A DNA stretch of 34,175 nucleotides from Clostridiales bacterium. GTDB taxonomy: Bacteria > Bacillota > Sulfobacillia > UBA995. The notes beneath the pieces are model-generated. The model did no database searches and was not told the origin of the DNA. It saw only the letters and a list, made by a program, of their open reading frames with translations. A program made the translations under genes and the position numbers. The stretch is taken from assembly GCA_003517845.1 (NCBI GenBank), contig DOZU01000239.1, forward strand, positions 1 to 34,175, given 5' to 3'. Positions 1 through 34,175 of the stretch are shown one piece after another; the first letter of the stretch is position 1; every line of letters begins with the position of its first letter.

Positions 1-72
1 TACCAGCGCGAACTCGACGAGGGCCGCACCCTCTTCCCCGCGAAGACGGCGCACGGCCAACCCTCCCCATAG
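1..72 (+). CDS. 3' end of an unidentified CDS running in from the left edge (partial)
   Basis: Frame 1 is open from base 1 to TAG 70-72 (YQRELDEGRTLFPAKTAHGQPSP*). 20 of 23 codons end in G/C, like the confident genes here. Too short for a functional call. Confidence 0.3.
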   Translation, partial: YQRELDEGRTLFPAKTAHGQPSP

Positions 73-99
73 TAGCGGAGCGCTTCCGATCCGCCGCAC

Positions 100-235
100 T
101 CAGTTCGCGATCGCGCCGTTCAGCCGGTCGATGATCTCCTGCAACCTCGCCTGCAGGGTCGTGCCGAGTTCACTGAGGGTGGCGATGAGGACGACTACGA
201 CGAGGGCAAGCAGTAGGGCGTATCACCTCTAACAT
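100..235 (-). pseudogene. Flp/Fap-pilin-like hydrophobic peptide ORF, apparently frameshifted or lacking a canonical start
   Basis: Minus-strand frame 222..100 reads YALLLALVVVVLIATLSELGTTLQARLQEIIDRLNGAIAN*, which matches the EY-hydrophobic-helix-TLG core of Flp pilins. An in-frame TGA (225-223) lies immediately upstream. ATG 235-233 (MLEV..), preceded by nothing better than the internal GAGGTGA, is in a different frame. Confidence 0.3.
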
Positions 236-272
236 TAGTGGTTCAAGGGGGCGGCTGCGAGGACGATCCGAG

Positions 273-497
273 TCAGGCTGGCCACCCGCGCAGGCGCTCC
301 GGTGCCGGGCGGCGGAGCACCTCTTGGACCACGGCCAGGCGCAGGCTCGTGAAGCGGGCCCAGCGCTCCGGTTCCTTCCCGTCCGAATCCGCGGTAAAGA
401 CCCGGCACTGTGGGCAGTAGTTAGAGGCACCTACGGTCTGGCCCACCCGCAGATCGCGACGTTCGGTGGGGCCGGCGCACATGGCGCAGGGCTGCAT
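273..497 (-). CDS. Small zinc-ribbon protein (CxxC...CxxC), function unknown
   Basis: ATG 497 is preceded by AAAGGAG at 7-nt spacing. The product MQPCAMCAGP...NYCPQCRVF has two CxxC pairs 20 residues apart and normal composition. Confidence 0.6.
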   Translation of the reverse strand: MQPCAMCAGPTERRDLRVGQTVGASNYCPQCRVFTADSDGKEPERWARFTSLRLAVVQEVLRRPAPERLRGWPA

Positions 498-822
498 GGC
501 TGGGCTCCTTTCAGGCGGGGGCGGGCGCGGATTCTGCCGTTTCGGCAGGCACCCCCCAACGGGCCGTCAAACTCAACTGTCCCTGCGGCGGACAAGAGGT
601 GGCGGGGGCTCCCGGGCGCGGCCGCTGCGCGGCGTCCCCTGAGGGCCGTGCTGGTCGAGACCGCCGAGGAGGGGCAAGAGGCGGCAGGCAGAAGGTGCTT
701 CGCGTTCGACCGAGAACTTGAACTCGGGATCAAGCGGGCTTTCGGCCAGGTGCACCGGCAGCAGACCGCAGGGGTCCCGGCAGGACTTACACGGACACGA
801 ATCCCGGCGAGAGGAGGCTACA

Positions 823-2226
823 ATGAAGGGTTTCGTTCCAACACCGCGCAAAACGGTCGACGCGATGGTCGAGCTATTGTTTCGCAAGAGGCACCCTGAA
901 CCGAACGATGCCGTGCTCGACCCGGGCTGTGGGACGGGCGAGTTCATTGACGGCATCATCCGCTGGTGCGACCGGAAGCGTCTTGCGCTTCCACGCATCA
1001 CCGGCGTCGAGTCCGATCCCCGTCACCTGCCCCTTTTGCACTCGAAGTACATGCGGTTGCGGACTGTCGAGATACAGCACGCCGATTTTCTCACGGACGG
1101 ACGTACAACCTACAACTTCGTCGTCGGTAACCCTCCCTATGTCGCAATTACGGCGCTCTCTGACAGCGAGAAGACGCGATACCGCGCACGTTACGCAACC
1201 GCCCGCGGCAGGTTCGATCTCTATTTGCTCTTCTTTGAGCAAGCGCTTCGCAGCCTTGCTCCCGGAGGACGGCTCGTCTTCATTACGCCGGAGAAGTACG
1301 TGTATGTGGAAACGGCAGGACCTCTTCGAGATCTGCTCGCACGCCATCACCTGGAGGAAATCCGCTTTCTTCAAGAGGATACATTCGGCGACCTCGTTAC
1401 CTATCCAACCATCACTGTTGTCCGCCGCGCACCGCCAGGCAGGACGCGAGTCAGGCGCCGGGACGGCTCCCTGGCGACAGTAACTCTACCTTCCGGGGGG
1501 AAGCCGTGGCTGCCCCTGCTGGAGGGCTCTGCGCCACAGCAGACGGCCGTCACACTTGGAGACCTGTGTTTGCGGATCAGTTGCGGTGTGGCGACTGGCG
1601 CGGACAGCGTATTCATACAACCGGTCGAGAGCCTCGACCCGGAGCTTCGACGCTTCGCATACCCCACGATAGCGGGCCGGCAACTGACGCCGACGACAAC
1701 AGAGCTTTTGCAGCATTTCGCGATGCTCATCCCCTATAGTGCGGACGGCCAGTTGCTCCCATTGGAAGAGCTGGGCGCTTTTGGCCGCTACCTGATGCGC
1801 GACGATGTTCGCCAGCAACTGCTGGCGCGTACCTGTGTCCGCCGCAAGCCTTGGTACGCTTTTCACGAGACGCCTCTGCTACGAGAGATTCTGCGGCCCA
1901 AAATTCTCTGCAAGGACATTACTAGTACGCCGCGCTTCTGGGTGGATCGTTTAGCTCAGTTTGTCCCCCGGCATTCGGTGTATTACATTGTGCCGCGAAA
2001 GCCCGACGACATCGACGTAATTGCCGGCTACTTGGAATCGCCCTCAGCCCGCCGATGGCTCGCGCAGAACTGTCAACGTGCGTCCAAGGGGTTTGTGCGA
2101 CTTCAGAGCCATGTACTGAAGCGGCTGCCCTTGCCCGATCACGTGGCTGCCGAGGCCGCCGAAGGATCGGTCATTCATGCGGCCGACGTGCCTTCACGAC
2201 ACACGGACTCGGCATGCAGAGGATGA
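823..2226 (+). CDS. N6-adenine DNA methyltransferase, gamma-class (Eco57I/TaqI-like) with TaqI-like C-terminal target-recognition domain
   Basis: Lies within ORF 718..2226. Start moved to ATG 823 behind GAGGAGG (811-817). Motif I VLDPGCGTGEF, then motif IV FVVGNPPYV. C-terminal GVATGADSVFIQP resembles TaqI-type specificity domains. Confidence 0.9.
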   Translation: MKGFVPTPRKTVDAMVELLFRKRHPEPNDAVLDPGCGTGEFIDGIIRWCDRKRLALPRITGVESDPRHLPLLHSKYMRLRTVEIQHADFLTDGRTTYNFVVGNPPYVAITALSDSEKTRYRARYATARGRFDLYLLFFEQALRSLAPGGRLVFITPEKYVYVETAGPLRDLLARHHLEEIRFLQEDTFGDLVTYPTITVVRRAPPGRTRVRRRDGSLATVTLPSGGKPWLPLLEGSAPQQTAVTLGDLCLRISCGVATGADSVFIQPVESLDPELRRFAYPTIAGRQLTPTTTELLQHFAMLIPYSADGQLLPLEELGAFGRYLMRDDVRQQLLARTCVRRKPWYAFHETPLLREILRPKILCKDITSTPRFWVDRLAQFVPRHSVYYIVPRKPDDIDVIAGYLESPSARRWLAQNCQRASKGFVRLQSHVLKRLPLPDHVAAEAAEGSVIHAADVPSRHTDSACRG

Positions 2227-2233
2227 CTGCAAA

Positions 2234-3010
2234 ATGAGAGCGGCGTTTGACGACGTTATAGACGAAATCAAAACGCGAGGCTTCCACAACCATCGAACGG
2301 ACGACCATTCCGGCTGCATGAGCCGAGGGATCTTGCGTGACCTGCGAACCATGTGTGAACCGTTTGAGCACGATTTCGTCAAGGGCCAGATTCGTGAGTG
2401 GTTTGACTTCCCTTCGCCGGGCGGGCGGGCACGCAAATTGGACCTCGTCGTGGCTGAGCCCGCCGCAGAAACCGCGCGGCCTGACCTCACCCGCCTCCGG
2501 TTGTGTGTAGAAAACAAGTCTGTCGTCACTGCGCACCGTAACCGCACGAACCGGTACGACGACCTCAGCGACTTAGTCGGAGTGCTCCATCGCAACAGAC
2601 CTGATGCCATTCTGGTGGCGACCGTGCTGATCGGCCTTGCTGAAAACGTTCTGAACGTGCCTGATCGCGTGAAGCCATTCGTGCCCGCTGCGAAATTCAC
2701 AGGACGGGTCTTGCCGAGGCTTTCGAGTGGCGACGACTCCTTGTGGGACGAGTTCCCGCAGGCTATAAGCCACAATCGTCCGACAGATCCGGAACGCACT
2801 GCAACGAAGTTCCGCGAGCTGCCGGCGCGCCCGCCGGGACGAACCGATCTTGTAGCCTACGACTACGTGCTACTCGTACCGGTCGTGATCGACAACGTAC
2901 ATCCGCCGAGGGTAGCACGAGACAACGACCTCGGCATCGACGTCGATGCTGAGTATCGTGCCATGCTTGACCGGATCTGCAGAGCCTACACGGCAAGGTG
3001 GCATCTGTAA
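2234..3010 (+). CDS. Putative type II restriction endonuclease (PD-(D/E)XK core) partnered with the upstream methylase
   Basis: ATG 2234 lies 8 nt after the methylase stop. KLDLVV...LCVENKS fits a D-x(n)-E-x-K nuclease core. Same strand and tight spacing as in R-M operons. No other family recognisable. Confidence 0.6.
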   Translation: MRAAFDDVIDEIKTRGFHNHRTDDHSGCMSRGILRDLRTMCEPFEHDFVKGQIREWFDFPSPGGRARKLDLVVAEPAAETARPDLTRLRLCVENKSVVTAHRNRTNRYDDLSDLVGVLHRNRPDAILVATVLIGLAENVLNVPDRVKPFVPAAKFTGRVLPRLSSGDDSLWDEFPQAISHNRPTDPERTATKFRELPARPPGRTDLVAYDYVLLVPVVIDNVHPPRVARDNDLGIDVDAEYRAMLDRICRAYTARWHL

Positions 3011-3382
3011 GGTTCCAGCATCCGCCATGCTCCCTGTCCAGCGCCACCCCTTGTGGCCGACAGAAAGGCATCGAACTCGTTCCTCATTCTCCCATAGCCC
3101 AGCACCGGCGCCGAACACGTTTTCCAGGCGCGCGAGGGGGCGAACGGCCTGTTCGATCGCAAGTTCGCCCAGCGATTTGTCCTGCCAGAAAGCGTCAAGG
3201 GACGGGAAGTCGGTCTTATCCCGCTCGAGCATTACCGGTTCAGTGCCGGCGATCGTGATGCTGGGGATTCGACCGGGGTCGGAGTCTTTGACCTTCGTCG
3301 CGCCGGCCTTCGTGAGGCGCGTGAAGAAAGTCTTCGCTATCGTTCTCGTGCACCTGTATGTGTAGAGCTTCACGAGCTTCAC
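2870..3382 (-). CDS. Hypothetical protein whose C-terminus is probably disrupted (frameshift near 3080; see findings)
   Basis: GTG 3382 overlaps the upstream stop (GTGA at 3382-3379). The first ~100 aa look protein-like (...DAFWQDKSLGELAIEQAVRPLARLENVFGAGAGLWENEE). The last ~70 codons are antisense to the endonuclease 3' end and look spurious. Confidence 0.45.
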   Translation of the reverse strand: MKLVKLYTYRCTRTIAKTFFTRLTKAGATKVKDSDPGRIPSITIAGTEPVMLERDKTDFPSLDAFWQDKSLGELAIEQAVRPLARLENVFGAGAGLWENEERVRCLSVGHKGWRWTGSMADAGTLQMPPCRVGSADPVKHGTILSIDVDAEVVVSCYPRRMYVVDHDRYE

Positions 3383-3753
3383 CCCTTTCTCCCCCACGCC
3401 CATTCAACGATCCGGTCGGTTTCCGCCCGAAGCGCCACTGTCTGCTCCTCCGCCAGGCAGTAGACAGCGAAGCCGCCGGCAAGGCGCAGAAAACGCCCCG
3501 ACATGAGCGCTCCAAACATGAGATTCTGAGCAAGCGCTCCCAGAAGGGACTCGTTCCCGCTCCAACCCCCGGTGGCAAACGTCCATCGCCCAGGGGCGAC
3601 CTCCCGCGCGTATTCGGGCCAGTACCACGCGCCAGCTACAAATCGCAGGAGATCAGCGCAGTCTTCATGCTCCTTCACCGGCCATTTTTCGATTGCGGCC
3701 AAAGTTTCCTCGGCCGGATAGCCGTCACGGTCGAACAAAGCAGTACGCGCCAT
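3379..3753 (-). CDS. Hypothetical protein (124 aa)
   Basis: ATG 3753 lies behind GGAGGTG. Balanced, W/Y/F-containing composition (MARTALFDRDGYPAEETLAAIEKWPVKEHEDCADLLRF...). Stop is coupled to the next gene by GTGA. Confidence 0.7.
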   Translation of the reverse strand: MARTALFDRDGYPAEETLAAIEKWPVKEHEDCADLLRFVAGAWYWPEYAREVAPGRWTFATGGWSGNESLLGALAQNLMFGALMSGRFLRLAGGFAVYCLAEEQTVALRAETDRIVEWAWGRKG

Positions 3754-3849
3754 TTTTCCAGGGCACCTCCCCGTTCCAGCCGAACCAACCCCCGGAAAGC
3801 AGGCCGCACGAAGCTCGCGGCCGTGCCTTCCGGAGGCTTCGCGCAGGAT

Positions 3850-5616
3850 TCAGGACTTCTCCCCCCAACTCGCGCAGACCGCCGCCTCGACTTCCACCGG
3901 GACTTCGGGAAGGAATTCCTCGGCGGCACGCACCATCTCGGACGCCACGACGGACCGGACCTCGACGGCACCGGTCTCGGCGCACTCGACCAGCAGTTCG
4001 TCGTGCACGCACGCGACGATCTGGGCGCCAAGAGGCCGGACGGCCAGGAAAACCCGCGCCAGGGCGCGCTTGATGATGTCGGCCGCTGTGCCTTGAACGG
4101 GGGTGTTGTAAAGCTCGGTCTCTTTGGGGCGGCCGTCGGCAAACCGGCGGAGCCGGCCGCTGCGCGTCCGCACCTCACGAAGGGCTTTCTGGCGGCGGTG
4201 CCACTCCCGCACGCCTGGGTAGCCGTCGAAAAAGCGCTGCCGAAAGCTCGCAGCCTCGGCAAGGGTCATTTCGACGCCGTAGCTGTCCCGGGCGTAGGCC
4301 TGGAGGCCGGCCTCTTGCATGCCGAAGACCAGGCCGAAGGCACAGGCCTTGGCGGCCTGGCGCGCTTCCTTGGTGACCTCGGACGGGGCGGCGCCGGCGA
4401 TGAGCGAGGCCGTCTCCCGGTGCAGGTCGCGGCCTTCGTGGTAGGCGGCCAGCATCCGGCGGTCGCCGCTCAACGCAGCGACTACCCGCAGCTCAATCTG
4501 CGAGTAGTCGGCGACGACCAGGCGCCGGCCCTCGGGGGCCCGGAAGCATTGCCGAAAACGGACTTCCCGCGGCACTTGCTGCACGTTGGGATCCCGGCAG
4601 GCAAGCCGCCCGGCTGCGGTCCGGCACTGGCTATAGTGCGCGTGCAGCCGGCCGGTGACGGGGTGAAGGTGCTGCAGGAACTTCTCGACGAAGGCCGACA
4701 GAAGCTTGTCGGCCTTGCGGTAGGCCAGAAGATCGGACAGCACGCCGAGACCGGTTTGCCGCTGCATCTCGCGCAGCGTGGGCTCTTCGGTATCGGCAAG
4801 CTGAAGGCCCATCGCCTGCAGCGCGGACAAGACTTGCGCCGGGGAACCCGGGTTCGCGGGCACGGGCCAGAAACTCGCGTTCGGCCCGGAAGCCAGGAGG
4901 CCGGCTGCCAGCTTATCCTGCAAGCTCGTGCGCTCGGCCTGGAGGTCCCGGCCCAGGGCGGCCCAGAGATCCTGGTCAAGATAGAGCCCCGCTTGCTCCA
5001 TATCGGCCAGGGCGGGCACGGCGCTGAACTCCAGCGCCGCCGCTTTGCCCAGGCCGAGCTTGCGCAGCAAGCCGCTAAGCTCGGTTGCCAAGGGCAAGAG
5101 CACGGCGGCGTCGGCCGCAGAGTACGCAATCTGCCCGGCCGACAAGGCTCCGGCGAAGCTGCTGCTCTGAAGGGTCTTGTCGAGGGCCACGCCGAGATAG
5201 CGCGAGGCCAGGGCCGCCAGAGAGTGCCCGTCAGAGGGCGGCTGGCCGCAGGACAGCAGCTGGCCGGCAAGCATGGTGTCGAACAGCCGCACCTCGGACA
5301 CGTCGAGGTCGGCGGCCATCAGGAACCGCAGGTCGAAAGCAGCGTTGTGGAAGACCTTGAGGACCTGCGGATCGGCAAGCAGATCGCCTGCGGGCTCGAT
5401 GCCCGCCTGCCAGCAGTCGACCACCCAAACGCACTCGTCGGTGGCGAGCTGCAGCAGACGCAACCGGTCGCTGATGGGGTCAAGACCGGTCGTCTCGACG
5501 TCTACACCGACCACCGGCGCGCGCCGGCAGGCGGACACGGCGGCGGCCAAGGCGGCCGGGTCGGTTACCAGCTCAAAGGGGACGCTGCGGACATCAACGG
5601 TCGTGCTGGTGCTCAT
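3850..5616 (-). CDS. polA: Family-A DNA polymerase with 3'-5' proofreading exonuclease domain (no 5' nuclease domain)
   Basis: Lies within ORF 3850..5751. Start moved to ATG 5616 behind GGAAAGGAG. Exo motifs VDVETTGLDP, HNAAFDLRFL, YSAADAAVLL. Pol motif A DYSQIELRVVA, motif B RQAAKACAFGLVFGM, motif C VACVHDELLVE. Confidence 0.95.
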   Translation of the reverse strand: MSTSTTVDVRSVPFELVTDPAALAAAVSACRRAPVVGVDVETTGLDPISDRLRLLQLATDECVWVVDCWQAGIEPAGDLLADPQVLKVFHNAAFDLRFLMAADLDVSEVRLFDTMLAGQLLSCGQPPSDGHSLAALASRYLGVALDKTLQSSSFAGALSAGQIAYSAADAAVLLPLATELSGLLRKLGLGKAAALEFSAVPALADMEQAGLYLDQDLWAALGRDLQAERTSLQDKLAAGLLASGPNASFWPVPANPGSPAQVLSALQAMGLQLADTEEPTLREMQRQTGLGVLSDLLAYRKADKLLSAFVEKFLQHLHPVTGRLHAHYSQCRTAAGRLACRDPNVQQVPREVRFRQCFRAPEGRRLVVADYSQIELRVVAALSGDRRMLAAYHEGRDLHRETASLIAGAAPSEVTKEARQAAKACAFGLVFGMQEAGLQAYARDSYGVEMTLAEAASFRQRFFDGYPGVREWHRRQKALREVRTRSGRLRRFADGRPKETELYNTPVQGTAADIIKRALARVFLAVRPLGAQIVACVHDELLVECAETGAVEVRSVVASEMVRAAEEFLPEVPVEVEAAVCASWGEKS

Positions 5617-6337
5617 CCTTGCCCACTCCTTTCCGCCGTAGCCGCGCGGCGACCCAGAACACCGCCGTGCACAAGAAGCCTCCCGCGCAGCCGCCGAGGT
5701 GCGCCCACCACGCGACGTACACGATGTCGGGGTGGGTAGACACCAAGGCAAGCCTGCCCATCTGCACCTGCAGCAGGAGCCACAGGACCGCCGCGAACCA
5801 GGCCGGAAGGCGGACCATGATCGGGGCGACGAGCAGCAGGCCGACCAGGATCACGCGGGCTCCCGGGAAGAGCAACGCATAGGCCGCAATCACCCCGGAT
5901 ATGGCACCGCTTGCTCCGATCAATGGGACACCGGCCATCTCCGGCATGAACCGGAGGATGACAAGAGAGTGCAGCGCAAGGGCGGTCGCGGCCGAGACGA
6001 CATAGAGCGCGGCGAAGCGCCGCGGCCCGAGCCGACACTCAGCAGCGGTGCCCAGCCGGTAGAGAAAGGCCATGTTCACCGCCAGATGCGCCCAGTCGGC
6101 GTGCAGGAACGCGCTGCCGACCACGCTGCGCAGGAACAGGCCGATCTCGGCAAGGCTTGCGCCGCCGAGCAGCGAGGGCGTTTGCTCGGCACGAAAGCCG
6201 AGGTCCTGGTATATCGAGGACAGTTGCGGGACAAAGTACGCTAGCAAAACGGCATGTACTCCGGCGTTGAACAGCACCAGCGCCTCGGTGACCGGCGCCG
6301 GCCGGGACCGAATTACATCGTCATCCAGCGGGATCAT
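5594..6337 (-). CDS. Rhomboid-family intramembrane serine protease
   Basis: Multi-pass hydrophobic protein with HADWAHLAVNM (TM2 H..H..N), catalytic GASGAISGV (GxSG) and WWAHLGG (catalytic His). ATG 6337 overlaps the upstream stop (ATGA). The 3' end overlaps the polymerase start by 23 nt. Confidence 0.85.
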   Translation of the reverse strand: MIPLDDDVIRSRPAPVTEALVLFNAGVHAVLLAYFVPQLSSIYQDLGFRAEQTPSLLGGASLAEIGLFLRSVVGSAFLHADWAHLAVNMAFLYRLGTAAECRLGPRRFAALYVVSAATALALHSLVILRFMPEMAGVPLIGASGAISGVIAAYALLFPGARVILVGLLLVAPIMVRLPAWFAAVLWLLLQVQMGRLALVSTHPDIVYVAWWAHLGGCAGGFLCTAVFWVAARLRRKGVGKDEHQHDR

Positions 6338-6792
6338 CTAATCGCCCCCCAGGGGCCGCAGAGCCGGAGGCCCCGGCGGACAACAGCCGCGAGGGATCCG
6401 CGGCAACACAACACACAACAGGGAAGGGAAAGAGTTCGCGTGTGAAATTGGACGGCCGTCCAGCCCGCCCCTTCTAAGCTGAAGGAGCGAGCTAGACGGC
6501 GGGCCTTTGCCTTTCTTACTCGAGCGCGCAGCGAGACTGTTCCTGCGGGCACGTGCCGCAGGAGTTCAAGAAACTGGTGCGCCGGGACGACTATTGCTCC
6601 CGGCACGGATACGACCGCGGGGACGGACAGTTCCATCCAGGTCTCGTAGTCGGTCCTCGCCAACCGGAGCGTCCCTTCGCTTGCTTCCAGCAGGACACCC
6701 GCCAGAACGGGCCCCCCGCCACGCGGGGAGACGATCCGGCAGACAGTCTTCAGTGCCTGCAGCAGCCCCGGCTGGGGCATGATAAGTTGCAC
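6334..6792 (-). CDS. DNA polymerase III beta-clamp N-terminal-domain-like protein (single domain, 152 aa)
   Basis: GTG 6792 lies behind AAGGAGG. LLQALKTVCRIVSPRGGGPVLAGVLLEASEGTLRLARTDYETWMELSVPAVVSVPGAIVVPAHQFLELLRHVPAG aligns by eye with DnaN domain I (PILGNLLL..GTLSLTGTDLE...VPARKF..I.R.LP). Only about one domain is present. The C-terminal ~40 aa are low-quality and overlie hairpin-rich sequence. Confidence 0.5.
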   Translation of the reverse strand: MQLIMPQPGLLQALKTVCRIVSPRGGGPVLAGVLLEASEGTLRLARTDYETWMELSVPAVVSVPGAIVVPAHQFLELLRHVPAGTVSLRARVRKAKARRLARSFSLEGAGWTAVQFHTRTLSLPCCVLCCRGSLAAVVRRGLRLCGPWGAIR

Positions 6793-6843
6793 CGCTGCTC
6801 AGCCTCCTTCGGGCTGAAGCCACAGGCCCGCGCGGGGCGGGCC

Positions 6844-6892
6844 GGACAAAAGTAACGGCCGGGGGAGAACCTGCAGAGCAGGTCTCCCCCGG
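6844..6892 (-). terminator. Terminator-like hairpin plus U-rich tail after the exonuclease gene
   Basis: RNA sense CCGGGGGAGACCUGC-UCU-GCAGGUUCUCCCCCGG (15 bp, one bulge), followed by CCGUUACUUUUGUCC. Begins 6 nt after the stop at 6898. Confidence 0.45.
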
Positions 6893-6897
6893 AAGGG

Positions 6898-7947
6898 CTA
6901 CGCGCCGTCTTCGCGCCGGTAGGCAAAGTACTCCTCCAGGCGCGGGACGGCGATGCCGTCAGCCCGGAGACGGTCGGCCAAGCCGGGCACGCGCCCGGAA
7001 AGCGCCCGGAGCTTTTTGTTGACCACGGAGAAGTAATCTCCGGGATCCTGCTCCAGGTCGCGCAGGATGTGCTCCAAGGCGGTGGCGTCCTGGACCTGCC
7101 AGCGATCGTAGGTCCAGAAGTTCCAGACGCCGCCCGCCGCGTGCACGGGCCCTTCGTCGCGGACGCGGGCCTTGAGAGCGGCCCGCAGCCGCTCGGCGGC
7201 CTGCTCCACGCGGAGCAGCACGAGTTCCGGCGGATCGTCCTGGAGGGCAAGGCACTCCACCGGATAAGAGCACCAGTCGCACTTGCCCGACGGGGTCGCC
7301 GGGAAGCCGACTTCTTCGGGGAGGTTCATGGCCTCCCGGATCTGGGCCACCTGGCCTCGGGCCCAGTCGAGCGCCCCGGCCTCAAGGCCGAGGCTCGAAT
7401 GAAAGGTCGAGGCGGGAGCGCGGCTGTACCGGAGAAACCAGAGGCGGGCCTCCACCGAAGAGACAGCCCAGCGCCGGCGGGCGGCAGCGGAGTAAAGCAG
7501 GAGCTGACGGTTGCCGGAGGCCTCGAAGCGGCCCCAGCTGGTCTTGAAGTCGGTCACGCAGACCGACTCCGAATCCACCTCGACGAGGTCGAGGCGCATG
7601 CGGAGGCTTTCGCCTCCGCCGAGGTCGAGTTCGAAGGGCTCTTCGACGAAAACCTCGGCGGACGGCGAAGGCCGCCACTTCGAGCCGAAGGCCGCCAGGG
7701 CGCGTTCCAGTTCCTGCCCCTCTTCGGGATCGGGAGCCAGAGCAATGTGCCGGCGCACGACTTCCAGGGAGGGCTCGCCCTGGGCCATGGCCTGGACTAC
7801 TTCGGCCACGGCTTCGTGCCAGCGCCGGCCGCGCTCGGCGGCAGGAGAGGGTATCTCCGGCAGCTTCTGCACGTACCGGAAATACCACAGCTTCGGGCAC
7901 CAGCCCCATTGCTCGAGCTTGGTAAAGCTCAAGGGGCTGTTGCTCAT
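6898..7947 (-). CDS. Cas4/RecB-like PD-(D/E)XK exonuclease with 4-Cys cluster
   Basis: N-terminal Cys (WGWCPKLWYF) plus C-terminal CDWCSYPVEC give the Cas4/AddB Fe-S arrangement. Nuclease core is LDLVEVD...VTDFKTS. ATG 7947 follows GGGGGTGA; an alternative GTG lies at 7956. Confidence 0.85.
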   Translation of the reverse strand: MSNSPLSFTKLEQWGWCPKLWYFRYVQKLPEIPSPAAERGRRWHEAVAEVVQAMAQGEPSLEVVRRHIALAPDPEEGQELERALAAFGSKWRPSPSAEVFVEEPFELDLGGGESLRMRLDLVEVDSESVCVTDFKTSWGRFEASGNRQLLLYSAAARRRWAVSSVEARLWFLRYSRAPASTFHSSLGLEAGALDWARGQVAQIREAMNLPEEVGFPATPSGKCDWCSYPVECLALQDDPPELVLLRVEQAAERLRAALKARVRDEGPVHAAGGVWNFWTYDRWQVQDATALEHILRDLEQDPGDYFSVVNKKLRALSGRVPGLADRLRADGIAVPRLEEYFAYRREDGA

Positions 7948-8016
7948 TTCGGTCACCCCCTACGAAGGGACAACACCGCCGGGGCCCGTGAAACATTCCC
8001 GGGCCCCGGCGAGAAC

Positions 8017-8382
8017 TCAGAAAGGCATCCCGTCGTCGCCATCCTCCCCGCCCACGTCCGGGACCCGGACGTGGGCGAGTTCTTCGAGCATGACGCCCGG
8101 GACTTCCGTCCAGCCCGACCCCGAAGCGTCGCGCTGGCGGACGGTGGTGAGCGACCCGGACACGAAGACCGTGTCGCCCTCTTGGAGTCCCGTACCAGCG
8201 CACTTTTCCGCGCGCTGGTAAAACGCCACGGCGGGCAGCCGAGGCGCCTTGCCACGGGCGCCAGGCGCCGGCGCGACCTCGAGGATCGCCCGGAACACGG
8301 GCATGGGGTCGCGGCCATCGCGAGCGACGGTCTGGGACTCGGGCGGAGCGGCAACTTTGGCCCAGCCCACGATCTTTAACAT
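8017..8382 (-). CDS. ssb: Single-stranded DNA-binding protein (possible independent product from an internal start)
   Basis: ATG 8382 is preceded by GAAGGAGG at 7-8 nt, inside the primase frame. OB-like body (MLKIVGWAKV...AVAFYQRAEKCAGTGLQEGDTVFVSGSL). Acidic C-terminal tip GGEDGDDGMPF resembles the canonical SSB DDDIPF. Confidence 0.65.
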   Translation of the reverse strand: MLKIVGWAKVAAPPESQTVARDGRDPMPVFRAILEVAPAPGARGKAPRLPAVAFYQRAEKCAGTGLQEGDTVFVSGSLTTVRQRDASGSGWTEVPGVMLEELAHVRVPDVGGEDGDDGMPF

Positions 8383-9405
8383 GGCGCAATCCTCCTTCAG
8401 GCGCACCCTCCAGGCGAAGGGCGCCAAAACCGCCGGACGGCCGCCGGAGCGCAAGAGGTCGTCAAGACCTTTGCCGCTATCGAGCGGCCAGTCGGCCACC
8501 GAGACATCAAGTCCCCGGAGTTCAAGCTCCCCAACCAGCCCCAAGGCGCACGCGCGCACCTGCGGGTTGGTCTGGAGGTCGGCGTCAAAGGCTACGACTA
8601 CGTAACGCCGGGGACGCTCGGCCACGGCCTGCAGCACCTGGTGCATACAGGTCGTAACGCCGGGGACGGCAATCACGGACACGCCGAGCCGCCAGGCGGC
8701 GTAATCGGCTTTGAGGGGGCCTTCGGTGATCCAGAGGGTCCCATCAAGGCCAGAGCCCGCCGGACAGGCCCAGTGCAGCCGCGCGGCAGCGCCGGCGCCG
8801 CCTTGACGGCGGCTTGACAGCCAGAGGTACCGGCTGCCACCGGCCTTGGGATTGTCCAGCCGGACCTGCAGGCCGCAGATGCGGCCGGCCTCGTCCCGTA
8901 CGGGGACCAAAAGGCCCGGCGGACCAACTACGGTCCAGCCGCCGCGGCGCAGGGCCAGGCCCGGCACGCGGCTTGCCTGGCCTTGGCCGACCGCTTGAGC
9001 GGCGGCCCGGCCGGCATCCTCCCGCAGCAGATCGGAACTCGCGGGCAGGCTCCGGTACAGGCCGTGCTCGACGAGGTCGGAACTGAAATCGCGCGCGTCG
9101 ATCAGGTGGGCGCGGTGGTGCCCCGAAAGTACCAGCCGGGCGAGCATGGCCCGGTAAGCCCGATCAAGGGCTTCCGGGGGGAGGGGCCGGGGCTTGCCTT
9201 TGTCGGCGGGCCCCGACAAGGACCGCATGATCGGAGCCGAGAGCGCCGTCTCGATCAGGCGACCGGCGCGGCCGCACCGAAAGCAGTGCCAGAGCCGGCG
9301 CTCCCGGTTTACATACAGATGCCGGCGGCGGTCGCCGCAGTGCGGGCAGTTCGCCCGGCACTCGCCGCCACCGGCAGGTCTCAGGTCGAGTTCGGCCGGG
9401 TTCAC
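8017..9405 (-). CDS. DNA primase (Zn-ribbon + TOPRIM) continuing in frame, without a stop, into an SSB domain
   Basis: GTG 9405 overlaps the upstream stop (GTGA). Zn-ribbon CPHCGDRRRHLYVNRERRLWHCFRCG. TOPRIM LWITEGPLKAD...VVVAFDADLQ. GKGLDDLL motif. The frame stays open through ...RLKEDCAMLKIVGW... to the SSB tail DDGMPF*. Confidence 0.8.
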   Translation of the reverse strand: MNPAELDLRPAGGGECRANCPHCGDRRRHLYVNRERRLWHCFRCGRAGRLIETALSAPIMRSLSGPADKGKPRPLPPEALDRAYRAMLARLVLSGHHRAHLIDARDFSSDLVEHGLYRSLPASSDLLREDAGRAAAQAVGQGQASRVPGLALRRGGWTVVGPPGLLVPVRDEAGRICGLQVRLDNPKAGGSRYLWLSSRRQGGAGAAARLHWACPAGSGLDGTLWITEGPLKADYAAWRLGVSVIAVPGVTTCMHQVLQAVAERPRRYVVVAFDADLQTNPQVRACALGLVGELELRGLDVSVADWPLDSGKGLDDLLRSGGRPAVLAPFAWRVRLKEDCAMLKIVGWAKVAAPPESQTVARDGRDPMPVFRAILEVAPAPGARGKAPRLPAVAFYQRAEKCAGTGLQEGDTVFVSGSLTTVRQRDASGSGWTEVPGVMLEELAHVRVPDVGGEDGDDGMPF

Positions 9406-10532
9406 TGGCCGTTGACGGGGACAACCTCCGTCACGGCCAGATGGCCGGTCCGGGCGGTCAGGAGACCGCGGGCGGACACCCGCGCGCCTTTCTCGAGCGC
9501 AAGGATCTGCGCTCGAACAGCGTCGTCGCCCAGGCGACTCCACAGCACGGCCCGCTCGCCGGCACCCAAGACGCCGTCTGCCGCATCAACCGCGCAGACG
9601 GGGACTCGGGCGGTCTTGCCGCGGGAGTCCGCCCGCTCTTCGGGGGCAGCTACGACGGCAAAGGTCCCCGCAAACACACGCGGGGGCGGGAGCTGGTCAG
9701 CCCCGGCACCGGTCTTTTCCGGGACCGGGACCGCGGTCGGGTCCGGGGCAGGAAGGGCCTCCGGCTGCGGAGCGGCAAGTTCTGTAGCCCTCTTGGCGGG
9801 CGCCGAGCGCCGGGCCGGCTTTTCGGCCAGCTCGGAAGGCGGGGGAGTCGTCCCCGCGCCCACGCTCGCGCCGTCGCCGTCGACGAACGTGAGTTCTTCC
9901 ACGCTCGTCAACCCCAGCGCGTACGCGAGCCGTATTGCACGGTTCGCGGCGCGGGTACGCGCCATCGCCCGCACGTCCTTCCATGTCGGGCGTTTCAGCC
10001 CGACATCATCAAACGAGGCTTCGCCGAACTCGACGAAGCCCCCGCAAGTGGGGGACTTCTTGAGTTCGGCGCGCCAGCAGGACCATCCGGTCCCGGGCTG
10101 CACCCGGGGCCGGAAGACGTTGCCTTCCTGCGCCCACTGGATGCGCCCTTGCGCATCCAGCAAGTACTCGGGGAGGCCCTCCTGATGGAGGGCCAAATGG
10201 ATTCCGTGGGCCTGGCGGTCTTCCGCCAGGCGCCGCAGGCCCCCGGAGGAAACATAAGGCTTTCCTCCGAGGACCAACAGGTCGCCGAGGAAGGGGTCCA
10301 GGCCATACGCCACAGCCGCGTAGGCCAGGTGCCTCTGGTCCTCCGGCGACAGGTCCTTGGGCCAGAGGGACATCCGGGCCCCGCGCTCCAAAAGCTCGCG
10401 GAGCTGGGACTCCGGCACCAACGGTTCTTTGTTGGGGGCGGGGGCAGGCCGAACAGCCACAGCTCGCACCTCCCGGCGGCGGCCAAGGCCGCCACGAAAC
10501 ACAGCCGCGGCTTGTGATCCGCGGCGAGACAA
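9402..10532 (-). CDS. RecT/Bet-like single-strand annealing protein with a C-terminal OB-fold-like extension
   Basis: YGLDPFLGDLLVLGGKPYVSSGGLRRLA and AMARTRAANRAIRLAY resemble phage RecT/Bet recombinases. The last ~110 aa (FAGTFAVVAAPEE...VSARGLLTARTGHLAVTEVVPV) look like a separate beta-rich domain. The start is uncertain: TTG 10532 behind GGAGGGAGG, or an internal GTG behind GGGAGGTG. Confidence 0.6.
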   Translation of the reverse strand: MSRRGSQAAAVFRGGLGRRREVRAVAVRPAPAPNKEPLVPESQLRELLERGARMSLWPKDLSPEDQRHLAYAAVAYGLDPFLGDLLVLGGKPYVSSGGLRRLAEDRQAHGIHLALHQEGLPEYLLDAQGRIQWAQEGNVFRPRVQPGTGWSCWRAELKKSPTCGGFVEFGEASFDDVGLKRPTWKDVRAMARTRAANRAIRLAYALGLTSVEELTFVDGDGASVGAGTTPPPSELAEKPARRSAPAKRATELAAPQPEALPAPDPTAVPVPEKTGAGADQLPPPRVFAGTFAVVAAPEERADSRGKTARVPVCAVDAADGVLGAGERAVLWSRLGDDAVRAQILALEKGARVSARGLLTARTGHLAVTEVVPVNGQ

Positions 10533-10545
10533 GACACGAAACCTC

Positions 10546-10704
10546 CCTCCCGCGCCCCTGAGGGGCGCTTGATATTGCCCCTCGGGAAAAGGCGCGGGAG
10601 CACCGCGCGGGTTTTCCGGGGGGCCCTGTTGGAAGCTGACACAGGACCGGGATAAAGACCCCCGGAAACCCGCGCGCCAGCATACAACGGCTTATGGCAC
10701 GCGG
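10546..10704 (-). promoter_or_regulatory. Conserved structured 5' leader / regulatory RNA element, copy A (upstream of the replication-recombination operon)
   Basis: About 96% identical by eye to 19471..19628, in the same orientation. RNA sense contains a ~17-bp outer helix GCGCGGGUUUCCGGGGG / CCCCCGGAAAACCCGCGC, an inner CCUGU...ACAGG hairpin, and a 3' helix CUCCCGCGCC / GGCGCGGGAG that includes the SD. Confidence 0.55.
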
Positions 10705-10733
10705 AGAAAAGGGGACCCCGGCAGGGGTCCCCC
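10704..10733 (-). terminator. Intrinsic terminator
   Basis: RNA sense GGGGACCCC-UGCC-GGGGUCCCC followed by UUUUCUCC. Lies 27 nt after the stop at 10760. Confidence 0.75.
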
Positions 10734-10759
10734 GCACTTCAATCGTACGTACTGCGGCC

Positions 10760-10996
10760 TTACGCTCTAAGCAGGTACGATGCGGATGCGAGCGCTGGAG
10801 GCGCATCGCTACTCTGCTCGTACACCCCCAGGGCCTTGCGCTCTAGATGGGCGGTATCCGCCCACGCAGGCCCAGCGTAGAGGTATTCGGAGAGGTTCGC
10901 GGTCTCCTCCGCGTAAGTTCTAAACCCCGACGGGGAGAACGCGAAAAAGACGCGGCCGCCTTTACGCTCGACGAACTTATGCAGCAGTTGCTGCAC
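10760..10996 (-). CDS. Hypothetical protein (78 aa)
   Basis: GTG 10996 lies 8 nt behind GGGAGG. Composition is ordinary (VQQLLHKFVERKGGRVFFAFSPSGFRTYAEETANLSEYLYAG...). Bracketed by two terminators. Confidence 0.5.
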   Translation of the reverse strand: MQQLLHKFVERKGGRVFFAFSPSGFRTYAEETANLSEYLYAGPAWADTAHLERKALGVYEQSSDAPPALASASYLLRA

Positions 10997-11013
10997 AGAA
11001 CTCGCCTCCCTTC

Positions 11014-11055
11014 AAGATATAAGGCCCGCCCAAAGTTGGGCGGGCCTTATATCTT
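11014..11055 (-). terminator. Strong, potentially bidirectional intrinsic terminator
   Basis: Perfect 18-bp inverted repeat AAGATATAAGGCCCGCCC / GGGCGGGCCTTATATCTT with a 6-nt loop. GC-rich stem top and A/U-rich base give a U-rich tail in either orientation. The hairpin's 3'-most base (11055, plus-strand coordinates) is the last base of the stop codon 11055-11057 of the upstream gene. Confidence 0.8.
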
Positions 11056-11441
11056 CAGGACACATGACGCCGCCGGCGCGCGGTGTCGCGGACGGCCGCA
11101 AGGTCGAGAATCTCTGCGACCTCGAAGCCGCCGCCTTCGGCGGGCCGCAGGCGGAGGCACGAAGGAAAATACCCGGCCCGCCCGTGGACCTCAGCGAGTA
11201 CCGCGGCGGCGACAGCGCTCAACGAGGGCGGGTTGAGGAGAAACAGGTTCTGCTGCCAGTCGGCCGGCGTGAAGCCGACGGCATCGACCAGATCGACCAC
11301 CTGAGCCGTGAGCGGCTGCTGGTGGTCGATCTGGCAGGACACGCCAATGATCTTCTTCAGTGGGCGCTGGAGAAGATCGGACACCCGCGCTTGCTGCGCG
11401 GGGGTCAAGGGGTGGGCAAAATTGATTACGATTGCTTGCAC
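11055..11441 (-). CDS. Hypothetical protein (128 aa)
   Basis: Lies within ORF 11055..11543. Start moved to GTG 11441 behind GAGGAG. Product VQAIVINFAHPLTPAQQARVSDLLQRPLKKIIGVSCQIDHQQPL... has normal composition. No family recognised with confidence. Confidence 0.6.
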   Translation of the reverse strand: MQAIVINFAHPLTPAQQARVSDLLQRPLKKIIGVSCQIDHQQPLTAQVVDLVDAVGFTPADWQQNLFLLNPPSLSAVAAAVLAEVHGRAGYFPSCLRLRPAEGGGFEVAEILDLAAVRDTARRRRHVS

Positions 11442-12223
11442 TTGGGCCTCTCCTCGCTTCCTCGTTCCTTCGGACAACAGGGTTCGCAGAGCGGGGGGCT
11501 CTGGACCCGGAAACACGCCTCGCCGCGGCCGCGGTAGGCGCACCCGTAGATTTCGGCGATCTTCAGGATCGCCCGGGCGAACCGGAGAAGACCCTCGCCA
11601 TACAGGCCTTCTCGAAGGGGCAGGGCGAGCTGGCTTTCGCGAAGCTCAAGCCCGGCCGCATGAGCCGCGGTGAGCGCGTCGATGACGCGCTGAGAACGAC
11701 TCTCGCGAGGGAGGCGGCCTTCCAGGTCGGCATCGAAGGCCCGCATGAGGGTGTGGCCCTCGTCGGAGAGGGCCCACCGGTCCTCTTCGCGACGAAGGAC
11801 TATCACCAGGTGGTCTCCGTCGTCAAACATGAAGGGCGTCAGCACCCGGTAACGCGCCGCGCCTTCCGCGACGAGAGCGACCTCGGGACACGCGCGACAG
11901 AAATCCGCGGTGAGGGCGCTGACGTGGTCTTCCCTGGGCAGGAGCCCCGCCGCGCAGAAGGCCGCGACCCTCGGGTCGTCGTCGTGGTCACCGCGGGTCC
12001 AGGCCTCGAGCAGCGGCTCGCCTATGGCGTCCGCCGACCAGGCGGGATGCACGACGAACCTCACGTAATCCCACGGAAGAAGGCTCCGCGGGACTTGGAG
12101 AAGCCGGCGCAGATTGCGGGCGGCTTCTTCGCCTGCCTCGCCCGCGAGTTCCCGCGCGCGAACTTGCTGCTCGGGGGTGAGTTCAGCGTACGGGACGCTG
12201 AGCAATCGACTCCCGCAGTCCAT
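11426..12223 (-). CDS. Hypothetical protein, paralog of 12571..13344 (possibly DUF1828-like)
   Basis: ATG 12223 lies behind GGGGGAGGAAAG. Shares GAARYRVLTPF..DGDHLVIVLRREEDRWALSDEGHTL and LPLREGLYGEGLLRFARAILKIAEIYG with the neighbouring gene. Confidence 0.7.
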   Translation of the reverse strand: MDCGSRLLSVPYAELTPEQQVRARELAGEAGEEAARNLRRLLQVPRSLLPWDYVRFVVHPAWSADAIGEPLLEAWTRGDHDDDPRVAAFCAAGLLPREDHVSALTADFCRACPEVALVAEGAARYRVLTPFMFDDGDHLVIVLRREEDRWALSDEGHTLMRAFDADLEGRLPRESRSQRVIDALTAAHAAGLELRESQLALPLREGLYGEGLLRFARAILKIAEIYGCAYRGRGEACFRVQSPPLCEPCCPKERGSEERPKCKQS

Positions 12224-12381
12224 CTTTCCTCCCCCTTTGCCGGTCAGGCTCCGGAAAGACGAGCCTGACCGAGACAACGCCGCCCCGTACACGCGAGCGC
12301 GGGGCGCAGTGGACAAGCCAACGAAAAGACGAGGGCAGAGGCAAGGCCGCGCAAGCGACCGTTGCCTTTGATCGAACGGCC

Positions 12382-12531
12382 TCATTCGCGGAGCCGGCAG
12401 CGAGCCAGCTCGGCGGCCCACCAGCTAAGCGCCCAGCCGATATAGGCCAGGCACGCGCGCAGGGGACACCGCCGGCGGAGGAGGCCGACCCGCGGGCAAC
12501 TCACACAAGGACTTTCGCGCCAGGTCGGCAC
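12382..12531 (-). CDS. Possible 49-aa Cys-rich mini-protein
   Basis: GTG 12531 lies 8 nt behind GGAAGGAGG. Product VPTWRESPCVSCPRVGLLRRRCPLRACLAYIGWALSWWAAELARCRLRE*. Codons mostly end in G/C. Below the ORF-track size cutoff. Confidence 0.35.
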   Translation of the reverse strand: MPTWRESPCVSCPRVGLLRRRCPLRACLAYIGWALSWWAAELARCRLRE

Positions 12532-12570
12532 GGGAGTTTCCTCCTTCCCTCCTGGGGCCCCGGCCCGCCC

Positions 12571-13344
12571 TCAACCCGGGCAGGACTCCTCGCCCTCGCA
12601 CTCGCAGTGGCGGGGGCGGGGGGAGTCCGCCAGGTCGTCGCGGTGGACGGGTGTGCGGCAGACGGTACATAGGGCGTACTGCGCCGCACAGCGCCAGCAA
12701 ACAGCGCGGACGACAGCGCCGGCGTCGTCGGAGTGCCACCAGAACAGACTGCGGGGTCGAAGCGCCCCGCAGTGATCGCACCGTCGGAATTGCCGGACGC
12801 ACTCTCCGCAGATTTGCACTTCGAAGATGGTGCTCCCCGACCAAAATGGCCCGGGACCTGCGGTCGAGGTGCCACATCGGCCGCAGGTGACACGAGTAGA
12901 AGCGTCGACGGCTCGGAGAGAGCGGGATTCGCACGGGTCGCCCGGCAAGCCCTTCGGCTGCCGCGGACTTCCGCCGAAGCTCTCGGCTATCTGCAGCAGC
13001 GCCTCGGCGAAGCACAGAAGGCTTTCCCCGTATCTGCCGTCCCGGATCGGGAGGACGAACTCCGTGCCCCGCAGCTCAATCGAGGCGGCCTCGGCCAGGG
13101 TGAATGCATAGATGAGGCGCTCCGGGAGGACGCGGGTCTCCCGGTCGAAAAGGCCCGCGAGGGTACGGCCTTCGTCGGAAAGATACCATCCGCCGGTCTC
13201 CTCGCCATGGAGGACAATCGGCGGGAAATCGCCGCCGTCTGCCGAAGAAGCGCGGACGCGGTAACGCCCGGCTCCTTCCTCGGTGAGGCCCACGCCGCCA
13301 CACACCTTATAGAACTCGAAGGCGACGGTCTCAATCGCCGGCAT
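12571..13344 (-). CDS. Hypothetical protein: N-terminal domain paralogous to 11426..12223, fused to a C-terminal multi-CxxC zinc-ribbon module
   Basis: ATG 13344 lies behind AGAGGAG. Motifs GAGRYRVRASS..GGDFPPIVLHGEETGGWYLSDEGRTL and LPIRDGRYGESLLCFAEALLQIAESFG. C-terminal CGRC...CGEC...CDHCG...CWRC...CTVC. Confidence 0.7.
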   Translation of the reverse strand: MPAIETVAFEFYKVCGGVGLTEEGAGRYRVRASSADGGDFPPIVLHGEETGGWYLSDEGRTLAGLFDRETRVLPERLIYAFTLAEAASIELRGTEFVLPIRDGRYGESLLCFAEALLQIAESFGGSPRQPKGLPGDPCESRSLRAVDASTRVTCGRCGTSTAGPGPFWSGSTIFEVQICGECVRQFRRCDHCGALRPRSLFWWHSDDAGAVVRAVCWRCAAQYALCTVCRTPVHRDDLADSPRPRHCECEGEESCPG

Positions 13345-13822
13345 CGGCTATGCTCCTCTCTGCCGGTCTAAGGCCGTACCGGCCCAGAAGCCAGGGCGGC
13401 AGGCTCGCAAACGGCAGCACCACCCGGGTCACGCCCGGGAACCAGTAAAACGGGCAGGCGTGGGCGCCTGGGGCGAAGTCGGCCGGGTCCTCTGTGTGAA
13501 GGACGACGGACCGCCGGGCGGCAAGCGCAGCGCCGAACTCCGTGTGGGTGCCGCGAAGACCGGGCAGCAACACAACCACCAGGTCGGCACTCACGGCGGC
13601 GTTCAGTTCCCGGGCGGCAATCCAGCCCGGGCTGCGCGCAACCGCCTCCGAATGGAGGCAGCAGGTCGTCGCAGTCCAGTCATAGGTGTGCCGCCAGCCC
13701 TGGTCGGTCAGGGCGCGGGCCAGCTCGGCAACGCGGGGGGCGTTGCCGTACCCGGACGCGATGTAAAAGCTTGGTCCGGGGGGGAGGCTTCTCGGGGTCG
13801 ATGGCGCCGCAATCATGGGCAA
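13331..13822 (-). CDS. Nucleoside 2-deoxyribosyltransferase-like (NDT/Rcl-fold) protein
   Basis: TTG 13822 lies 6 nt behind GGAGGTG. FYIASGYGN...ELNAAVSADLVVVLLPGLRGTHTEFGAALAARRSVVL fits the flavodoxin-like NDT pattern, with the conserved Glu in G-T-x-T-E-F-G. Confidence 0.6.
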   Translation of the reverse strand: MPMIAAPSTPRSLPPGPSFYIASGYGNAPRVAELARALTDQGWRHTYDWTATTCCLHSEAVARSPGWIAARELNAAVSADLVVVLLPGLRGTHTEFGAALAARRSVVLHTEDPADFAPGAHACPFYWFPGVTRVVLPFASLPPWLLGRYGLRPAERSIADAGD

Positions 13823-13900
13823 ACACTACACCTCCTGCTGTCTTGCGCGAAAACACCGCCTCGCGCGACGACGAAAGCCGGCGGGGCGCCAAGGGCCTGA

Positions 13901-13947
13901 CCAACAGAAAGACGAAGGTAGAAGCAGGGCCGCCGAAGCGGTCCTGC
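13901..13947 (-). terminator. Terminator-like hairpin (UUCG loop) plus U-rich tail
   Basis: RNA sense GCAGGACCGC-UUCG-GCGGCCCUGC followed by UUCUACCUUCGUCUUUCUGUUGG. Lies in the 160-nt spacer after the stop at 13983. Confidence 0.45.
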
Positions 13948-13982
13948 CCCACGCGAGCGCCGGTCGGGCAATAATGCCCGAA

Positions 13983-14312
13983 CTAGTCCTCAGCCTCCGC
14001 GTCCGGCCGGCAGCCGGGATGGTAATGGGCGCCGGCGACCTGCTCAGCCTCATCGCGGCGCAGGAGCGTCTCGCAACCCGCCGCGCAGTCGCAATACTGG
14101 CTATAGCAGGCCCCGCAGAGGGCATGGGGCTCATCATCTGACTCCCACGCGGCATCGCGAAGGAGGAGCCTCTTTCCGCAATCTTCGCACTCGCCGTATC
14201 GGTCAGCCCAACAGTCTTCACAAATTGGGCCTCCCTGTAAATTGAACCGCGGTTCGAGAGATGTGGCGGGTCTGCCACAGTCCGCGCAGCGAACTGCTGC
14301 CGGCATCTCCAC
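13983..14312 (-). CDS. Multi-CxxC zinc-ribbon protein (109 aa), homologous to the C-terminal module of 12571..13344
   Basis: GTG 14312 lies 6 nt behind AAGGAG. ICEDCWADRYGECEDCGKRLL...SDDEPHALCGACYSQYCDCAAGC aligns with ICGECVRQFRRCDHCGALRP...SDDAGAVVRAVCWRCAAQYALCTVC. Confidence 0.65.
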   Translation of the reverse strand: MEMPAAVRCADCGRPATSLEPRFNLQGGPICEDCWADRYGECEDCGKRLLLRDAAWESDDEPHALCGACYSQYCDCAAGCETLLRRDEAEQVAGAHYHPGCRPDAEAED

Positions 14313-14429
14313 TGTGATCTCCTTTCTGCCGGGACTTGCTGCTCCCAGCGGAACCGGGGCGGGCTCTAAGGCCTCCCCGCCGAGAACTCCGCCCCGAACG
14401 GAAGCGGGGCGCATCGGACAAACCAACGC

Positions 14430-14485
14430 ATAAAGAAGGGAAAGGCAGAGGCAAGGCCGCCGGGTTGCACGGCCTTGCCTCTGCC
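14430..14485 (-). terminator. Intrinsic terminator-like element inside the operon
   Basis: Perfect 16-bp stem GGCAGAGGCAAGGCCG / CGGCCUUGCCUCUGCC with a 10-nt loop, followed by UUUCCCUUCUUUAU. Starts 11 nt after the VWA gene stop at 14496. Confidence 0.65.
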
Positions 14486-14495
14486 CCGGGGAAGC

Positions 14496-16028
14496 CTAAC
14501 GGGACCCCGCCAAAGCCTCCAGCATTTCTTCAAGAGGCTGCTGGTCGGATCCCGTGACCTGCCAGGTCCGGTCGGCGAAGGCGGCCGTGCCGCCAGGATG
14601 GTCGCCCACCCCGAAGGCAAATACGGACACGCCAGACGCGGCTTTCCAGGACTGAAAGTCCTCGAGAAAGTCGTCCGGCAAGGCGCATTCGCCGTCGGTC
14701 ACAAACAGGATGTCCGCCCGCCGGAAGGCGGGCGAGTCGGAGATTATTTGCCGCGCCCGGGCGAGCGGCGCGGCGAAGCTGGTGCCGCCGCGCCAGCCGA
14801 AGGACATGAAGTCCTCCAGCCGGGCGGGGTCGACCCCCCGGCGCCAGAAGTACTCGCGCGGGAGGTTGGCGTCGGCGCCGAACAGCAGGGACCACCAGGC
14901 CCGCCGCTCGCGGCCACATAACATGGCCATGCCCAGGCCGAGTGCCTTGGCCCAGGCAAGGCGCGACAGGCCGGCGGGACCGGGCTCGATCATGGACCCG
15001 CTGGTGTCAATGCAGACCACCACGGGGCCTTGGCCGAGCGTCTGCCGCTCTCTCACCGCATACTGGGTGAGGGAGCCCTCGGCGTAGCGCCGGCGGAACT
15101 CGCGCCGCAGCACCGGATGGCGCAGGAGCACGAGTTCGGCGGGAAGCACCCGGGCCAGGTCGCGGCCAAGTTCCAGGGAGTAGATCTCCCCGGAGCTTGA
15201 ATGCAGGATCTGCCGCCGTTTGGTCAGGCCCAGCCGGAAGATCCGGCCGGCCTGCCGCAAAGCGGCGCGCAGATCCTGGTCCTTGACCAGGTGCGCAGCC
15301 AAGGCGAGCCCTGCGCGGGCCGCCTCGGGATCGTGCCCGCCGGGGCCAGGGGACAGACCCCAGCCAGCAACCAACCGGGCGTCCTCGGCCGCGTCGGAGA
15401 CGGCCTGGCGAAGCCCCGCCCTTACGCCCCGGCCAGGCTGGCGCAGCGCTTGCTGCAGGGCCTGAACCGCGGCGCTATCGGCGGCAGCAGAGACTGCAGC
15501 GGCAGCGGCGGCCTCTTGCTCGGCCGCCTGGTACTGCTGCTGCAGGTCTTGCTGGGCGCCGTCGGGCAACTGCTCGTTCAGAAGGCCGGCCAAGCTATCG
15601 GCGTGACCGGCGGTCTGCTCAGCGGTCTCGGCGGCCTGGGCGGCCGCTTGCGAGGCGTGCTTGACTTCGTCCGGCAGCGCGTCGAGGACGCGCGGCAGGA
15701 CGCCGATAGCGGCCATGGCGGCCGCCCATTCGTCCAGTGAGGCAGCTGCGCGCAGCTCGGCCCATTCCGGGTAGCGGCGCAGCTCGGCGAGCAGCGACGC
15801 TACCGCGGCAAGGCCGGCTGCGGGCTGGGCGACGTCTTCCGGCATGAACTTGAAGCAATCGGCCCAGGTGTCCTGGGCCAAGGTGCCGCCGGAAGGGTCG
15901 CCCAGGGCCGCCTGAGCGCGGTCGACTACCGAGGCCAACTCGGGGCTGGCCTCGGTGGTATCCCGAAAGCAGCGACGGTCAAACCCGTCCGTCGCTACGA
16001 CGCCTGAGGGGAAGATGCGCCGCCTCAC
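14496..16028 (-). CDS. ViaA-like von Willebrand factor A (VWA) domain protein
   Basis: GTG 16028 overlaps the AAA+ gene stop (GTGA). C-terminal VWA domain with MIDAS VVVCIDTSGSM. Long Ala/Gln-rich helical N-terminal part. Gene order AAA+ then VWA matches ravA-viaA. Confidence 0.85.
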   Translation of the reverse strand: MRRRIFPSGVVATDGFDRRCFRDTTEASPELASVVDRAQAALGDPSGGTLAQDTWADCFKFMPEDVAQPAAGLAAVASLLAELRRYPEWAELRAAASLDEWAAAMAAIGVLPRVLDALPDEVKHASQAAAQAAETAEQTAGHADSLAGLLNEQLPDGAQQDLQQQYQAAEQEAAAAAAVSAAADSAAVQALQQALRQPGRGVRAGLRQAVSDAAEDARLVAGWGLSPGPGGHDPEAARAGLALAAHLVKDQDLRAALRQAGRIFRLGLTKRRQILHSSSGEIYSLELGRDLARVLPAELVLLRHPVLRREFRRRYAEGSLTQYAVRERQTLGQGPVVVCIDTSGSMIEPGPAGLSRLAWAKALGLGMAMLCGRERRAWWSLLFGADANLPREYFWRRGVDPARLEDFMSFGWRGGTSFAAPLARARQIISDSPAFRRADILFVTDGECALPDDFLEDFQSWKAASGVSVFAFGVGDHPGGTAAFADRTWQVTGSDQQPLEEMLEALAGSR

Positions 16029-17200
16029 GACGGCTTCACCCCCAAGACGTCGGCGAGCAGCCGGCGCAGGAGTTCGTCAACGCGCCCCTGGGAGGCGGCG
16101 CGCTGGGGCTCGAGCGAGCCGGGCAATTGCAGCCCGACCAGGCTCCCCTGGAGGCGGCGCAGCTTGGCGTGTGCCTCGACGGCGAGCTTGGAGGCTTTCG
16201 TGCGCGCCTCGGCGTCGCCGGAGACGGCCGCGGCGTGGGCCTCCAAGGCGGGAATGGCAGCCTCTTCGGCCTCTTCGGTCGCCTGGAGCAGCCGCTCCCG
16301 CAAGGGATCGGCTACCCGCCGGACCACGCCGACTACGGCGGGGCGCTGCTCGGGGGTATCCCAGAGAGCGTCGACGAGGACGTCGCCGTCGCGCTCAAGG
16401 TCGATGGCCGGGGCGCCTGCAAGCCAGGCGGCGGCCCGCAGGATCTCGACCGACCACCGCCAGCGGCGGTCGGAGGGAATGATGCCCTCCTGGCGCAGCG
16501 CCCGGCGAAGATCGGCCAGGGACGCCGCTACGGCCGGAGGGACCTCGACCTGCGCGGACTCGGCGCGGGCCTGGGCGAGGTCGCCCAGGCTCAAGCACAC
16601 CGGGTCCGGCAAGTCCCCTCCGGGATCGAGAGGGCGGCTGAGCAGCCGGGAGAAACTTGCGTCCTCCCGGATGTAGCCGACTGTGTGCCGGAGGGGCACC
16701 CGGTCGACCAGCGCCGCGAGTTCGCGGGCCTCGTCGCCCTCGGGCATCTCTGTCGAGGCCAGAAACGCCGTCCACAGCGGGACGGCGTCAAGCCGGCCGT
16801 CGTTTGCGAACAGCCGCTCGTTGAGGATCGCGAGCAGGCTGTTCAGGACGGCCGGGCTGGCCTTGGACCACTCGTCGATGAAGGCCAGGTCCGCCTCGGG
16901 GAGACGGCCGGCGGTGACGCGTTCGTAGCGGCCTTGCTCCAGAGCCGGCAAGCTCACCGGCCCGAAAAGCTCTTCGGGCACGGTGAATCGGCCTAACACG
17001 ACCTGATATAGCCGGGCGCCGCCGATGGCGGCGGTTACGGCCCGAGCAAGCTCGGACTTGGCCGTGCCCGGCGGGCCCAGCAAGAGCAAGTGCTGGCGAG
17101 ATATGAGCGCCAGCACCACGCCACGCAGCACGCCATCCCGCTCATAGAAGCGGGCGGCGAGCTGGCGGACAAGCGCGTCGAATTTTGGTCTAAGGTCCAT
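16025..17200 (-). CDS. MoxR-class AAA+ ATPase, RavA-like
   Basis: ATG 17200 lies behind GGAGGTG. Walker A LLLLGPPGTAKS. ...RFTVPEELFGPVSLPALEQGRYERVTAGRLPEADLAFIDEWSKASPAVLNSLLAILNER tracks the E. coli RavA core almost motif for motif, as recalled from memory. Confidence 0.9.
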   Translation of the reverse strand: MDLRPKFDALVRQLAARFYERDGVLRGVVLALISRQHLLLLGPPGTAKSELARAVTAAIGGARLYQVVLGRFTVPEELFGPVSLPALEQGRYERVTAGRLPEADLAFIDEWSKASPAVLNSLLAILNERLFANDGRLDAVPLWTAFLASTEMPEGDEARELAALVDRVPLRHTVGYIREDASFSRLLSRPLDPGGDLPDPVCLSLGDLAQARAESAQVEVPPAVAASLADLRRALRQEGIIPSDRRWRWSVEILRAAAWLAGAPAIDLERDGDVLVDALWDTPEQRPAVVGVVRRVADPLRERLLQATEEAEEAAIPALEAHAAAVSGDAEARTKASKLAVEAHAKLRRLQGSLVGLQLPGSLEPQRAASQGRVDELLRRLLADVLGVKPS

Positions 17201-17302
17201 CAAGCACCTCCGGGCCGCCCGGGAGGGGCGGCCGCGCGGCCAACAGACCCGGCGCAAAGAGGACGGAGCCTCCGCGCCGGGCCGCTTTGCGACCGGGGCC
17301 GG

Positions 17303-18244
17303 TCAAGCGCCGGCAGCATCCAGCGCCTGGACGACGGCGTCCCGCACGAGGCGGGCACCTTGGGCGAGATCGAAGAGATCCTGAGAGAGGACCTCTTCGT
17401 AGCTCGCGATCAGGGCCAGCACGGCCTGGGCCTCGCCGACGAGCGTGCTCAGGGCACGCTTGCCGGGCTCTTCGGCCAGGCCGGCCCGAAGGCCGGCGAG
17501 CAGGCGGGCCACGTCGTCCGCGACGGCGTCGCGGATGGTGGCCCGGGCGCCTTTCGTGTCCACCACCGGAAAGGAGGCCCAGGAAGCTTTCAAGGCTTCC
17601 TCTTGGGCCAGGGCACCGAGCCGCGCGAGTTCGTCGGCGTGCTCGGCGGGAACGAAATACACCCCCCCGGACACGCGGACGAGCACGGAGTGCAGCTCCA
17701 AGAGATACCGGCGGAACAGGCTCCGCAGAGCCTCCGCCTGATACAACCGGCGGAAGCGAGCGTAAAGCTCCTCCGCTTGCAGGCAAGCGGCCTGCACGGT
17801 CTCCCAGCCTTCGGAGTCGTAAACCCGAAGGCTCGTTGCGACCGCCGGGCCGGACGCCTGGTGGATCAGGTCGGCCGCCGGGGAGTACTCCAGGCGGCGG
17901 TTCCGGGAGTCGACAACCTCCCGGACGACCTGCCGGTAGCAGTCCCCGGCGGCGTCGACTCCTACTTCCCGCACCAGCAGGTTCATGTACCTGCCGCCGG
18001 GAAGGGCGATCCGCGACCGCTGTACGGCCGCGGTAGCCCGCCGGAAAGCATCGACGGGCTCGATGGCGCGAGGCAGAAGCGCCTCGCGGAGGGCGTGCCG
18101 GGCGAACCCGCCCATGAGGTCGTCCCGGCTTATCTCGACCTGACCTGGAACGGTGAACCAGGTCAGGTGGCCCAAGACCTCCTGGGGAGCGGCGGACGGA
18201 AAAACAGCGGCTTTTCCGTCCAGGGGCTTCGGAAGGGCGTTCAT
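17303..18244 (-). CDS. Hypothetical protein (313 aa) preceding the AAA+/VWA pair
   Basis: Lies within ORF 17303..18313. Start moved to ATG 18244 behind AAAGGAGG. Balanced composition (MNALPKPLDGKAAVFPSAAPQEVLGHLTWFTVPGQVEISRDDLMGGF...VYFVPAEHADEL...). No family recognised. Confidence 0.75.
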   Translation of the reverse strand: MNALPKPLDGKAAVFPSAAPQEVLGHLTWFTVPGQVEISRDDLMGGFARHALREALLPRAIEPVDAFRRATAAVQRSRIALPGGRYMNLLVREVGVDAAGDCYRQVVREVVDSRNRRLEYSPAADLIHQASGPAVATSLRVYDSEGWETVQAACLQAEELYARFRRLYQAEALRSLFRRYLLELHSVLVRVSGGVYFVPAEHADELARLGALAQEEALKASWASFPVVDTKGARATIRDAVADDVARLLAGLRAGLAEEPGKRALSTLVGEAQAVLALIASYEEVLSQDLFDLAQGARLVRDAVVQALDAAGA

Positions 18245-18365
18245 GCACGCCCCTCCTTTCATGGGACAAACAGCGGCCGCCGCCCAAGAACAGACGGCGG
18301 CCGCACATCGCAACCGGCGCAGAGGGAAATACCAGCCTTGCGCGCCGGCCTCTCCCCCGTCCAGT

Positions 18366-18620
18366 TCAGGCTCCCCGGGGGAGCCTGTACGCCACGACTG
18401 GATACTGCCCCGGGGGGGTCAGTACCCGGAGGTCTTCGTAGCCGGCACTGCCAAGTTCGGCGGCGCGGTCCAACGCGCGGTCCAACGCGCCCGGATCGGG
18501 CGGGACCTGGCGGACGCGCCGGCGGAGCCGGATGGGCTCCGGCACGGCGCGGAGTGCCGCGGGGACATTGAGCATCTCGCGGATGGTCCATCCGCGAGAG
18601 GGGGCGAACACAGCAGACAT
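18366..18620 (-). CDS. Hypothetical protein (84 aa)
   Basis: ATG 18620 lies 8 nt behind AGGAGG. Product MSAVFAPSRGWTIREMLNVPAALRAVPEPIRL... Confidence 0.55.
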   Translation of the reverse strand: MSAVFAPSRGWTIREMLNVPAALRAVPEPIRLRRRVRQVPPDPGALDRALDRAAELGSAGYEDLRVLTPPGQYPVVAYRLPRGA

Positions 18621-18702
18621 TTCGCTGACCTCCTGAAGGGGCGAGGACGAGGCCCCGCCCCTTGATTTTTTCTTGCCGGGCCCGGGGCCGGGCCCGGGGT
18701 TA

Positions 18703-18810
18703 CTACTGGTCGAACATCCAGGTTCGCACGAAGATTACGAGCCTGGGTCCGAGAACACACATTAGTGCTGGGCCGAAAACGCCCAGCACCAGCGCGGCGA
18801 TCCCTTCCAT
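18703..18810 (-). CDS. Possible 35-aa hydrophobic membrane peptide
   Basis: ATG 18810 lies behind AAGGGGAG. Product MEGIAALVLGVFGPALMCVLGPRLVIFVRTWMFDQ*. Below the ORF-track cutoff. Confidence 0.3.
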   Translation of the reverse strand: MEGIAALVLGVFGPALMCVLGPRLVIFVRTWMFDQ

Positions 18811-18922
18811 TTTGACGGCTCCCCTTTCCGGGGAGACCGGCGGGACTGGACAGACCCGCCCTGCCTCCCCTGTCAACTCCCGGCGCAGGACGCGCCGGAT
18901 GCAGAGGCGGAGACAGGACGGG

Positions 18923-19462
18923 TCAGTAGGTCGCCGCCGGAGTGCAGACGGCGGGACCGCCCCGGGCCCGGAGCCGGCACGCTTCGAGGCGTGCCGACCC
19001 GGGATAGAGAGTGAGGTTGCCCATCGCCCGGGCGGCGACGGGCTTTATGTCGTCGGCGTCGCCGGCGGGGGAACCGCCGACGGGCTGCCATCCGGGTCCG
19101 ACCACCCGGAACTCCCGGAAGAGTTCCAGGCGGGTGCCCGGGGGGAACAGCCCGGCGTACCAGCCGCCCCGCCGGCACACCCAAAGGGTGCCGGCCGGGG
19201 TCTCAAGGACACGACCCTTGGCGCAGATGAAAAGCGCCTGGGGCCAAGTTCCGGCCGGCGCCGGGGCCAGCCGGAACCGCACGGGGCCGCCGGGCTCGGC
19301 TCGCCAGCCCCGGAGGAAGAACACTCCGGGGTGGGCCGGCGCGGAGCCCTCAAAGAGCAGCTCCACGTTGGCCCGGGTGAACCGGAGCCGGCCGCGGGGA
19401 CGCTCGACGATGTCCGGCCGGGCGAAGACCCGGTCGGACACCTCGACCGCAAAATCGGACAT
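18923..19462 (-). CDS. Hypothetical protein (179 aa), first gene after leader copy B
   Basis: ATG 19462 lies 6 nt behind GGGAGGTG, which is the 3' end of the leader. Product MSDFAVEVSDRVFARPDIVERPRGRLRFTRANVELLFEG... looks beta-rich. No family recognised. Confidence 0.65.
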   Translation of the reverse strand: MSDFAVEVSDRVFARPDIVERPRGRLRFTRANVELLFEGSAPAHPGVFFLRGWRAEPGGPVRFRLAPAPAGTWPQALFICAKGRVLETPAGTLWVCRRGGWYAGLFPPGTRLELFREFRVVGPGWQPVGGSPAGDADDIKPVAARAMGNLTLYPGSARLEACRLRARGGPAVCTPAATY

Positions 19463-19470
19463 CAAACCCA

Positions 19471-19628
19471 CCTCCCGCGCCCCTCAGGGGCGCTTGATAT
19501 TGCCCCTCGGGAAAAGGCGCGGGAGCACCGCGCGGGTTTTCCGGGGGGCCCTGTTGGAAGCTGACACAGGACCGGGTTAGAACCCCCGGAAACCCGCGCG
19601 CCAGCATACAACGGCTTATGGCACGCGG
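19471..19628 (-). promoter_or_regulatory. Conserved structured 5' leader / regulatory RNA element, copy B (upstream of the accessory operon)
   Basis: Second copy of 10546..10704. It differs only by one base in the CCCCU-N-AGGGG apex and by a 6-7-nt patch (GGGUUCUAACCC vs GGGUCUUUAUCCC) between the outer and inner helices. Confidence 0.55.
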
Positions 19629-19639
19629 GAAAGAACGCA

Positions 19640-19723
19640 AAATGCTCAAAAGGCTTGACCAAGAAAGGGCCGCCGCAAGCCCCCGGCTTCAGACACAGGG
19701 ATAAGGCGGCCTTTTCTTGGTCA
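19640..19723 (-). terminator. Long hairpin plus U-rich tail ending the upstream operon
   Basis: 19-nt arms TGACCAAGAAAAGGCCGCC / GGCGGCCCTTTCTTGGTCA (one mismatch) around a 30-nt insert, followed in RNA sense by AGCCUUUUGAGCAUUUUGCGUUCUUUCC. Confidence 0.5.
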
Positions 19724-19786
19724 GCCCGAGACCACACAGGAGGAGGAGAGCGGTCCGGGGCCGAAGGGCCCGCTCCGGCAAGGCCG

Positions 19787-20551
19787 TCAGCTTGAAGCGA
19801 GGCGGACGGGCTCAAGGCCGCGGCTGACGGGCCGCCAGAACTCGGCCCGGCCGTGAAATAGCGGGCCGTCCCAGGTCAGGCGGATCTCCATGCCGGATAC
19901 GCGGACCACACGGCCGAGTTCTTCGGCTTGTTCGCGGGAGCCGGCTACCAGGACGAGCACCGAGGCGATATCGGCGGAAAGACGCGCCGCGTCACGCGCC
20001 CAGTCGAGTTCGCCAGGCCACAGCCGGGCGACGAGGACGCCGAAAGGGGCGCCGGCGGAAAAGATGGCGGTCAGGCCGCCGCCGGGCTCGATCTGCACGG
20101 GAAACGGACCCCAAAGACGCCATAGCAGCATATAAAGCTGTGAGGAGGCGGCCAGACGCAAGGCGCGCAAGGGCTCCCAATCCTCGACAACGGGAGGGCC
20201 GCCCATGAGGCGGCGGCCGCACGGGCCTTCGACGTAAAGCGAGGGGATGCGGCTTGAGAGAAAGTCCAGCCGATCGGCTAAACCGCCCCGGCACATGCGC
20301 CGGAGGAGGTCGCGGACGGAGTGCACGCCTACCCCCGCCAGCTCGCCTAGCTGAGCACCGGACATGCACCGGAACCGGCGCAGGAGGCTTAATGCGGCTG
20401 CATCCGCTTCGGACACCAAAGGGCCGGGAGGCGCGAAGGCGGCCGCAGACGTGTTGGAAATTACGCGCCGAAGATGGATGCAACCGGCGGGATCGCCGCT
20501 CCAAGGGCCCCGGCCGGAAGCACGCCTCAGCGCTTCAACAGGGGTTCCCAC
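19787..20551 (-). CDS. Winged-helix protein, replication-relaxation-family-like
   Basis: GTG 20551 lies 6 nt behind GGAGGT. The N-terminal segment AALSLLRRFRCMSGAQLGELAGVGVHSVRDLLRRMCRGGLADRLDF looks like a wHTH of the Replic_Relax type. The remainder is unassigned. Confidence 0.5.
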   Translation of the reverse strand: MGTPVEALRRASGRGPWSGDPAGCIHLRRVISNTSAAAFAPPGPLVSEADAAALSLLRRFRCMSGAQLGELAGVGVHSVRDLLRRMCRGGLADRLDFLSSRIPSLYVEGPCGRRLMGGPPVVEDWEPLRALRLAASSQLYMLLWRLWGPFPVQIEPGGGLTAIFSAGAPFGVLVARLWPGELDWARDAARLSADIASVLVLVAGSREQAEELGRVVRVSGMEIRLTWDGPLFHGRAEFWRPVSRGLEPVRLASS

Positions 20552-21540
20552 GCGAAGACCTCCAACACGCGGAGCCCCATTCGCCGCTGGGACGGGTCAA
20601 GCCGCGTCACCAGAACGAGAACTTCGGCTCCGGGGATCAAGGACTGGGGGCCGGGACGCGGAGCATAGCCGGTGAGGCCGCCATCAAGCTCCACGAGATA
20701 TCCTTTGGTGGAAATCGCGCAGGCCACCCGGCCGCGATGCTTGGTGCCGGGCGGGTATAGCTCGCCGGCGCGATCCCAGGGGTCGGGCAAGAGCGGCCGC
20801 AGCGAGAGACGCAGAAATTCTTTTTCGCGGCACGCCGCTAGCACGGCGAGCTTCAAGGAGGCGCCGCGCCGGACGTAAGCGAGCTGCCGGGCGTCGGGCG
20901 CGTGCGACCAAGTCATCTCTTCAACGGGCAGCCATCCGACCAGGCCGCCGACTTCCACGCCGGCGCCGCGGCGGGAGACCCAGCGCACGCAGCCTACTAC
21001 CACGGGCGCTTCGGCGCGCTCTTGCCGGCGAAGTTCGTCTATGCGCGCCCGCAATTCGTCGGTTTCAGGCGATTTGCCGCCGTTTTCGGAGGCGATCTCC
21101 CTCAGGCGGCCGAGTGCCTGGCGAAGCTCTTCTTGGAGGACGCCGTGGCCGGCGGCTGCGGGCTCCAAAGCTTGCCAGGTGGCGGGGATGAGTTCTTCCA
21201 AGGCTTCCCGGCGCGAGAGCTGCACCTGGCCGAGCGCTCGGTCAACAGACTTGATCCGGACGAATACGGACCAGCCGATCATCTCATCGATCCGGCGGGG
21301 ACGCGGATGCCCGATCTCTCCTTCGGGGAGGTGCCCGATCACGCCGGCGCCGAACGACACGCGCAGACGGCGGCGGCCGGTGGCGGGATCGACATCGCAG
21401 CCGCTCACATCCACCCGCAAGGGCTTGCCGGACTCCAAGGCGGCCTTGAGACGACCGTAAACCTCGGCGGACTGCGCGACGCCGAGATCGACTGCAGGCC
21501 GGTGACGCACGCCTTCGTTGCGGAGCTTTACCAAGCGCAC
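20527..21540 (-). CDS. Protein with three S1-like RNA-binding (OB) domains and a central coiled-coil
   Basis: GTG 21540 lies behind AAAGGAGG. S1-type segments: RVSFGAGVIGHLPEGEIGH, GCVRWVSRRGAGVEVGGLVGWLPVEEMTW, GRVACAISTKGYLVELDGGLTGYAP. Confidence 0.7.
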   Translation of the reverse strand: MRLVKLRNEGVRHRPAVDLGVAQSAEVYGRLKAALESGKPLRVDVSGCDVDPATGRRRLRVSFGAGVIGHLPEGEIGHPRPRRIDEMIGWSVFVRIKSVDRALGQVQLSRREALEELIPATWQALEPAAAGHGVLQEELRQALGRLREIASENGGKSPETDELRARIDELRRQERAEAPVVVGCVRWVSRRGAGVEVGGLVGWLPVEEMTWSHAPDARQLAYVRRGASLKLAVLAACREKEFLRLSLRPLLPDPWDRAGELYPPGTKHRGRVACAISTKGYLVELDGGLTGYAPRPGPQSLIPGAEVLVLVTRLDPSQRRMGLRVLEVFAWEPLLKR

Positions 21541-21561
21541 GAGGATCGTCCTCCTTTTGGA

Positions 21562-21906
21562 CTAAGACACGTTCCGCCGGAGAGCGACGGGACGCTGCTG
21601 GCTGCCGGCGCAGGTCTCCAGGACGAGCGCAGGCACGGGAAGGGGTTTCCGGGGCTGAGGGCCCCGAGCACCGCGGCGGCGCGGAAACTGCCAACGGGAC
21701 GGCACGAGGGCGGGCTTCAGGATTACGGGTTCGGTAGAGACGCGGTAGACGAGGCCCGGCCAACAATCAACGAGCGAGGACACATAACGGTCCAAGTGCT
21801 CGGGATCACGATAGCCGGTGGAACAGCCGGCGAGGACTTCGACCCAGCGCAGCTCGCCGTTTACGGGCTTGAAGACGTACTGGTCGGCCCAATACACGTA
21901 AAGCAT
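21562..21906 (-). CDS. Hypothetical protein (114 aa)
   Basis: ATG 21906 lies behind AAAGGGTGA. Product MLYVYWADQYVFKPVNGELRWVEVLAGCSTGYRDPEHLDRYVSSLVDCWPGLVYRV... has normal composition in its first ~70 aa. Confidence 0.55.
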   Translation of the reverse strand: MLYVYWADQYVFKPVNGELRWVEVLAGCSTGYRDPEHLDRYVSSLVDCWPGLVYRVSTEPVILKPALVPSRWQFPRRRGARGPQPRKPLPVPALVLETCAGSQQRPVALRRNVS

Positions 21907-21912
21907 GACATG

Positions 21913-22518
21913 TCACCCTTTTTCTGGTTCATCATTGCTACAGTGCCACACGCGCTGCTCGCCGAGCGAGTGCTCGAGAGAATGGGTTATCGCGCAGGTC
22001 CACAGGCCGAAGGCGTCGGCAAGATACACGGCGGGCACGTGGTGGGCGTAAGCTTCGGCCAGGCCGACCGCAAGCCAGAGGGGCGCGAGACCGGGCAGAA
22101 AAACGGCCCGGCCAGCTCCCACGTCGGGCGGGACCAATAGGGACAAGGACACAAAACGCGGCCGGTCGGGACACACAAGCGCGCCGGGGGGACCGAAGAA
22201 CACCCGCCAGCCCAAAGGGCCGCCGCCAAAGCCGGACGGAGGAGGACAGGCCAAAAGCGCGCGCCTGGGGATCAGGCCGGGCCAGGCTAGCCGAACGGGC
22301 CGGGGACGGAAAGCGTGCGCGAGCACGGCCACGAGCCACGCGGGCGCGGGCTCGTCGATTACCAGCAGGATGCTGGCAGCGTCAGGGGCGCACTGGAAAG
22401 CACGCCGGCGCAGAGGCTCGGCCAAGCCCGCCGGGAAGAACGCGGCGGGCCCGCGGCCGCAGTCGCGGACGAGACGGGAAACATGGACGACGCTCTGCCG
22501 GCTAGACACCGGCTTCAC
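21913..22518 (-). CDS. Hypothetical protein (~200 aa), possibly membrane-associated
   Basis: Lies within ORF 21913..22668. The start is placed at GTG 22518, just after the NERD gene stop, and is uncertain because the SD is weak. The C-terminal part has high-GC3 codons and diverse residues (...VFLPGLAPLWLAVGLAEAYAHHVPAVYLADAFGLWTCAITHSLEHSLGEQRVWHCSNDEPEKG). Confidence 0.5.
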   Translation of the reverse strand: MKPVSSRQSVVHVSRLVRDCGRGPAAFFPAGLAEPLRRRAFQCAPDAASILLVIDEPAPAWLVAVLAHAFRPRPVRLAWPGLIPRRALLACPPPSGFGGGPLGWRVFFGPPGALVCPDRPRFVSLSLLVPPDVGAGRAVFLPGLAPLWLAVGLAEAYAHHVPAVYLADAFGLWTCAITHSLEHSLGEQRVWHCSNDEPEKG

Positions 22519-23257
22519 ACTTTCTTTGCGTAAAAGCACGGGCACGCCGGCGCGCGGCACGGTCGATGTCCAGCACGACGGAGCCCAAGGCCCGGGGATC
22601 CGCGACGGGACGGGCGCTCGACAGGAGAGTCGGGACGAGATCGGCGGGGTCCCAGACGACGGCGGCACCTTCGAAGGCTGCGGGCATGTCAGGACCGGGA
22701 TCGGAATCGACGAAGGCCACGGCCGGCTGCACCCATACGAAGTGCCGGCGCCGGCGAAGCTCGTTGCCGAGAGCGGCGGCCGCCGCGACCGCCTGACGGA
22801 CGGGATCGCGCATGGGGATAGCCGAGCCGGACAGCCAGCGGTACCAGCCGCCGGGGCCGCAGGCTATCTCGCCCCGCCAGCATTTGGTCTCGATGGCCCA
22901 TATGCCGGAAGGGCCGGCGATGACGTGGTCGATCTGGCGGGGACAGCCGCCGGATGAAGCCGGCACACGCACGTCGTGCAGCACGTACCAGCCGGCGGGA
23001 AGCCCGCGGCCGAGCGTGCGGGCAATGACGGCCTCGCCAAACCGGCCGGCACCCAGGATGCGGGCGCGCTCGCCGGCAAGCATGCAGGCCCAGGGGATGG
23101 CAACCAGAACGGCAAGCCACAGGAGCCAGTTCCGGAAAAGCACGTCGAGGCGCACGAACATCCACCAAGTGAAGACCAAAGGCAGGACAAACTGAAGGAA
23201 CTGCAAAGCCCAGATGCCCGGCCACAGGCGACGCCGGGGCTTGAGGATTTTGGCCAT
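22502..23257 (-). CDS. Membrane-anchored NERD (nuclease-related domain) protein
   Basis: Corresponds to the last 251 codons of ORF 22502..24319, from ATG 23257. Two N-terminal hydrophobic helices, then AGRFGEAVIARTLGRGLPAGWYVLHDVRVP...RQIDHVIAGPSGIWAIETKCWRGEI, the NERD signature. Confidence 0.8.
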   Translation of the reverse strand: MAKILKPRRRLWPGIWALQFLQFVLPLVFTWWMFVRLDVLFRNWLLWLAVLVAIPWACMLAGERARILGAGRFGEAVIARTLGRGLPAGWYVLHDVRVPASSGGCPRQIDHVIAGPSGIWAIETKCWRGEIACGPGGWYRWLSGSAIPMRDPVRQAVAAAAALGNELRRRRHFVWVQPAVAFVDSDPGPDMPAAFEGAAVVWDPADLVPTLLSSARPVADPRALGSVVLDIDRAARRRARAFTQRKCEAGV

Positions 23258-23307
23258 GCGATACCACGCTCTTTTCGAGGGGCCAAACAGCAGGCTGCCA
23301 GCGGCCG

Positions 23308-24183
23308 TCATAGAACGAATATGGCCAGCAGCCCGCAGAGGTTGAAGACAGCGTGCGCCACGACGGGCGCGTGAAGCTGGCCGGCACGCTCGTAAACGAG
23401 GGCGAACAGGACGCCGGCCAACAGAAAACGGGGCAGATGCAAGGGCGCGGGCAGGTGCAGTACGGCGAAAATCAAGGCGGACCACAGCACGGCGCGACGG
23501 CGAGCGGCAGCCGGAGGAAGGCCGCGATGCAAGCTTTGCCGCTGGAACTTCCCGAGGAAGCACTCGTAGAAACCGCGACGGAACGCAAGTTCTTCCCAGA
23601 GGGGGGCGCCGACGCAGACTACGACAAACAAAAGCGCGTGCTCGACGGTGGACAGGCCGCCGGCAAAGAGGTCCCGGACAAGGCGGGCCGCAAAGAGCGG
23701 CGCCGCAAGGAACGACGCGACGCCACCCGGCAGGAGGGAGAGCAGCCAAGAGACGGCCGCGAGCAACAGCGCGTTCACCAGGACGAAAGCGCCTATGCCC
23801 CAGAGGACGCCGAGCCAGACGGAGCGGGCAACCGAGACCCGAGGGGTCAGGACGGCTGGGATGGACGCCGCGAAGGATTCGGCCCAGAAATACAAGGGCA
23901 CGTTCATCGCGGCAAAGCCGCCCAGCCAGAAAAGGGGCGGCAGGACGGACAGGTCGCCGGCCAGGACGACACGGACGAGCGGGCCGAAGCCGCCGGACCG
24001 GACGGCAGCCACGGCCAAACCGGGCAGGGCGCCGAGGATCGCGACGAGGACCGTCCAGAACTGGATGCGCCACGCGACGCGGCGGTGGGCCCGAGGCTCG
24101 GGAAGACCGGTCGCGGCCGAAACGGGAACCTGAAACAGACGGCGCCAGAAACGGACGGAGGCAAAGGCAAATCCATGGGACAC
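23308..24183 (-). CDS. CPBP-family (CAAX/Abi-type) intramembrane glutamic protease
   Basis: Polytopic protein with the three CPBP motifs WEELAFRRG (EExxxR), FAVLH (FxxxH) and HAVFN (HxxxN). GTG 24183 lies 9 nt behind AGGAG; an alternative TTG lies at 24192. Confidence 0.85.
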   Translation of the reverse strand: MSHGFAFASVRFWRRLFQVPVSAATGLPEPRAHRRVAWRIQFWTVLVAILGALPGLAVAAVRSGGFGPLVRVVLAGDLSVLPPLFWLGGFAAMNVPLYFWAESFAASIPAVLTPRVSVARSVWLGVLWGIGAFVLVNALLLAAVSWLLSLLPGGVASFLAAPLFAARLVRDLFAGGLSTVEHALLFVVVCVGAPLWEELAFRRGFYECFLGKFQRQSLHRGLPPAAARRRAVLWSALIFAVLHLPAPLHLPRFLLAGVLFALVYERAGQLHAPVVAHAVFNLCGLLAIFVL

Positions 24184-24335
24184 GAGGATCAACTCCTACT
24201 TGCCTTGCGAACACTCGCGGGCGCCGGGACGAGGCGCCGCGACAAAAAGGCGGGACGGGAACGGACACGTGATTAAGGATAGGGAACCGGACAGGCGCTG
24301 ACCGATCAACAACCGCCATCAGTTGCCGGGAACTG

Positions 24336-24344
24336 TGGTATTAT
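24336..24344 (+). promoter_or_regulatory. Possible extended -10 promoter element for the plus-strand R-M cassette
   Basis: TGgTATTAT (TGnTATAAT-like) in the A/T-richer divergent spacer, ~200 nt upstream of ATG 24549. No good -35 element. Confidence 0.3.
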
Positions 24345-24548
24345 GGTGATGATGCTAGCGTCGAAGCTCATAGTAAACAGAACATGTCCGTTGGGGCGTA
24401 ATGTTGCCGCATGCGGCGAGGGCGTCCGCACCCAACACGCAGCCGGGCGTGCCCGAAGCAACTGTGCGAATTCAGCCGCCGCAGAACGTCATGTAATTGG
24501 GTACAGATCGCTCCCGACACGGTTCTCCCGGCAAGCCGAGGGTTGCCC

Positions 24549-26804
24549 ATGCGCGTGAGGCCACGGACTTCCGCTTCAGTGCGCTCACGGGGTTTCGCTG
24601 GTGTCGAGACGCCTCAGCTTGCGCTATCGTACCCCACACCAGAGATAATCCCCCTCGCCATTTCGCCCGGTCTCCGTGCCATTGAAAACGGCGCCTTTCC
24701 TTTTGAGACTCTGAGCAATATTGCCGAGATTGAAAGCTGGCGCAAGGAGATCAACCGGCCGCTGTACCATATCCATAAGTGGTGGGCGCAGCGTCTCGGA
24801 ACGGTATTCCGGGCAATGGTCATCGGCGCGTTTGCGCCAAAGGACGCCGATATCCTCGATCTGTTTTATGGGCCTGTGCGCATAAGCGATGCCGTCGTGT
24901 TCGATCCTTTCATGGGCAGCGGCACGACTGTCGGCGAGGCGCTCAAACTGGGTGCACGAGTCGTCGGGCGAGACATCAACCCGGTTGCCCACTTCCTCGT
25001 TAAAAACGCCTTGTCCATTCACGACCGTGTGGCCATCCTCTCGACTTTCCGCGCGATCGAAAGTGACGTTGCCGATCAGTTACGCCAGGTTTACCGAACA
25101 GTTCTTCGCGACGGTACCGAAGCCAATGTTCTCTATTTCTTCTGGGTGATGACCGCCAACTGTCCGGCCTGCGCCACGGCAGTGGATCTGTTTCCGTCTT
25201 ACATCTTCGCGCGGCACGCCTACCCCAAGAGATATCCCGAGGCGCACGCTGTCTGTCCGGAGTGCGGGGACGTCAACCGAGTTCGCAACGATGCCTGCGC
25301 GGCGACTTGCCACACGTGCCAGAGGGTTTTCGATCCGCACGCTGGCCCAGCTAACGGGCAAAAGGCGACATGTCCCTGGTGCGCGCATAGCTTTCTGATC
25401 GCAAAAACGATTCGAGGAACCGGCCGGCCGCCGAATCACCGGCTGTATGCCAAGCTGGTTCTCACACGCGAGGGCACGAAAATCTACCTGCCCGCAACGG
25501 ACGAGGATCGAGCGCTCTACCAAGAGGCGGAAGAAGCTCTAAAACAGCGCAAGAACGCCTACCCACTCGTTCCAATCGAGCCTGGCTATAACACCAACCA
25601 GGTACTTGGCTATAATTACCGCCATTGGCATGAAATGTTCAACTCGCGGCAGTTGTTGTGCCTGTCGATAACCAGCGACCGCATCAGGCAGGTGCCGGAC
25701 CCGATACTGCGAGACCTTTTCACGTGTCTGCTGTCCGGCACGCTTGAGTTCAACAACATGTTTGCTTCCTACAAGGGCGAGGGTAGCGGCGCGGTCCGAC
25801 ATATGTTTGCCCACCACATTCTCAAGCCCGAGCGCGTTCCGCTGGAAGCCAATTTTTGGGGTACACCCAAGAGTTCGGGCTCTTTCTCGACTATGTTCGA
25901 GGGGCGGATCCGGCGGGCGCTCGACTATGCTGACGCTCCGTTTGAGATTCATCCTGCTAGCAGGAATGGAAAGAAAACCAGTAGGAAATTAACCGGGCTT
26001 TCTGAGAAGATCGGTTTCGAGATTGCGGCTAGCTTCTCTGCCTTCACCGCGGGCAAGCGTGTCTATCTCTCTTGCGGGGACTCCAGCGCGACCGACCTGC
26101 CGGACCGGTCCGTCGACGCCGTTTTGACCGATCCGCCTTTCTTCGACAACGTCCATTACTCCCAACTCGCCGATTTCTTCCACGTGTGGCAGCGCCACGT
26201 CCTTGACCCTGACGGGCAGCGGTTAGCTTGCACCACCCGTTCCAGCGATGAGGTTCAGAACTGCGAAGTGGATGTATTTACGGCGCGGCTTGGCGCTGTG
26301 TGGACCGAAACTCATCGGGTACTGAAGGACGACGGCATTTTAGCCTTCACCTACCACCATTCGCGGCCGGAGGGTTGGCGGTCTGTCCTGCAAGCCTTGA
26401 TGGGGGCCGGATTTGGGATTACCGCTGTTCATCCCATCAAGTCCGAAATGTCTGTCGCAATGCCCAAGCATCAGGCTAAGGAGCCGATCGACCTTGATGT
26501 AATCATCGTCTGCCGCAAGCGCACTCAACTCCAACCATACCACTGCAACGAGGATTTGTGGGAGACGGCAACGCCTCTAGCCGTTGAACAGGTGCGCAGG
26601 TTCCGCGATTCCGGCCGGAGGCTCAGCCGGAACGATGTGCGCGTCATCGTGATGGCCCAACTGCTACGACAGCTTTCGACTTCGCACGCGGTGGAGATTG
26701 CCCTCCGCCTGCTTGATACCACAAAAGGCGAGACCGAGGCTATTATCGAGAAACTGTACACATCAGGAAAGAATCCGAGCGTGAACAAGAAGGGTGTGGG
26801 TTAA
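24549..26804 (+). CDS. Adenine-specific DNA methyltransferase with N-terminal DUF1156-like region and internal Zn-ribbon (COG1743 type)
   Basis: Lies within ORF 24411..26804. Start placed at ATG 24549. PLYHIHKWWAQRLGTVFRAMVI (DUF1156-type). Motif I DPFMGSGTTVGEALKLGARVVGRDINP. Cys pairs CPACA...CPECG...CHTCQ...CPWC. Catalytic VLTDPPFFDN. Confidence 0.9.
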   Translation: MRVRPRTSASVRSRGFAGVETPQLALSYPTPEIIPLAISPGLRAIENGAFPFETLSNIAEIESWRKEINRPLYHIHKWWAQRLGTVFRAMVIGAFAPKDADILDLFYGPVRISDAVVFDPFMGSGTTVGEALKLGARVVGRDINPVAHFLVKNALSIHDRVAILSTFRAIESDVADQLRQVYRTVLRDGTEANVLYFFWVMTANCPACATAVDLFPSYIFARHAYPKRYPEAHAVCPECGDVNRVRNDACAATCHTCQRVFDPHAGPANGQKATCPWCAHSFLIAKTIRGTGRPPNHRLYAKLVLTREGTKIYLPATDEDRALYQEAEEALKQRKNAYPLVPIEPGYNTNQVLGYNYRHWHEMFNSRQLLCLSITSDRIRQVPDPILRDLFTCLLSGTLEFNNMFASYKGEGSGAVRHMFAHHILKPERVPLEANFWGTPKSSGSFSTMFEGRIRRALDYADAPFEIHPASRNGKKTSRKLTGLSEKIGFEIAASFSAFTAGKRVYLSCGDSSATDLPDRSVDAVLTDPPFFDNVHYSQLADFFHVWQRHVLDPDGQRLACTTRSSDEVQNCEVDVFTARLGAVWTETHRVLKDDGILAFTYHHSRPEGWRSVLQALMGAGFGITAVHPIKSEMSVAMPKHQAKEPIDLDVIIVCRKRTQLQPYHCNEDLWETATPLAVEQVRRFRDSGRRLSRNDVRVIVMAQLLRQLSTSHAVEIALRLLDTTKGETEAIIEKLYTSGKNPSVNKKGVG

Positions 26805-26806
26805 TC

Positions 26807-27601
26807 TTGTCTAACGCTCTGGCCATCTTCAAGCTCTGCGTTCAAGCCATCCGCGACGGCGAGCTTATCGAACGCGAAGGGCGTACCGACAAGGAGTTCC
26901 ATTTCCAGAGTTGGTTCAGGAAACGCCTTGAAACGTTGGGGCTGCACTTCGATTTGCCTGGCCGGAATTCTTACCCGGACTTCCGCCTTGTCCGTTTTCC
27001 CGAGGGGTATGAACTCAAGGGACTGGCGTATCCGGGCCGTGAAGCCGACTACGACTGCAATAGCCAGGTTCCGTGCGGCGAACATAACGGGCGGCAGATC
27101 TATTACGTTTTTGGTCGCTACCCCAATGACCCTGACGGCAACCGCTACCCAGTACTCGACCTTGTGCTGTGCCACGGCAGTTTCCTGAATGCCGACAACA
27201 CCTACGTTCACAAGAACAAGAGCTTCCGCGGATTTGGCACCTACGGCGATATACTTGTACGCGACCGGAAGATGTACGTTGCGCCGACCCCATTTGCATT
27301 GGCCCAAGGGACAGCCCATCGGCGCACGCTCATTCTCCCGGCCGATCACCCTGCCAATGATGAATATGTCGAAGTCGGCACATTGACCCGGCGGGAGATC
27401 GATTGGGTGGTGGTCGCCTATGACTTCGATCTTCGCACGAATGAGATTGCGACAACGCACGTTCCGAACCCGAACGGCGGACGGGAGCACGTCTTCGCGG
27501 CCTATCGTGTGCAAGGAGACCCGATGGACCCTGTTTCTCTTCGCGAACGCGAGCAATCTCCCACAATTCCTGCTGGGAACGGCGAGGACGACCAAGACTA
27601 A
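26807..27601 (+). CDS. Putative type II restriction endonuclease (PD-ExK) partnered with the COG1743 methylase
   Basis: TTG 26807 lies 3 nt after the methylase stop. YPDFRLVRFPEGYELKG fits PD...E-x-K. Same lower-G+C codon style as the methylase. Confidence 0.6.
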   Translation: MSNALAIFKLCVQAIRDGELIEREGRTDKEFHFQSWFRKRLETLGLHFDLPGRNSYPDFRLVRFPEGYELKGLAYPGREADYDCNSQVPCGEHNGRQIYYVFGRYPNDPDGNRYPVLDLVLCHGSFLNADNTYVHKNKSFRGFGTYGDILVRDRKMYVAPTPFALAQGTAHRRTLILPADHPANDEYVEVGTLTRREIDWVVVAYDFDLRTNEIATTHVPNPNGGREHVFAAYRVQGDPMDPVSLREREQSPTIPAGNGEDDQD

Positions 27602-27703
27602 TTTCGCCTGAAGGGAGTTTGATTACTGGAAGACGCGGAGGCGCCACGCGGCGGCCGGGGCCGACACGGGGCGCCTCGTCACGTTCGTGGGGAACGCGCG
27701 CTG

Positions 27704-28084
27704 CTACTCGGAACGGCGCAAGGCGTGGCGCGCGTGAGCCGCGCACGGGGCGCAGAAGGCGAATCCCGAGATGTACTCAGGGCTGCCGTTACACCACCAG
27801 CAGCTACACAAGGCGCACCGCCTGGCGTCCAGCAGATCGTCGCAGCTTGGACAGATGGCGCGGTCGTCCCGAACTTTGACGGGCGGCGCGAGGACGAAGT
27901 GCTCCTCGCACGAGGGGCAGACAAACTCACCGCGCTCTTTGGCCCGGTTCAGGAGGTCCGCCAACACATCAACGTCCGGGTTCTCGTCGGCCACTGTCCG
28001 GAGGAACCCGGGCGAGACGCCGTGGACGAGCGCGTCCTTGAGCGTGTAGCCGCTTGCCTTGACTAACTTCGCTGCGATCTCCAT
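27704..28084 (-). CDS. Cys-rich zinc-ribbon protein (126 aa)
   Basis: Lies within ORF 27704..28537. Start moved to ATG 28084 behind AAGGGGG. Cys motifs CPSCEE...CPSCDD...CALCSCWWC...CAPC. Confidence 0.6.
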   Translation of the reverse strand: MEIAAKLVKASGYTLKDALVHGVSPGFLRTVADENPDVDVLADLLNRAKERGEFVCPSCEEHFVLAPPVKVRDDRAICPSCDDLLDARRCALCSCWWCNGSPEYISGFAFCAPCAAHARHALRRSE

Positions 28085-28410
28085 AAACGCCCCCTTTCCA
28101 CCTTCACCGCCGGGACGAGCCGCGGCGGAACAACAGATCCTACCCCGGCAACGGACCGGCGCTGGCTCGGCGGCCTTTGGACCGCCTTCTTCGAGGCGAA
28201 ACGCGAGAAGGCGGACGCAGACATTAAGAGGAGTGCGCCGCATGAGCACCCACTCTCCCTCACAGGACGGGCCCGCTCGGTAAATCCGTCCTCCCTGCAA
28301 CGCTCTACCGCTTTCCGGGGCCGGTGCTCCCGGCTCCGACAAGAACGCGCGCACGGCAACGTGGAGGAACCGCGCGCCGGGGTGCTGCCAGCAGAAAAAA
28401 GCAGGCACGG

Positions 28411-28845
28411 CTACTCGACGGGAAGGGCCAGAGACTGCGCGACTACCGGGTGCTCGGGGCCGCGCATGAGCAGCTCGACGGCGGCCGGCCGAGAGAAGCC
28501 TCTTGCGCGAAGCGACCAGTAAGAGGCTTCGACCCAATCAGGGATGTACGGGCGCTCGACCAACCGGCACCGCTCATAGGCGTAAGGCGCCGGGTGGGCA
28601 AGGCCAGCCAGGCGGCAGACCCTCAAGAGATGAAGGTCGTCCGGGCAGGGCACGAGACGGCGCTCGCTCACGTAGCGCTGCCAGTCGGCCAGAACCTGCA
28701 ACGCACGCTGGCGAGCACGGCCGCGGTGGGCGCGCAGCGTCCAGCACCTGCGAAAGAGCCGGCCGCAATCCCGGCACCGGAACTGGTCGCCCACACGACG
28801 GCCGCAGGCACTCCGGGGGACGCAATCGCGACATCGGCGCGGCAT
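28411..28845 (-). CDS. Hypothetical protein with N-terminal zinc-ribbon (144 aa)
   Basis: ATG 28845 lies 7 nt behind GAGGTG. Product MPRRCRDCVPRSACGRRVGDQFRCRDCGRLF... The C-terminal half has ordinary composition (YIPDWVEASYWSLRARGF). Confidence 0.55.
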   Translation of the reverse strand: MPRRCRDCVPRSACGRRVGDQFRCRDCGRLFRRCWTLRAHRGRARQRALQVLADWQRYVSERRLVPCPDDLHLLRVCRLAGLAHPAPYAYERCRLVERPYIPDWVEASYWSLRARGFSRPAAVELLMRGPEHPVVAQSLALPVE

Positions 28846-28866
28846 TGCCCGCCACCTCGTTTCCGG

Positions 28867-30009
28867 CTAGAGCGGCTCATCAAACCAATCGGAGGGGAAG
28901 TCGCCCGGCAGCCGCAGATCAAGCTCGCCGGAACGCAGGTCGCAGACGAAGGGGTGCGCGGGCACGAGCCAGGAGATACGCTGCCAGCCGCGCGAGCTGG
29001 CGAGGTCGGCGACGCGGGCCATAACCGGCTCGATGTCGGTCTCGTACCAGTTGAACCAGAAAAGGATCCGCGCTACAGGACGGCCGTCCACCAAGACAAT
29101 GCCGGCCATGCAGTCGGCTCCGAGGCACCAGGGCACGGCGCTGAGCCGCTGCGCCCCGAAGACGACGCTTTCGGGGGGAACAGACGCCAAAACGCCGGGA
29201 ACATCCTCGAGGAACTCGAAGAAGAAGTCGGGCATGGGCCGCAGGAGTCCGCGGAGGCTGTCCCCTTCCCAGGATGCGGGGTCGGCCGGATCGCGGCCCC
29301 GACGCTGAAGGCCGGCACGGATGTGCCAGAGGCTGCCGGACATCGGCCGAACGGGGATGCCGCGATGGGAGTACCACCAAAGGGCGGTGCGCAGCCGGCG
29401 CAGGTAACGCGCGTATTCAAGGCCCCGGCGGGACGGAGGGACCGACTGCCAGGGGTCGCAATCGAAGAGCTGATTGAAGGTCCAAAAAGGCAGGACGGGC
29501 CGGCGCCGCCTGCCGGGAGGGCGCGGCGCGTCGAGAGCGCGTATTATGGCGAGGTCCGGCCAGGGGCACCGCCACAGCTCGGCTGAAGGCGGGTCGGGCT
29601 CGGGAACGGAGTCCGGACGGTCTTCCCCGCCCCATACCTGGCGCCAGAACGGCGCGCGCAGTACGGAGTGAGGGGCGCAGGCCACGAGTACGTGACGGCC
29701 GGCCGCGTGCGTCTGAAGTATGCGGGGGAGCACGGGCTCGGTGGTTCGAGGAAAGACGCGCCAGTTCAAGGAGGCCAGATCTTGAACGTCCTTCAAGGGA
29801 ACGAACGGAGGCAGGCGCAATTCGACCAGCCGAGGGGCGGCGCGGCCGCCACCGGATACGATGACGGCCTCCGCCGCCGCAAGACGGCCGTTGAGCAGAC
29901 ACAAGGCAAGACGCACGGTGTCAATCTTGGGCGGAGGCGCACCTGCGGACACAGGGAAGAAACGCAGAACCCAGCCACCGGAACGCCGAAGGACTTGCGC
30001 GGTGTCCAC
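28867..30009 (-). CDS. Hypothetical Trp-rich protein (380 aa) downstream of the coupling ATPase
   Basis: Lies within ORF 28867..30219. Start placed at GTG 30009, 10 nt behind GGGGGAGG, because earlier starts would overlap the T4CP gene by >100 nt. No relaxase or other motif recognised. Confidence 0.55.
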   Translation of the reverse strand: MDTAQVLRRSGGWVLRFFPVSAGAPPPKIDTVRLALCLLNGRLAAAEAVIVSGGGRAAPRLVELRLPPFVPLKDVQDLASLNWRVFPRTTEPVLPRILQTHAAGRHVLVACAPHSVLRAPFWRQVWGGEDRPDSVPEPDPPSAELWRCPWPDLAIIRALDAPRPPGRRRRPVLPFWTFNQLFDCDPWQSVPPSRRGLEYARYLRRLRTALWWYSHRGIPVRPMSGSLWHIRAGLQRRGRDPADPASWEGDSLRGLLRPMPDFFFEFLEDVPGVLASVPPESVVFGAQRLSAVPWCLGADCMAGIVLVDGRPVARILFWFNWYETDIEPVMARVADLASSRGWQRISWLVPAHPFVCDLRSGELDLRLPGDFPSDWFDEPL

Positions 30010-30046
30010 GGCCGCCGAGCCTCCCCCGAGAAAGCGGAGAACGGGA

Positions 30047-32020
30047 TCACGAACGCGAGCGCCGGCCGCCAGAACGCCTGCCGGCGGGCGGCGAGGCGGC
30101 GGGCGGCGGGACGAGCGCCCAGTCGGAGCCGTCCATGGGAGCAGGCACCGAGGGAGGCGGCGGGAACTGCACGTCGAGGTCGGGTGCTCCGGACGAGGAG
30201 CCGGGGCCGACGACTTCAAGCCGGCCGGGCAGCGGACGAAGGCGGCGCGGGGCCCGGCGGCGCAGGTCCCACTCGCATAGGCGCAGATCGCAGATCTCGG
30301 GAGGCTGCGGAAAACCGGCGCGCACCACGCGCACGACGGCCTGGAACTGAGGGAGTTCCATGAGGGTGGTGTAAGGGAATCGTTCTTCGAGACGCTCGGA
30401 GGTCTGGACCCGGTCGCGCACCCACATGCCGCCGGGGAAACCTCGCTCGTAGCTATAGGTCGGCTCGGCGCGGCGCACCTGGTGCTCGGCGAACTCGCGG
30501 GCGAACAGCTCGGCGTCCTCGGCGGATCCGAGGGTCAGGGCAATCTTGTTACGGCAGCATTCGAGTACGCTCTGGCGGAAGGCGCGGCTGTCGTCCGGCA
30601 GGAGCTGGGCAGTGGTCTGCACTGCCAGAACCACGGCGCAGCGGTAGCTGCGGCCAAGCGCGAGCAGCCGTTCGATGTCGGGGTTGAGATAACGCGGGAA
30701 TTCGTCGATGTAAAGGGCGTGGGCCGGCCGGCTGGTCTGGGTGCCGGGCCGGCGGAAAACGGCGTTTTGAAAATGCATCATGACGAACTGGCCGAAGACG
30801 TCGCCGAGCTTACCGAGACGGCCCATGGCGGTGTTGATCACGAGTACGCCGCCGTCGGCGAGGTGACGGTCCAGATCGACATCGGAACGGCCCAGCAGCA
30901 CGCGGCTGAGAAGGGCGTTGCCGGCGATGTCCTCAAGCTGCTGCCGCAGGCCGAGGGCGAACTGGTACATCTTGTCGCGAAGCTCGCCGAGCACTTCCCG
31001 CTCGAAGTATTCGACGAGAGCGGTCTGGCCGTACCGGCGCTTGGCGACGGGCAGCAGGTCGTGCTCTAGATAAGAGAGGTCCCGCAACGCGCGAATCATG
31101 TGCGCCAAGGTGACTTCGTCGCCCAGGACTTGCTTGAGCAGCAAGGTGGTGTTACGACAGGCGATCTCTTGCACCTGGCGGAAAAAAGCTTCCTGCCGGC
31201 CGAAGAGCGCGCGGAGCACGGTGCGCATGATCTCGGCGACGGTGTCGGGAGGGCCTTCGAGCGGGTTGAAGCGCGGGGTGGCCGGGTCTTCGGGGTTGAT
31301 ATAGACCACGGGTAGGCCCAAGGACCGAGCCATCGCGGCAACGTCCTCGGCAAGATCGCCTTTGGGCTCGATGACGGTAATGCCGGTACGGCGGCCGTCG
31401 CGCATTGCTTGAAGGTCCTGCCAGATCATGGGCTTGAGTACGCGGGTGGTCTTGCCGGTGCCGGTGGTGCCGACGACCATGGTGTGCAGATAGCGGTCTT
31501 CATGATGGATCGTGACCGGCGTGCGGCCGCGATAGGCGACGCAAACGTCCAGCGGCGAAGAGCGCACGGGCAGGGCCCTAGCGGGGCGGCCGGTGGGTCC
31601 GGACCGGGGCAACTGGGACCGCAAAGCATAGAAGGCCAAGGCGCCCAAGCACAGAAGGAGCAATGGGCCAAACTGAAGGGGCAGCAGCACGGACTGCCAG
31701 GCGTCGTGGCCGATGAGCCAGGCGCCTTGCGGGCCGGCGGAGTGATGCTCGGCAACGGACCAGGCCCAGCCGCGCACCCAGCGCGACCACCAGCCGGAGG
31801 CGGCCAGGAGCGATGCGGCCAAGCCGGGCCCGAGGAGCAGGCCGCGGCGGAGGGAGGCACCGGCGACGGCGGCCAACAAGCCGAGACCGCCGGCGACAAC
31901 GACCGGAAGGGGCATGGGGACGGGGACGGGCGCAGCCAAAACACCGCCCAGCCCCCCGGCAAACCAAACGGCGGAAACGGCCGCGGCAAGAAAGGAGATT
32001 GCTGCGCCAAAGATGGTCAA
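30047..32020 (-). CDS. Type IV secretion coupling protein (VirD4/TraD/TraG-like ATPase)
   Basis: TTG 32020 lies behind AGGAGG and overlaps the upstream stop (TTGA). N-terminal TM helices. Walker A MVVGTTGTGKTT. Walker B HALYIDEFP. Overall TraD/TraG-like layout with a Pro-rich tail. Confidence 0.8.
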   Translation of the reverse strand: MTIFGAAISFLAAAVSAVWFAGGLGGVLAAPVPVPMPLPVVVAGGLGLLAAVAGASLRRGLLLGPGLAASLLAASGWWSRWVRGWAWSVAEHHSAGPQGAWLIGHDAWQSVLLPLQFGPLLLLCLGALAFYALRSQLPRSGPTGRPARALPVRSSPLDVCVAYRGRTPVTIHHEDRYLHTMVVGTTGTGKTTRVLKPMIWQDLQAMRDGRRTGITVIEPKGDLAEDVAAMARSLGLPVVYINPEDPATPRFNPLEGPPDTVAEIMRTVLRALFGRQEAFFRQVQEIACRNTTLLLKQVLGDEVTLAHMIRALRDLSYLEHDLLPVAKRRYGQTALVEYFEREVLGELRDKMYQFALGLRQQLEDIAGNALLSRVLLGRSDVDLDRHLADGGVLVINTAMGRLGKLGDVFGQFVMMHFQNAVFRRPGTQTSRPAHALYIDEFPRYLNPDIERLLALGRSYRCAVVLAVQTTAQLLPDDSRAFRQSVLECCRNKIALTLGSAEDAELFAREFAEHQVRRAEPTYSYERGFPGGMWVRDRVQTSERLEERFPYTTLMELPQFQAVVRVVRAGFPQPPEICDLRLCEWDLRRRAPRRLRPLPGRLEVVGPGSSSGAPDLDVQFPPPPSVPAPMDGSDWALVPPPAASPPAGRRSGGRRSRS

Positions 32021-32262
32021 GGCTGCGTCCCTCCTGAAGGTGTAACCAGAGGGAAGTTCAGCTGCTTAGTCCTTCCTGCCGGCTCCCAAACCCGGAGCCA
32101 GGCGGCCAGACGCGCTTCCAGCAGCTTGAGAGGCTCTCGCATTGTCCGGAGCTGCTGCGTTTCGCCTTCGGAACTGGCCTGCAGGGCCTGCCCAATAGCG
32201 TCGTCTATCAGTTGCACTTGCCGCAAGGCCTCGCGGCAGTCTGCCTCTCGGAGCAGGTTCAT
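32017..32262 (-). CDS. Small helical protein (81 aa)
   Basis: ATG 32262 lies 9 nt behind AGGAGG and overlaps the upstream stop (TGATG). Product MNLLREADCREALRQVQLIDDAIGQALQASSEGETQQLRTMREPLKLLEARL... Confidence 0.6.
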   Translation of the reverse strand: MNLLREADCREALRQVQLIDDAIGQALQASSEGETQQLRTMREPLKLLEARLAAWLRVWEPAGRTKQLNFPLVTPSGGTQP

Positions 32263-33356
32263 CAAAGCATCCCTCCTGAAGGGGTCGTGCTGAGGCGTAG
32301 AAGCCGAAGGGGGGCGGGGGCGTCCGGTCCGGGGGGGCTCCCCGCAGGGACGAGGTACCAGAGCCAGTCGCGAGGGCCGACGGCGGCGCCGAGGCTTCGG
32401 GCCCAGGCGGGGCTGGAAACCAAGGCGAATATGCCGGAGCAGCCAAGAGCGCGCAGTGCGTCGAGCGTCACTTCGTCTTTCAAGAAGAGCAGGGCGCGGA
32501 GGTCGGCAGCCCGCAGGTCGATGGCAAGGAAGGACGAGGCGCGACCGCGCAGAACGTGACCCCCGGGACAGCCGGGCACGGGGCGTTCCAGCACGGCACC
32601 CCCGAGAAAACCGCCGACAGCCTCGGCCAAGGATTCGCCGAGGCGAGGCACGCCGGCCAGGAGGCCGAGGGCGGAGAGGCCGTCCTCGGGCACGAAACAC
32701 CAGCGGGCACGCTTGCGGAAGGGCCGCACGGCGGCGATTGCCCCGGAGAAGTCGGGATAGCTGACGGAGGAACCACGGCCCAACACCAACGCGAAGGAGG
32801 CGTCGGAGGGGAAAAGGGGATGGACGGCGCACGACCAGAGACGGAAGACGCGCGTAGCCTGCGCGGCAGAAAAGGCGGTGCCGCAAAGCCACCGGCCGGA
32901 AGCCGGAGGGAGGCCCCGGACGCCGCAGAGAAAACCAGGAAGGCGCGGCGGCACAAGCTCGGCGGCGAAGTCGGGCATATCGTCCCAGAAGACGAACCGG
33001 CTGCCGGCGCCGCGCTCGGCGAGCACGACGAAGATTTCGGAAGCGATGCAGTGAGCAAGCAGGCTGTGATCGCCACGCAGCAACGGGCGCGAACGGGCGG
33101 GGACGAGACCGGGAGCCGGGAAGACGAGGTGCTGCCGGCGGTCGGTGTCCTGGGGACGCACCTGAATCAAACCCTGCCCAGACAACTCTCTAACGGCTAT
33201 GCGCGCGGCACGCTCGCTCAGGGGCCGACCGTCTTCGACGGCCACAAGACGCTGGAAGGGCCCCAGCTCGGAGACGCTCAGGCGGACAAGGTGCTTGACT
33301 GCGGCGGGAACAAGCCCGGAACGCGAGGGCTTGAGCCGAACACGAGAAACCGGCAT
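32262..33356 (-). CDS. Replication-relaxation-family-like wHTH protein (364 aa)
   Basis: Lies within ORF 32262..33641. Start moved to ATG 33356 behind GAAGGAGGG. N-terminal wHTH (SERAARIAVRELSGQGLIQVRP), then DHSLLAHCIASEIFVVLAE, as in Replic_Relax proteins. Confidence 0.55.
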   Translation of the reverse strand: MPVSRVRLKPSRSGLVPAAVKHLVRLSVSELGPFQRLVAVEDGRPLSERAARIAVRELSGQGLIQVRPQDTDRRQHLVFPAPGLVPARSRPLLRGDHSLLAHCIASEIFVVLAERGAGSRFVFWDDMPDFAAELVPPRLPGFLCGVRGLPPASGRWLCGTAFSAAQATRVFRLWSCAVHPLFPSDASFALVLGRGSSVSYPDFSGAIAAVRPFRKRARWCFVPEDGLSALGLLAGVPRLGESLAEAVGGFLGGAVLERPVPGCPGGHVLRGRASSFLAIDLRAADLRALLFLKDEVTLDALRALGCSGIFALVSSPAWARSLGAAVGPRDWLWYLVPAGSPPGPDAPAPLRLLRLSTTPSGGML

Positions 33357-33408
33357 GAAGGCCAACCCTCCTTCGCGGGAGCAAGAGTGCGCTCGCGGCC
33401 GAACACGG

Positions 33409-33831
33409 TCAGGTCGTTTGCTCAAGATAGGCGCGGCGCGAGAGGCTGTCGGCCTGGACGTTCTGTTCCCGCGGAACCCAAACCAGGCGAAGGCGCTGGA
33501 ACCTTGATAGAAAGGCACGAGCGCGGTCGTATAGCGGCCGTATCCGCTCGGAACGCACGGCGTACTCGCCGGAAAGCTGGCAGACCACGAGGCGGCTATC
33601 GGATCGCAACTCGACGGGCTCGCCCGCATAACCGCTCGCAAAAAGCCACTGGAGAGCTTCGATTACGGCCTGGTATTCGGCCACGTTATTGGTGGCGGAC
33701 GGGCCCTCCACAACCCGGCCCCAACCTTCGTCGACCTTGATCCCGTCCCGGTAGGCGACCCAACCGTAACAAGCAATGCCGCCGGGATTCACCGGCTCGC
33801 AAAGACCGTCGGTCCACACCACGATGCCCAT
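33409..33831 (-). CDS. rnhA: Ribonuclease HI
   Basis: ATG 33831 lies behind GGGAGGG. DEDD catalytic pattern: VVWTDG, TNNVAEYQAVIEAL, LRSDSRLVV, NVQADSL. Confidence 0.9.
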   Translation of the reverse strand: MGIVVWTDGLCEPVNPGGIACYGWVAYRDGIKVDEGWGRVVEGPSATNNVAEYQAVIEALQWLFASGYAGEPVELRSDSRLVVCQLSGEYAVRSERIRPLYDRARAFLSRFQRLRLVWVPREQNVQADSLSRRAYLEQTT

Positions 33832-33869
33832 GAAATGCGCCCTCCCCCCCTAGCTGCTCCCAACGCACC

Positions 33870-33910
33870 CCGGTCTGCTTTGGCGCCCGCAGGCGCCGTC
33901 AGCAGCCCGG
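33870..33910. repeat. 41-nt imperfect palindromic hairpin, copy 1
   Basis: CCGGTCTGCTTTGGCGCCCGCAGGCGCCGTCAGCAGCCCGG. It recurs at 34029..34069 with three substitutions. Confidence 0.6.
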
Positions 33911-34028
33911 AACCCGCACGCGAAAACCCCGCATAATAGCCGCTTGGAAAGCCGTATGGATCCACGCCTTTCCCGGATATGAAAACCCACGCAACACCAA
34001 CCAGACCAGCTCTCGGTCCCGGCCTGCT

Positions 34029-34069
34029 TTGGCGCCTGCAGGCGCCGTCAGCAGACCGGGACCTTCCCC
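34029..34069. repeat. 41-nt imperfect palindromic hairpin, copy 2
   Basis: CCGGCCTGCTTTGGCGCCTGCAGGCGCCGTCAGCAGACCGG. It contains the perfect 16-bp palindrome GGCGCCTGCAGGCGCC and starts 159 bp after copy 1. Confidence 0.6.
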
Positions 34070-34175
34070 GGGGGCTCCGCCCCCGGCACCCCCCCAGGGG
34101 CCTTGCCCCTACCACCCCTCGAAAAATAGGGACGACGCCACTCGCGACAAGCGCTCGTGTAATCCCCAAGCGAAA

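Follow-up and report, generated by a model that had tools for sequence, protein, structure and literature searches.

The DNA analysed here (the window) is a stretch of 34,175 nt; between about 33.8 kb and 2.1 kb nearly every gene is on the minus strand. Two long gene arrays are of interest. One encodes a 352-aa protein, a primase, a nuclease and PolA, and is of replication/recombination character; the primase is of the DUF3854/Zn-ribbon type and the PolA is nearest to polymerases of cyanobacterial plasmids (40–43% identity). The other begins with a gene for a 179-aa protein and is associated with DUF6744, MoxR and VWA genes. The gene labels given in the initial annotation were confirmed for the primase, the exonuclease (PD-(D/E)XK), PolA, MoxR and VWA, but the 'RecT' label for the 352-aa protein found no support in Pfam, PHROGs or PDB sequence searches. 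The window also encodes a TrwB/TraG-type coupling protein, two DNA methylases, a NERD protein and a weak Replic_Relax-like protein, and the same 66-kb metagenomic contig carries a ParM-like actin, Tad proteins and an SLH protein. Judged by its gene content, the replicon, which belongs to an uncultured high-GC Firmicute, looks like a conjugative plasmid or an ICE and is not evidently a phage; a candidate origin region is listed in Table 1, and an AT-richer stretch upstream of the RNase H gene is the candidate for oriT. The related lineage described below belongs to MAG GCA_002291985, which comes from a biofilm at a hydrothermal vent and is listed in one paper under Firmicutes_E, class DTU015 (PMC10746088); its source run, SRR1636517, is from the Prony Bay chimneys (PMC11933879).

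The repeated element at the heads of two arrays

Each of the two arrays is preceded by one copy of a direct repeat, copy A lying ahead of the 352-aa gene and copy B ahead of the 179-aa gene, both on the minus strand, which is the sense strand for the downstream genes (Table 1). A repeat search and a MAFFT alignment bear out the initial description of a near-identical duplicate in the same orientation. The copies are about 172 nt long and about 95% identical over the full repeat. The boundaries drawn initially enclose a real repeat (about 97% identical within those narrower limits), but its true 3′ end lies about 13 nt further on and takes in the SD sequence, the start codon and two bases, so that the repeat terminates in ATGTC in copy B and GTGTC in copy A. 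In the structured part the copies differ in eight of 146 columns, and the 26 nt on its 5′ side are identical. No second repeat of comparable length is present in the window, as had been claimed; the runner-up is 46 nt. Terminators had also been proposed just upstream of the copies and both were found, an intrinsic terminator before copy A and a terminator-like hairpin with a very long stem before copy B. The genes directly upstream differ (254 aa before B and 78 aa before A) and none is shared.

Table 1. Positions of the two copies of the repeat, their parts and neighbouring features in the window.
Feature	Coordinates	Strand	Description
Copy B	19458..19628	−	Ancestral site; entire cassette: 27-nt 5′ block, two hairpin domains, SD, ATG and two further bases
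Copy A	10533..10704	−	Derived copy of the B cassette, placed before the older leader that precedes the 352-aa gene
Conserved 5′ block CCGCGTGCCATAAGCCGTTGTATGCTG	19603..19628	−	Between terminator and P1; copy A equivalent 10679-10704
Domain 1, copy B	19530..19599	−	P1 19599-19584 with 19546-19530 (16 bp + bulged A); P2 19573-19566 with 19554-19547
Domain 1, copy A	10605..10675	−	P1 10675-10660 with 10621-10605; P2 10648-10641 with 10629-10622
Domain 2, copy B	19472..19525	−	P3 19525-19516 with 19481-19472; P4 19511-19502 with 19491-19482
Domain 2, copy A	10547..10600	−	P3 10600-10591 with 10556-10547; P4 10586-10577 with 10566-10557
Functional start of 179-aa gene	19460..19475	−	SD GGAGGUG 19475-19469, ATG 19462-19460; gene call L001:8783-9322
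Relic start in copy A	10535..10551	−	GGGAGGGAGG, UUUC, GUG (10537-10535); four substitutions relative to B and L006
Leader unique to copy-A gene	10458..10532	−	Hairpin 10525-10504 with U-rich tail, second hairpin, SD 10474-10467, GTG 10460-10458
Intrinsic terminator 5′ of copy A	10707..10733	−	10-bp GC stem + UUUU; closes the preceding gene array
Very long-stem terminator-like hairpin 5′ of copy B	19651..19727	−	−50.9 kcal/mol, z = −4.7; followed by U-rich sequence
Generic leader hairpin GCGCCCCG...CGGGGCG	14390..14412	−	Another intergenic module; stem sequence is the palindrome in domain 2 of both copies
Second generic leader hairpin	12281-12307		Further hairpin of this kind
Candidate origin region	33832-34175 and beyond		Candidate only

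The three-part fold put forward initially, with an outer helix of about 17 bp, an inner hairpin and a GC-rich second domain, was reproduced. Domain 1 consists of an outer helix, P1, of 16–17 bp with one bulged A, and an enclosed hairpin, P2, with the arms GGUCCUGU/ACAGGGCC; domain 2 consists of a 10-bp helix at the base, P3, and an inner helix, P4. The minimum free energies (MFE) of the copies are −85 to −87 kcal/mol (z = −4.7), none of 200 shuffles being as stable, and z ranges from −4.7 to −5.4 across the element sequences when these are compared with dinucleotide-matched shuffles. The internal loop of domain 1, at 10659-10649 in copy A, is a site of differences between the two copies. In copy B the arms of P3 are CUCCCGCGCC/GGCGCGGGAG and the helix covers the GGAG of the SD; domain 2 of this copy includes the palindrome GCGCCCCUGAGGGGCGC. 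A U-rich run begins 5–6 nt after P3, and since it does not follow domain 2 directly no terminator/antiterminator alternative is evident. Both strands of the element fold strongly and the stems are GC-only. On the plus strand we note a terminator-like hairpin inside the element, at 10552-10568 and 19477-19493, which corresponds to the domain 2 palindrome; its interpretation as a plus-strand terminator was set aside because there is no upstream plus-strand gene to terminate.

Several other identities were considered for the repeat and dropped: a MITE or insertion sequence (the ends, CCGCGTGCC... and ...TTT(C/G)(G/A)TGTC, are not complementary and the flanks have no target-site duplication), a small ORF (a 1-nt indel between A and B destroys any reading frame), a retron (there is no RT gene), an integron attC site and an antisense RNA gene (an antisense promoter is absent from the conserved part). 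The same indel, together with the lack of an ATG in the copy carried by a related plasmid (contig L006), is the basis for calling the element non-coding. It also matches no catalogued RNA. Rfam 15 gave no match at gathering thresholds over the whole window, and a permissive search of 10400-10800 returned sub-threshold matches of the miRNA/snoRNA type, at 27 bits or less against thresholds of 40–100. This agrees with the initial remark that no riboswitch or ribozyme consensus fitted and, by these sequence comparisons, the element belongs to no known RNA family; we describe it as an unclassified, narrowly distributed structured leader.

The conserved 5′ block is identical in A and B and has five substitutions in L006 within the 24-nt motif compared. 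A σ70 consensus scan gave no promoter match in this block, with the reservation that the host promoter consensus may differ, and σ54, ECF and sporulation-σ patterns, assessed by eye and by scan, gave no convincing match. The putative −10 sequence of the block, TATGCT, is TGTGCT in the relative. By its position the 27-nt block would be the sole candidate for a promoter or operator segment. As no promoter consensus is detectable and the −10 sequence is not kept in the relative, transcription could instead come by read-through.

A common intergenic layout is found in both plasmids. A terminator is followed by a T-rich stretch with GTTG(G) and, 7–18 nt further on, by a GCGCCCC-loop-GGGGCG hairpin with a U-rich tail. 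This pattern has six matches in the window compared with 0.55 expected, a number reached by none of 100 shuffles, and it also occurs in the relatives (L233:258 and 1685 and L006:13845). The spacers of the GCGCCCC/GGGGCG hairpins range from 3 to 13 nt. Because the palindrome of domain 2 shares its stem sequence with the generic leader hairpins (Table 1), the element looks like an enlarged version of this general operon-head module.

Distribution, history and conservation of the copies

Widening the search for homologues, as the initial annotation had suggested, brought in one related lineage, but scans of viral, plasmid, metagenome and genome sequences yielded chance matches or none. Exact and gapped DNA patterns derived from the element had no match in IMG/VR and 107 in the JGI metagenomes, all of which proved to be chance GC-rich hairpins by nhmmer. 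In GTDB genomes at least 117 matches were obtained with a pattern that was too short, and among the matches listed all were again chance GC-rich hairpins (nhmmer). A blastn search (word size 11) found no match among 72,556 plasmid (PLSDB) and 50,697 phage records. Searches with the DUF6744, 352-aa and 179-aa proteins against 5.8 billion clusters retrieved only the plasmid's own lineage from several assemblies, a 93% variant on a contig that breaks off within the element, and one lineage at 64–69% protein identity. The distinct element sequences are A, A′ (a variant with one substitution, located in the linker), B and the L006 type. A third copy was not found in contig positions 22809-59337. 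DUF6744-MoxR-VWA loci are also present in a distant ICE and on a Rubrobacter plasmid; these are without comparable repeats, and a model built from the element (R2) finds nothing in either replicon.

The relative carries a single copy of the element (L006:7157-7325), 76% identical and upstream of the orthologue of the 179-aa gene, which corresponds to the B site. Its orthologue of the 352-aa gene is preceded by a different, shorter leader (L233:1600-1760). This leader has the same ending as the 75 nt unique to the region after copy A: a hairpin and then GGAGGUG. As the relative has one copy at the B site and another leader at the A-gene orthologue, copy A is a recent, lineage-specific duplicate, and the notion that two copies at the heads of two operons form a conserved design is not upheld. 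In the relative, the gene calls put a 211-aa ORF on the reverse strand behind the first two genes, so that the unit headed by the element may comprise no more than these two, which weakens any case for long-range antitermination.

Both copies had been thought to end at a ribosome-binding site. This stands for copy B, which runs into the SD and ATG of the 179-aa gene, both kept in L006, but not for copy A, in which the site is a relic. The gene call and the orthologue alignment agree that the 352-aa gene begins at GTG 10460, 77 nt downstream of the relic, and the N-terminus of its product (MAVR...) aligns with that of orthologue P0020 (MAVS...). The outgroup L006 matches B at the relic site, which places the changes in copy A (GGUGGG to GGGAGG and AUG to GUG). 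Four of the eight differences between A and B fall within 13 nt of the copy-A start region (p = 0.002).

At the B site and in L006, P3 pairs with the GGAG of the SD, both P3 and the SD are invariant, and the predicted mean unpaired probability of the GGAGG is 0.12–0.18 at 37 and 55 °C. This is the arrangement of an SD-sequestering leader. It does not extend to copy A, where the paired site is the relic. Furthermore, the authentic SD of the copy-A gene is predicted to be equally paired (0.17), which indicates that SD occlusion is not peculiar to the element. An AlphaFold model of the 179-aa product was unusable (pLDDT 46).

Comparison between the lineages indicates that the structured part is retained about as well as coding sequence. 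It is 76–85% identical, compared with 70–79% for the neighbouring genes and 45–54% for the adjacent 160 nt of non-coding DNA. Between B and L006, P1 and P3 together are changed at three of 52 positions, all of them indels, compared with 25 of 93 positions elsewhere (Fisher p = 0.002). Between A and B, one of 86 paired positions differs compared with seven of 60 unpaired positions (p = 0.008), although these Fisher tests overstate independence because the A/B differences cluster into about 4–5 events. Substitutions in a homologue that break the helices had been named initially as evidence against a structured RNA; L006 keeps both P1 and P3, with no substitution in either, and P1 survives there with a paired G/C deletion and without the bulge. 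In its distal part domain 1 cannot be aligned between the lineages, yet this part still forms a hairpin.

In the RNAalifold analysis, which spans two lineages, none of 44 pairs is changed on both sides, and three pairs show a one-sided change that preserves pairing through G-U on the sense strand. The difference between sense and antisense MFE is −0.1 kcal/mol for A, −2.4 kcal/mol for B and −8.0 kcal/mol for L006. A covariance model of the element scores 75–187 bits on the sense strand and 13–21 bits on the antisense strand, but the model was built from sense sequences and is biased accordingly. In our view, these comparisons support selection on the sense-strand fold without amounting to proof, as two lineages are involved. 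A function of the element at the B site is very probable. With two plasmid lineages from uncultured bacteria, comparison alone cannot establish its structure and function.

Possible roles of the element

The interpretation that we rank first, with a probability of roughly 0.45, is that the element is a leader cassette, comprising a putative promoter and a 5′ UTR, which heads an operon and acts in cis as RNA. It is ranked first because the element appears as an enlarged version of the general operon-head module of the plasmid. The conserved 27-nt block would be the promoter or operator, and the 5′ untranslated RNA of about 145 nt would fold co-transcriptionally into two very stable hairpin domains. 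At the B site and in the relative, the base of domain 2, P3, pairs with the GGAG of the SD of the 179-aa gene, so that translation of the gene would presumably be kept low; the structured 5′ end might also shield the transcript. In the window's lineage the whole B intergenic cassette, to two bases past the start codon, was duplicated to a place just before the older leader with which the replication/recombination array began, and that array thereby acquired the same 5′ block and leader. The copied ribosome site decayed afterwards, while the helices of copy A remained intact. Because the start has decayed and the helices are kept, any effect of copy A would be on transcription or on the RNA rather than on translation from its own start, and SD occlusion cannot be its retained function, since its paired SD is a relic. 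How strongly and in which direction the leader would regulate, like the presence of any trans-acting partner, is inferred. A point against an RNA leader is that the perfect conservation of both arms of P1 and P3 also fits recognition at the level of DNA.

A second interpretation, which we consider unlikely, is that of a cis-acting antiterminator RNA, in which the nascent leader would alter RNA polymerase so that it passes intrinsic terminators, by analogy with HK022 put, canT and conAn2. [quoted passage not shown] Downstream of both copies the sense strand has terminator-like hairpins, at 10525-10504 directly after copy A and, ahead of the DUF6744 gene, at 18791-18763 and 18304-18273. Terminators with unusually long stems, a type reported as resistant to antitermination (PMC10325885), delimit the arrays (19727-19651 and 14487-14442). 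The retention of the copy A helices after the loss of its ribosome site likewise fits a role at the level of transcription. However, the copies are located directly after a terminator and not deep in a transcript, past 10525 the copy-A array lacks a strong terminator of its own, and in the relative the element may head just two small genes before the reverse-strand ORF. The length of about 145 nt falls between that of put (about 70 nt) and those of canT and conAn2 (300–450 nt), and no protein gene is common to the regions upstream of the copies, unlike the conAn1-conAn2 arrangement.

A likeness to putL/putR had been drawn in the initial annotation, and as a family relationship it did not survive. 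A covariance model (R1) of putL (L249:28238-28306, −) and putR (29457-29522, +) recovers both HK022 put sites at 86–89 bits but finds nothing at copy A or copy B, its best score in the window being 7.6 bits, elsewhere; the element is therefore not a member of the put family. More doubtful still is the bolder form of the proposal, in which the element would represent a new family of compact (about 145 nt), protein-independent leader RNAs that modify elongation or antiterminate on conjugative plasmids of high-GC Firmicutes, spreading by cassette duplication and so bringing a second array under the same elongation control.

Three further readings seem to us improbable, each to a similar degree. 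The element might be a signal that works as single-stranded DNA after conjugative entry, a hairpin that serves as an origin or promoter in the manner of Frpo/ssi or sso, placed in one orientation ahead of establishment genes and enabling priming or transcription of the incoming strand. The replicon does have a type IV coupling protein, a primase and a polymerase of its own, Frpo elements repeated in one orientation before leading-region genes are well described (PMC11541004), the distant DUF6744-MoxR-VWA cluster lies among genes of anti-defence type in an ICE, and strong folding is seen on both strands. In Frpo-type promoters, however, the defining −35, −10 and UP elements lie within the stem (PMC11541004), and a consensus scan of both strands of the two copies found nothing resembling them, allowing that the host consensus may differ; the stems are pure GC. 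Moreover, the wobble changes favour the sense strand whereas the template strand of the Frpo model is the other one, there is no similarity to PLSDB plasmids, and a DNA origin would leave unexplained both the edge of the repeat at a start codon and the pairing with the SD.

We attach similarly little weight to a double-stranded operator, in which the inverted repeats would be bound by a repressor that the plasmid encodes, with both promoters under its joint control and the hairpins incidental. Both arms of P1 and of P3 keep their sequence as well as their pairing, repeated operator motifs are known ahead of establishment genes on Gram-positive plasmids, for example Reg576 of p576 (PMC6294495), and a short repeated motif is present in the distant ICE (L247). 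The arms are nevertheless unlike dimeric operators, being 16–17 bp long and about 38–41 nt apart with a spacing that varies by lineage. The 3 to 13 nt spacers of the GCGCCCC/GGGGCG hairpins suit a hairpin and not a DNA site of fixed spacing, and changes of the G-U type are tolerated on one strand only.

Finally, the recent duplication may be essentially neutral, with copy A a by-product of recombination, the B leader alone of importance, and the hairpins mostly a reflection of GC-rich intergenic composition and terminator-like insulation. That the sister lineage lacks copy A, that the A/B divergence amounts to so few mutational events, that several assemblies break at the repeat (L003, L004 and L237) and that GC-rich hairpins are common in other intergenic regions would all be expected from such a history. 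It accounts poorly for the conservation of the B-site element, which resembles that of coding sequence and is not shared by the flanking non-coding DNA, for folds far more stable than those of shuffles with the same dinucleotides, and for the avoidance of paired positions by the A/B differences. We regard it as an improbable account of the element.

If the leader cassette is functional, it would be a small and tractable addition to the poorly understood cis-acting leader RNAs of Gram-positive conjugative-element gene arrays, and a case of regulatory rewiring through duplication of an entire leader cassette. Its value is limited for now by its restriction to two plasmid lineages of uncultured bacteria.

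Comparison with known systems

Leaders that sequester an SD or stabilize a 5′ end share with the element a stable helix that pairs with the first gene's SD, as well as a long helix at or close to the presumed 5′ end. They differ in that no alternative fold responsive to a ligand, temperature or a protein was identified here, and the corresponding site in copy A is a relic. Frpo/ssi elements of conjugative replicons are likewise repeated, strongly folding and non-coding, and lie in one orientation just before groups of genes (PMC11541004), but the fold is favoured here on the sense strand and not on the template strand, and there is no homology to plasmid records. The zipper-type attenuator cATT of the pLS20 family resembles the element as a long imperfect stem-loop in an operon leader, with a weak hairpin upstream and a strong one downstream (PMC13401043). 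The sequences flanking P1 are nevertheless not complementary: in the MFE folds they form one isolated C-G pair, followed by mismatches. As domain 2 also has no U-tract adjoining it, an attenuator of this type is not supported.

Tn916 canT and pLS20 conAn2 are close in setting, as the host phylum and the type of replicon are the same and in each a structured RNA heads long co-directional arrays with internal terminators. These families are also poorly conserved in sequence (PMC8191782, PMC11658703). The two RNAs are longer, however, at 300–450 nt each. The bipartite conAn arrangement is not seen here: conAn2 follows the conAn1 protein gene, whereas no shared protein gene precedes the copies, each of which starts within about 35 nt of a terminator.

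The HK022 putL and putR sites offer a parallel in layout, since in both cases two similar two-hairpin nascent RNAs lie near the starts of two units on a mobile element and would act in cis. The present element differs in being about twice as long as put, in consisting of direct repeats that are 95% identical and of which one is a recent duplicate, and in its placement, with each copy directly after a terminator and copy B running into a ribosome-binding site.

Signals and contig ends at the two element copies

On the + (antisense) strand of both copies of the duplicated element, the palindrome of its second hairpin domain is followed by TTGATATTG, and the combination scores as a terminator-like site (see the table); no + strand gene or promoter was found near either site. 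The relative's counterpart consists of GCGCCCGTCAGGGCGC plus TTTGATTGG. The relic GTG start in copy A opens a stop-free frame of 180 codons, which shares sequence with the 352-aa gene but is read in a different frame. Its GC3 is high only over the first ~25 codons, and the frame is probably not translated. We note that three short-read contigs of the same plasmid from Logan assemblies (L003, L004 and L237) break off exactly within the element, the outcome to be expected where an assembler runs into a repeat.

Coordinates of the features discussed (L-numbers are locus labels)
Feature	Position	Strand	Remark
Antisense terminator-like site, copy A	10552-10568	+
Antisense terminator-like site, copy B	19477-19493	+
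Relic-GTG frame	9995-10537	-
46-nt direct repeat	33869-33914; 34018-34063
Tandem array	L238:6629-6930		same plasmid contig, beyond the window
Csx3-like and S1-domain genes	20527-22668	-	L001:5685-7718
Homologous modules	~14500-14380; ~12400-12270	-	after the VWA gene and before the DUF1828 gene
GCGCCCC-loop-GGGGCG hairpin	12281-12307	-
GCGCCCC-loop-GGGGCG hairpin	14390-14412	-
GCGCCCC-loop-GGGGCG hairpin	L233:258-281; L233:1685-1707		related lineage
GCGCCCC-loop-GGGGCG hairpin	L006:13845-13869		related lineage
Terminator-like hairpin	19727-19651	-	stem ~30 bp, -50.9 kcal/mol
Terminator-like hairpin	14487-14442	-	perfect 19-bp stem

Candidate plasmid sites and associated genes

The two copies of the 46-nt direct repeat are 91% identical, each containing the palindrome GGCGCC(C/T)GCAGGCGCC, and lie within ~730 nt of non-coding, AT-richer sequence on the upstream side of the RNase H gene; the repeat is a candidate oriT or oriV. 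Directly downstream of a ParM-like gene on L238 there are ~5 tandem units of ~68 nt each (GGCCCCNGGAGGGGACCC + GTTAGTGGTTGCTGACAG / CTCAGCGGCGGGCGCAG), and this array is probably the partition centromere.

Upstream of copy B, the same array encodes a Csx3-like protein, scoring 22.5 bits (cut-off 21), and a protein whose S1 RNA-binding domain is borderline at 22.2 bits (cut-off 22); the 254-aa Replic_Relax-like gene lies between these two and copy B. The Csx3-like and S1-domain proteins could be RNA-acting partners. A distant DUF6744-MoxR-VWA cluster is found in an ICE with 42% GC (L247:1-10385), beside DUF3560 and AcrVA2-like genes, and the short motif GGGTTTATCAG recurs there ahead of gene groups, which suggests a region of the establishment or anti-defence type with its own repeated operators.

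Repeated intergenic hairpins and long stems

Several intergenic regions in both plasmid lineages share the hairpin GCGCCCC-loop-GGGGCG, with a GTTG(G) motif on its 5' side and a U-rich tail on its 3' side; the pattern has six matches in the window, compared with 0.55 expected. Two intergenic modules are also homologous to each other, with the common sequence GCGGCCTTGCCTCTGCC..CGTTGG(T/C)TTGTCC..TGCGCCCCG. The pair is a second, more diverged repeated module, a putative leader or terminator.

The stems of the two terminator-like hairpins are unusually long. In this they resemble the long-stem terminators of pLS20, which are reported to be resistant to processive antitermination.

Follow-up and report, generated by a model that had tools for sequence, protein, structure and literature searches.

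The stretch of DNA analysed here (the window, 34,175 nucleotides, GC content ~68%) carries a block of minus-strand genes that spans about 3.3 to 24.3 kb. The block encodes PolA with a 3'-5' exonuclease, a rhomboid protease, a sliding-clamp remnant, a PD-(D/E)XK nuclease, a DUF3854 primase-like protein, two DUF1828-type proteins, a VWA protein, bpMoxR and DUF6744; weak sub-threshold matches to a replication-relaxation (relaxase-family) protein and to an S1-like protein were also obtained. A T4SS coupling protein gene is located at 30047-32020, and the window is thus part of a conjugative element. The DUF6744-MoxR-VWA trio is also present on large plasmids of Brevibacillus, Alicyclobacillus, Rubrobacter and Streptomyces, and in jumbo phages.

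The element itself was found in the public DNA runs X1-X3, from groundwater and aquatic samples, and a ~94%-identical variant (X4) in a soil metagenome; no RNA run matched the sequence. A genome scan produced a sole relative, Firmicutes bacterium UBA995 (L001, extended as L088), whose VWA protein has 73% amino-acid identity. A viral scan gave none, and a metagenome scan gave bpMoxR homologs only, which at identities of 47% or less are of no use for spacer comparison. The VWA protein family and the ORF182 family are both tiny; a further VWA locus (L007, 35% identical) was rejected for comparison because its spacers are of another style. The comparison base consists of one close variant and one relative, so that true compensatory double changes are few.

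Several features of the window lie beside the subject proper. The sliding-clamp (dnaN-like) gene at 6334-6792 (minus strand) survives as a remnant of 152 aa; in L088 a complete clamp of 340 aa follows VWA. The two sides of the remnant breakpoint (6523/6524) sit on separate contigs with different flanks in X4, and a third X4 contig carries a diverged copy of 6617-6699. The longest stem in the window, 20 bp at 6455-6500 (minus strand), also lies within this remnant. A DNA-methylase gene and a neighbouring opposite-strand ORF (24411-27601, plus strand) have a lower GC content (0.57-0.61) and are missing from the syntenic relative L088; the block is therefore probably an inserted restriction-modification island. 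A second methylase, of the Eco57I type, is found at 718-2226.

The minus-strand genes include two operons, each headed by one copy of a ~170-nt leader. Leader copy 1 (10533-10704, minus strand) ends with the SD that serves the first ORF of operon 1, and copy 2 (19458-19628, minus strand) heads the operon that contains spacers E, D, A, C and B, described below. The copies are 91-100% identical, and L001 has a 75% identical leader at 935-1110. The leader is multi-copy in the source metagenomes, with contig depths of 254 versus 36 in X1 and 115 versus 24 in X4 (about 5-7x). Several contigs of variant sequence terminate within it; the assemblies evidently break there, and more copies must exist outside the window. 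In the predicted consensus fold of the window copies (10528-10712 and 19453-19636, minus strand) and L001:935-1110, CUCCCGCGCC pairs with GGCGCGGGAG, which would sequester the SD, and a predicted small hairpin, GCGCGG-UGCU-CCGCGC, is followed by CUUUUCCC. No compensatory changes in this fold were seen among the three sequences. The 3' end of the leader thus looks like a local attenuator, an expression platform or an SD-sequestering translational switch, as far as the modelled fold can tell. A search with all families of Rfam 15, EAR among them, gave 0 matches at the gathering score over the window, and chance-level matches only at E<=5 over 3000-22000. Five matches to a leader 18-mer in viral contigs were all attributable to chance.

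Two canonical terminators mark the end of operon 2. The first, at 11014..11055, is bidirectional; A-rich and U-rich arms flank its core, a GC stem of 10 bp that carries a 4-nt loop. The second, at 10710..10733 (minus strand), lies just upstream of leader 1 and consists of GGGGGACCCC-TGCC-GGGGTCCCC followed by UUUUCUCC. Both have a stem of 10 bp, a loop of 4 nt and a tail rich in U. A further canonical terminator, AAGGGGCG..CGCCCCTT followed by GATTTTTTCTTG, is found on the plus strand at 18636-18675, just upstream of an 84-aa gene; it opposes the operon direction and may block antisense transcription. Nearby, the first gene of operon 2 is followed by an unlisted spacer of 300 nt, which contains a 35-aa hydrophobic ORF with an SD (18703-18810, minus strand; MEGIAALVLGVFGPALMCVLGPRLVIFVRTWMFDQ). 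Part of this spacer (18662-18790) is replaced in X4, and L001 has another small hydrophobic ORF at the equivalent place (about 1750-1826).

Eight spacers between minus-strand ORFs, here A to H, were singled out by the initial annotation as sharing a plan: a stop codon, a GC-rich hairpin, a U-rich run, GTTGG and/or TTGTCC, a second hairpin and the next SD. GC-rich stem-loops are indeed present in all eight, on the transcribed strand. Spacer A (14313..14495; this and all the following spacer coordinates refer to the minus strand) is located between the VWA gene and a Zn-ribbon gene, with its SD at about 14325-14319. The perfect 16-bp stem reported at 14444-14485 exists, and extends to 19 pairs with an 8-nt loop (hp1, 14487-14442); the tail UUUCCCUUCUUUAU (14441-14428), the 13-mer CGTTGGTTTGTCC (14428-14416) and hp2 (GCGCCCCGC..GGGGCGG, 14412-14389) with the tail AGTTCTC follow. 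The 3' arm of this stem (GCGGCCTTGCCTCTGCC) recurs, as had been noticed, at 12334-12350. Spacer B (12224..12381), a paralog of A upstream of a DUF1828 gene, contains hp1 (12367-12339), the 13-mer CGTTGGCTTGTCC (12323-12311), hp2 (12307-12279) and hp3 (12272-12240). Spacer C (13823..13982), a paralog of A and B, lies upstream of a deoxyribosyltransferase-like gene and contains hp0 (13981-13964), hp1 (13950-13921), GTTGG (13905-13901) and hp2 (13889-13854).

The other five spacers are distributed over both operons. Spacer D (17201..17302), between DUF6744 and bpMoxR, has hp1 at 17283-17246, GTTGG at 17244-17240, and hp2 (GGCCGCCC..GGGCGGCC, 17233-17213) adjoining the SD. Spacer E (18245..18365), upstream of DUF6744, has hp1 at 18358-18321, a 14-bp hp2 with a 4-nt loop and the tail UGUUUGUCCC at 18304-18273, and TTGTCC at 18269-18264. 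Spacer F (6793..6897), between the PD-(D/E)XK nuclease gene and the clamp remnant, has hp1 at 6892-6859, TTGTCC at 6849-6844 and hp2 at 6843-6825, with a distal U run. Spacer G (7957..8016), between the primase-like gene and the PD-(D/E)XK gene, has one hairpin (8012-7976, tail GUGUUGUCCCUU) and TTGTCC at 7973-7968. Spacer H (3754..3849), downstream of PolA, forms a long irregular hairpin of 23 pairs (3840-3782), within whose 3' side its GTTGG (3789-3785) is located. The second hairpin ahead of the SD thus holds for A to F; G has a single hairpin. An additional instance, not among the eight, occurs at 6378..6404 (minus strand): 41 nt ahead of the rhomboid gene, a GCCGCGG..GCGGC hairpin is followed by UG-UUGUCC. 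Two sites share a related hairpin, GCCGCGGATC..GCGGC, with GTGT(N)TTGT before it and TGT after it, one directly after the leader 1 SD (10504-10525, minus strand) and the other upstream of the rhomboid gene (6386-6404, minus strand).

A covariance model (R1) was built from A, B, C, their variants and the L001 ortholog. It recovered A, B, C and the L001 ortholog only (48-105 bits, E<=1e-9; B 105 bits, C 79.9 bits); its remaining matches had E>=0.02, and none was at D to H. The shared plan therefore reflects homology in A, B and C, whereas D to H have the layout alone in common. A, B and C are one paralogous cassette of ~100 nt, present in three copies in the window, with the order hp1, pyrimidine tract, GTTGG(Y)TTGTCC, hp2 (GCGCCCCGC..GGGGCGG) and GTTNTC. 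They are confined to a lineage-specific block of accessory genes, and modules occupy the points, after VWA and before DUF6744, where synteny between the window and L001/L088 breaks. In X1 and X4 contig depth stays flat across the modules, with three copies in the window, which gives no sign of a dispersed REP- or MITE-like repeat. Homology between leader and modules was not significant (5.4 bits). The conserved core of the cassette (3' arm of hp1, 13-mer and hp2) is more than a generic hairpin would need, which hints, from sequence conservation, at a sequence-specific partner.

A and B (14313-14426 and 12224-12421) have no stop codon in the frame of the downstream gene, and mechanical ORF calls run through them. 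A coding explanation for their conservation was rejected: the nucleotides common to A and B fall in a different reading frame in each, and GC3 in the A extension is about 64% (hand count) versus 80-87% in genes, so both are non-coding. The pyrimidine tract after hp1 in A and B (e.g., CCCUUCUUU or CCUCGUCUUUU) resembles an anti-SD; in the predicted minimum-energy folds of both it base-pairs with the downstream gene's SD region and encloses hp2.

The strength of folding is uneven among the spacers. The fold z-scores are -3.6 (A), -2.0 (B), -0.8 (C), -1.4 (D), -2.7 (E), -4.3 (F), -5.3 (G) and -5.1 (H), with a mean of -3.2 versus -1.8 for the coding windows of the element (Mann-Whitney P=0.02). 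Since coding windows are structured too, 25% of them having z below -2.5, the spacer excess is real but moderate, and hairpins alone are weak evidence. Perfect stems of at least 8 bp are likewise abundant in coding sequence. The longest and most stable hairpins are concentrated in the spacers, where stems are mostly about 12-20 bp.

Compared with X4, spacer A has 0 substitutions in 183 nt, where the neighbouring sequence differs by 5.9% (P=1.4e-5); its only changes are two indels, 2 nt inserted within the loop of hp1 and 1 nt lost from the pyrimidine tract. Recent recombination instead of selection could account for this perfect conservation. The other counts are 8 in B, 11 in C, 10 in D, 5 in E and 0 in F, although local divergence at F is only 2%. 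The eight substitutions in B fall in loops, in the pyrimidine tract or at G.U-compatible positions. In C, 4/4 hp1 loop bases are changed and two substitutions mend mismatches in hp1 and hp2; D retains its hairpins despite its 10 substitutions; hp2 of E is identical; and in G one change at the stem base becomes a G.U pair. Altogether, the 34 substitutions in A to E broke 0 of the main hp1 and hp2 stems, and the indels fall in loops. Predicted paired positions account for 62% of the nucleotides but for only 15 of the 34 substitutions (P=0.027); 11 of these 15 keep the pair and two mend mismatches. The segment between hp1 and hp2 of the A/B/C core is conserved in sequence in X4. On the sense strand, C-to-U outnumber G-to-A changes 14 to 1 in modules versus 68 to 37 elsewhere (P=0.02). 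This excess argues for pairing in the sense RNA, because a G:C pair may become G.U in sense RNA only. The substitution pattern thus points to purifying selection on the spacer stems as sense-strand RNA structure.

After VWA, L001 has at the equivalent position a hairpin of different sequence with a UUUUCC tail; structure was kept there and sequence was not. The L001 hp2 is conserved in sequence. Both hairpins of D are present in its ortholog (L001:4734-4850).

Terminator likeness is restricted to a few spacers. By a d'Aubenton-Carafa-type score, hp1 of A, its L001 ortholog, hp2 of E and the two canonical operon-end terminators are positive, the one at 10710..10733 being the highest; G is borderline; and for want of a proximal U tract, B, C, D, F and H score clearly negative. 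The U-rich run described for the whole set therefore applies to A (UUUCCCUUCUUU) and, weakly, to E and G, but not to the other five. A generic terminator scan found 22 sites versus 15.5+-4.7 in shuffles, i.e., no overall excess; among the eight spacers it flagged A and E only, in agreement with the score. In both lineages, a hairpin of terminator grade closes the conserved DUF6744-MoxR-VWA unit.

The short motifs fared differently from one another. TTGTCC is enriched in the window: it occurs in 5 of 8 spacers versus 0.36-0.55 expected with local composition preserved, and 5 of its 15 sense-strand occurrences are in spacer, which is 4.7% of the sequence (P=5e-4 versus coding). The family-wise P is about 0.004, or about 0.1 when the paralogs A and B are counted once, and the relative L088 shows a marginal trend (4 of its 10 occurrences being intergenic, P=0.09). 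GTTGG shows no enrichment, either in the window (54 versus 66 expected) or in L088 (P=0.95). There are two copies of the full 13-mer CGTTGGYTTGTCC, one each in A and B, and matches with up to 3 mismatches are at chance level (20 versus 19.5 expected). TTGTCC is always positioned 0-4 nt before a hairpin or SD, and in E and G it is 12-20 nt from the start codon. In X4 it changes to TTGTTC in E and to TTTTCC at 6378-6383, and GTTGG changes to GTTGC in D; the TTGTCC of G is unchanged in X4 and X5. By eye, a pattern more regular than TTGTCC/GTTGG is the SD-nearest hairpin followed by N-GUU-(N1-2)-UC(C), for example AGUUCUC in A, CGUUGUCUC in B, UGUUUUC in C, UGUUUGUCC in E, GUGUUGUCC in G and UGUUCUCC in L001. 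GU-rich runs (GUGUGUC, UGUUGG) occur in many L088 spacers.

The reading that we tentatively prefer is that the spacers carry mRNA stem-loops between cistrons which would set graded levels of expression, by terminating some transcripts and by altering the stability of transcript segments. The stem-loops would be structures of the sense mRNA transcribed from two long minus-strand operons, which belong to a conjugative element of a high-GC Firmicute, and make up a mixed set: the ~100-nt cassette in three copies (A, B, C) and five unrelated GC hairpins. The hairpin just after each stop codon would serve as a 3' barrier; those with enough U's (A, E, perhaps G) may double as leaky intrinsic terminators; and the second hairpin, just 5' of the next SD, may protect or organise the downstream segment. 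Together these effects would let expression differ in a graded way from gene to gene, owing to partial termination and to unequal stability of the segments. By analogy, the succession of hairpin, single-stranded U/G-rich linker and hairpin resembles the classic arrangement for segmental stability. For the five spacers with strong hairpins lacking a U tract, only a stability or barrier role (or one in translation) fits. Processing or stability, which had been offered as the alternative to termination, fits more of the spacers than the terminator reading does, and with two or three terminator-like spacers the set is mostly ordinary operon punctuation. While the strand-specific hairpins are a feature of the sequence, we infer termination, cleavage, stability and any effect on expression from their form and conservation.

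Processive antitermination, the reading first suggested for these operons, is unlikely, though none of the other rivals fares better. A polymerase modified by the leader, as RNA alone or with a factor, would read through terminator hairpins that halt stray transcription. The conjugative-element setting (T4SS coupling protein, DUF3854 primase, weak sub-threshold relaxase-family match) is appropriate, and there is a Gram-positive precedent for many internal terminators with a system at the operon start (PMC8191782, PMC8955417, PMC11658703). The two near-identical leaders, one per operon as for nutL/nutR and putL/putR, their 75% conservation in L001 and their multiple copies in the source genomes agree with it as well. 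The modules moreover lack a sigma-70-type promoter, so that the genes downstream of A and E need read-through. However, only 2 or 3 of the 8 hairpins have a terminator-type tail. Typical terminator stems are 7-11 bp, and in pLS20 long stems render terminators resistant to antitermination by conAn; the 13-20 bp stems found here are of that resistant length (PMC10325885). No PF17362 (ConAn1), NusG/KOW, or N- or Q-like protein was found in about 30 ORFs, including the ORF after leader 2, and a PHROG search for an antiterminator gave no match; EAR and all other Rfam RNAs likewise gave no match. The 3' end of the leader, with its predicted SD sequestration and hairpin-UUUU, is more like a local switch. 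The bolder version, in which leader and junction hairpins would form a new RNA-based antitermination system unrelated to conAn, canT, put and EAR, with the A/B/C core as a checkpoint for the leader-modified polymerase, is distinctly improbable, more so than any of the alternatives taken up next except the last.

It is slightly more doubtful than antitermination in general that the modules are terminator-restart cassettes of the moron or PeSL kind, in which hp1 ends one unit, the 13-mer region starts another, and hp2 is the 5' end of the new transcript; the cassette repeats would in addition promote gene shuffling around individually acquired accessory genes. This would account for the true paralogy of A, B and C, their lineage-specific accessory block and the position of modules at synteny breakpoints with L001/L088. 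The terminator-grade hairpin that closes the DUF6744-MoxR-VWA unit in both lineages, the conserved hp1-hp2 core in X4 and the constant placement of TTGTCC 0-4 nt before a hairpin or SD also fit. The missing piece is the promoter. There is no -35/-10 pair, TAnnnT is not common to A, B and C, and a sigma-70 scan of 19 kb gave one promoter-like site, outside the modules. In E and G, TTGTCC is just 12-20 nt from the start codon, and the motif mutates in the close variant. A sigma-54-like GG-N10-GC spacing that fits A and B was dropped because by inspection it fails in C.

That the hairpins have no dedicated function, being by-products of 68% GC or selfish REP-like palindromes with a motif arising from GU-rich composition, is improbable. 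Perfect stems of at least 8 bp are common in coding sequence, where the mean z is -1.8; GTTGG is unenriched and TTGTCC unstable in variants; and GU-rich runs of the GUGUGUC/UGUUGG type recur in many L088 spacers. On the other side, the longest and most stable hairpins are concentrated in the spacers, the substitutions spare stems and carry the sense-strand G.U signature, and A has 0 substitutions in 183 nt. The modules are also not dispersed, as judged from the flat depth and the three copies found with the covariance model.

DNA-level sites, i.e., the 13-mer or TTGTCC as a stoperator-like operator or the modules as attC-like recombination sites with a GTT core, are very improbable: the motif is asymmetric, intergenic and oriented with transcription, and modules flank small accessory genes, but the full 13-mer is present just twice, no integrase or repressor adjoins the array, and the substitution pattern indicates RNA pairing rather than DNA pairing. 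An attC-like R''/R' stem was rejected by inspection, there being no CCAAC partner 5' of hp1.

If the hairpins do grade expression, they show how replication and accessory genes are tuned within the long operons of a conjugative element from an uncultured high-GC Firmicute, and the threefold cassette at synteny breakpoints is a possible handle for gene-cassette exchange. RNA-based antitermination was recently found to be common in Gram-positive conjugative elements; if it operated here, a new class would be added to the short list of RNA-based systems. At present the locus is mostly a well-documented case of ordinary intercistronic mRNA structure.

Several known systems share parts of this organisation. 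Mycobacteriophage stoperators are 13-nt asymmetric intergenic motifs with about 20-30 near-identical copies; the 13-mer of A and B is of the same length, asymmetry, orientation with transcription and location in short intergenic regions, but it is found twice. The PeSL of T4-type phages and the lambdoid morons are regulatory cassettes that recur in intergenic regions on either side of variable accessory genes. The A/B/C cassette is likewise repeated beside accessory genes at synteny breakpoints, but it has no recognisable promoter. Lambda nutL/nutR and HK022 putL/putR are two copies of a cis element, each heading a terminator-containing operon. Here too one element is present in two copies, each at an operon head, although no boxA/boxB, put-like two-stem structure or N-like protein was identified. 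In the early mRNAs of phage T7 and of the B. subtilis phage SP82, intercistronic hairpins are processed by RNase III, and cleavage leaves protective hairpins. The present spacers resemble these sites in having long intercistronic stem-loops, some of them sharing sequence, in the polycistronic mRNA of a mobile element. They differ in that only A (19 pairs) and H (23 irregular pairs) approach the two helical turns, about 20 bp, of an RNase III site, the others having 12-15. In malE-malF and in the Rhodobacter puf operon, stabiliser hairpins or REP elements after a stop codon protect the upstream segment and grade operon expression. The hairpins described here have the same position right after the stop codon; unlike REPs, which are genome-wide families, A, B and C are local, with three copies and no extra metagenome depth.

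The closest counterparts in setting are the conjugative elements of Gram-positive bacteria, such as pLS20 with its 23 terminators and conAn (PMC8191782, PMC8955417) and Tn916 with canT processive antitermination (PMC11658703). Unlike in these, a U tract is found in A and E only (G being borderline), and the stems are 13-20 bp; unlike in conAn, there is no PF17362 protein, and the leader is unrelated in sequence and ends on an SD. Like pLS20 and Tn916, the present element is conjugative and has a Gram-positive host, its long operons have many stem-loops where genes adjoin, and a conserved non-coding element heads the operon (PMC8191782, PMC8955417, PMC11658703).

Follow-up and report, generated by a model that had tools for sequence, protein, structure and literature searches.

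Structured, repeated or switching leaders directly upstream of ribosome-binding sites (RBS) have precedent in Gram-positive conjugative plasmids (PMC8708921, PMC13401043). One of them, cATT, is a zipper-type transcriptional attenuator of the pLS20 family and other Gram-positive conjugative plasmids, in which a long stem-loop lies between an upstream stem-loop and a downstream hairpin, and the conformations are of similar free energy (PMC13401043). The long stem is extended when the upstream stem-loop pairs, through its 3' arm, with the complementary 5' arm of the downstream hairpin, which is a functional intrinsic terminator located 0-26 bp upstream of the Shine-Dalgarno (SD) sequence (PMC13401043). 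Plasmid pLS20 also carries EGeRS1, elements of 420-750 bp in 4-5 copies that are much richer in GC than the plasmid on average; they prevent read-through in a single orientation and are without a sigma-A promoter (PMC8708921). In phage HK022, putL and putR are two copies of a multi-hairpin cis-acting RNA that head two operons and lie upstream of terminators (PMC8191782). Frpo-type promoters act as single-stranded DNA (ssDNA) and carry their -35 and -10 hexamers, at a spacing of 16-18 nt, inside the stem of a folded single strand (PMC11541004).

Here we analyse a non-coding unit of 168 nt that occurs twice in a stretch of 34,175 nucleotides (the window) from a conjugative plasmid-like element of an uncultured high-GC Bacillota bacterium. 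Like cATT, the unit is a probable 5' leader, placed ahead of an operon's first gene in a Gram-positive conjugative element, is predicted to contain a 5' hairpin (H1), a long imperfect stem-loop and a hairpin with a U-tract that are linked by zipper complementarity, and has two conformations of similar calculated energy. It differs in having no sequence similarity to cATT, in the strength of H1 (about -20 kcal/mol, against -6.4 kcal/mol for the weak SL-2 of cATT) and in its downstream hairpin (T), a putative terminator with a 6-bp stem and CUUUU at about 35 nt from the SD. The 3' arm of T is also the anti-SD strand, which would add a translational layer undescribed for cATT. Moreover, the gene that follows is not a recognisable conAn1, the genes behind it are DUF6744, MoxR and VWA genes rather than T4SS genes, and the element is present twice.

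With EGeRS1 the element shares multiple similar copies rich in inverted repeats, very stable predicted folds, and a Bacillota conjugative element as host; no sigma-A promoter is recognisable in either, although for the present organism the scan is uninformative. EGeRS1 lies immediately upstream of the RBS of several operons; here an RBS directly adjoins copy B, and the real one at copy A is 80 nt away. However, EGeRS1 membership is defined by >60% sequence similarity to pLS20 EGeRS1, a length of 420-750 bp and a GC content above the plasmid mean, and the present element, with 168 nt, average GC, two copies and no similarity in PLSDB (which may or may not include pLS20), falls outside this definition.

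Frpo and ssi sites are likewise repeated, hairpin-forming, non-coding elements upstream of co-oriented genes in conjugative elements, yet the present element has no -35/-10 hexamers in its stems, shows no homology to them and reaches into the SD. As with the put sites, two copies stand at the heads of two gene blocks of one mobile element, but put (~70 nt) and EAR (~120 nt) have other architectures, and the EAR model RF01735 reaches 14.5 bits where its gathering score is 42. RNA thermometers are built from weak, mismatch-containing helices that melt at 30-45 °C. The anti-SD:SD pairing with an alternative upstream partner, hairpin T, resembles such thermometers (ROSE, fourU) and SD-sequestering riboswitch platforms, from which the element differs in that it has no Rfam aptamer match and that its masked state has a predicted advantage of 7-14 kcal/mol and is still predicted at 70 °C.

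Results

A duplicated putative leader at the head of two gene blocks

Copies A and B are direct repeats of about 168 nt each on the minus strand, 8.9 kb apart and 95% identical by BLAST with the edges included (Table 1). Profile searches found no further or degenerate copies in the window and 10 kb more of the 66-kb contig. Over the full unit, the copies differ at one base, in a three-column patch within an internal loop and at both edges, in agreement with the original prediction that only two sites differ within 19471-19628. The variable base (19485 in copy B, 10560 in copy A) is the centre of GCGCCCCT[C/G]AGGGGCGC, i.e. GCGCCCCU-N-AGGGGCGC, and the patch at 19574-19582 (TCTTTATCCC vs T-TCTAACCC) amounts to one indel and two substitutions. 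Both sites had been taken as unpaired, which is correct for the patch, located in the internal loop of the long hairpin P3, but the apex base is free solely in the local hairpin (b) treated below, and lies within a G-U pair in the MFE fold of copy B. The argument that the differences avoid the helices is weaker than claimed, too. For one SNP and one patch, with 33% of positions unpaired, its chance probability is ~0.1 when two events are counted and ~0.01 when four are, and we judge the case not compelling.

The element has the GC content of its surroundings (0.67 vs 0.667 for the window), its inverted repeats are 10-18 bp long and 45-58 nt apart, and within the 168 nt there are four exact instances of the 7-mer CCCGCGC or its complement, plus one with a single mismatch. 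As judged from its reading frames the element is non-coding, because a 1-nt indel between the copies and further indels between lineages break every frame; coding potential was dropped on this ground. A MITE-like mobile element was rejected as well, since neither terminal inverted repeats beyond the helix of the element's 5' end (P1) nor a target-site duplication were seen.

All genes around both copies are co-oriented, and the host element encodes a T4 coupling protein, PolA, a primase and a ParM-like protein. Leader B is followed by genes for the 179-aa protein, an 84-aa protein, DUF6744, MoxR and VWA, and leader A by genes for the 352-aa protein, a DUF3854 primase, a PD-(D/E)XK nuclease, a rhomboid protein and PolA. 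The 254-aa protein encoded upstream of leader B has a weak Replic_Relax match (E 0.004). ATG 19462, the start assigned to the SD of copy B, is likewise called in three independent assemblies, and it is conserved in the ortholog. The 179-aa protein has no match in Pfam, NCBIfam or PHROG, with the Pfam searches of protein and ortholog empty up to E 10, and its AlphaFold model (mean pLDDT 46) is too poor for a fold search. Its identification as ConAn1 was rejected, with no PF17362 signal even at E up to 10. The SD of copy A had been assigned to a TTG start at 10532, which is not supported: both the gene caller and the ortholog alignment give GTG 10460, and P0003 and the orthologs of the 352-aa protein begin with MAV. 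The copy A SD has no supported start codon and lies 80 nt upstream of the real start, so SD control alone cannot account for the repeated unit.

A promoter scan returned nothing at the element; the same scan finds essentially none window-wide and is hence uninformative for this organism. A sigma-54 or sigma-70 promoter in the element was rejected, as manual reading found no conserved hexamers or GG-N10-GC and the scans were empty. Rejected, too, was an antisense transcript with its 3' end at the terminator-like hairpin that 19477-19493 forms on the plus strand; no promoter was found for it, and copies A and B have different flanks.

Table 1. Features of the two leaders and their surroundings in window coordinates; hairpins and strands are predicted.
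Feature	Position	Strand	Basis and remarks
Leader copy B, whole repeated unit	19463..19630	-	Repeat families D1/D2, alignment, fold; order SD + 8 nt + ATG 19462
Leader copy A, whole repeated unit	10538..10706	-	Repeat detection, alignment, fold; abuts U-tract of preceding terminator
H1, 5' hairpin CCCGCGUGCCA : UGGCGCGCGGG (s1:s2)	19590..19629	-	Growing-transcript simulation; RNAalifold
P3, long hairpin, outer arms GCGCGCGGGUUUCCGGGGG / CCCCCGGAAAACCCGCGCG	19529..19601	-	Folds
Hairpin T, GCGCGG-UGCUC-CCGCGC then CUUUU (s3:s4)	19512..19533	-	Terminator-like; sequesters anti-SD strand
Anti-SD strand CUCCCGCGCC (s4)	19516..19525	-	Folds
Distal hairpin (c) of P4, AGGGGC / GCCCCU, A/U-rich loop AAUAUCAAGC	19486..19508	-	MFE folds
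SD strand GGCGCGGGAG + GUGGG	19466..19481	-	Folds; SD GGGAGG at 19471-19476
Hairpin (b) GCGCCCCUGAGGGGCGC	19477..19493	-	Alternative of the original prediction; minor state
179-aa gene, first after leader B	18923..19462	-	Exact product in ENA, JGI and Logan contigs
352-aa gene after leader A	9402..10460	-	Start GTG 10460; own SD GGGAGG at 10469-10474
337-aa protein, two S1 RNA-binding domains	20527..21540	-	Domain searches; two genes upstream of leader B
Long terminator-like hairpin + U-rich stretch	19665..19727	-	Fold; downstream of 254-aa gene, just upstream of leader B
Intrinsic terminator GGGGGACCCC-UGCC-GGGGUCCCC-UUUUCU	10705..10733	-	Tail runs into leader A
Terminator-like hairpin GCCGCGG-AUCACAAG-CCGCGGC + UGUGUUUCGU	10504..10525	-	Between leader A and real start of next gene

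Conservation in a second lineage

One other lineage, comprising the MAG UBA995 and related metagenome contigs, carries a leader (L004) before the orthologous gene, whose product P0002 is 67% identical to the 179-aa protein. Identity between the lineages is 77% for the leader as a whole and 84-89% for outer P3 and the 3' helix P4, compared with 71-74% for coding sequences and 50% for adjoining intergenic DNA; by this measure, the leader is no less conserved than its flanking genes. In outer P3 of L004, one arm has lost a G and the other the matching C, a compensatory double indel that keeps the predicted pairing perfect, and distal P3, although just 56% identical, is predicted to form a hairpin in each lineage. 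RNAalifold, given only three variants from two lineages, found no pair with both sides changed; it shows one C-G to U-G change among the H1 pairs (13-39 etc.) and one A-U to G-U change in hairpin (c) of L004. At the site of copy A, the orthologous gene of the other lineage is without a leader.

Distant-mode blastn of the element gave no match in PLSDB plasmids (pLS20 may or may not be included) or INPHARED phages. Viral, genome and metagenome sequences, scanned with exact and gapped patterns, yielded only the known relative, DBBB01000025.1, and chance matches in unrelated high-GC coding DNA, an outcome confirmed by an nhmmer profile check. Homolog searches with three flanking proteins returned the same second lineage as the only close, syntenic relatives, with five additional distant matches (31-40% identity) for the 376-aa query.

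Predicted fold and masking of the Shine-Dalgarno sequence

Both copies are strongly structured, with folding z-scores of -4.1 and -5.1 vs dinucleotide shuffles, and in alignment and fold the copy edges match the ends of the folded domain. As RNA, the folded sense strand is 3-12.5 kcal/mol more stable than the antisense strand and contains more G-U pairs; with DNA parameters, the strands fold about equally (-50.2 and -48.3 kcal/mol; z -4.7 and -4.1 vs shuffles). The originally predicted fold (a), in which the anti-SD strand pairs with 19472-19481, occurs as part of P4 in the MFE fold and the centroid fold of each copy, and the GUGGG after the SD has two alternative predicted partners, the element's 5' end (P1) and AAACCC of P3.

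In all three variants (A, B and L004), the first GGG of the SD has a P(unpaired) of <0.01 and the A of <=0.05 at 37-70 °C, with the last two bases reaching 0.2-0.9 at 70 °C. Opening the SD costs 6.8-13.7 kcal/mol. For folds of the 3' domain with a free SD, the penalty is 7.9-11.4 kcal/mol at 37 °C, and at 70 °C it is still 6.6-8.3 kcal/mol. Thermodynamic folding, the check put forward with the original prediction, thereby gives an SD-pairing helix that is more than competitive, being dominant in prediction. These models support burial of the 179-aa gene's SD within the 3' helix; in both lineages this SD is placed in the 3' arm of P4, 8-9 nt before the ATG. By itself, SD occlusion is common in sequence of 67% GC, and by opening energy the two leader SDs rank 31st and 44th of 149 GGAGG pentamers. 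The 13-nt RBS window of ATG 19462 has the second highest opening energy among 24 gene starts.

A thermosensor, as had been suggested, is unlikely because of the cost of the SD-free folds at both temperatures; the SD helix is predicted to be intact at 70 °C (P(unpaired) <=0.05 for GGGA). The other proposal was that fold (a) and hairpin (b) exclude each other and that (b) frees the SD. Both pairings are indeed present in the sequence, but (b) contests just GGCGC and the overlap is incomplete; when (b) is forced, at a cost of 4.6-8.7 kcal/mol, copy A and L004 keep GGGAG:CUCCC, and copy B alone shows a partial release. In simulated transcript growth hairpin (b) is never the MFE, and it appears in the constrained MFE with T forced for copy B and L004, being absent in copy A. 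A balanced switch between two folds is not upheld, (b) not being competitive by energies. GCGCC is present twice, both instances being rivals for the same GGCGC, and (b) is retained in the second lineage as GCGCCC-UGAC-GGGCGC. This retention is not independent evidence, since both arms of (b) are in any case required to build helices (a) and (c).

No Rfam 15 family matched anywhere in the window at gathering thresholds, and the best sub-threshold matches near copy B were to snoRNA and miRNA models (22-27 bits vs thresholds of 47-63). What remains of the predicted translational-switch architecture is a structured leader with an SD-burying helix, without a balanced pair of (a) and (b) or an Rfam riboswitch family. 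As a rival for the anti-SD strand, the models make the upstream segment CCGCGCGG of hairpin T more plausible than hairpin (b).

A predicted chain of overlapping helices

H1 is the first structure to form in the growing-transcript simulation and then persists; it is predicted in A, B and L004, has a conserved loop containing GUUGU and competes with the lower part of P3. P3 itself includes the variable internal loop with the A/B patch and a distal hairpin at 19547-19573. Hairpin T has a stem of G-C pairs, a 5-nt loop and the tail CUUUUCCC with four U residues. It forms in the simulation at transcript lengths of 120-150, and the terminator scan flagged it in L004 while leaving it unflagged in the window. 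In all three variants, the 3' arm of H1, GGCGCGCGGG, is predicted to pair with the 5' arm of T, CCCGCGCGG, which makes up the lower 7-8 bp of P3.

The energy of the T state relative to full P3 was calculated for A, B and L004 as -1.4, -2.5 and +0.6 kcal/mol at 37 °C and as -3.0, -3.8 and +0.9 kcal/mol at 55 °C. When the U-tract has just been made, H1 with T and full P3 are thus near-balanced (-3.8 to +0.9 kcal/mol). Segments of CG repeats pair promiscuously, so that near-isoenergetic alternatives may arise without selection. The longest blocks identical between the lineages are s3-T-s4-UUU (23 nt), s5-SD-s6 (18 nt) and s2 (13 nt), and perfect conservation of the switch segments is what would be expected if they had two partners.

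Discussion

On the predicted folds, the element is most likely an RNA leader that keeps a ribosome-binding site buried. We propose, with a probability of roughly 45%, that the repeat is a modular cis-acting leader RNA that is transcribed with the minus-strand genes, heads two gene blocks and masks the RBS of the first gene by default through a chain of helices. Five segments with CG cores would form this chain: H1 (s1:s2), lower P3 (s2:s3), T with its U-tract (s3:s4) and P4 (s4:s5, anti-SD:SD). At equilibrium P4 would be closed and the purine tract past the SD held by the 5' end or by AAACCC of P3, and the RBS would be masked by default because of these two pairings. The sole route offered by the sequence to open the SD would be that H1 holds s2 and leaves s3 free, whereupon T captures the anti-SD strand and the SD strand moves into hairpin (b). 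T and its CUUUU could double as a weak attenuator. The choice between the states might be made by kinetic trapping or by a trans factor, such as a protein bound to the conserved loop of H1 or the S1-domain protein that the element itself encodes; from its two S1 domains, we infer that the 337-aa protein is a candidate trans-acting opener. What the analysis shows is the sequence with its duplication and conservation, along with the predicted energetics; transcription of the element, its action at the RNA level and the trigger are what we infer.

Among the alternatives, an element that acts on transcription only survives best, though we regard it as unlikely. It would be an EGeRS1-like insulator or attenuator of read-through, or a processive antitermination RNA of the put, EAR or conAn2 type passing downstream terminator-like hairpins, with the SD pairing incidental. 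Such hairpins are not in short supply: they precede both copies, one follows within 13 nt of copy A, which does not stand beside a start codon, and three lie inside the block after copy B (18791-18763, 18304-18273 and 14487-14442). The presence of two copies at two operon heads also parallels putL/putR and the five EGeRS1 copies of pLS20 (PMC8708921). However, no PLSDB plasmid shows sequence similarity, the EAR model stays far below its gathering score, PF17362 is absent from the 179-aa protein up to E 10, and the element has the GC content of the window and 168 nt instead of 420-750. Incidental pairing leaves the tight, conserved SD-in-helix geometry of two lineages unexplained.

We consider somewhat less likely again that the element works as a single-stranded DNA fold within the strand that is transferred or displaced, either as an sso/ssi site for RNA polymerase or the DUF3854 primase or as a Frpo-type promoter. 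The host element is conjugative and self-replicating, its genes are co-oriented with two same-strand copies among them, DNA-parameter folds are far better than shuffles on both strands, and there is ample precedent for repeated ssDNA promoters ahead of leading-region genes (PMC11541004). Yet neither strand of either copy has a -35/-10 pair in any stem, even at a relaxed 9/12, and PLSDB holds no similar plasmid sequence. The G-U pairs and the gap between sense and antisense folding favour RNA, and an sso or ssi site would have no reason to house an SD in a helix or to end at SD + 8 nt + ATG in two diverged lineages.

A feature of double-stranded DNA, i.e. a duplicated promoter/operator cassette whose CG-rich inverted repeats are protein sites, or a neutral recent duplication with a functionless copy A, seems improbable to us. 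The recurrent CCCGCGC 7-mer would suit protein sites, and copy A, confined to one lineage, nearly identical to B and unused for the start of its gene, would suit neutrality. The length and spacing of the inverted repeats are unlike operator half-sites, though, and neither version fits the preservation of pairing through coordinated indels and a resequenced distal hairpin, the coincidence of copy boundaries with the ends of the folded domain, or the conservation of copy B's position above that of neighbouring coding DNA. Finally, a local riboswitch or thermosensor in which hairpin (b) GCGCCCCUNAGGGGCGC alternates with the anti-SD helix to free the SD is very unlikely, given the SD core retained on CUCCC, the high cost of freeing it, the transcript-growth simulations and the empty Rfam search for riboswitches and thermometers.

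The proposed masking leader RNA can be extended to a bolder model, which we also hold to be improbable: a five-segment relay RNA, undescribed before, in which a zipper-type attenuator (H1 / P3 / T) is joined to an SD mask (P4), such that one upstream decision would set both read-through and translation. Its two-operon regulon (MoxR-VWA-DUF6744; recombination/replication) would turn on once conjugation has brought the element into a cell, through an RNA-binding protein that the element encodes, for example the one with two S1 domains.

In summary, our study is in silico throughout, and its reach is limited to the two uncultured lineages from which the element is known. With 168 nt, the element is a compact test case for an attenuator-like zipper coupled to SD masking. 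If real, it would be a high-GC, sequence-unrelated addition to the recently recognised structured leaders that gate Gram-positive conjugative operons, and such a leader could be copied as a self-contained module, placing a second operon under the same control.

Results

On the gene strand, the RNA of the ~168-nt unit folds at -98.1 kcal/mol in copy B (ahead of the 179-aa gene; z -4.1 against dinucleotide shuffles) and at -98.0 kcal/mol in copy A (ahead of the 352-aa gene; z -5.1). In the predicted fold (Table), the Shine-Dalgarno sequence (SD) GGGAGG lies in the 3' hairpin P4, where it would be paired essentially always: at 37, 55 and 70 °C, the probability of being unpaired is <0.01 for the first GGG and ≤0.05 for the A in copy A, copy B and the second-lineage relative, L004. 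Among all GGAGG motifs in the window, judged in local context (n=149; median opening cost 5.6, 95th percentile 13.0 kcal/mol), the two leader SDs rank 31 and 44, at 8.7 and 7.2 kcal/mol. For the whole 13-nt ribosome-binding site (RBS) window, ATG 19462 costs 16.1 kcal/mol to open and ranks second of 24 gene starts, behind the DUF6744 start at 18244 (17.1 kcal/mol). Predicted SD occlusion alone is therefore not distinctive in such GC-rich DNA.

Predicted leader folds and features of the surrounding DNA
Feature	Position (strand)	Description
Copy A	10538-10706 (minus)	starts within the U-tail of a strong intrinsic terminator, GGGGGACCCC-UGCC-GGGGUCCCC-UUUUCU
Copy B	19463-19630 (minus)	upstream, long terminator-like hairpin after 254-aa gene; downstream, ATG 19462 of 179-aa gene
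H1		5' hairpin, s1:s2, 10-11 bp; earliest structure in transcript simulation, persists
Lower P3		s2:s3
P3		long hairpin; 18-bp outer arms, internal loop with the A/B patch, 7-8 bp distal hairpin
T		s3:s4, GCGCGG-UGCUC-CCGCGC, then CUUUU
P4		SD mask, s4:s5; CUCCCGCGCC pairs with GGCGCGGGAG, extended by G-U pairs, capped by hairpin (c), AGGGGC/GCCCCU
Purine tract after SD		GUGGG or GGAG; pairs with the unit's 5' end (P1) or AAACCC of P3
Terminator-like hairpin	10525-10504	after copy A; followed by a second hairpin
Separate SD	10469-10474	after both hairpins; serves GTG 10460
352-aa protein gene	9402-10460 (minus)	start GTG 10460
337-aa protein gene	20527-21540 (minus)	S1-domain protein
Gap after 179-aa gene	18621-18922	~300 nt, non-coding, hairpin-rich
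Terminator-like hairpin	18791-18763	within the gap
Strong hairpin, U-rich tail	18273-18304	between 84-aa gene and DUF6744 start
46-nt repeats	33869-33914, 34018-34063 (minus)	upstream of RNase H-like gene, start ATG 33831

The original prediction was that this 3' helix sequesters the SD and that two mutually exclusive local folds, the anti-SD:SD helix (a) and an SD-freeing hairpin (b), form a switch. The helix is indeed competitive in thermodynamic folding, in fact dominant rather than marginal. Folds with GGGAGG unpaired cost 7.9-11.4 kcal/mol at 37 °C and 6.6-8.3 kcal/mol at 70 °C in the isolated 3' domain, and 6.8-13.7 kcal/mol in the full leader. Forcing hairpin (b) costs 4.6-8.7 kcal/mol; because (b) competes for GGCGC only, the pairing of GGGAG to CUCCC then survives in copy A and the relative, and in copy B GGGAG is only partly freed. 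As the simulated transcript grows, the first hairpin to form is (c), helix (a) closes next, and at no point is (b) the minimum free energy (MFE) fold. The two folds are therefore not a balanced switch, and the opening cost that persists at 70 °C makes a thermosensor unlikely.

A wider set of alternatives emerges from five segments with a common CGCG core, s1 CCCGCGUGCC, s2 GGCGCGCGGG, s3 CCCGCGCGG, s4 (the anti-SD strand) and s5 (the SD-side strand), which allow four overlapping pairings: H1, lower P3, the terminator-like hairpin T and P4. For a transcript ending just past the U-tract, H1 + T against full P3 gives -1.4 (A), -2.5 (B) and +0.6 (L004) kcal/mol at 37 °C, and -3.0, -3.8 and +0.9 kcal/mol at 55 °C. 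When T is forced in the full-length RNA, the penalty at 37 °C is 3.4-10.3 kcal/mol; hairpin (b) then also forms in copy B and L004, with the SD partly or fully open, while in copy A it is absent and the SD finds a new partner downstream. Hairpin (b) is thus understood, in the main, as accompanying T rather than as competing directly with the SD helix.

The two copies are 95% identical by BLAST, edges included. Within 19471-19628 they differ in the middle base of GCGCCCCT[C/G]AGGGGCGC and in a patch, TCTTTATCCC vs T-TCTAACCC; the alignment confines all other mismatches to the two edges of the unit. The claim that these differences, confined to two places, avoid the helices depends on just two to four events where 33% of positions are unpaired, and the 'apex' base, said to be unpaired, is G-U paired in the MFE fold of copy B. 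Altogether, the initial observation is partly confirmed and its interpretation partly supported. The 1-nt indel between the copies and the indels of the second lineage leave no conserved reading frame, so the unit is non-coding. One Logan assembly contig (L003, position 1-61) breaks off within the repeat at a point 54 nt short of the 179-aa gene, as expected for a 168-nt repeat present twice in one replicon.

Relatives were sought in plasmid and phage collections, by scanning viral, genome and metagenome collections for sequence patterns, and by three protein searches. All routes led to one other lineage with the leader (JGI 3300032023, NCBI DBBB01000025.1 and a Logan contig; L004-L006, L019), whose sole named member is a contig from an unclassified Bacillota, the MAG 'Firmicutes bacterium UBA995'. 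There the leader precedes the 179-aa gene ortholog, with GGGAGG 9 nt before the ATG. Between lineages, the leader is 77% identical in nucleotides overall (84-89% in outer P3 and P4, 56% in distal P3), against 71-74% in the two flanking coding sequences and 50% in the intergenic DNA directly upstream. The longest identical block, CCGCGCGGTGCTCCCGCGCCTTT (23 nt), matches precisely the stretch of s3, T loop, s4 and U-tract; next in length come s5-SD-s6 (18 nt) and s2 (13 nt), as expected of segments constrained by two partners. In outer P3 of the second lineage one G is gone from the 5' arm, the matching C from the 3' arm and also the bulged A; distal P3 differs in sequence and retains its hairpin fold. 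RNAalifold shows one A-U pair in (c) and one C-G pair in H1 changed to G-U on the gene strand, and counts no pairs changed on both sides among the three variants. As RNA, the gene strand of these variants is more stable than its complement, by 3.2, 5.1 and 12.5 kcal/mol. The paired loss in P3, the retained distal hairpin, the G-U changes and the strand asymmetry speak for a selected structure of the gene strand. The ortholog of the 352-aa gene in the second lineage lacks a leader, which makes copy A a duplication, confined to one lineage, of the complete folded module.

The window (66.7% GC; nearly all real genes on the minus strand by codon-position GC) is part of a conjugative, self-replicating element. 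It encodes a TraG/VirD4-type coupling protein, a family-A DNA polymerase, a PD-(D/E)XK nuclease, a DUF3854 primase with zinc ribbon, a MoxR-VWA-DUF6744 module, methyltransferases and a NERD nuclease, and the 66-kb metagenome contig to which it belongs also encodes a ParM-like protein, just beyond the window. The 179-aa product has no detectable family. For the 352-aa gene, the start at 10532 (TTG) proposed earlier gives way to GTG 10460, backed by both the gene caller's product and ortholog alignment. Its protein matches no Pfam or NCBIfam family and has a conserved YGLDPF...LGG.PY...GEAS...KD.RAMARTRA core, common to metagenomic proteins at 31-64% identity; we take it to resemble a single-strand annealing (RecT-like) protein. 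The gene adjoins those of the primase and the PD-(D/E)XK nuclease.

Two genes upstream of leader B, the element encodes a 337-aa protein, kept in the second lineage, with two S1 RNA-binding domains (residues ~177-323; NCBIfam rpsA models, E down to 5e-20). Given the hairpins at 18791-18763 and 18273-18304, the operon after leader B has predicted internal terminators. Where the window has DUF1828 genes, the relative (L029 940-1602, DBBB01000184.1) has, ahead of the 375-aa ortholog, a gene with a Gad2 (PF26128) domain that is itself preceded by a 173-aa gene, so the cargo between conserved modules differs. The 46-nt repeats, a second structured intergenic family (91% identical, 149 nt apart), form a nested hairpin, GGUCCCGGUCUGCU..GGCGCC-UGCA-GGCGCC..AGCAGGCCGGGACC. 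A sigma-70 consensus scan found only two sites in 34 kb, not above shuffles; evidently, promoters of the element or host do not fit the TTGACA/TATAAT rule used.

Discussion

The most likely reading, to which we give a probability of about 45%, is a modular cis-acting leader RNA. In its default state the RBS would be masked, and a relay through H1, P3, T and P4 could set the leader's state, possibly with an attenuation component.

The leader matches no Rfam family. Its closest parallels are found in conjugative plasmids. A 2026 report describes zipper-type attenuators in pLS20 and many other Gram-positive conjugative plasmids, in which an upstream 3' arm is complementary to a downstream 5' arm, their pairing extends a long stem, and the states are near-equal in energy (PMC13401043). 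The predicted leader folds likewise flank a long stem with a stem-loop upstream and a hairpin plus U-tract downstream. However, H1 is strong where the attenuator's upstream stem-loop is weak, T is short and only a candidate terminator, its 3' arm doubles as anti-SD, and the following gene is not detectable as conAn1 (assigned to PF17362; PMC8191782). In pLS20, EGeRS1, repeated and rich in inverted repeats, directly precedes the RBS of five operons, lacks a sigma-A promoter and stops read-through in one orientation by a mechanism not known (PMC8708921). It offers a second parallel, yet the leader is far shorter, not GC-enriched and, by blastn against PLSDB, unrelated in sequence.

The leader may instead be a single-strand origin or primase site. 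Under DNA parameters the two strands are about equal in folding (-50.2 and -48.3 kcal/mol), but a site of this kind would not explain why the SD-in-helix geometry is conserved. Frpo-type ssDNA promoters need -35/-10 hexamers in the stem (PMC11541004), and a scan of the leader stems found none.

In summary, the leader is known from two uncultured lineages only, by computation alone. As a regulatory RNA it most likely joins, on its predicted folds, the regulatory leaders already described from conjugative elements, as a new member unrelated to them in sequence.

Follow-up and report, generated by a model that had tools for sequence, protein, structure and literature searches.

A CPBP protease, a NERD nuclease-like protein and an extended Csx3-family protein in one plasmid cargo block: a possible conflict cassette

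Four adjacent minus-strand genes on a plasmid-like contig raise the question of whether their products act together in a conflict between mobile DNA and its host, or are functionally unrelated cargo. In an initial annotation of the window (the whole stretch of 34,175 nt analysed here) they were described as an operon and a candidate defence or abortive-infection module, divergent from a lower-G+C restriction-modification (R-M) cassette. All four ORFs were found at 21562–24183; their third-position G+C is high (0.76–0.80) and their dN/dS against a relative is below 1 in every case (0.26–0.61). The features referred to in the text, including comparisons with two related lineages, L001 and L002, are the following.

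19787–20551, minus strand: 254-aa protein with a weak Replic_Relax/wHTH match (Pfam PF13814, E 0.004, below the cut-off)
20527–21540, minus strand: S1-repeat RNA-binding protein, 337 aa (NCBIfam rpsA-type S1 repeats, E 5e-20)
21562–21906, minus strand: 114-aa protein of no known family, with orthologues in L001 and L002 (gene 4)
21913–22509, minus strand: extended two-lobed Csx3/Crn3-family protein, 198 aa, as assigned from Pfam, profile and AF2 model (gene 3)
22502–23257, minus strand: membrane-anchored NERD (PD-(D/E)xK-type) nuclease-like protein, 251 aa (Pfam PF08378)
23308–24183, minus strand: CPBP (Rce1-like/'Abi') glutamic intramembrane protease, 291 aa (Pfam PF02517)
24184–24242, minus strand: 59-nt conserved leader preceding the CPBP gene and containing the RBS AGGAG at 24193–24197
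24243–27718, no strand: lineage-specific insertion of 3476 bp, 57% G+C, absent in L001 and L002
24411–26804, plus strand: DNA methyltransferase (Pfam N6_N4_Mtase, PADLOC MTase_II)
26807–27601, plus strand: 264-aa gene within the R-M insertion

The tight co-directional arrangement was confirmed, the genes from CPBP to gene 4 being separated by a 50-nt gap, an overlap between the NERD gene and gene 3, and a 6-nt gap. The CPBP gene starts with GTG, with AGGAG 9 nt upstream. For the NERD gene, a start at 23311 in an ATGA-coupled overlap was rejected in favour of ATG 23257, since the N-terminal sequence MAKILKPRRR is common to all orthologues. The start of gene 3 falls on the NERD stop, an arrangement suggestive of translational coupling; an alternative GTG start at 22518 would yield a protein of 201 aa. 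The S1 gene starts 21 nt beyond the end of gene 4, has its own RBS and overlaps the following 254-aa backbone gene by 25 nt, and no terminator-like site was detected between 24183 and 19787; the transcription unit therefore probably extends past 21562, with the S1 and 254-aa genes co-transcribed with the block and the latter as the last gene. Terminator-like sites were not more frequent than in shuffled sequence, a promoter scan gave no sigma-70-type site, and nothing was returned by an Rfam scan for RNA elements. A 170-bp repeated element follows the 254-aa gene, and the minus-strand gene array spans ~24.2 kb to ~3.9 kb.

That the first gene encodes a CPBP protein with three catalytic motifs was found to hold: the product matches PF02517 with 59.1 bits (gathering cut-off 22.4, E 5e-16), has about seven hydrophobic segments as judged from hydropathy, and carries intact EELAFR (197–202), FAVLH (239–243) and HAVFN (277–281) motifs, all of which also occur in the L001 and L002 orthologues (three orthologues including that of the window). 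The label 'Abi-type' used in the initial annotation is just the historical Pfam name for CPBP proteases and has no bearing on abortive infection. The protein shares the three catalytic motifs and the multi-TM character with Rce1-like, bacteriocin-immunity, MroQ and myxosortase/MrtJ proteases of the CPBP/'Abi' group but, unlike these relatives, has no bacteriocin, sorting-signal substrate or quorum-peptide gene nearby. It also differs from the named members in falling below every NCBIfam equivalog cut-off, its matches there being domain-level ones to pepcterm_CAAX, MrtJ and the myxosortase core; PADLOC returned no match for it. A function as sorting protease was considered and rejected, as none of the window proteins has the C-terminal TM segment plus basic tail of a substrate.

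The second product is, as initially described, a NERD protein with two N-terminal TM helices. Its match to PF08378 reaches 75.3 bits (cut-off 22.1, E 7e-21), and the N-terminus is basic and contains two hydrophobic, Trp-rich segments, from which a cytoplasmic orientation of the NERD domain is predicted. The D-ExK signature (IDHV at 109 and IETK at 122 in the 251-aa numbering) is invariant in three orthologues, with residues D110, E123 and K125 all present. PADLOC matched only the NERD part of PglW (E 7e-6) and MkoA, and NCBIfam MAD6 aligned over the NERD domain only (E 3e-13). The domain is thus homologous to that of PglW (BREX/Pgl) and MAD6 (MADS); in contrast to these, it stands here without a kinase, helicase or other fused domain and is preceded by two TM segments, and none of the partner genes of the PglW and MAD6 systems is found at the locus.

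The third product, previously regarded as a partly hydrophobic unknown of ~200 aa, has to be re-described, since sequence and model comparisons place it in the Csx3/Crn3 family and fold and the AF2 model is that of a soluble alpha/beta protein. It scores 22.6 bits against Pfam Cas_csx3 (PF09620; gathering threshold 21) and matches only the Csx3 and AAA-Csx3 models of PADLOC, while its 18.8 bits against NCBIfam TIGR02579 lie below the equivalog cut-off of 55.4. An HMMER search over 1.84e9 proteins gave 61 relatives; Cas_csx3 is matched by 61 of the 62 aligned sequences (60 of the 61 relatives and the window protein; best E 1e-25), and the family profile aligned with the whole AfCsx3 chain in the PDB (E 1e-19). 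The AF2 model, built from an 8-sequence alignment, has a pLDDT of 80.5 and a pTM of 0.82; a model from a 2-sequence alignment (pLDDT 46) was discarded. The top 11 Foldseek matches in the PDB are all AfCsx3 (probability 1.00), with an rmsd of 2.3–3.0 Å for ten of them and 4.5 Å for 3wzg_B, and TM-scores normalised to AfCsx3 of 0.66–0.73; two-lobed SAVED sensors show a weaker, whole-length resemblance. Gene 3 differs from AfCsx3 by ~100 additional N-terminal residues, which form a second lobe repeating the beta-alpha core (lobe 1 against the canonical part: hhalign 93%).

AfCsx3 (Crn3/Csx3 of type III CRISPR; PDB 3WZI/6YUD/6VJG) was compared residue by residue, the residues being those given in PMC7371418 and mapped by alignment, not by the structure of a complex. 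Equivalents of G45, P48, W50, L51, Y59, H60, H61 and H80 are kept, among them the ring-nuclease residues H60 (H159) and H80 (H179) and the cA4 contact G45 (G143). D69 corresponds to D168 in the window and L001 only, and is Gly in L002 and Gln in most family members. Four further positions are replaced (H57 by E155, R71 by F170, S44 by P142 and R46 by L144), and the cA4-binding motif SGR reads PGL, so that the ring-nuclease and cA4-contact set (H57, H60, H80, D69, R71; S44, G45, R46) is incomplete. Because the positions of S44, R46, H57 and R71 are replaced, ligand binding by this protein is uncertain. Lobe 1 of the family carries a near-invariant His, at which position the window protein and that of L001 have Arg. 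Also unlike AfCsx3, the gene is plasmid-borne, the scanned window ORFs include no cas domain, and neither a repeat array nor a CRISPR array occurs in the window. Among the 61 relatives none carries a NERD fusion; some are fused to HD, PemK, AAA or DUF4116 domains, those with HD, PemK or DUF4116 being long multidomain proteins.

Gene 4 has no match in Pfam, PADLOC, PHROGs, NCBIfam or the PDB. It is 93% identical to its orthologue in L001 and 56% to that in L002; conservation covers the N-terminal ~65 aa, followed by a variable, Arg/Pro-rich tail, and no TM segment is present.

The element carrying the block is conjugative plasmid-like and probably of Bacillota origin. The same contig encodes a coupling protein (T4CP) with TrwB/TraG domains, a ParM-like ALP_N protein for partition, Tad genes and replication-type genes (PolA, a DUF3854/primase-type protein, a PD-(D/E)XK nuclease and a DnaN N-terminal domain); no relaxase or oriT was identified on the element. 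Relatives of the T4CP occur in 431 plasmids, nearly all from Bacillota, and in the distantly related Brevibacillus plasmids an S1 homologue directly follows the T4CP. From this gene order the four-gene block is seen to be cargo, placed in an accessory stretch of the conjugative-plasmid backbone to which the S1 gene (98.5% protein identity to its L001 counterpart) belongs. A second intramembrane protease, a rhomboid, is also encoded on the element, as are surface and pilus genes (SLH, Tad).

In nucleotide comparisons the block behaves as one evolutionary unit with sharp divergence edges at both ends. Identity to L001 is 89–95% across 21549–24242 as against 96–99% in both flanks, and dS is 0.08–0.22 in the block as against 0.02–0.05 for the S1 and 254-aa genes; the BLASTN matches of L001 and L002 with the window begin at 24242 and 24246, respectively. 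The order CPBP-NERD-Csx3-gene 4 is kept in three lineages, down to 56–61% protein identity. These lineages belong to one plasmid family in which the whole region is syntenic, and such synteny is not independent evidence for functional linkage. The proposed test of CPBP-NERD co-occurrence in other genomes went against the module, the CPBP-NERD-Csx3 adjacency having been seen only in the three lineages and being absent at the seven nearest NERD relatives in other genomes and at four distant Csx3 loci; CPBP-NERD adjacency is likewise absent at a Bacillus plasmid NERD gene. Distant NERD relatives lie in housekeeping-looking chromosomal contexts, and next to the distant Csx3 relatives neither a NERD nor a CPBP gene is present. 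Word-indexed protein searches returned only the window's own lineage, a megablast of 11 kb against plasmids gave nothing informative, and tblastn of the CPBP and S1 proteins against plasmids and phages, as well as two JGI metagenome scans for the block or its parts, were empty or uninformative. A phage origin was considered and rejected: the PHROGs search gave just two weak matches, both to families without an assigned function, and no relatives turned up in three IMG/VR scans.

The divergent neighbour had been taken for a sign of a defence island. A lower-G+C R-M cassette is indeed present (57%), but it is a one-lineage insertion without conservation: it is missing from L001 and L002, which include a 94%-identical relative, takes the place of 181 bp present in L001, and has a repeat of ~16–17 nt on either side (24225–24241 and 27667–27683). 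Just upstream of the CPBP gene, one lineage has acquired the R-M cassette and another lineage different genes, among them one for a PilZ protein. By these comparisons the R-M neighbour arrived recently and is not a conserved defence-island partner.

The four genes make up a single accessory unit and probably have a part in conflicts between mobile DNA and host. PADLOC, suggested at the outset as a check on the defence module, found no system model (PADLOC-DB v2) matched by the component proteins, and no signal-making enzyme (Cas10, CD-NTase or other cyclase) is encoded in the window. The Csx3 fold of gene 3, related to cyclic-oligoadenylate (cOA) binding, provides the sensor-effector idea with a concrete candidate sensor that the initial annotation had missed, and by analogy the recurrence of NERD domains in the defence proteins PglW and MAD6 counts for a conflict reading. 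The preferred reading, given a probability of about 0.3, takes the block for a conflict cassette, with a membrane nuclease linked to a Csx3-like protein as the sensor of a ligand; it implies that the proteins would act jointly, that gene 3 would bind a nucleotide signal, and that the nuclease would be an effector directed at incoming phage or competing mobile DNA. Such a cassette would have been inserted, in the same orientation, between the T4CP and S1 genes of a Tad/ParM-type conjugative plasmid. Its effector would be an inner-membrane-anchored NERD nuclease with the catalytic domain in the cytoplasm, and the extended Csx3-like protein might be the ligand-binding regulatory subunit that senses a cyclic oligonucleotide or an RNA 3' end.

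The NERD and Csx3-like pair could then be a split, membrane-tethered counterpart of the fused sensor-nuclease effectors Can2/Card1 (CARF plus PD-(D/E)xK, activated by cA4), in which a cyclic-oligoadenylate-type fold is likewise paired with a nuclease of the PD-(D/E)xK superfamily. In contrast to Can2/Card1, where CARF is fused to the nuclease, there are two polypeptides here, the putative sensor is Csx3-like, the NERD protein is membrane-anchored, the context is not CRISPR, and activation is only proposed. With the ring nucleases of mobile elements (AcrIII-1/DUF1874 and the viral SAVED AcrIII-2), gene 3 shares a stand-alone cOA-binding fold on a mobile element without a cyclase, and differs from them in fold family, in its incomplete catalytic set and in lying in a four-gene block with membrane proteins. 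The CPBP and 114-aa proteins might be membrane and cytosolic partners that process the anchor of the nuclease, release it, or serve self-protection; for CPBP any such role is pure conjecture. A more specific version, in which a pseudo-dimeric, SAVED-like Csx3 sensor gates the plasmid-borne, membrane-tethered NERD nuclease while CPBP controls its anchoring or release, is improbable; the plasmid would in that case eavesdrop on cyclic-oligonucleotide signals of host or phage, or sense their removal, and the effector, undescribed so far, would be the first with a Csx3 fold in the place of CARF or SAVED.

It is quite possible, if tentatively so, that the genes form no system at all and are functionally unrelated cargo or maintenance genes in one long transcription unit, such as a protease for membrane-protein maturation, a membrane-bound nuclease that serves exclusion or processes DNA, and an RNA-binding protein that acts alongside S1. 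Co-directional packing is common among plasmid genes and the long minus-strand array fits it, as does the continuity of the block with the S1 and 254-aa genes; each domain family is found elsewhere without the others, the nearest NCBIfam models of the CPBP protein are sorting-type proteases, and a rhomboid protease is encoded on the element together with SLH/Tad surface or pilus genes. Against this stand the shared, sharp divergence boundaries around exactly four genes, the NERD/gene 3 start-stop overlap with 6-nt spacing to gene 4, and the lack of a C-terminal sorting signal in the window proteins on which a sorting protease could act. Because the element is a plasmid, anti-defence is a live alternative to defence, although a rather doubtful one: a Csx3-like ring nuclease or sponge would remove the cOA of a recipient's type III CRISPR (or related) system at plasmid entry, its neighbours having separate establishment or competition functions. 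Binding and cleavage of cA4 is the sole activity demonstrated for Csx3/Crn3 (PMC7371418), ring nucleases of viruses and plasmids have been reported as anti-CRISPRs (PMC13148439), and the leading regions of plasmids harbour clusters of anti-defence genes (PMC11541004). Gene 3, moreover, adjoins the T4CP region of a conjugative element and stands alone there, unaccompanied by cas genes or a cyclase; it keeps the H60 and H80 equivalents, and one relative lies on a large-phage-like contig, others being fused to HD, PemK or DUF4116. These points are countered by the loss of AfCsx3 essentials (R71, H57 and SGR) and the variation at D69 and the lobe-1 His described above, by the absence of Crn3 from 28,114 phage genomes surveyed (PMC12409355), by the lack of any significant structural match among viral models (BFVD) and of any tblastn match of a family member in plasmid and phage collections, and by the fact that oriT and leading region were not located on this DNA. 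Anti-defence also leaves the coupling to a membrane nuclease and the unit-like divergence of four genes unexplained.

Exclusion and addiction genes typically vary among otherwise near-identical plasmids, as this block does, and the membrane nuclease could be a toxin curbed by a small partner for plasmid stability, or could degrade the entering DNA of related plasmids. The predicted membrane anchor, the apparently intact active site and the translationally linked small downstream partners agree with this, but no toxin-antitoxin or exclusion-protein similarity was found in Pfam, NCBIfam or PADLOC, and four genes including a protease would be an atypical layout for either type of module. Addiction or exclusion is an unlikely reading.

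To our knowledge, Csx3/Crn3 is known solely as a CRISPR-linked off-switch enzyme for cyclic tetra-adenylate signalling, whereas here an extended member of the family occurs on a conjugative plasmid, in a fast-diverging cargo slot and with no CRISPR genes in the window. If the genes act together, they would represent a new sensor-effector architecture for nucleotide-based immunity, or a new plasmid counter-measure against such immunity; the extended Csx3 module (61 clusters in 1.84 billion proteins) would gain a testable role. If they do not act together, the locus is ordinary plasmid cargo. The large-phage-like contig that carries one of the gene 3 relatives also contains 18 tRNA genes, ThyA and DHFR.

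Four co-directional ORFs occupy the minus strand between 21562 and 24183, within a long array of minus-strand genes in a window of ~68% G+C. Since third-position G+C is high in all four and dN/dS against a relative is 0.26–0.61, they are real genes. These ORFs and the features surrounding them are listed below.

Genes of the four-gene block and adjoining features of the element
23308–24183, minus strand: CPBP protease, 291 aa; GTG start with AGGAG 9 nt 5′; Pfam Rce1-like (CPBP), E 5e-16
start ATG 23257, minus strand: NERD protein, 251 aa; Pfam E 7e-21; IDHV and IETK signatures
21913–22509 (or 22518), minus strand: gene 3; start overlaps the NERD stop codon
21562–21906, minus strand: gene 4, 114 aa; 6 nt after gene 3
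20527–21540, minus strand: S1-repeat protein; begins 21 nt beyond gene 4, strong RBS
19787–20551, minus strand: g254, a 254-aa protein; overlaps the S1 gene
24243–27718: insertion with a methyltransferase and a 264-aa gene; 3476 bp, 57% G+C; replaces 181 bp of the 94%-identical relative L001
30047–32020: T4CP, a TrwB/TraG-type coupling protein

The CPBP protein, by sequence an intact glutamic intramembrane protease, has about seven hydrophobic segments and, as the initial annotation had noted, all three catalytic motifs (EELAFR at 197–202, FAVLH at 239–243 and HAVFN at 277–281). All NERD orthologues begin with MAKILKPRRR, so that the start of this gene is ATG 23257, 50 nt past the CPBP stop; an ATGA overlap at 23311 was ruled out as the start by this common N-terminus. 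The basic N-terminus is followed by two Trp-rich hydrophobic segments, in agreement with the two N-terminal TM segments described earlier, and the intact, membrane-anchored PD-(D/E)xK-type nuclease domain is predicted to lie on the cytoplasmic side. The product of gene 4 is small and soluble and ends in a basic tail. The transcription unit probably consists of six genes, from CPBP to g254, and not of the four assigned to the operon in the initial annotation, because no terminator-like site was found within 24183–19787, the S1 and g254 genes are closely packed, and a repeat follows g254. This ~170-bp direct repeat (19458–19628) has a second copy at 10533–10704 (91–100% identical). Each copy lies just 5′ of a minus-strand gene start (19471 and 10532) and resembles a promoter or 5′ region that has been duplicated; the copy after g254 marks the end of the unit.

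The third gene, of ~200 aa and previously regarded as unknown, belongs to the Csx3/Crn3 family. It scores just above the Pfam Cas_csx3 threshold (22.6 bits versus 21) and is also matched by the PADLOC Csx3 and AAA-Csx3 models. When the window protein was combined with its 58%-identical orthologue in a profile, a search of 1.84 billion representative proteins recovered 61 relatives; of the 62 sequences in the alignment, 61 matched Cas_csx3 (60 relatives and the window protein; best E 1e-25). Searched against the PDB, a profile of 23 family members matched the full chain of the Csx3/Crn3 protein AfCsx3 with an E-value of 1e-19. An AlphaFold model from an 8-sequence alignment (pLDDT 80.5, pTM 0.82) gave AfCsx3/Crn3 as all of the top 11 Foldseek matches in the PDB (probability 1.00), ten of them with rmsd 2.3–3.0 Å and TM-scores of 0.66–0.73 on the target, and 3wzg_B with 4.5 Å; two-lobed SAVED sensors followed as weaker whole-length matches. 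The ~100 residues preceding the canonical domain in this family repeat its beta-alpha core ('GxAPAWL...H..HP'), and the N-terminal lobe aligned with the canonical part by hhalign at 93% probability (E 3e-7). Membership in the Csx3 fold is solid, and the product is modelled as a soluble two-lobed protein, translationally linked to the nuclease.

In AfCsx3, residues H57, H60, H80, D69 and R71 are important for cA4 cleavage, with S44, G45 and R46 as contacts (PMC7371418). When the window protein was mapped onto AfCsx3, the equivalents of H60, H61, H80 and G45 were found to be kept, and that of D69 is kept in the window and L001 only. Glu replaces H57, Phe R71, Pro S44 and Leu R46, and the near-invariant histidine of lobe 1 in the family is an arginine here. 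Ring-nuclease competence is therefore doubtful. Among Csx3-family members there are fusions to HD, PemK, AAA and DUF4116, and none to NERD. Little attention has been given to this extended Csx3 module of mobile elements, which is independent of CRISPR.

Comparison with related elements indicates that the block has its own history. Protein identity to L001 is 89–93% for the four block genes versus 98–98.5% for T4CP, S1 and g254, and the corresponding values for L002, of a more distant lineage, are 56–61% versus 70–74%. Measured in 300-nt windows, the segment 24242–21549 is 89–95% identical to L001 in nucleotides, against 97.7–99.3% for 21548–19589 and mostly 96–98% across T4CP; synonymous divergence is 0.08–0.22 in the block versus 0.02–0.05 for S1 and g254. 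These differences point to recombinational exchange, faster evolution or both, and the edges of the divergent segment coincide with the limits of the block as first drawn. Two other stretches also diverge strongly from L001 amid 96–98% identical sequence, 33278–33577 (71%) and 27917–28186 (86%), falling in genes for 364 and 126 aa.

The lower-G+C neighbour taken initially as an R-M cassette back-to-back with the operon is present, but it is a recent insertion, bounded by a ~16–17-nt repeat (GGCGCCYCGTSYCGGC-like; arms 24225–24241 and 27667–27683). No family match was found for its 264-aa gene, which is assumed to be the restriction enzyme. L001, 94% identical at the nucleotide level, lacks the R-M genes; there, T4CP is followed by four small genes and then by CPBP, NERD, gene 3, gene 4 and S1. 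At the same position, L002/L003 carries other genes, including one for a PilZ protein; in L002, a 57–61%-identical relative, this PilZ-domain gene (c-di-GMP receptor type; 2688–3275) lies directly 5′ of the CPBP gene. Homology to the window starts at 24242–24246 in both L001 and L002, 59–63 nt ahead of the CPBP start. Cargo is thus exchanged at a boundary just 5′ of this gene, and the R-M genes became its neighbours recently. Complete Brevibacillus marinus and B. laterosporus plasmids have, immediately after T4CP, a gene for an S1-repeat protein equal in size to that of the window, and then one for a ~230-aa hypothetical protein, all three being contiguous (L025 15229–18561; L027 8893–12694). 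From this gene order, the S1 protein looks to be a conserved companion of T4CP in this plasmid family. Over the C-terminal half, the Brevibacillus S1 protein is 30% identical to that of the window (E 6e-16). In the window lineage, T4CP and S1 are instead separated by ~8.5 kb containing three unknowns, the R-M cassette and the block itself, so that the latter is cargo in an accessory slot outside the wider backbone.

The combination of CPBP, NERD, gene 3 and gene 4 was found in three lineages only, all of one plasmid family. The co-occurrence tests were small, covering seven NERD relatives, one Bacillus plasmid NERD gene and four distant Csx3-family members. At the loci of the seven nearest other NERD relatives (34–49% identity; Akkermansia, Kiritimatiellia and Lentisphaerales MAGs and one 'uncultured bacterium' MAG), BLASTP detected no CPBP, Csx3, gene-4, S1 or g254 homologue. 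The Bacillus plasmid gene was likewise without these neighbours, and the four extended-Csx3 members had no NERD or CPBP neighbour. One of these four, P0059, lies on a contig (L017; 3634–5867 and 6925–7524) that carries 18 tRNA genes in an array and also encodes thymidylate synthase, DHFR and an HNH endonuclease, a gene content typical of large phages. Outside plasmids, the NERD protein is closest to the TM-NERD genes of L009–L012, L014 and L015, from Akkermansia, Kiritimatiellia and Lentisphaerales MAGs, and neighbouring ORF sizes are alike across L009–L012. Pfam scans of three NERD loci identified ABC-transporter auxiliary and DUF4340 genes 5′ and a tail-specific protease followed by DapF 3′ in L011 (e.g. 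5681–13655), a tail-specific protease 3′ in L014, and a glycosyltransferase 5′ in L013, where the tail-specific protease is absent; the neighbours in L011 and L014 hint at a housekeeping role for this TM-NERD subfamily.

With these corrections the original observation stands. Every domain of the block is in a known family; the combination and its plasmid setting are undescribed in the libraries and literature searched. PADLOC recognised no system for the block, and a full-text search returned no paper naming CPBP together with NERD. A defence function is possible, and two supports offered for it, the 'Abi' name and the R-M neighbour, are weak. The Csx3-like protein may be a ligand-binding regulator of the NERD nuclease, in which case the two would form a split, membrane-tethered analogue of Can2/Card1, where sensor and nuclease are fused. 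The cassette would target incoming phage or competing mobile DNA; possible tasks of CPBP are to process or anchor the nuclease or to shield the cell. Taken jointly, these proposals are tentative, with a probability of about 0.3; what such a conflict module chiefly lacks is a signal generator, and its ligand-contact residues are degenerate.

Gene 3 could alternatively serve anti-defence, its product acting on type III CRISPR signalling as a plasmid-encoded ring nuclease or as a sponge. The sole known activity of the Csx3/Crn3 family and the mobile-element context speak for this reading, and the replaced catalytic residues and the coupling to membrane proteins speak against it; on balance it is unlikely. 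Four functionally unrelated genes may also share one plasmid operon, a reading hardly less probable than that of a regulated nuclease. The block-specific divergence, a unit-like evolution within a cargo slot of the plasmid, is what argues most strongly in these data for the four belonging together. An addiction or exclusion module is distinctly improbable. The locus itself is specific and open to testing, has an unexpected link to Csx3, and is known, from sequence and models, in one plasmid lineage only.

The element is conjugative plasmid-like. Relatives of T4CP occur in 431 PLSDB plasmids, nearly all from Bacillota, and one relative of the element was binned in an unclassified Bacillota MAG. 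Further window genes encode PolA, a PD-(D/E)XK nuclease, a DUF3854/primase-type protein and a rhomboid protease, and the same 66-kb ENA contig (ERZ3623435 NODE_18) also encodes a ParM-like ALP_N protein, Tad and SLH proteins and RNase H. The rhomboid, a second intramembrane protease on the element, and an adjoining short ORF (5594–6337 and 6334–6792) sit between the PolA and PD-(D/E)XK genes, the match of the short ORF being limited to the N-terminal domain of the DNA polymerase III beta clamp (DnaN). Side by side at 14496–18313 are genes for a bpMoxR AAA+ ATPase and for VWA and DUF6744 proteins, an arrangement kept in L002. This trio is a ternary system of the MoxR-vWA type; such systems have been proposed as NTP-dependent conflict systems. 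A second methyltransferase (718–2226; Eco57I/TaqI-type N6) at the left end of the window lies in another lower-G+C segment (~60%; ~1000–3500), which points to the acquisition of a second cassette, for modification or R-M. Two 46-nt direct repeats, 149 nt apart (33869–33914 and 34018–34063), lie close to the RNase H gene and are shared with L001; they could be iteron- or oriT-like.
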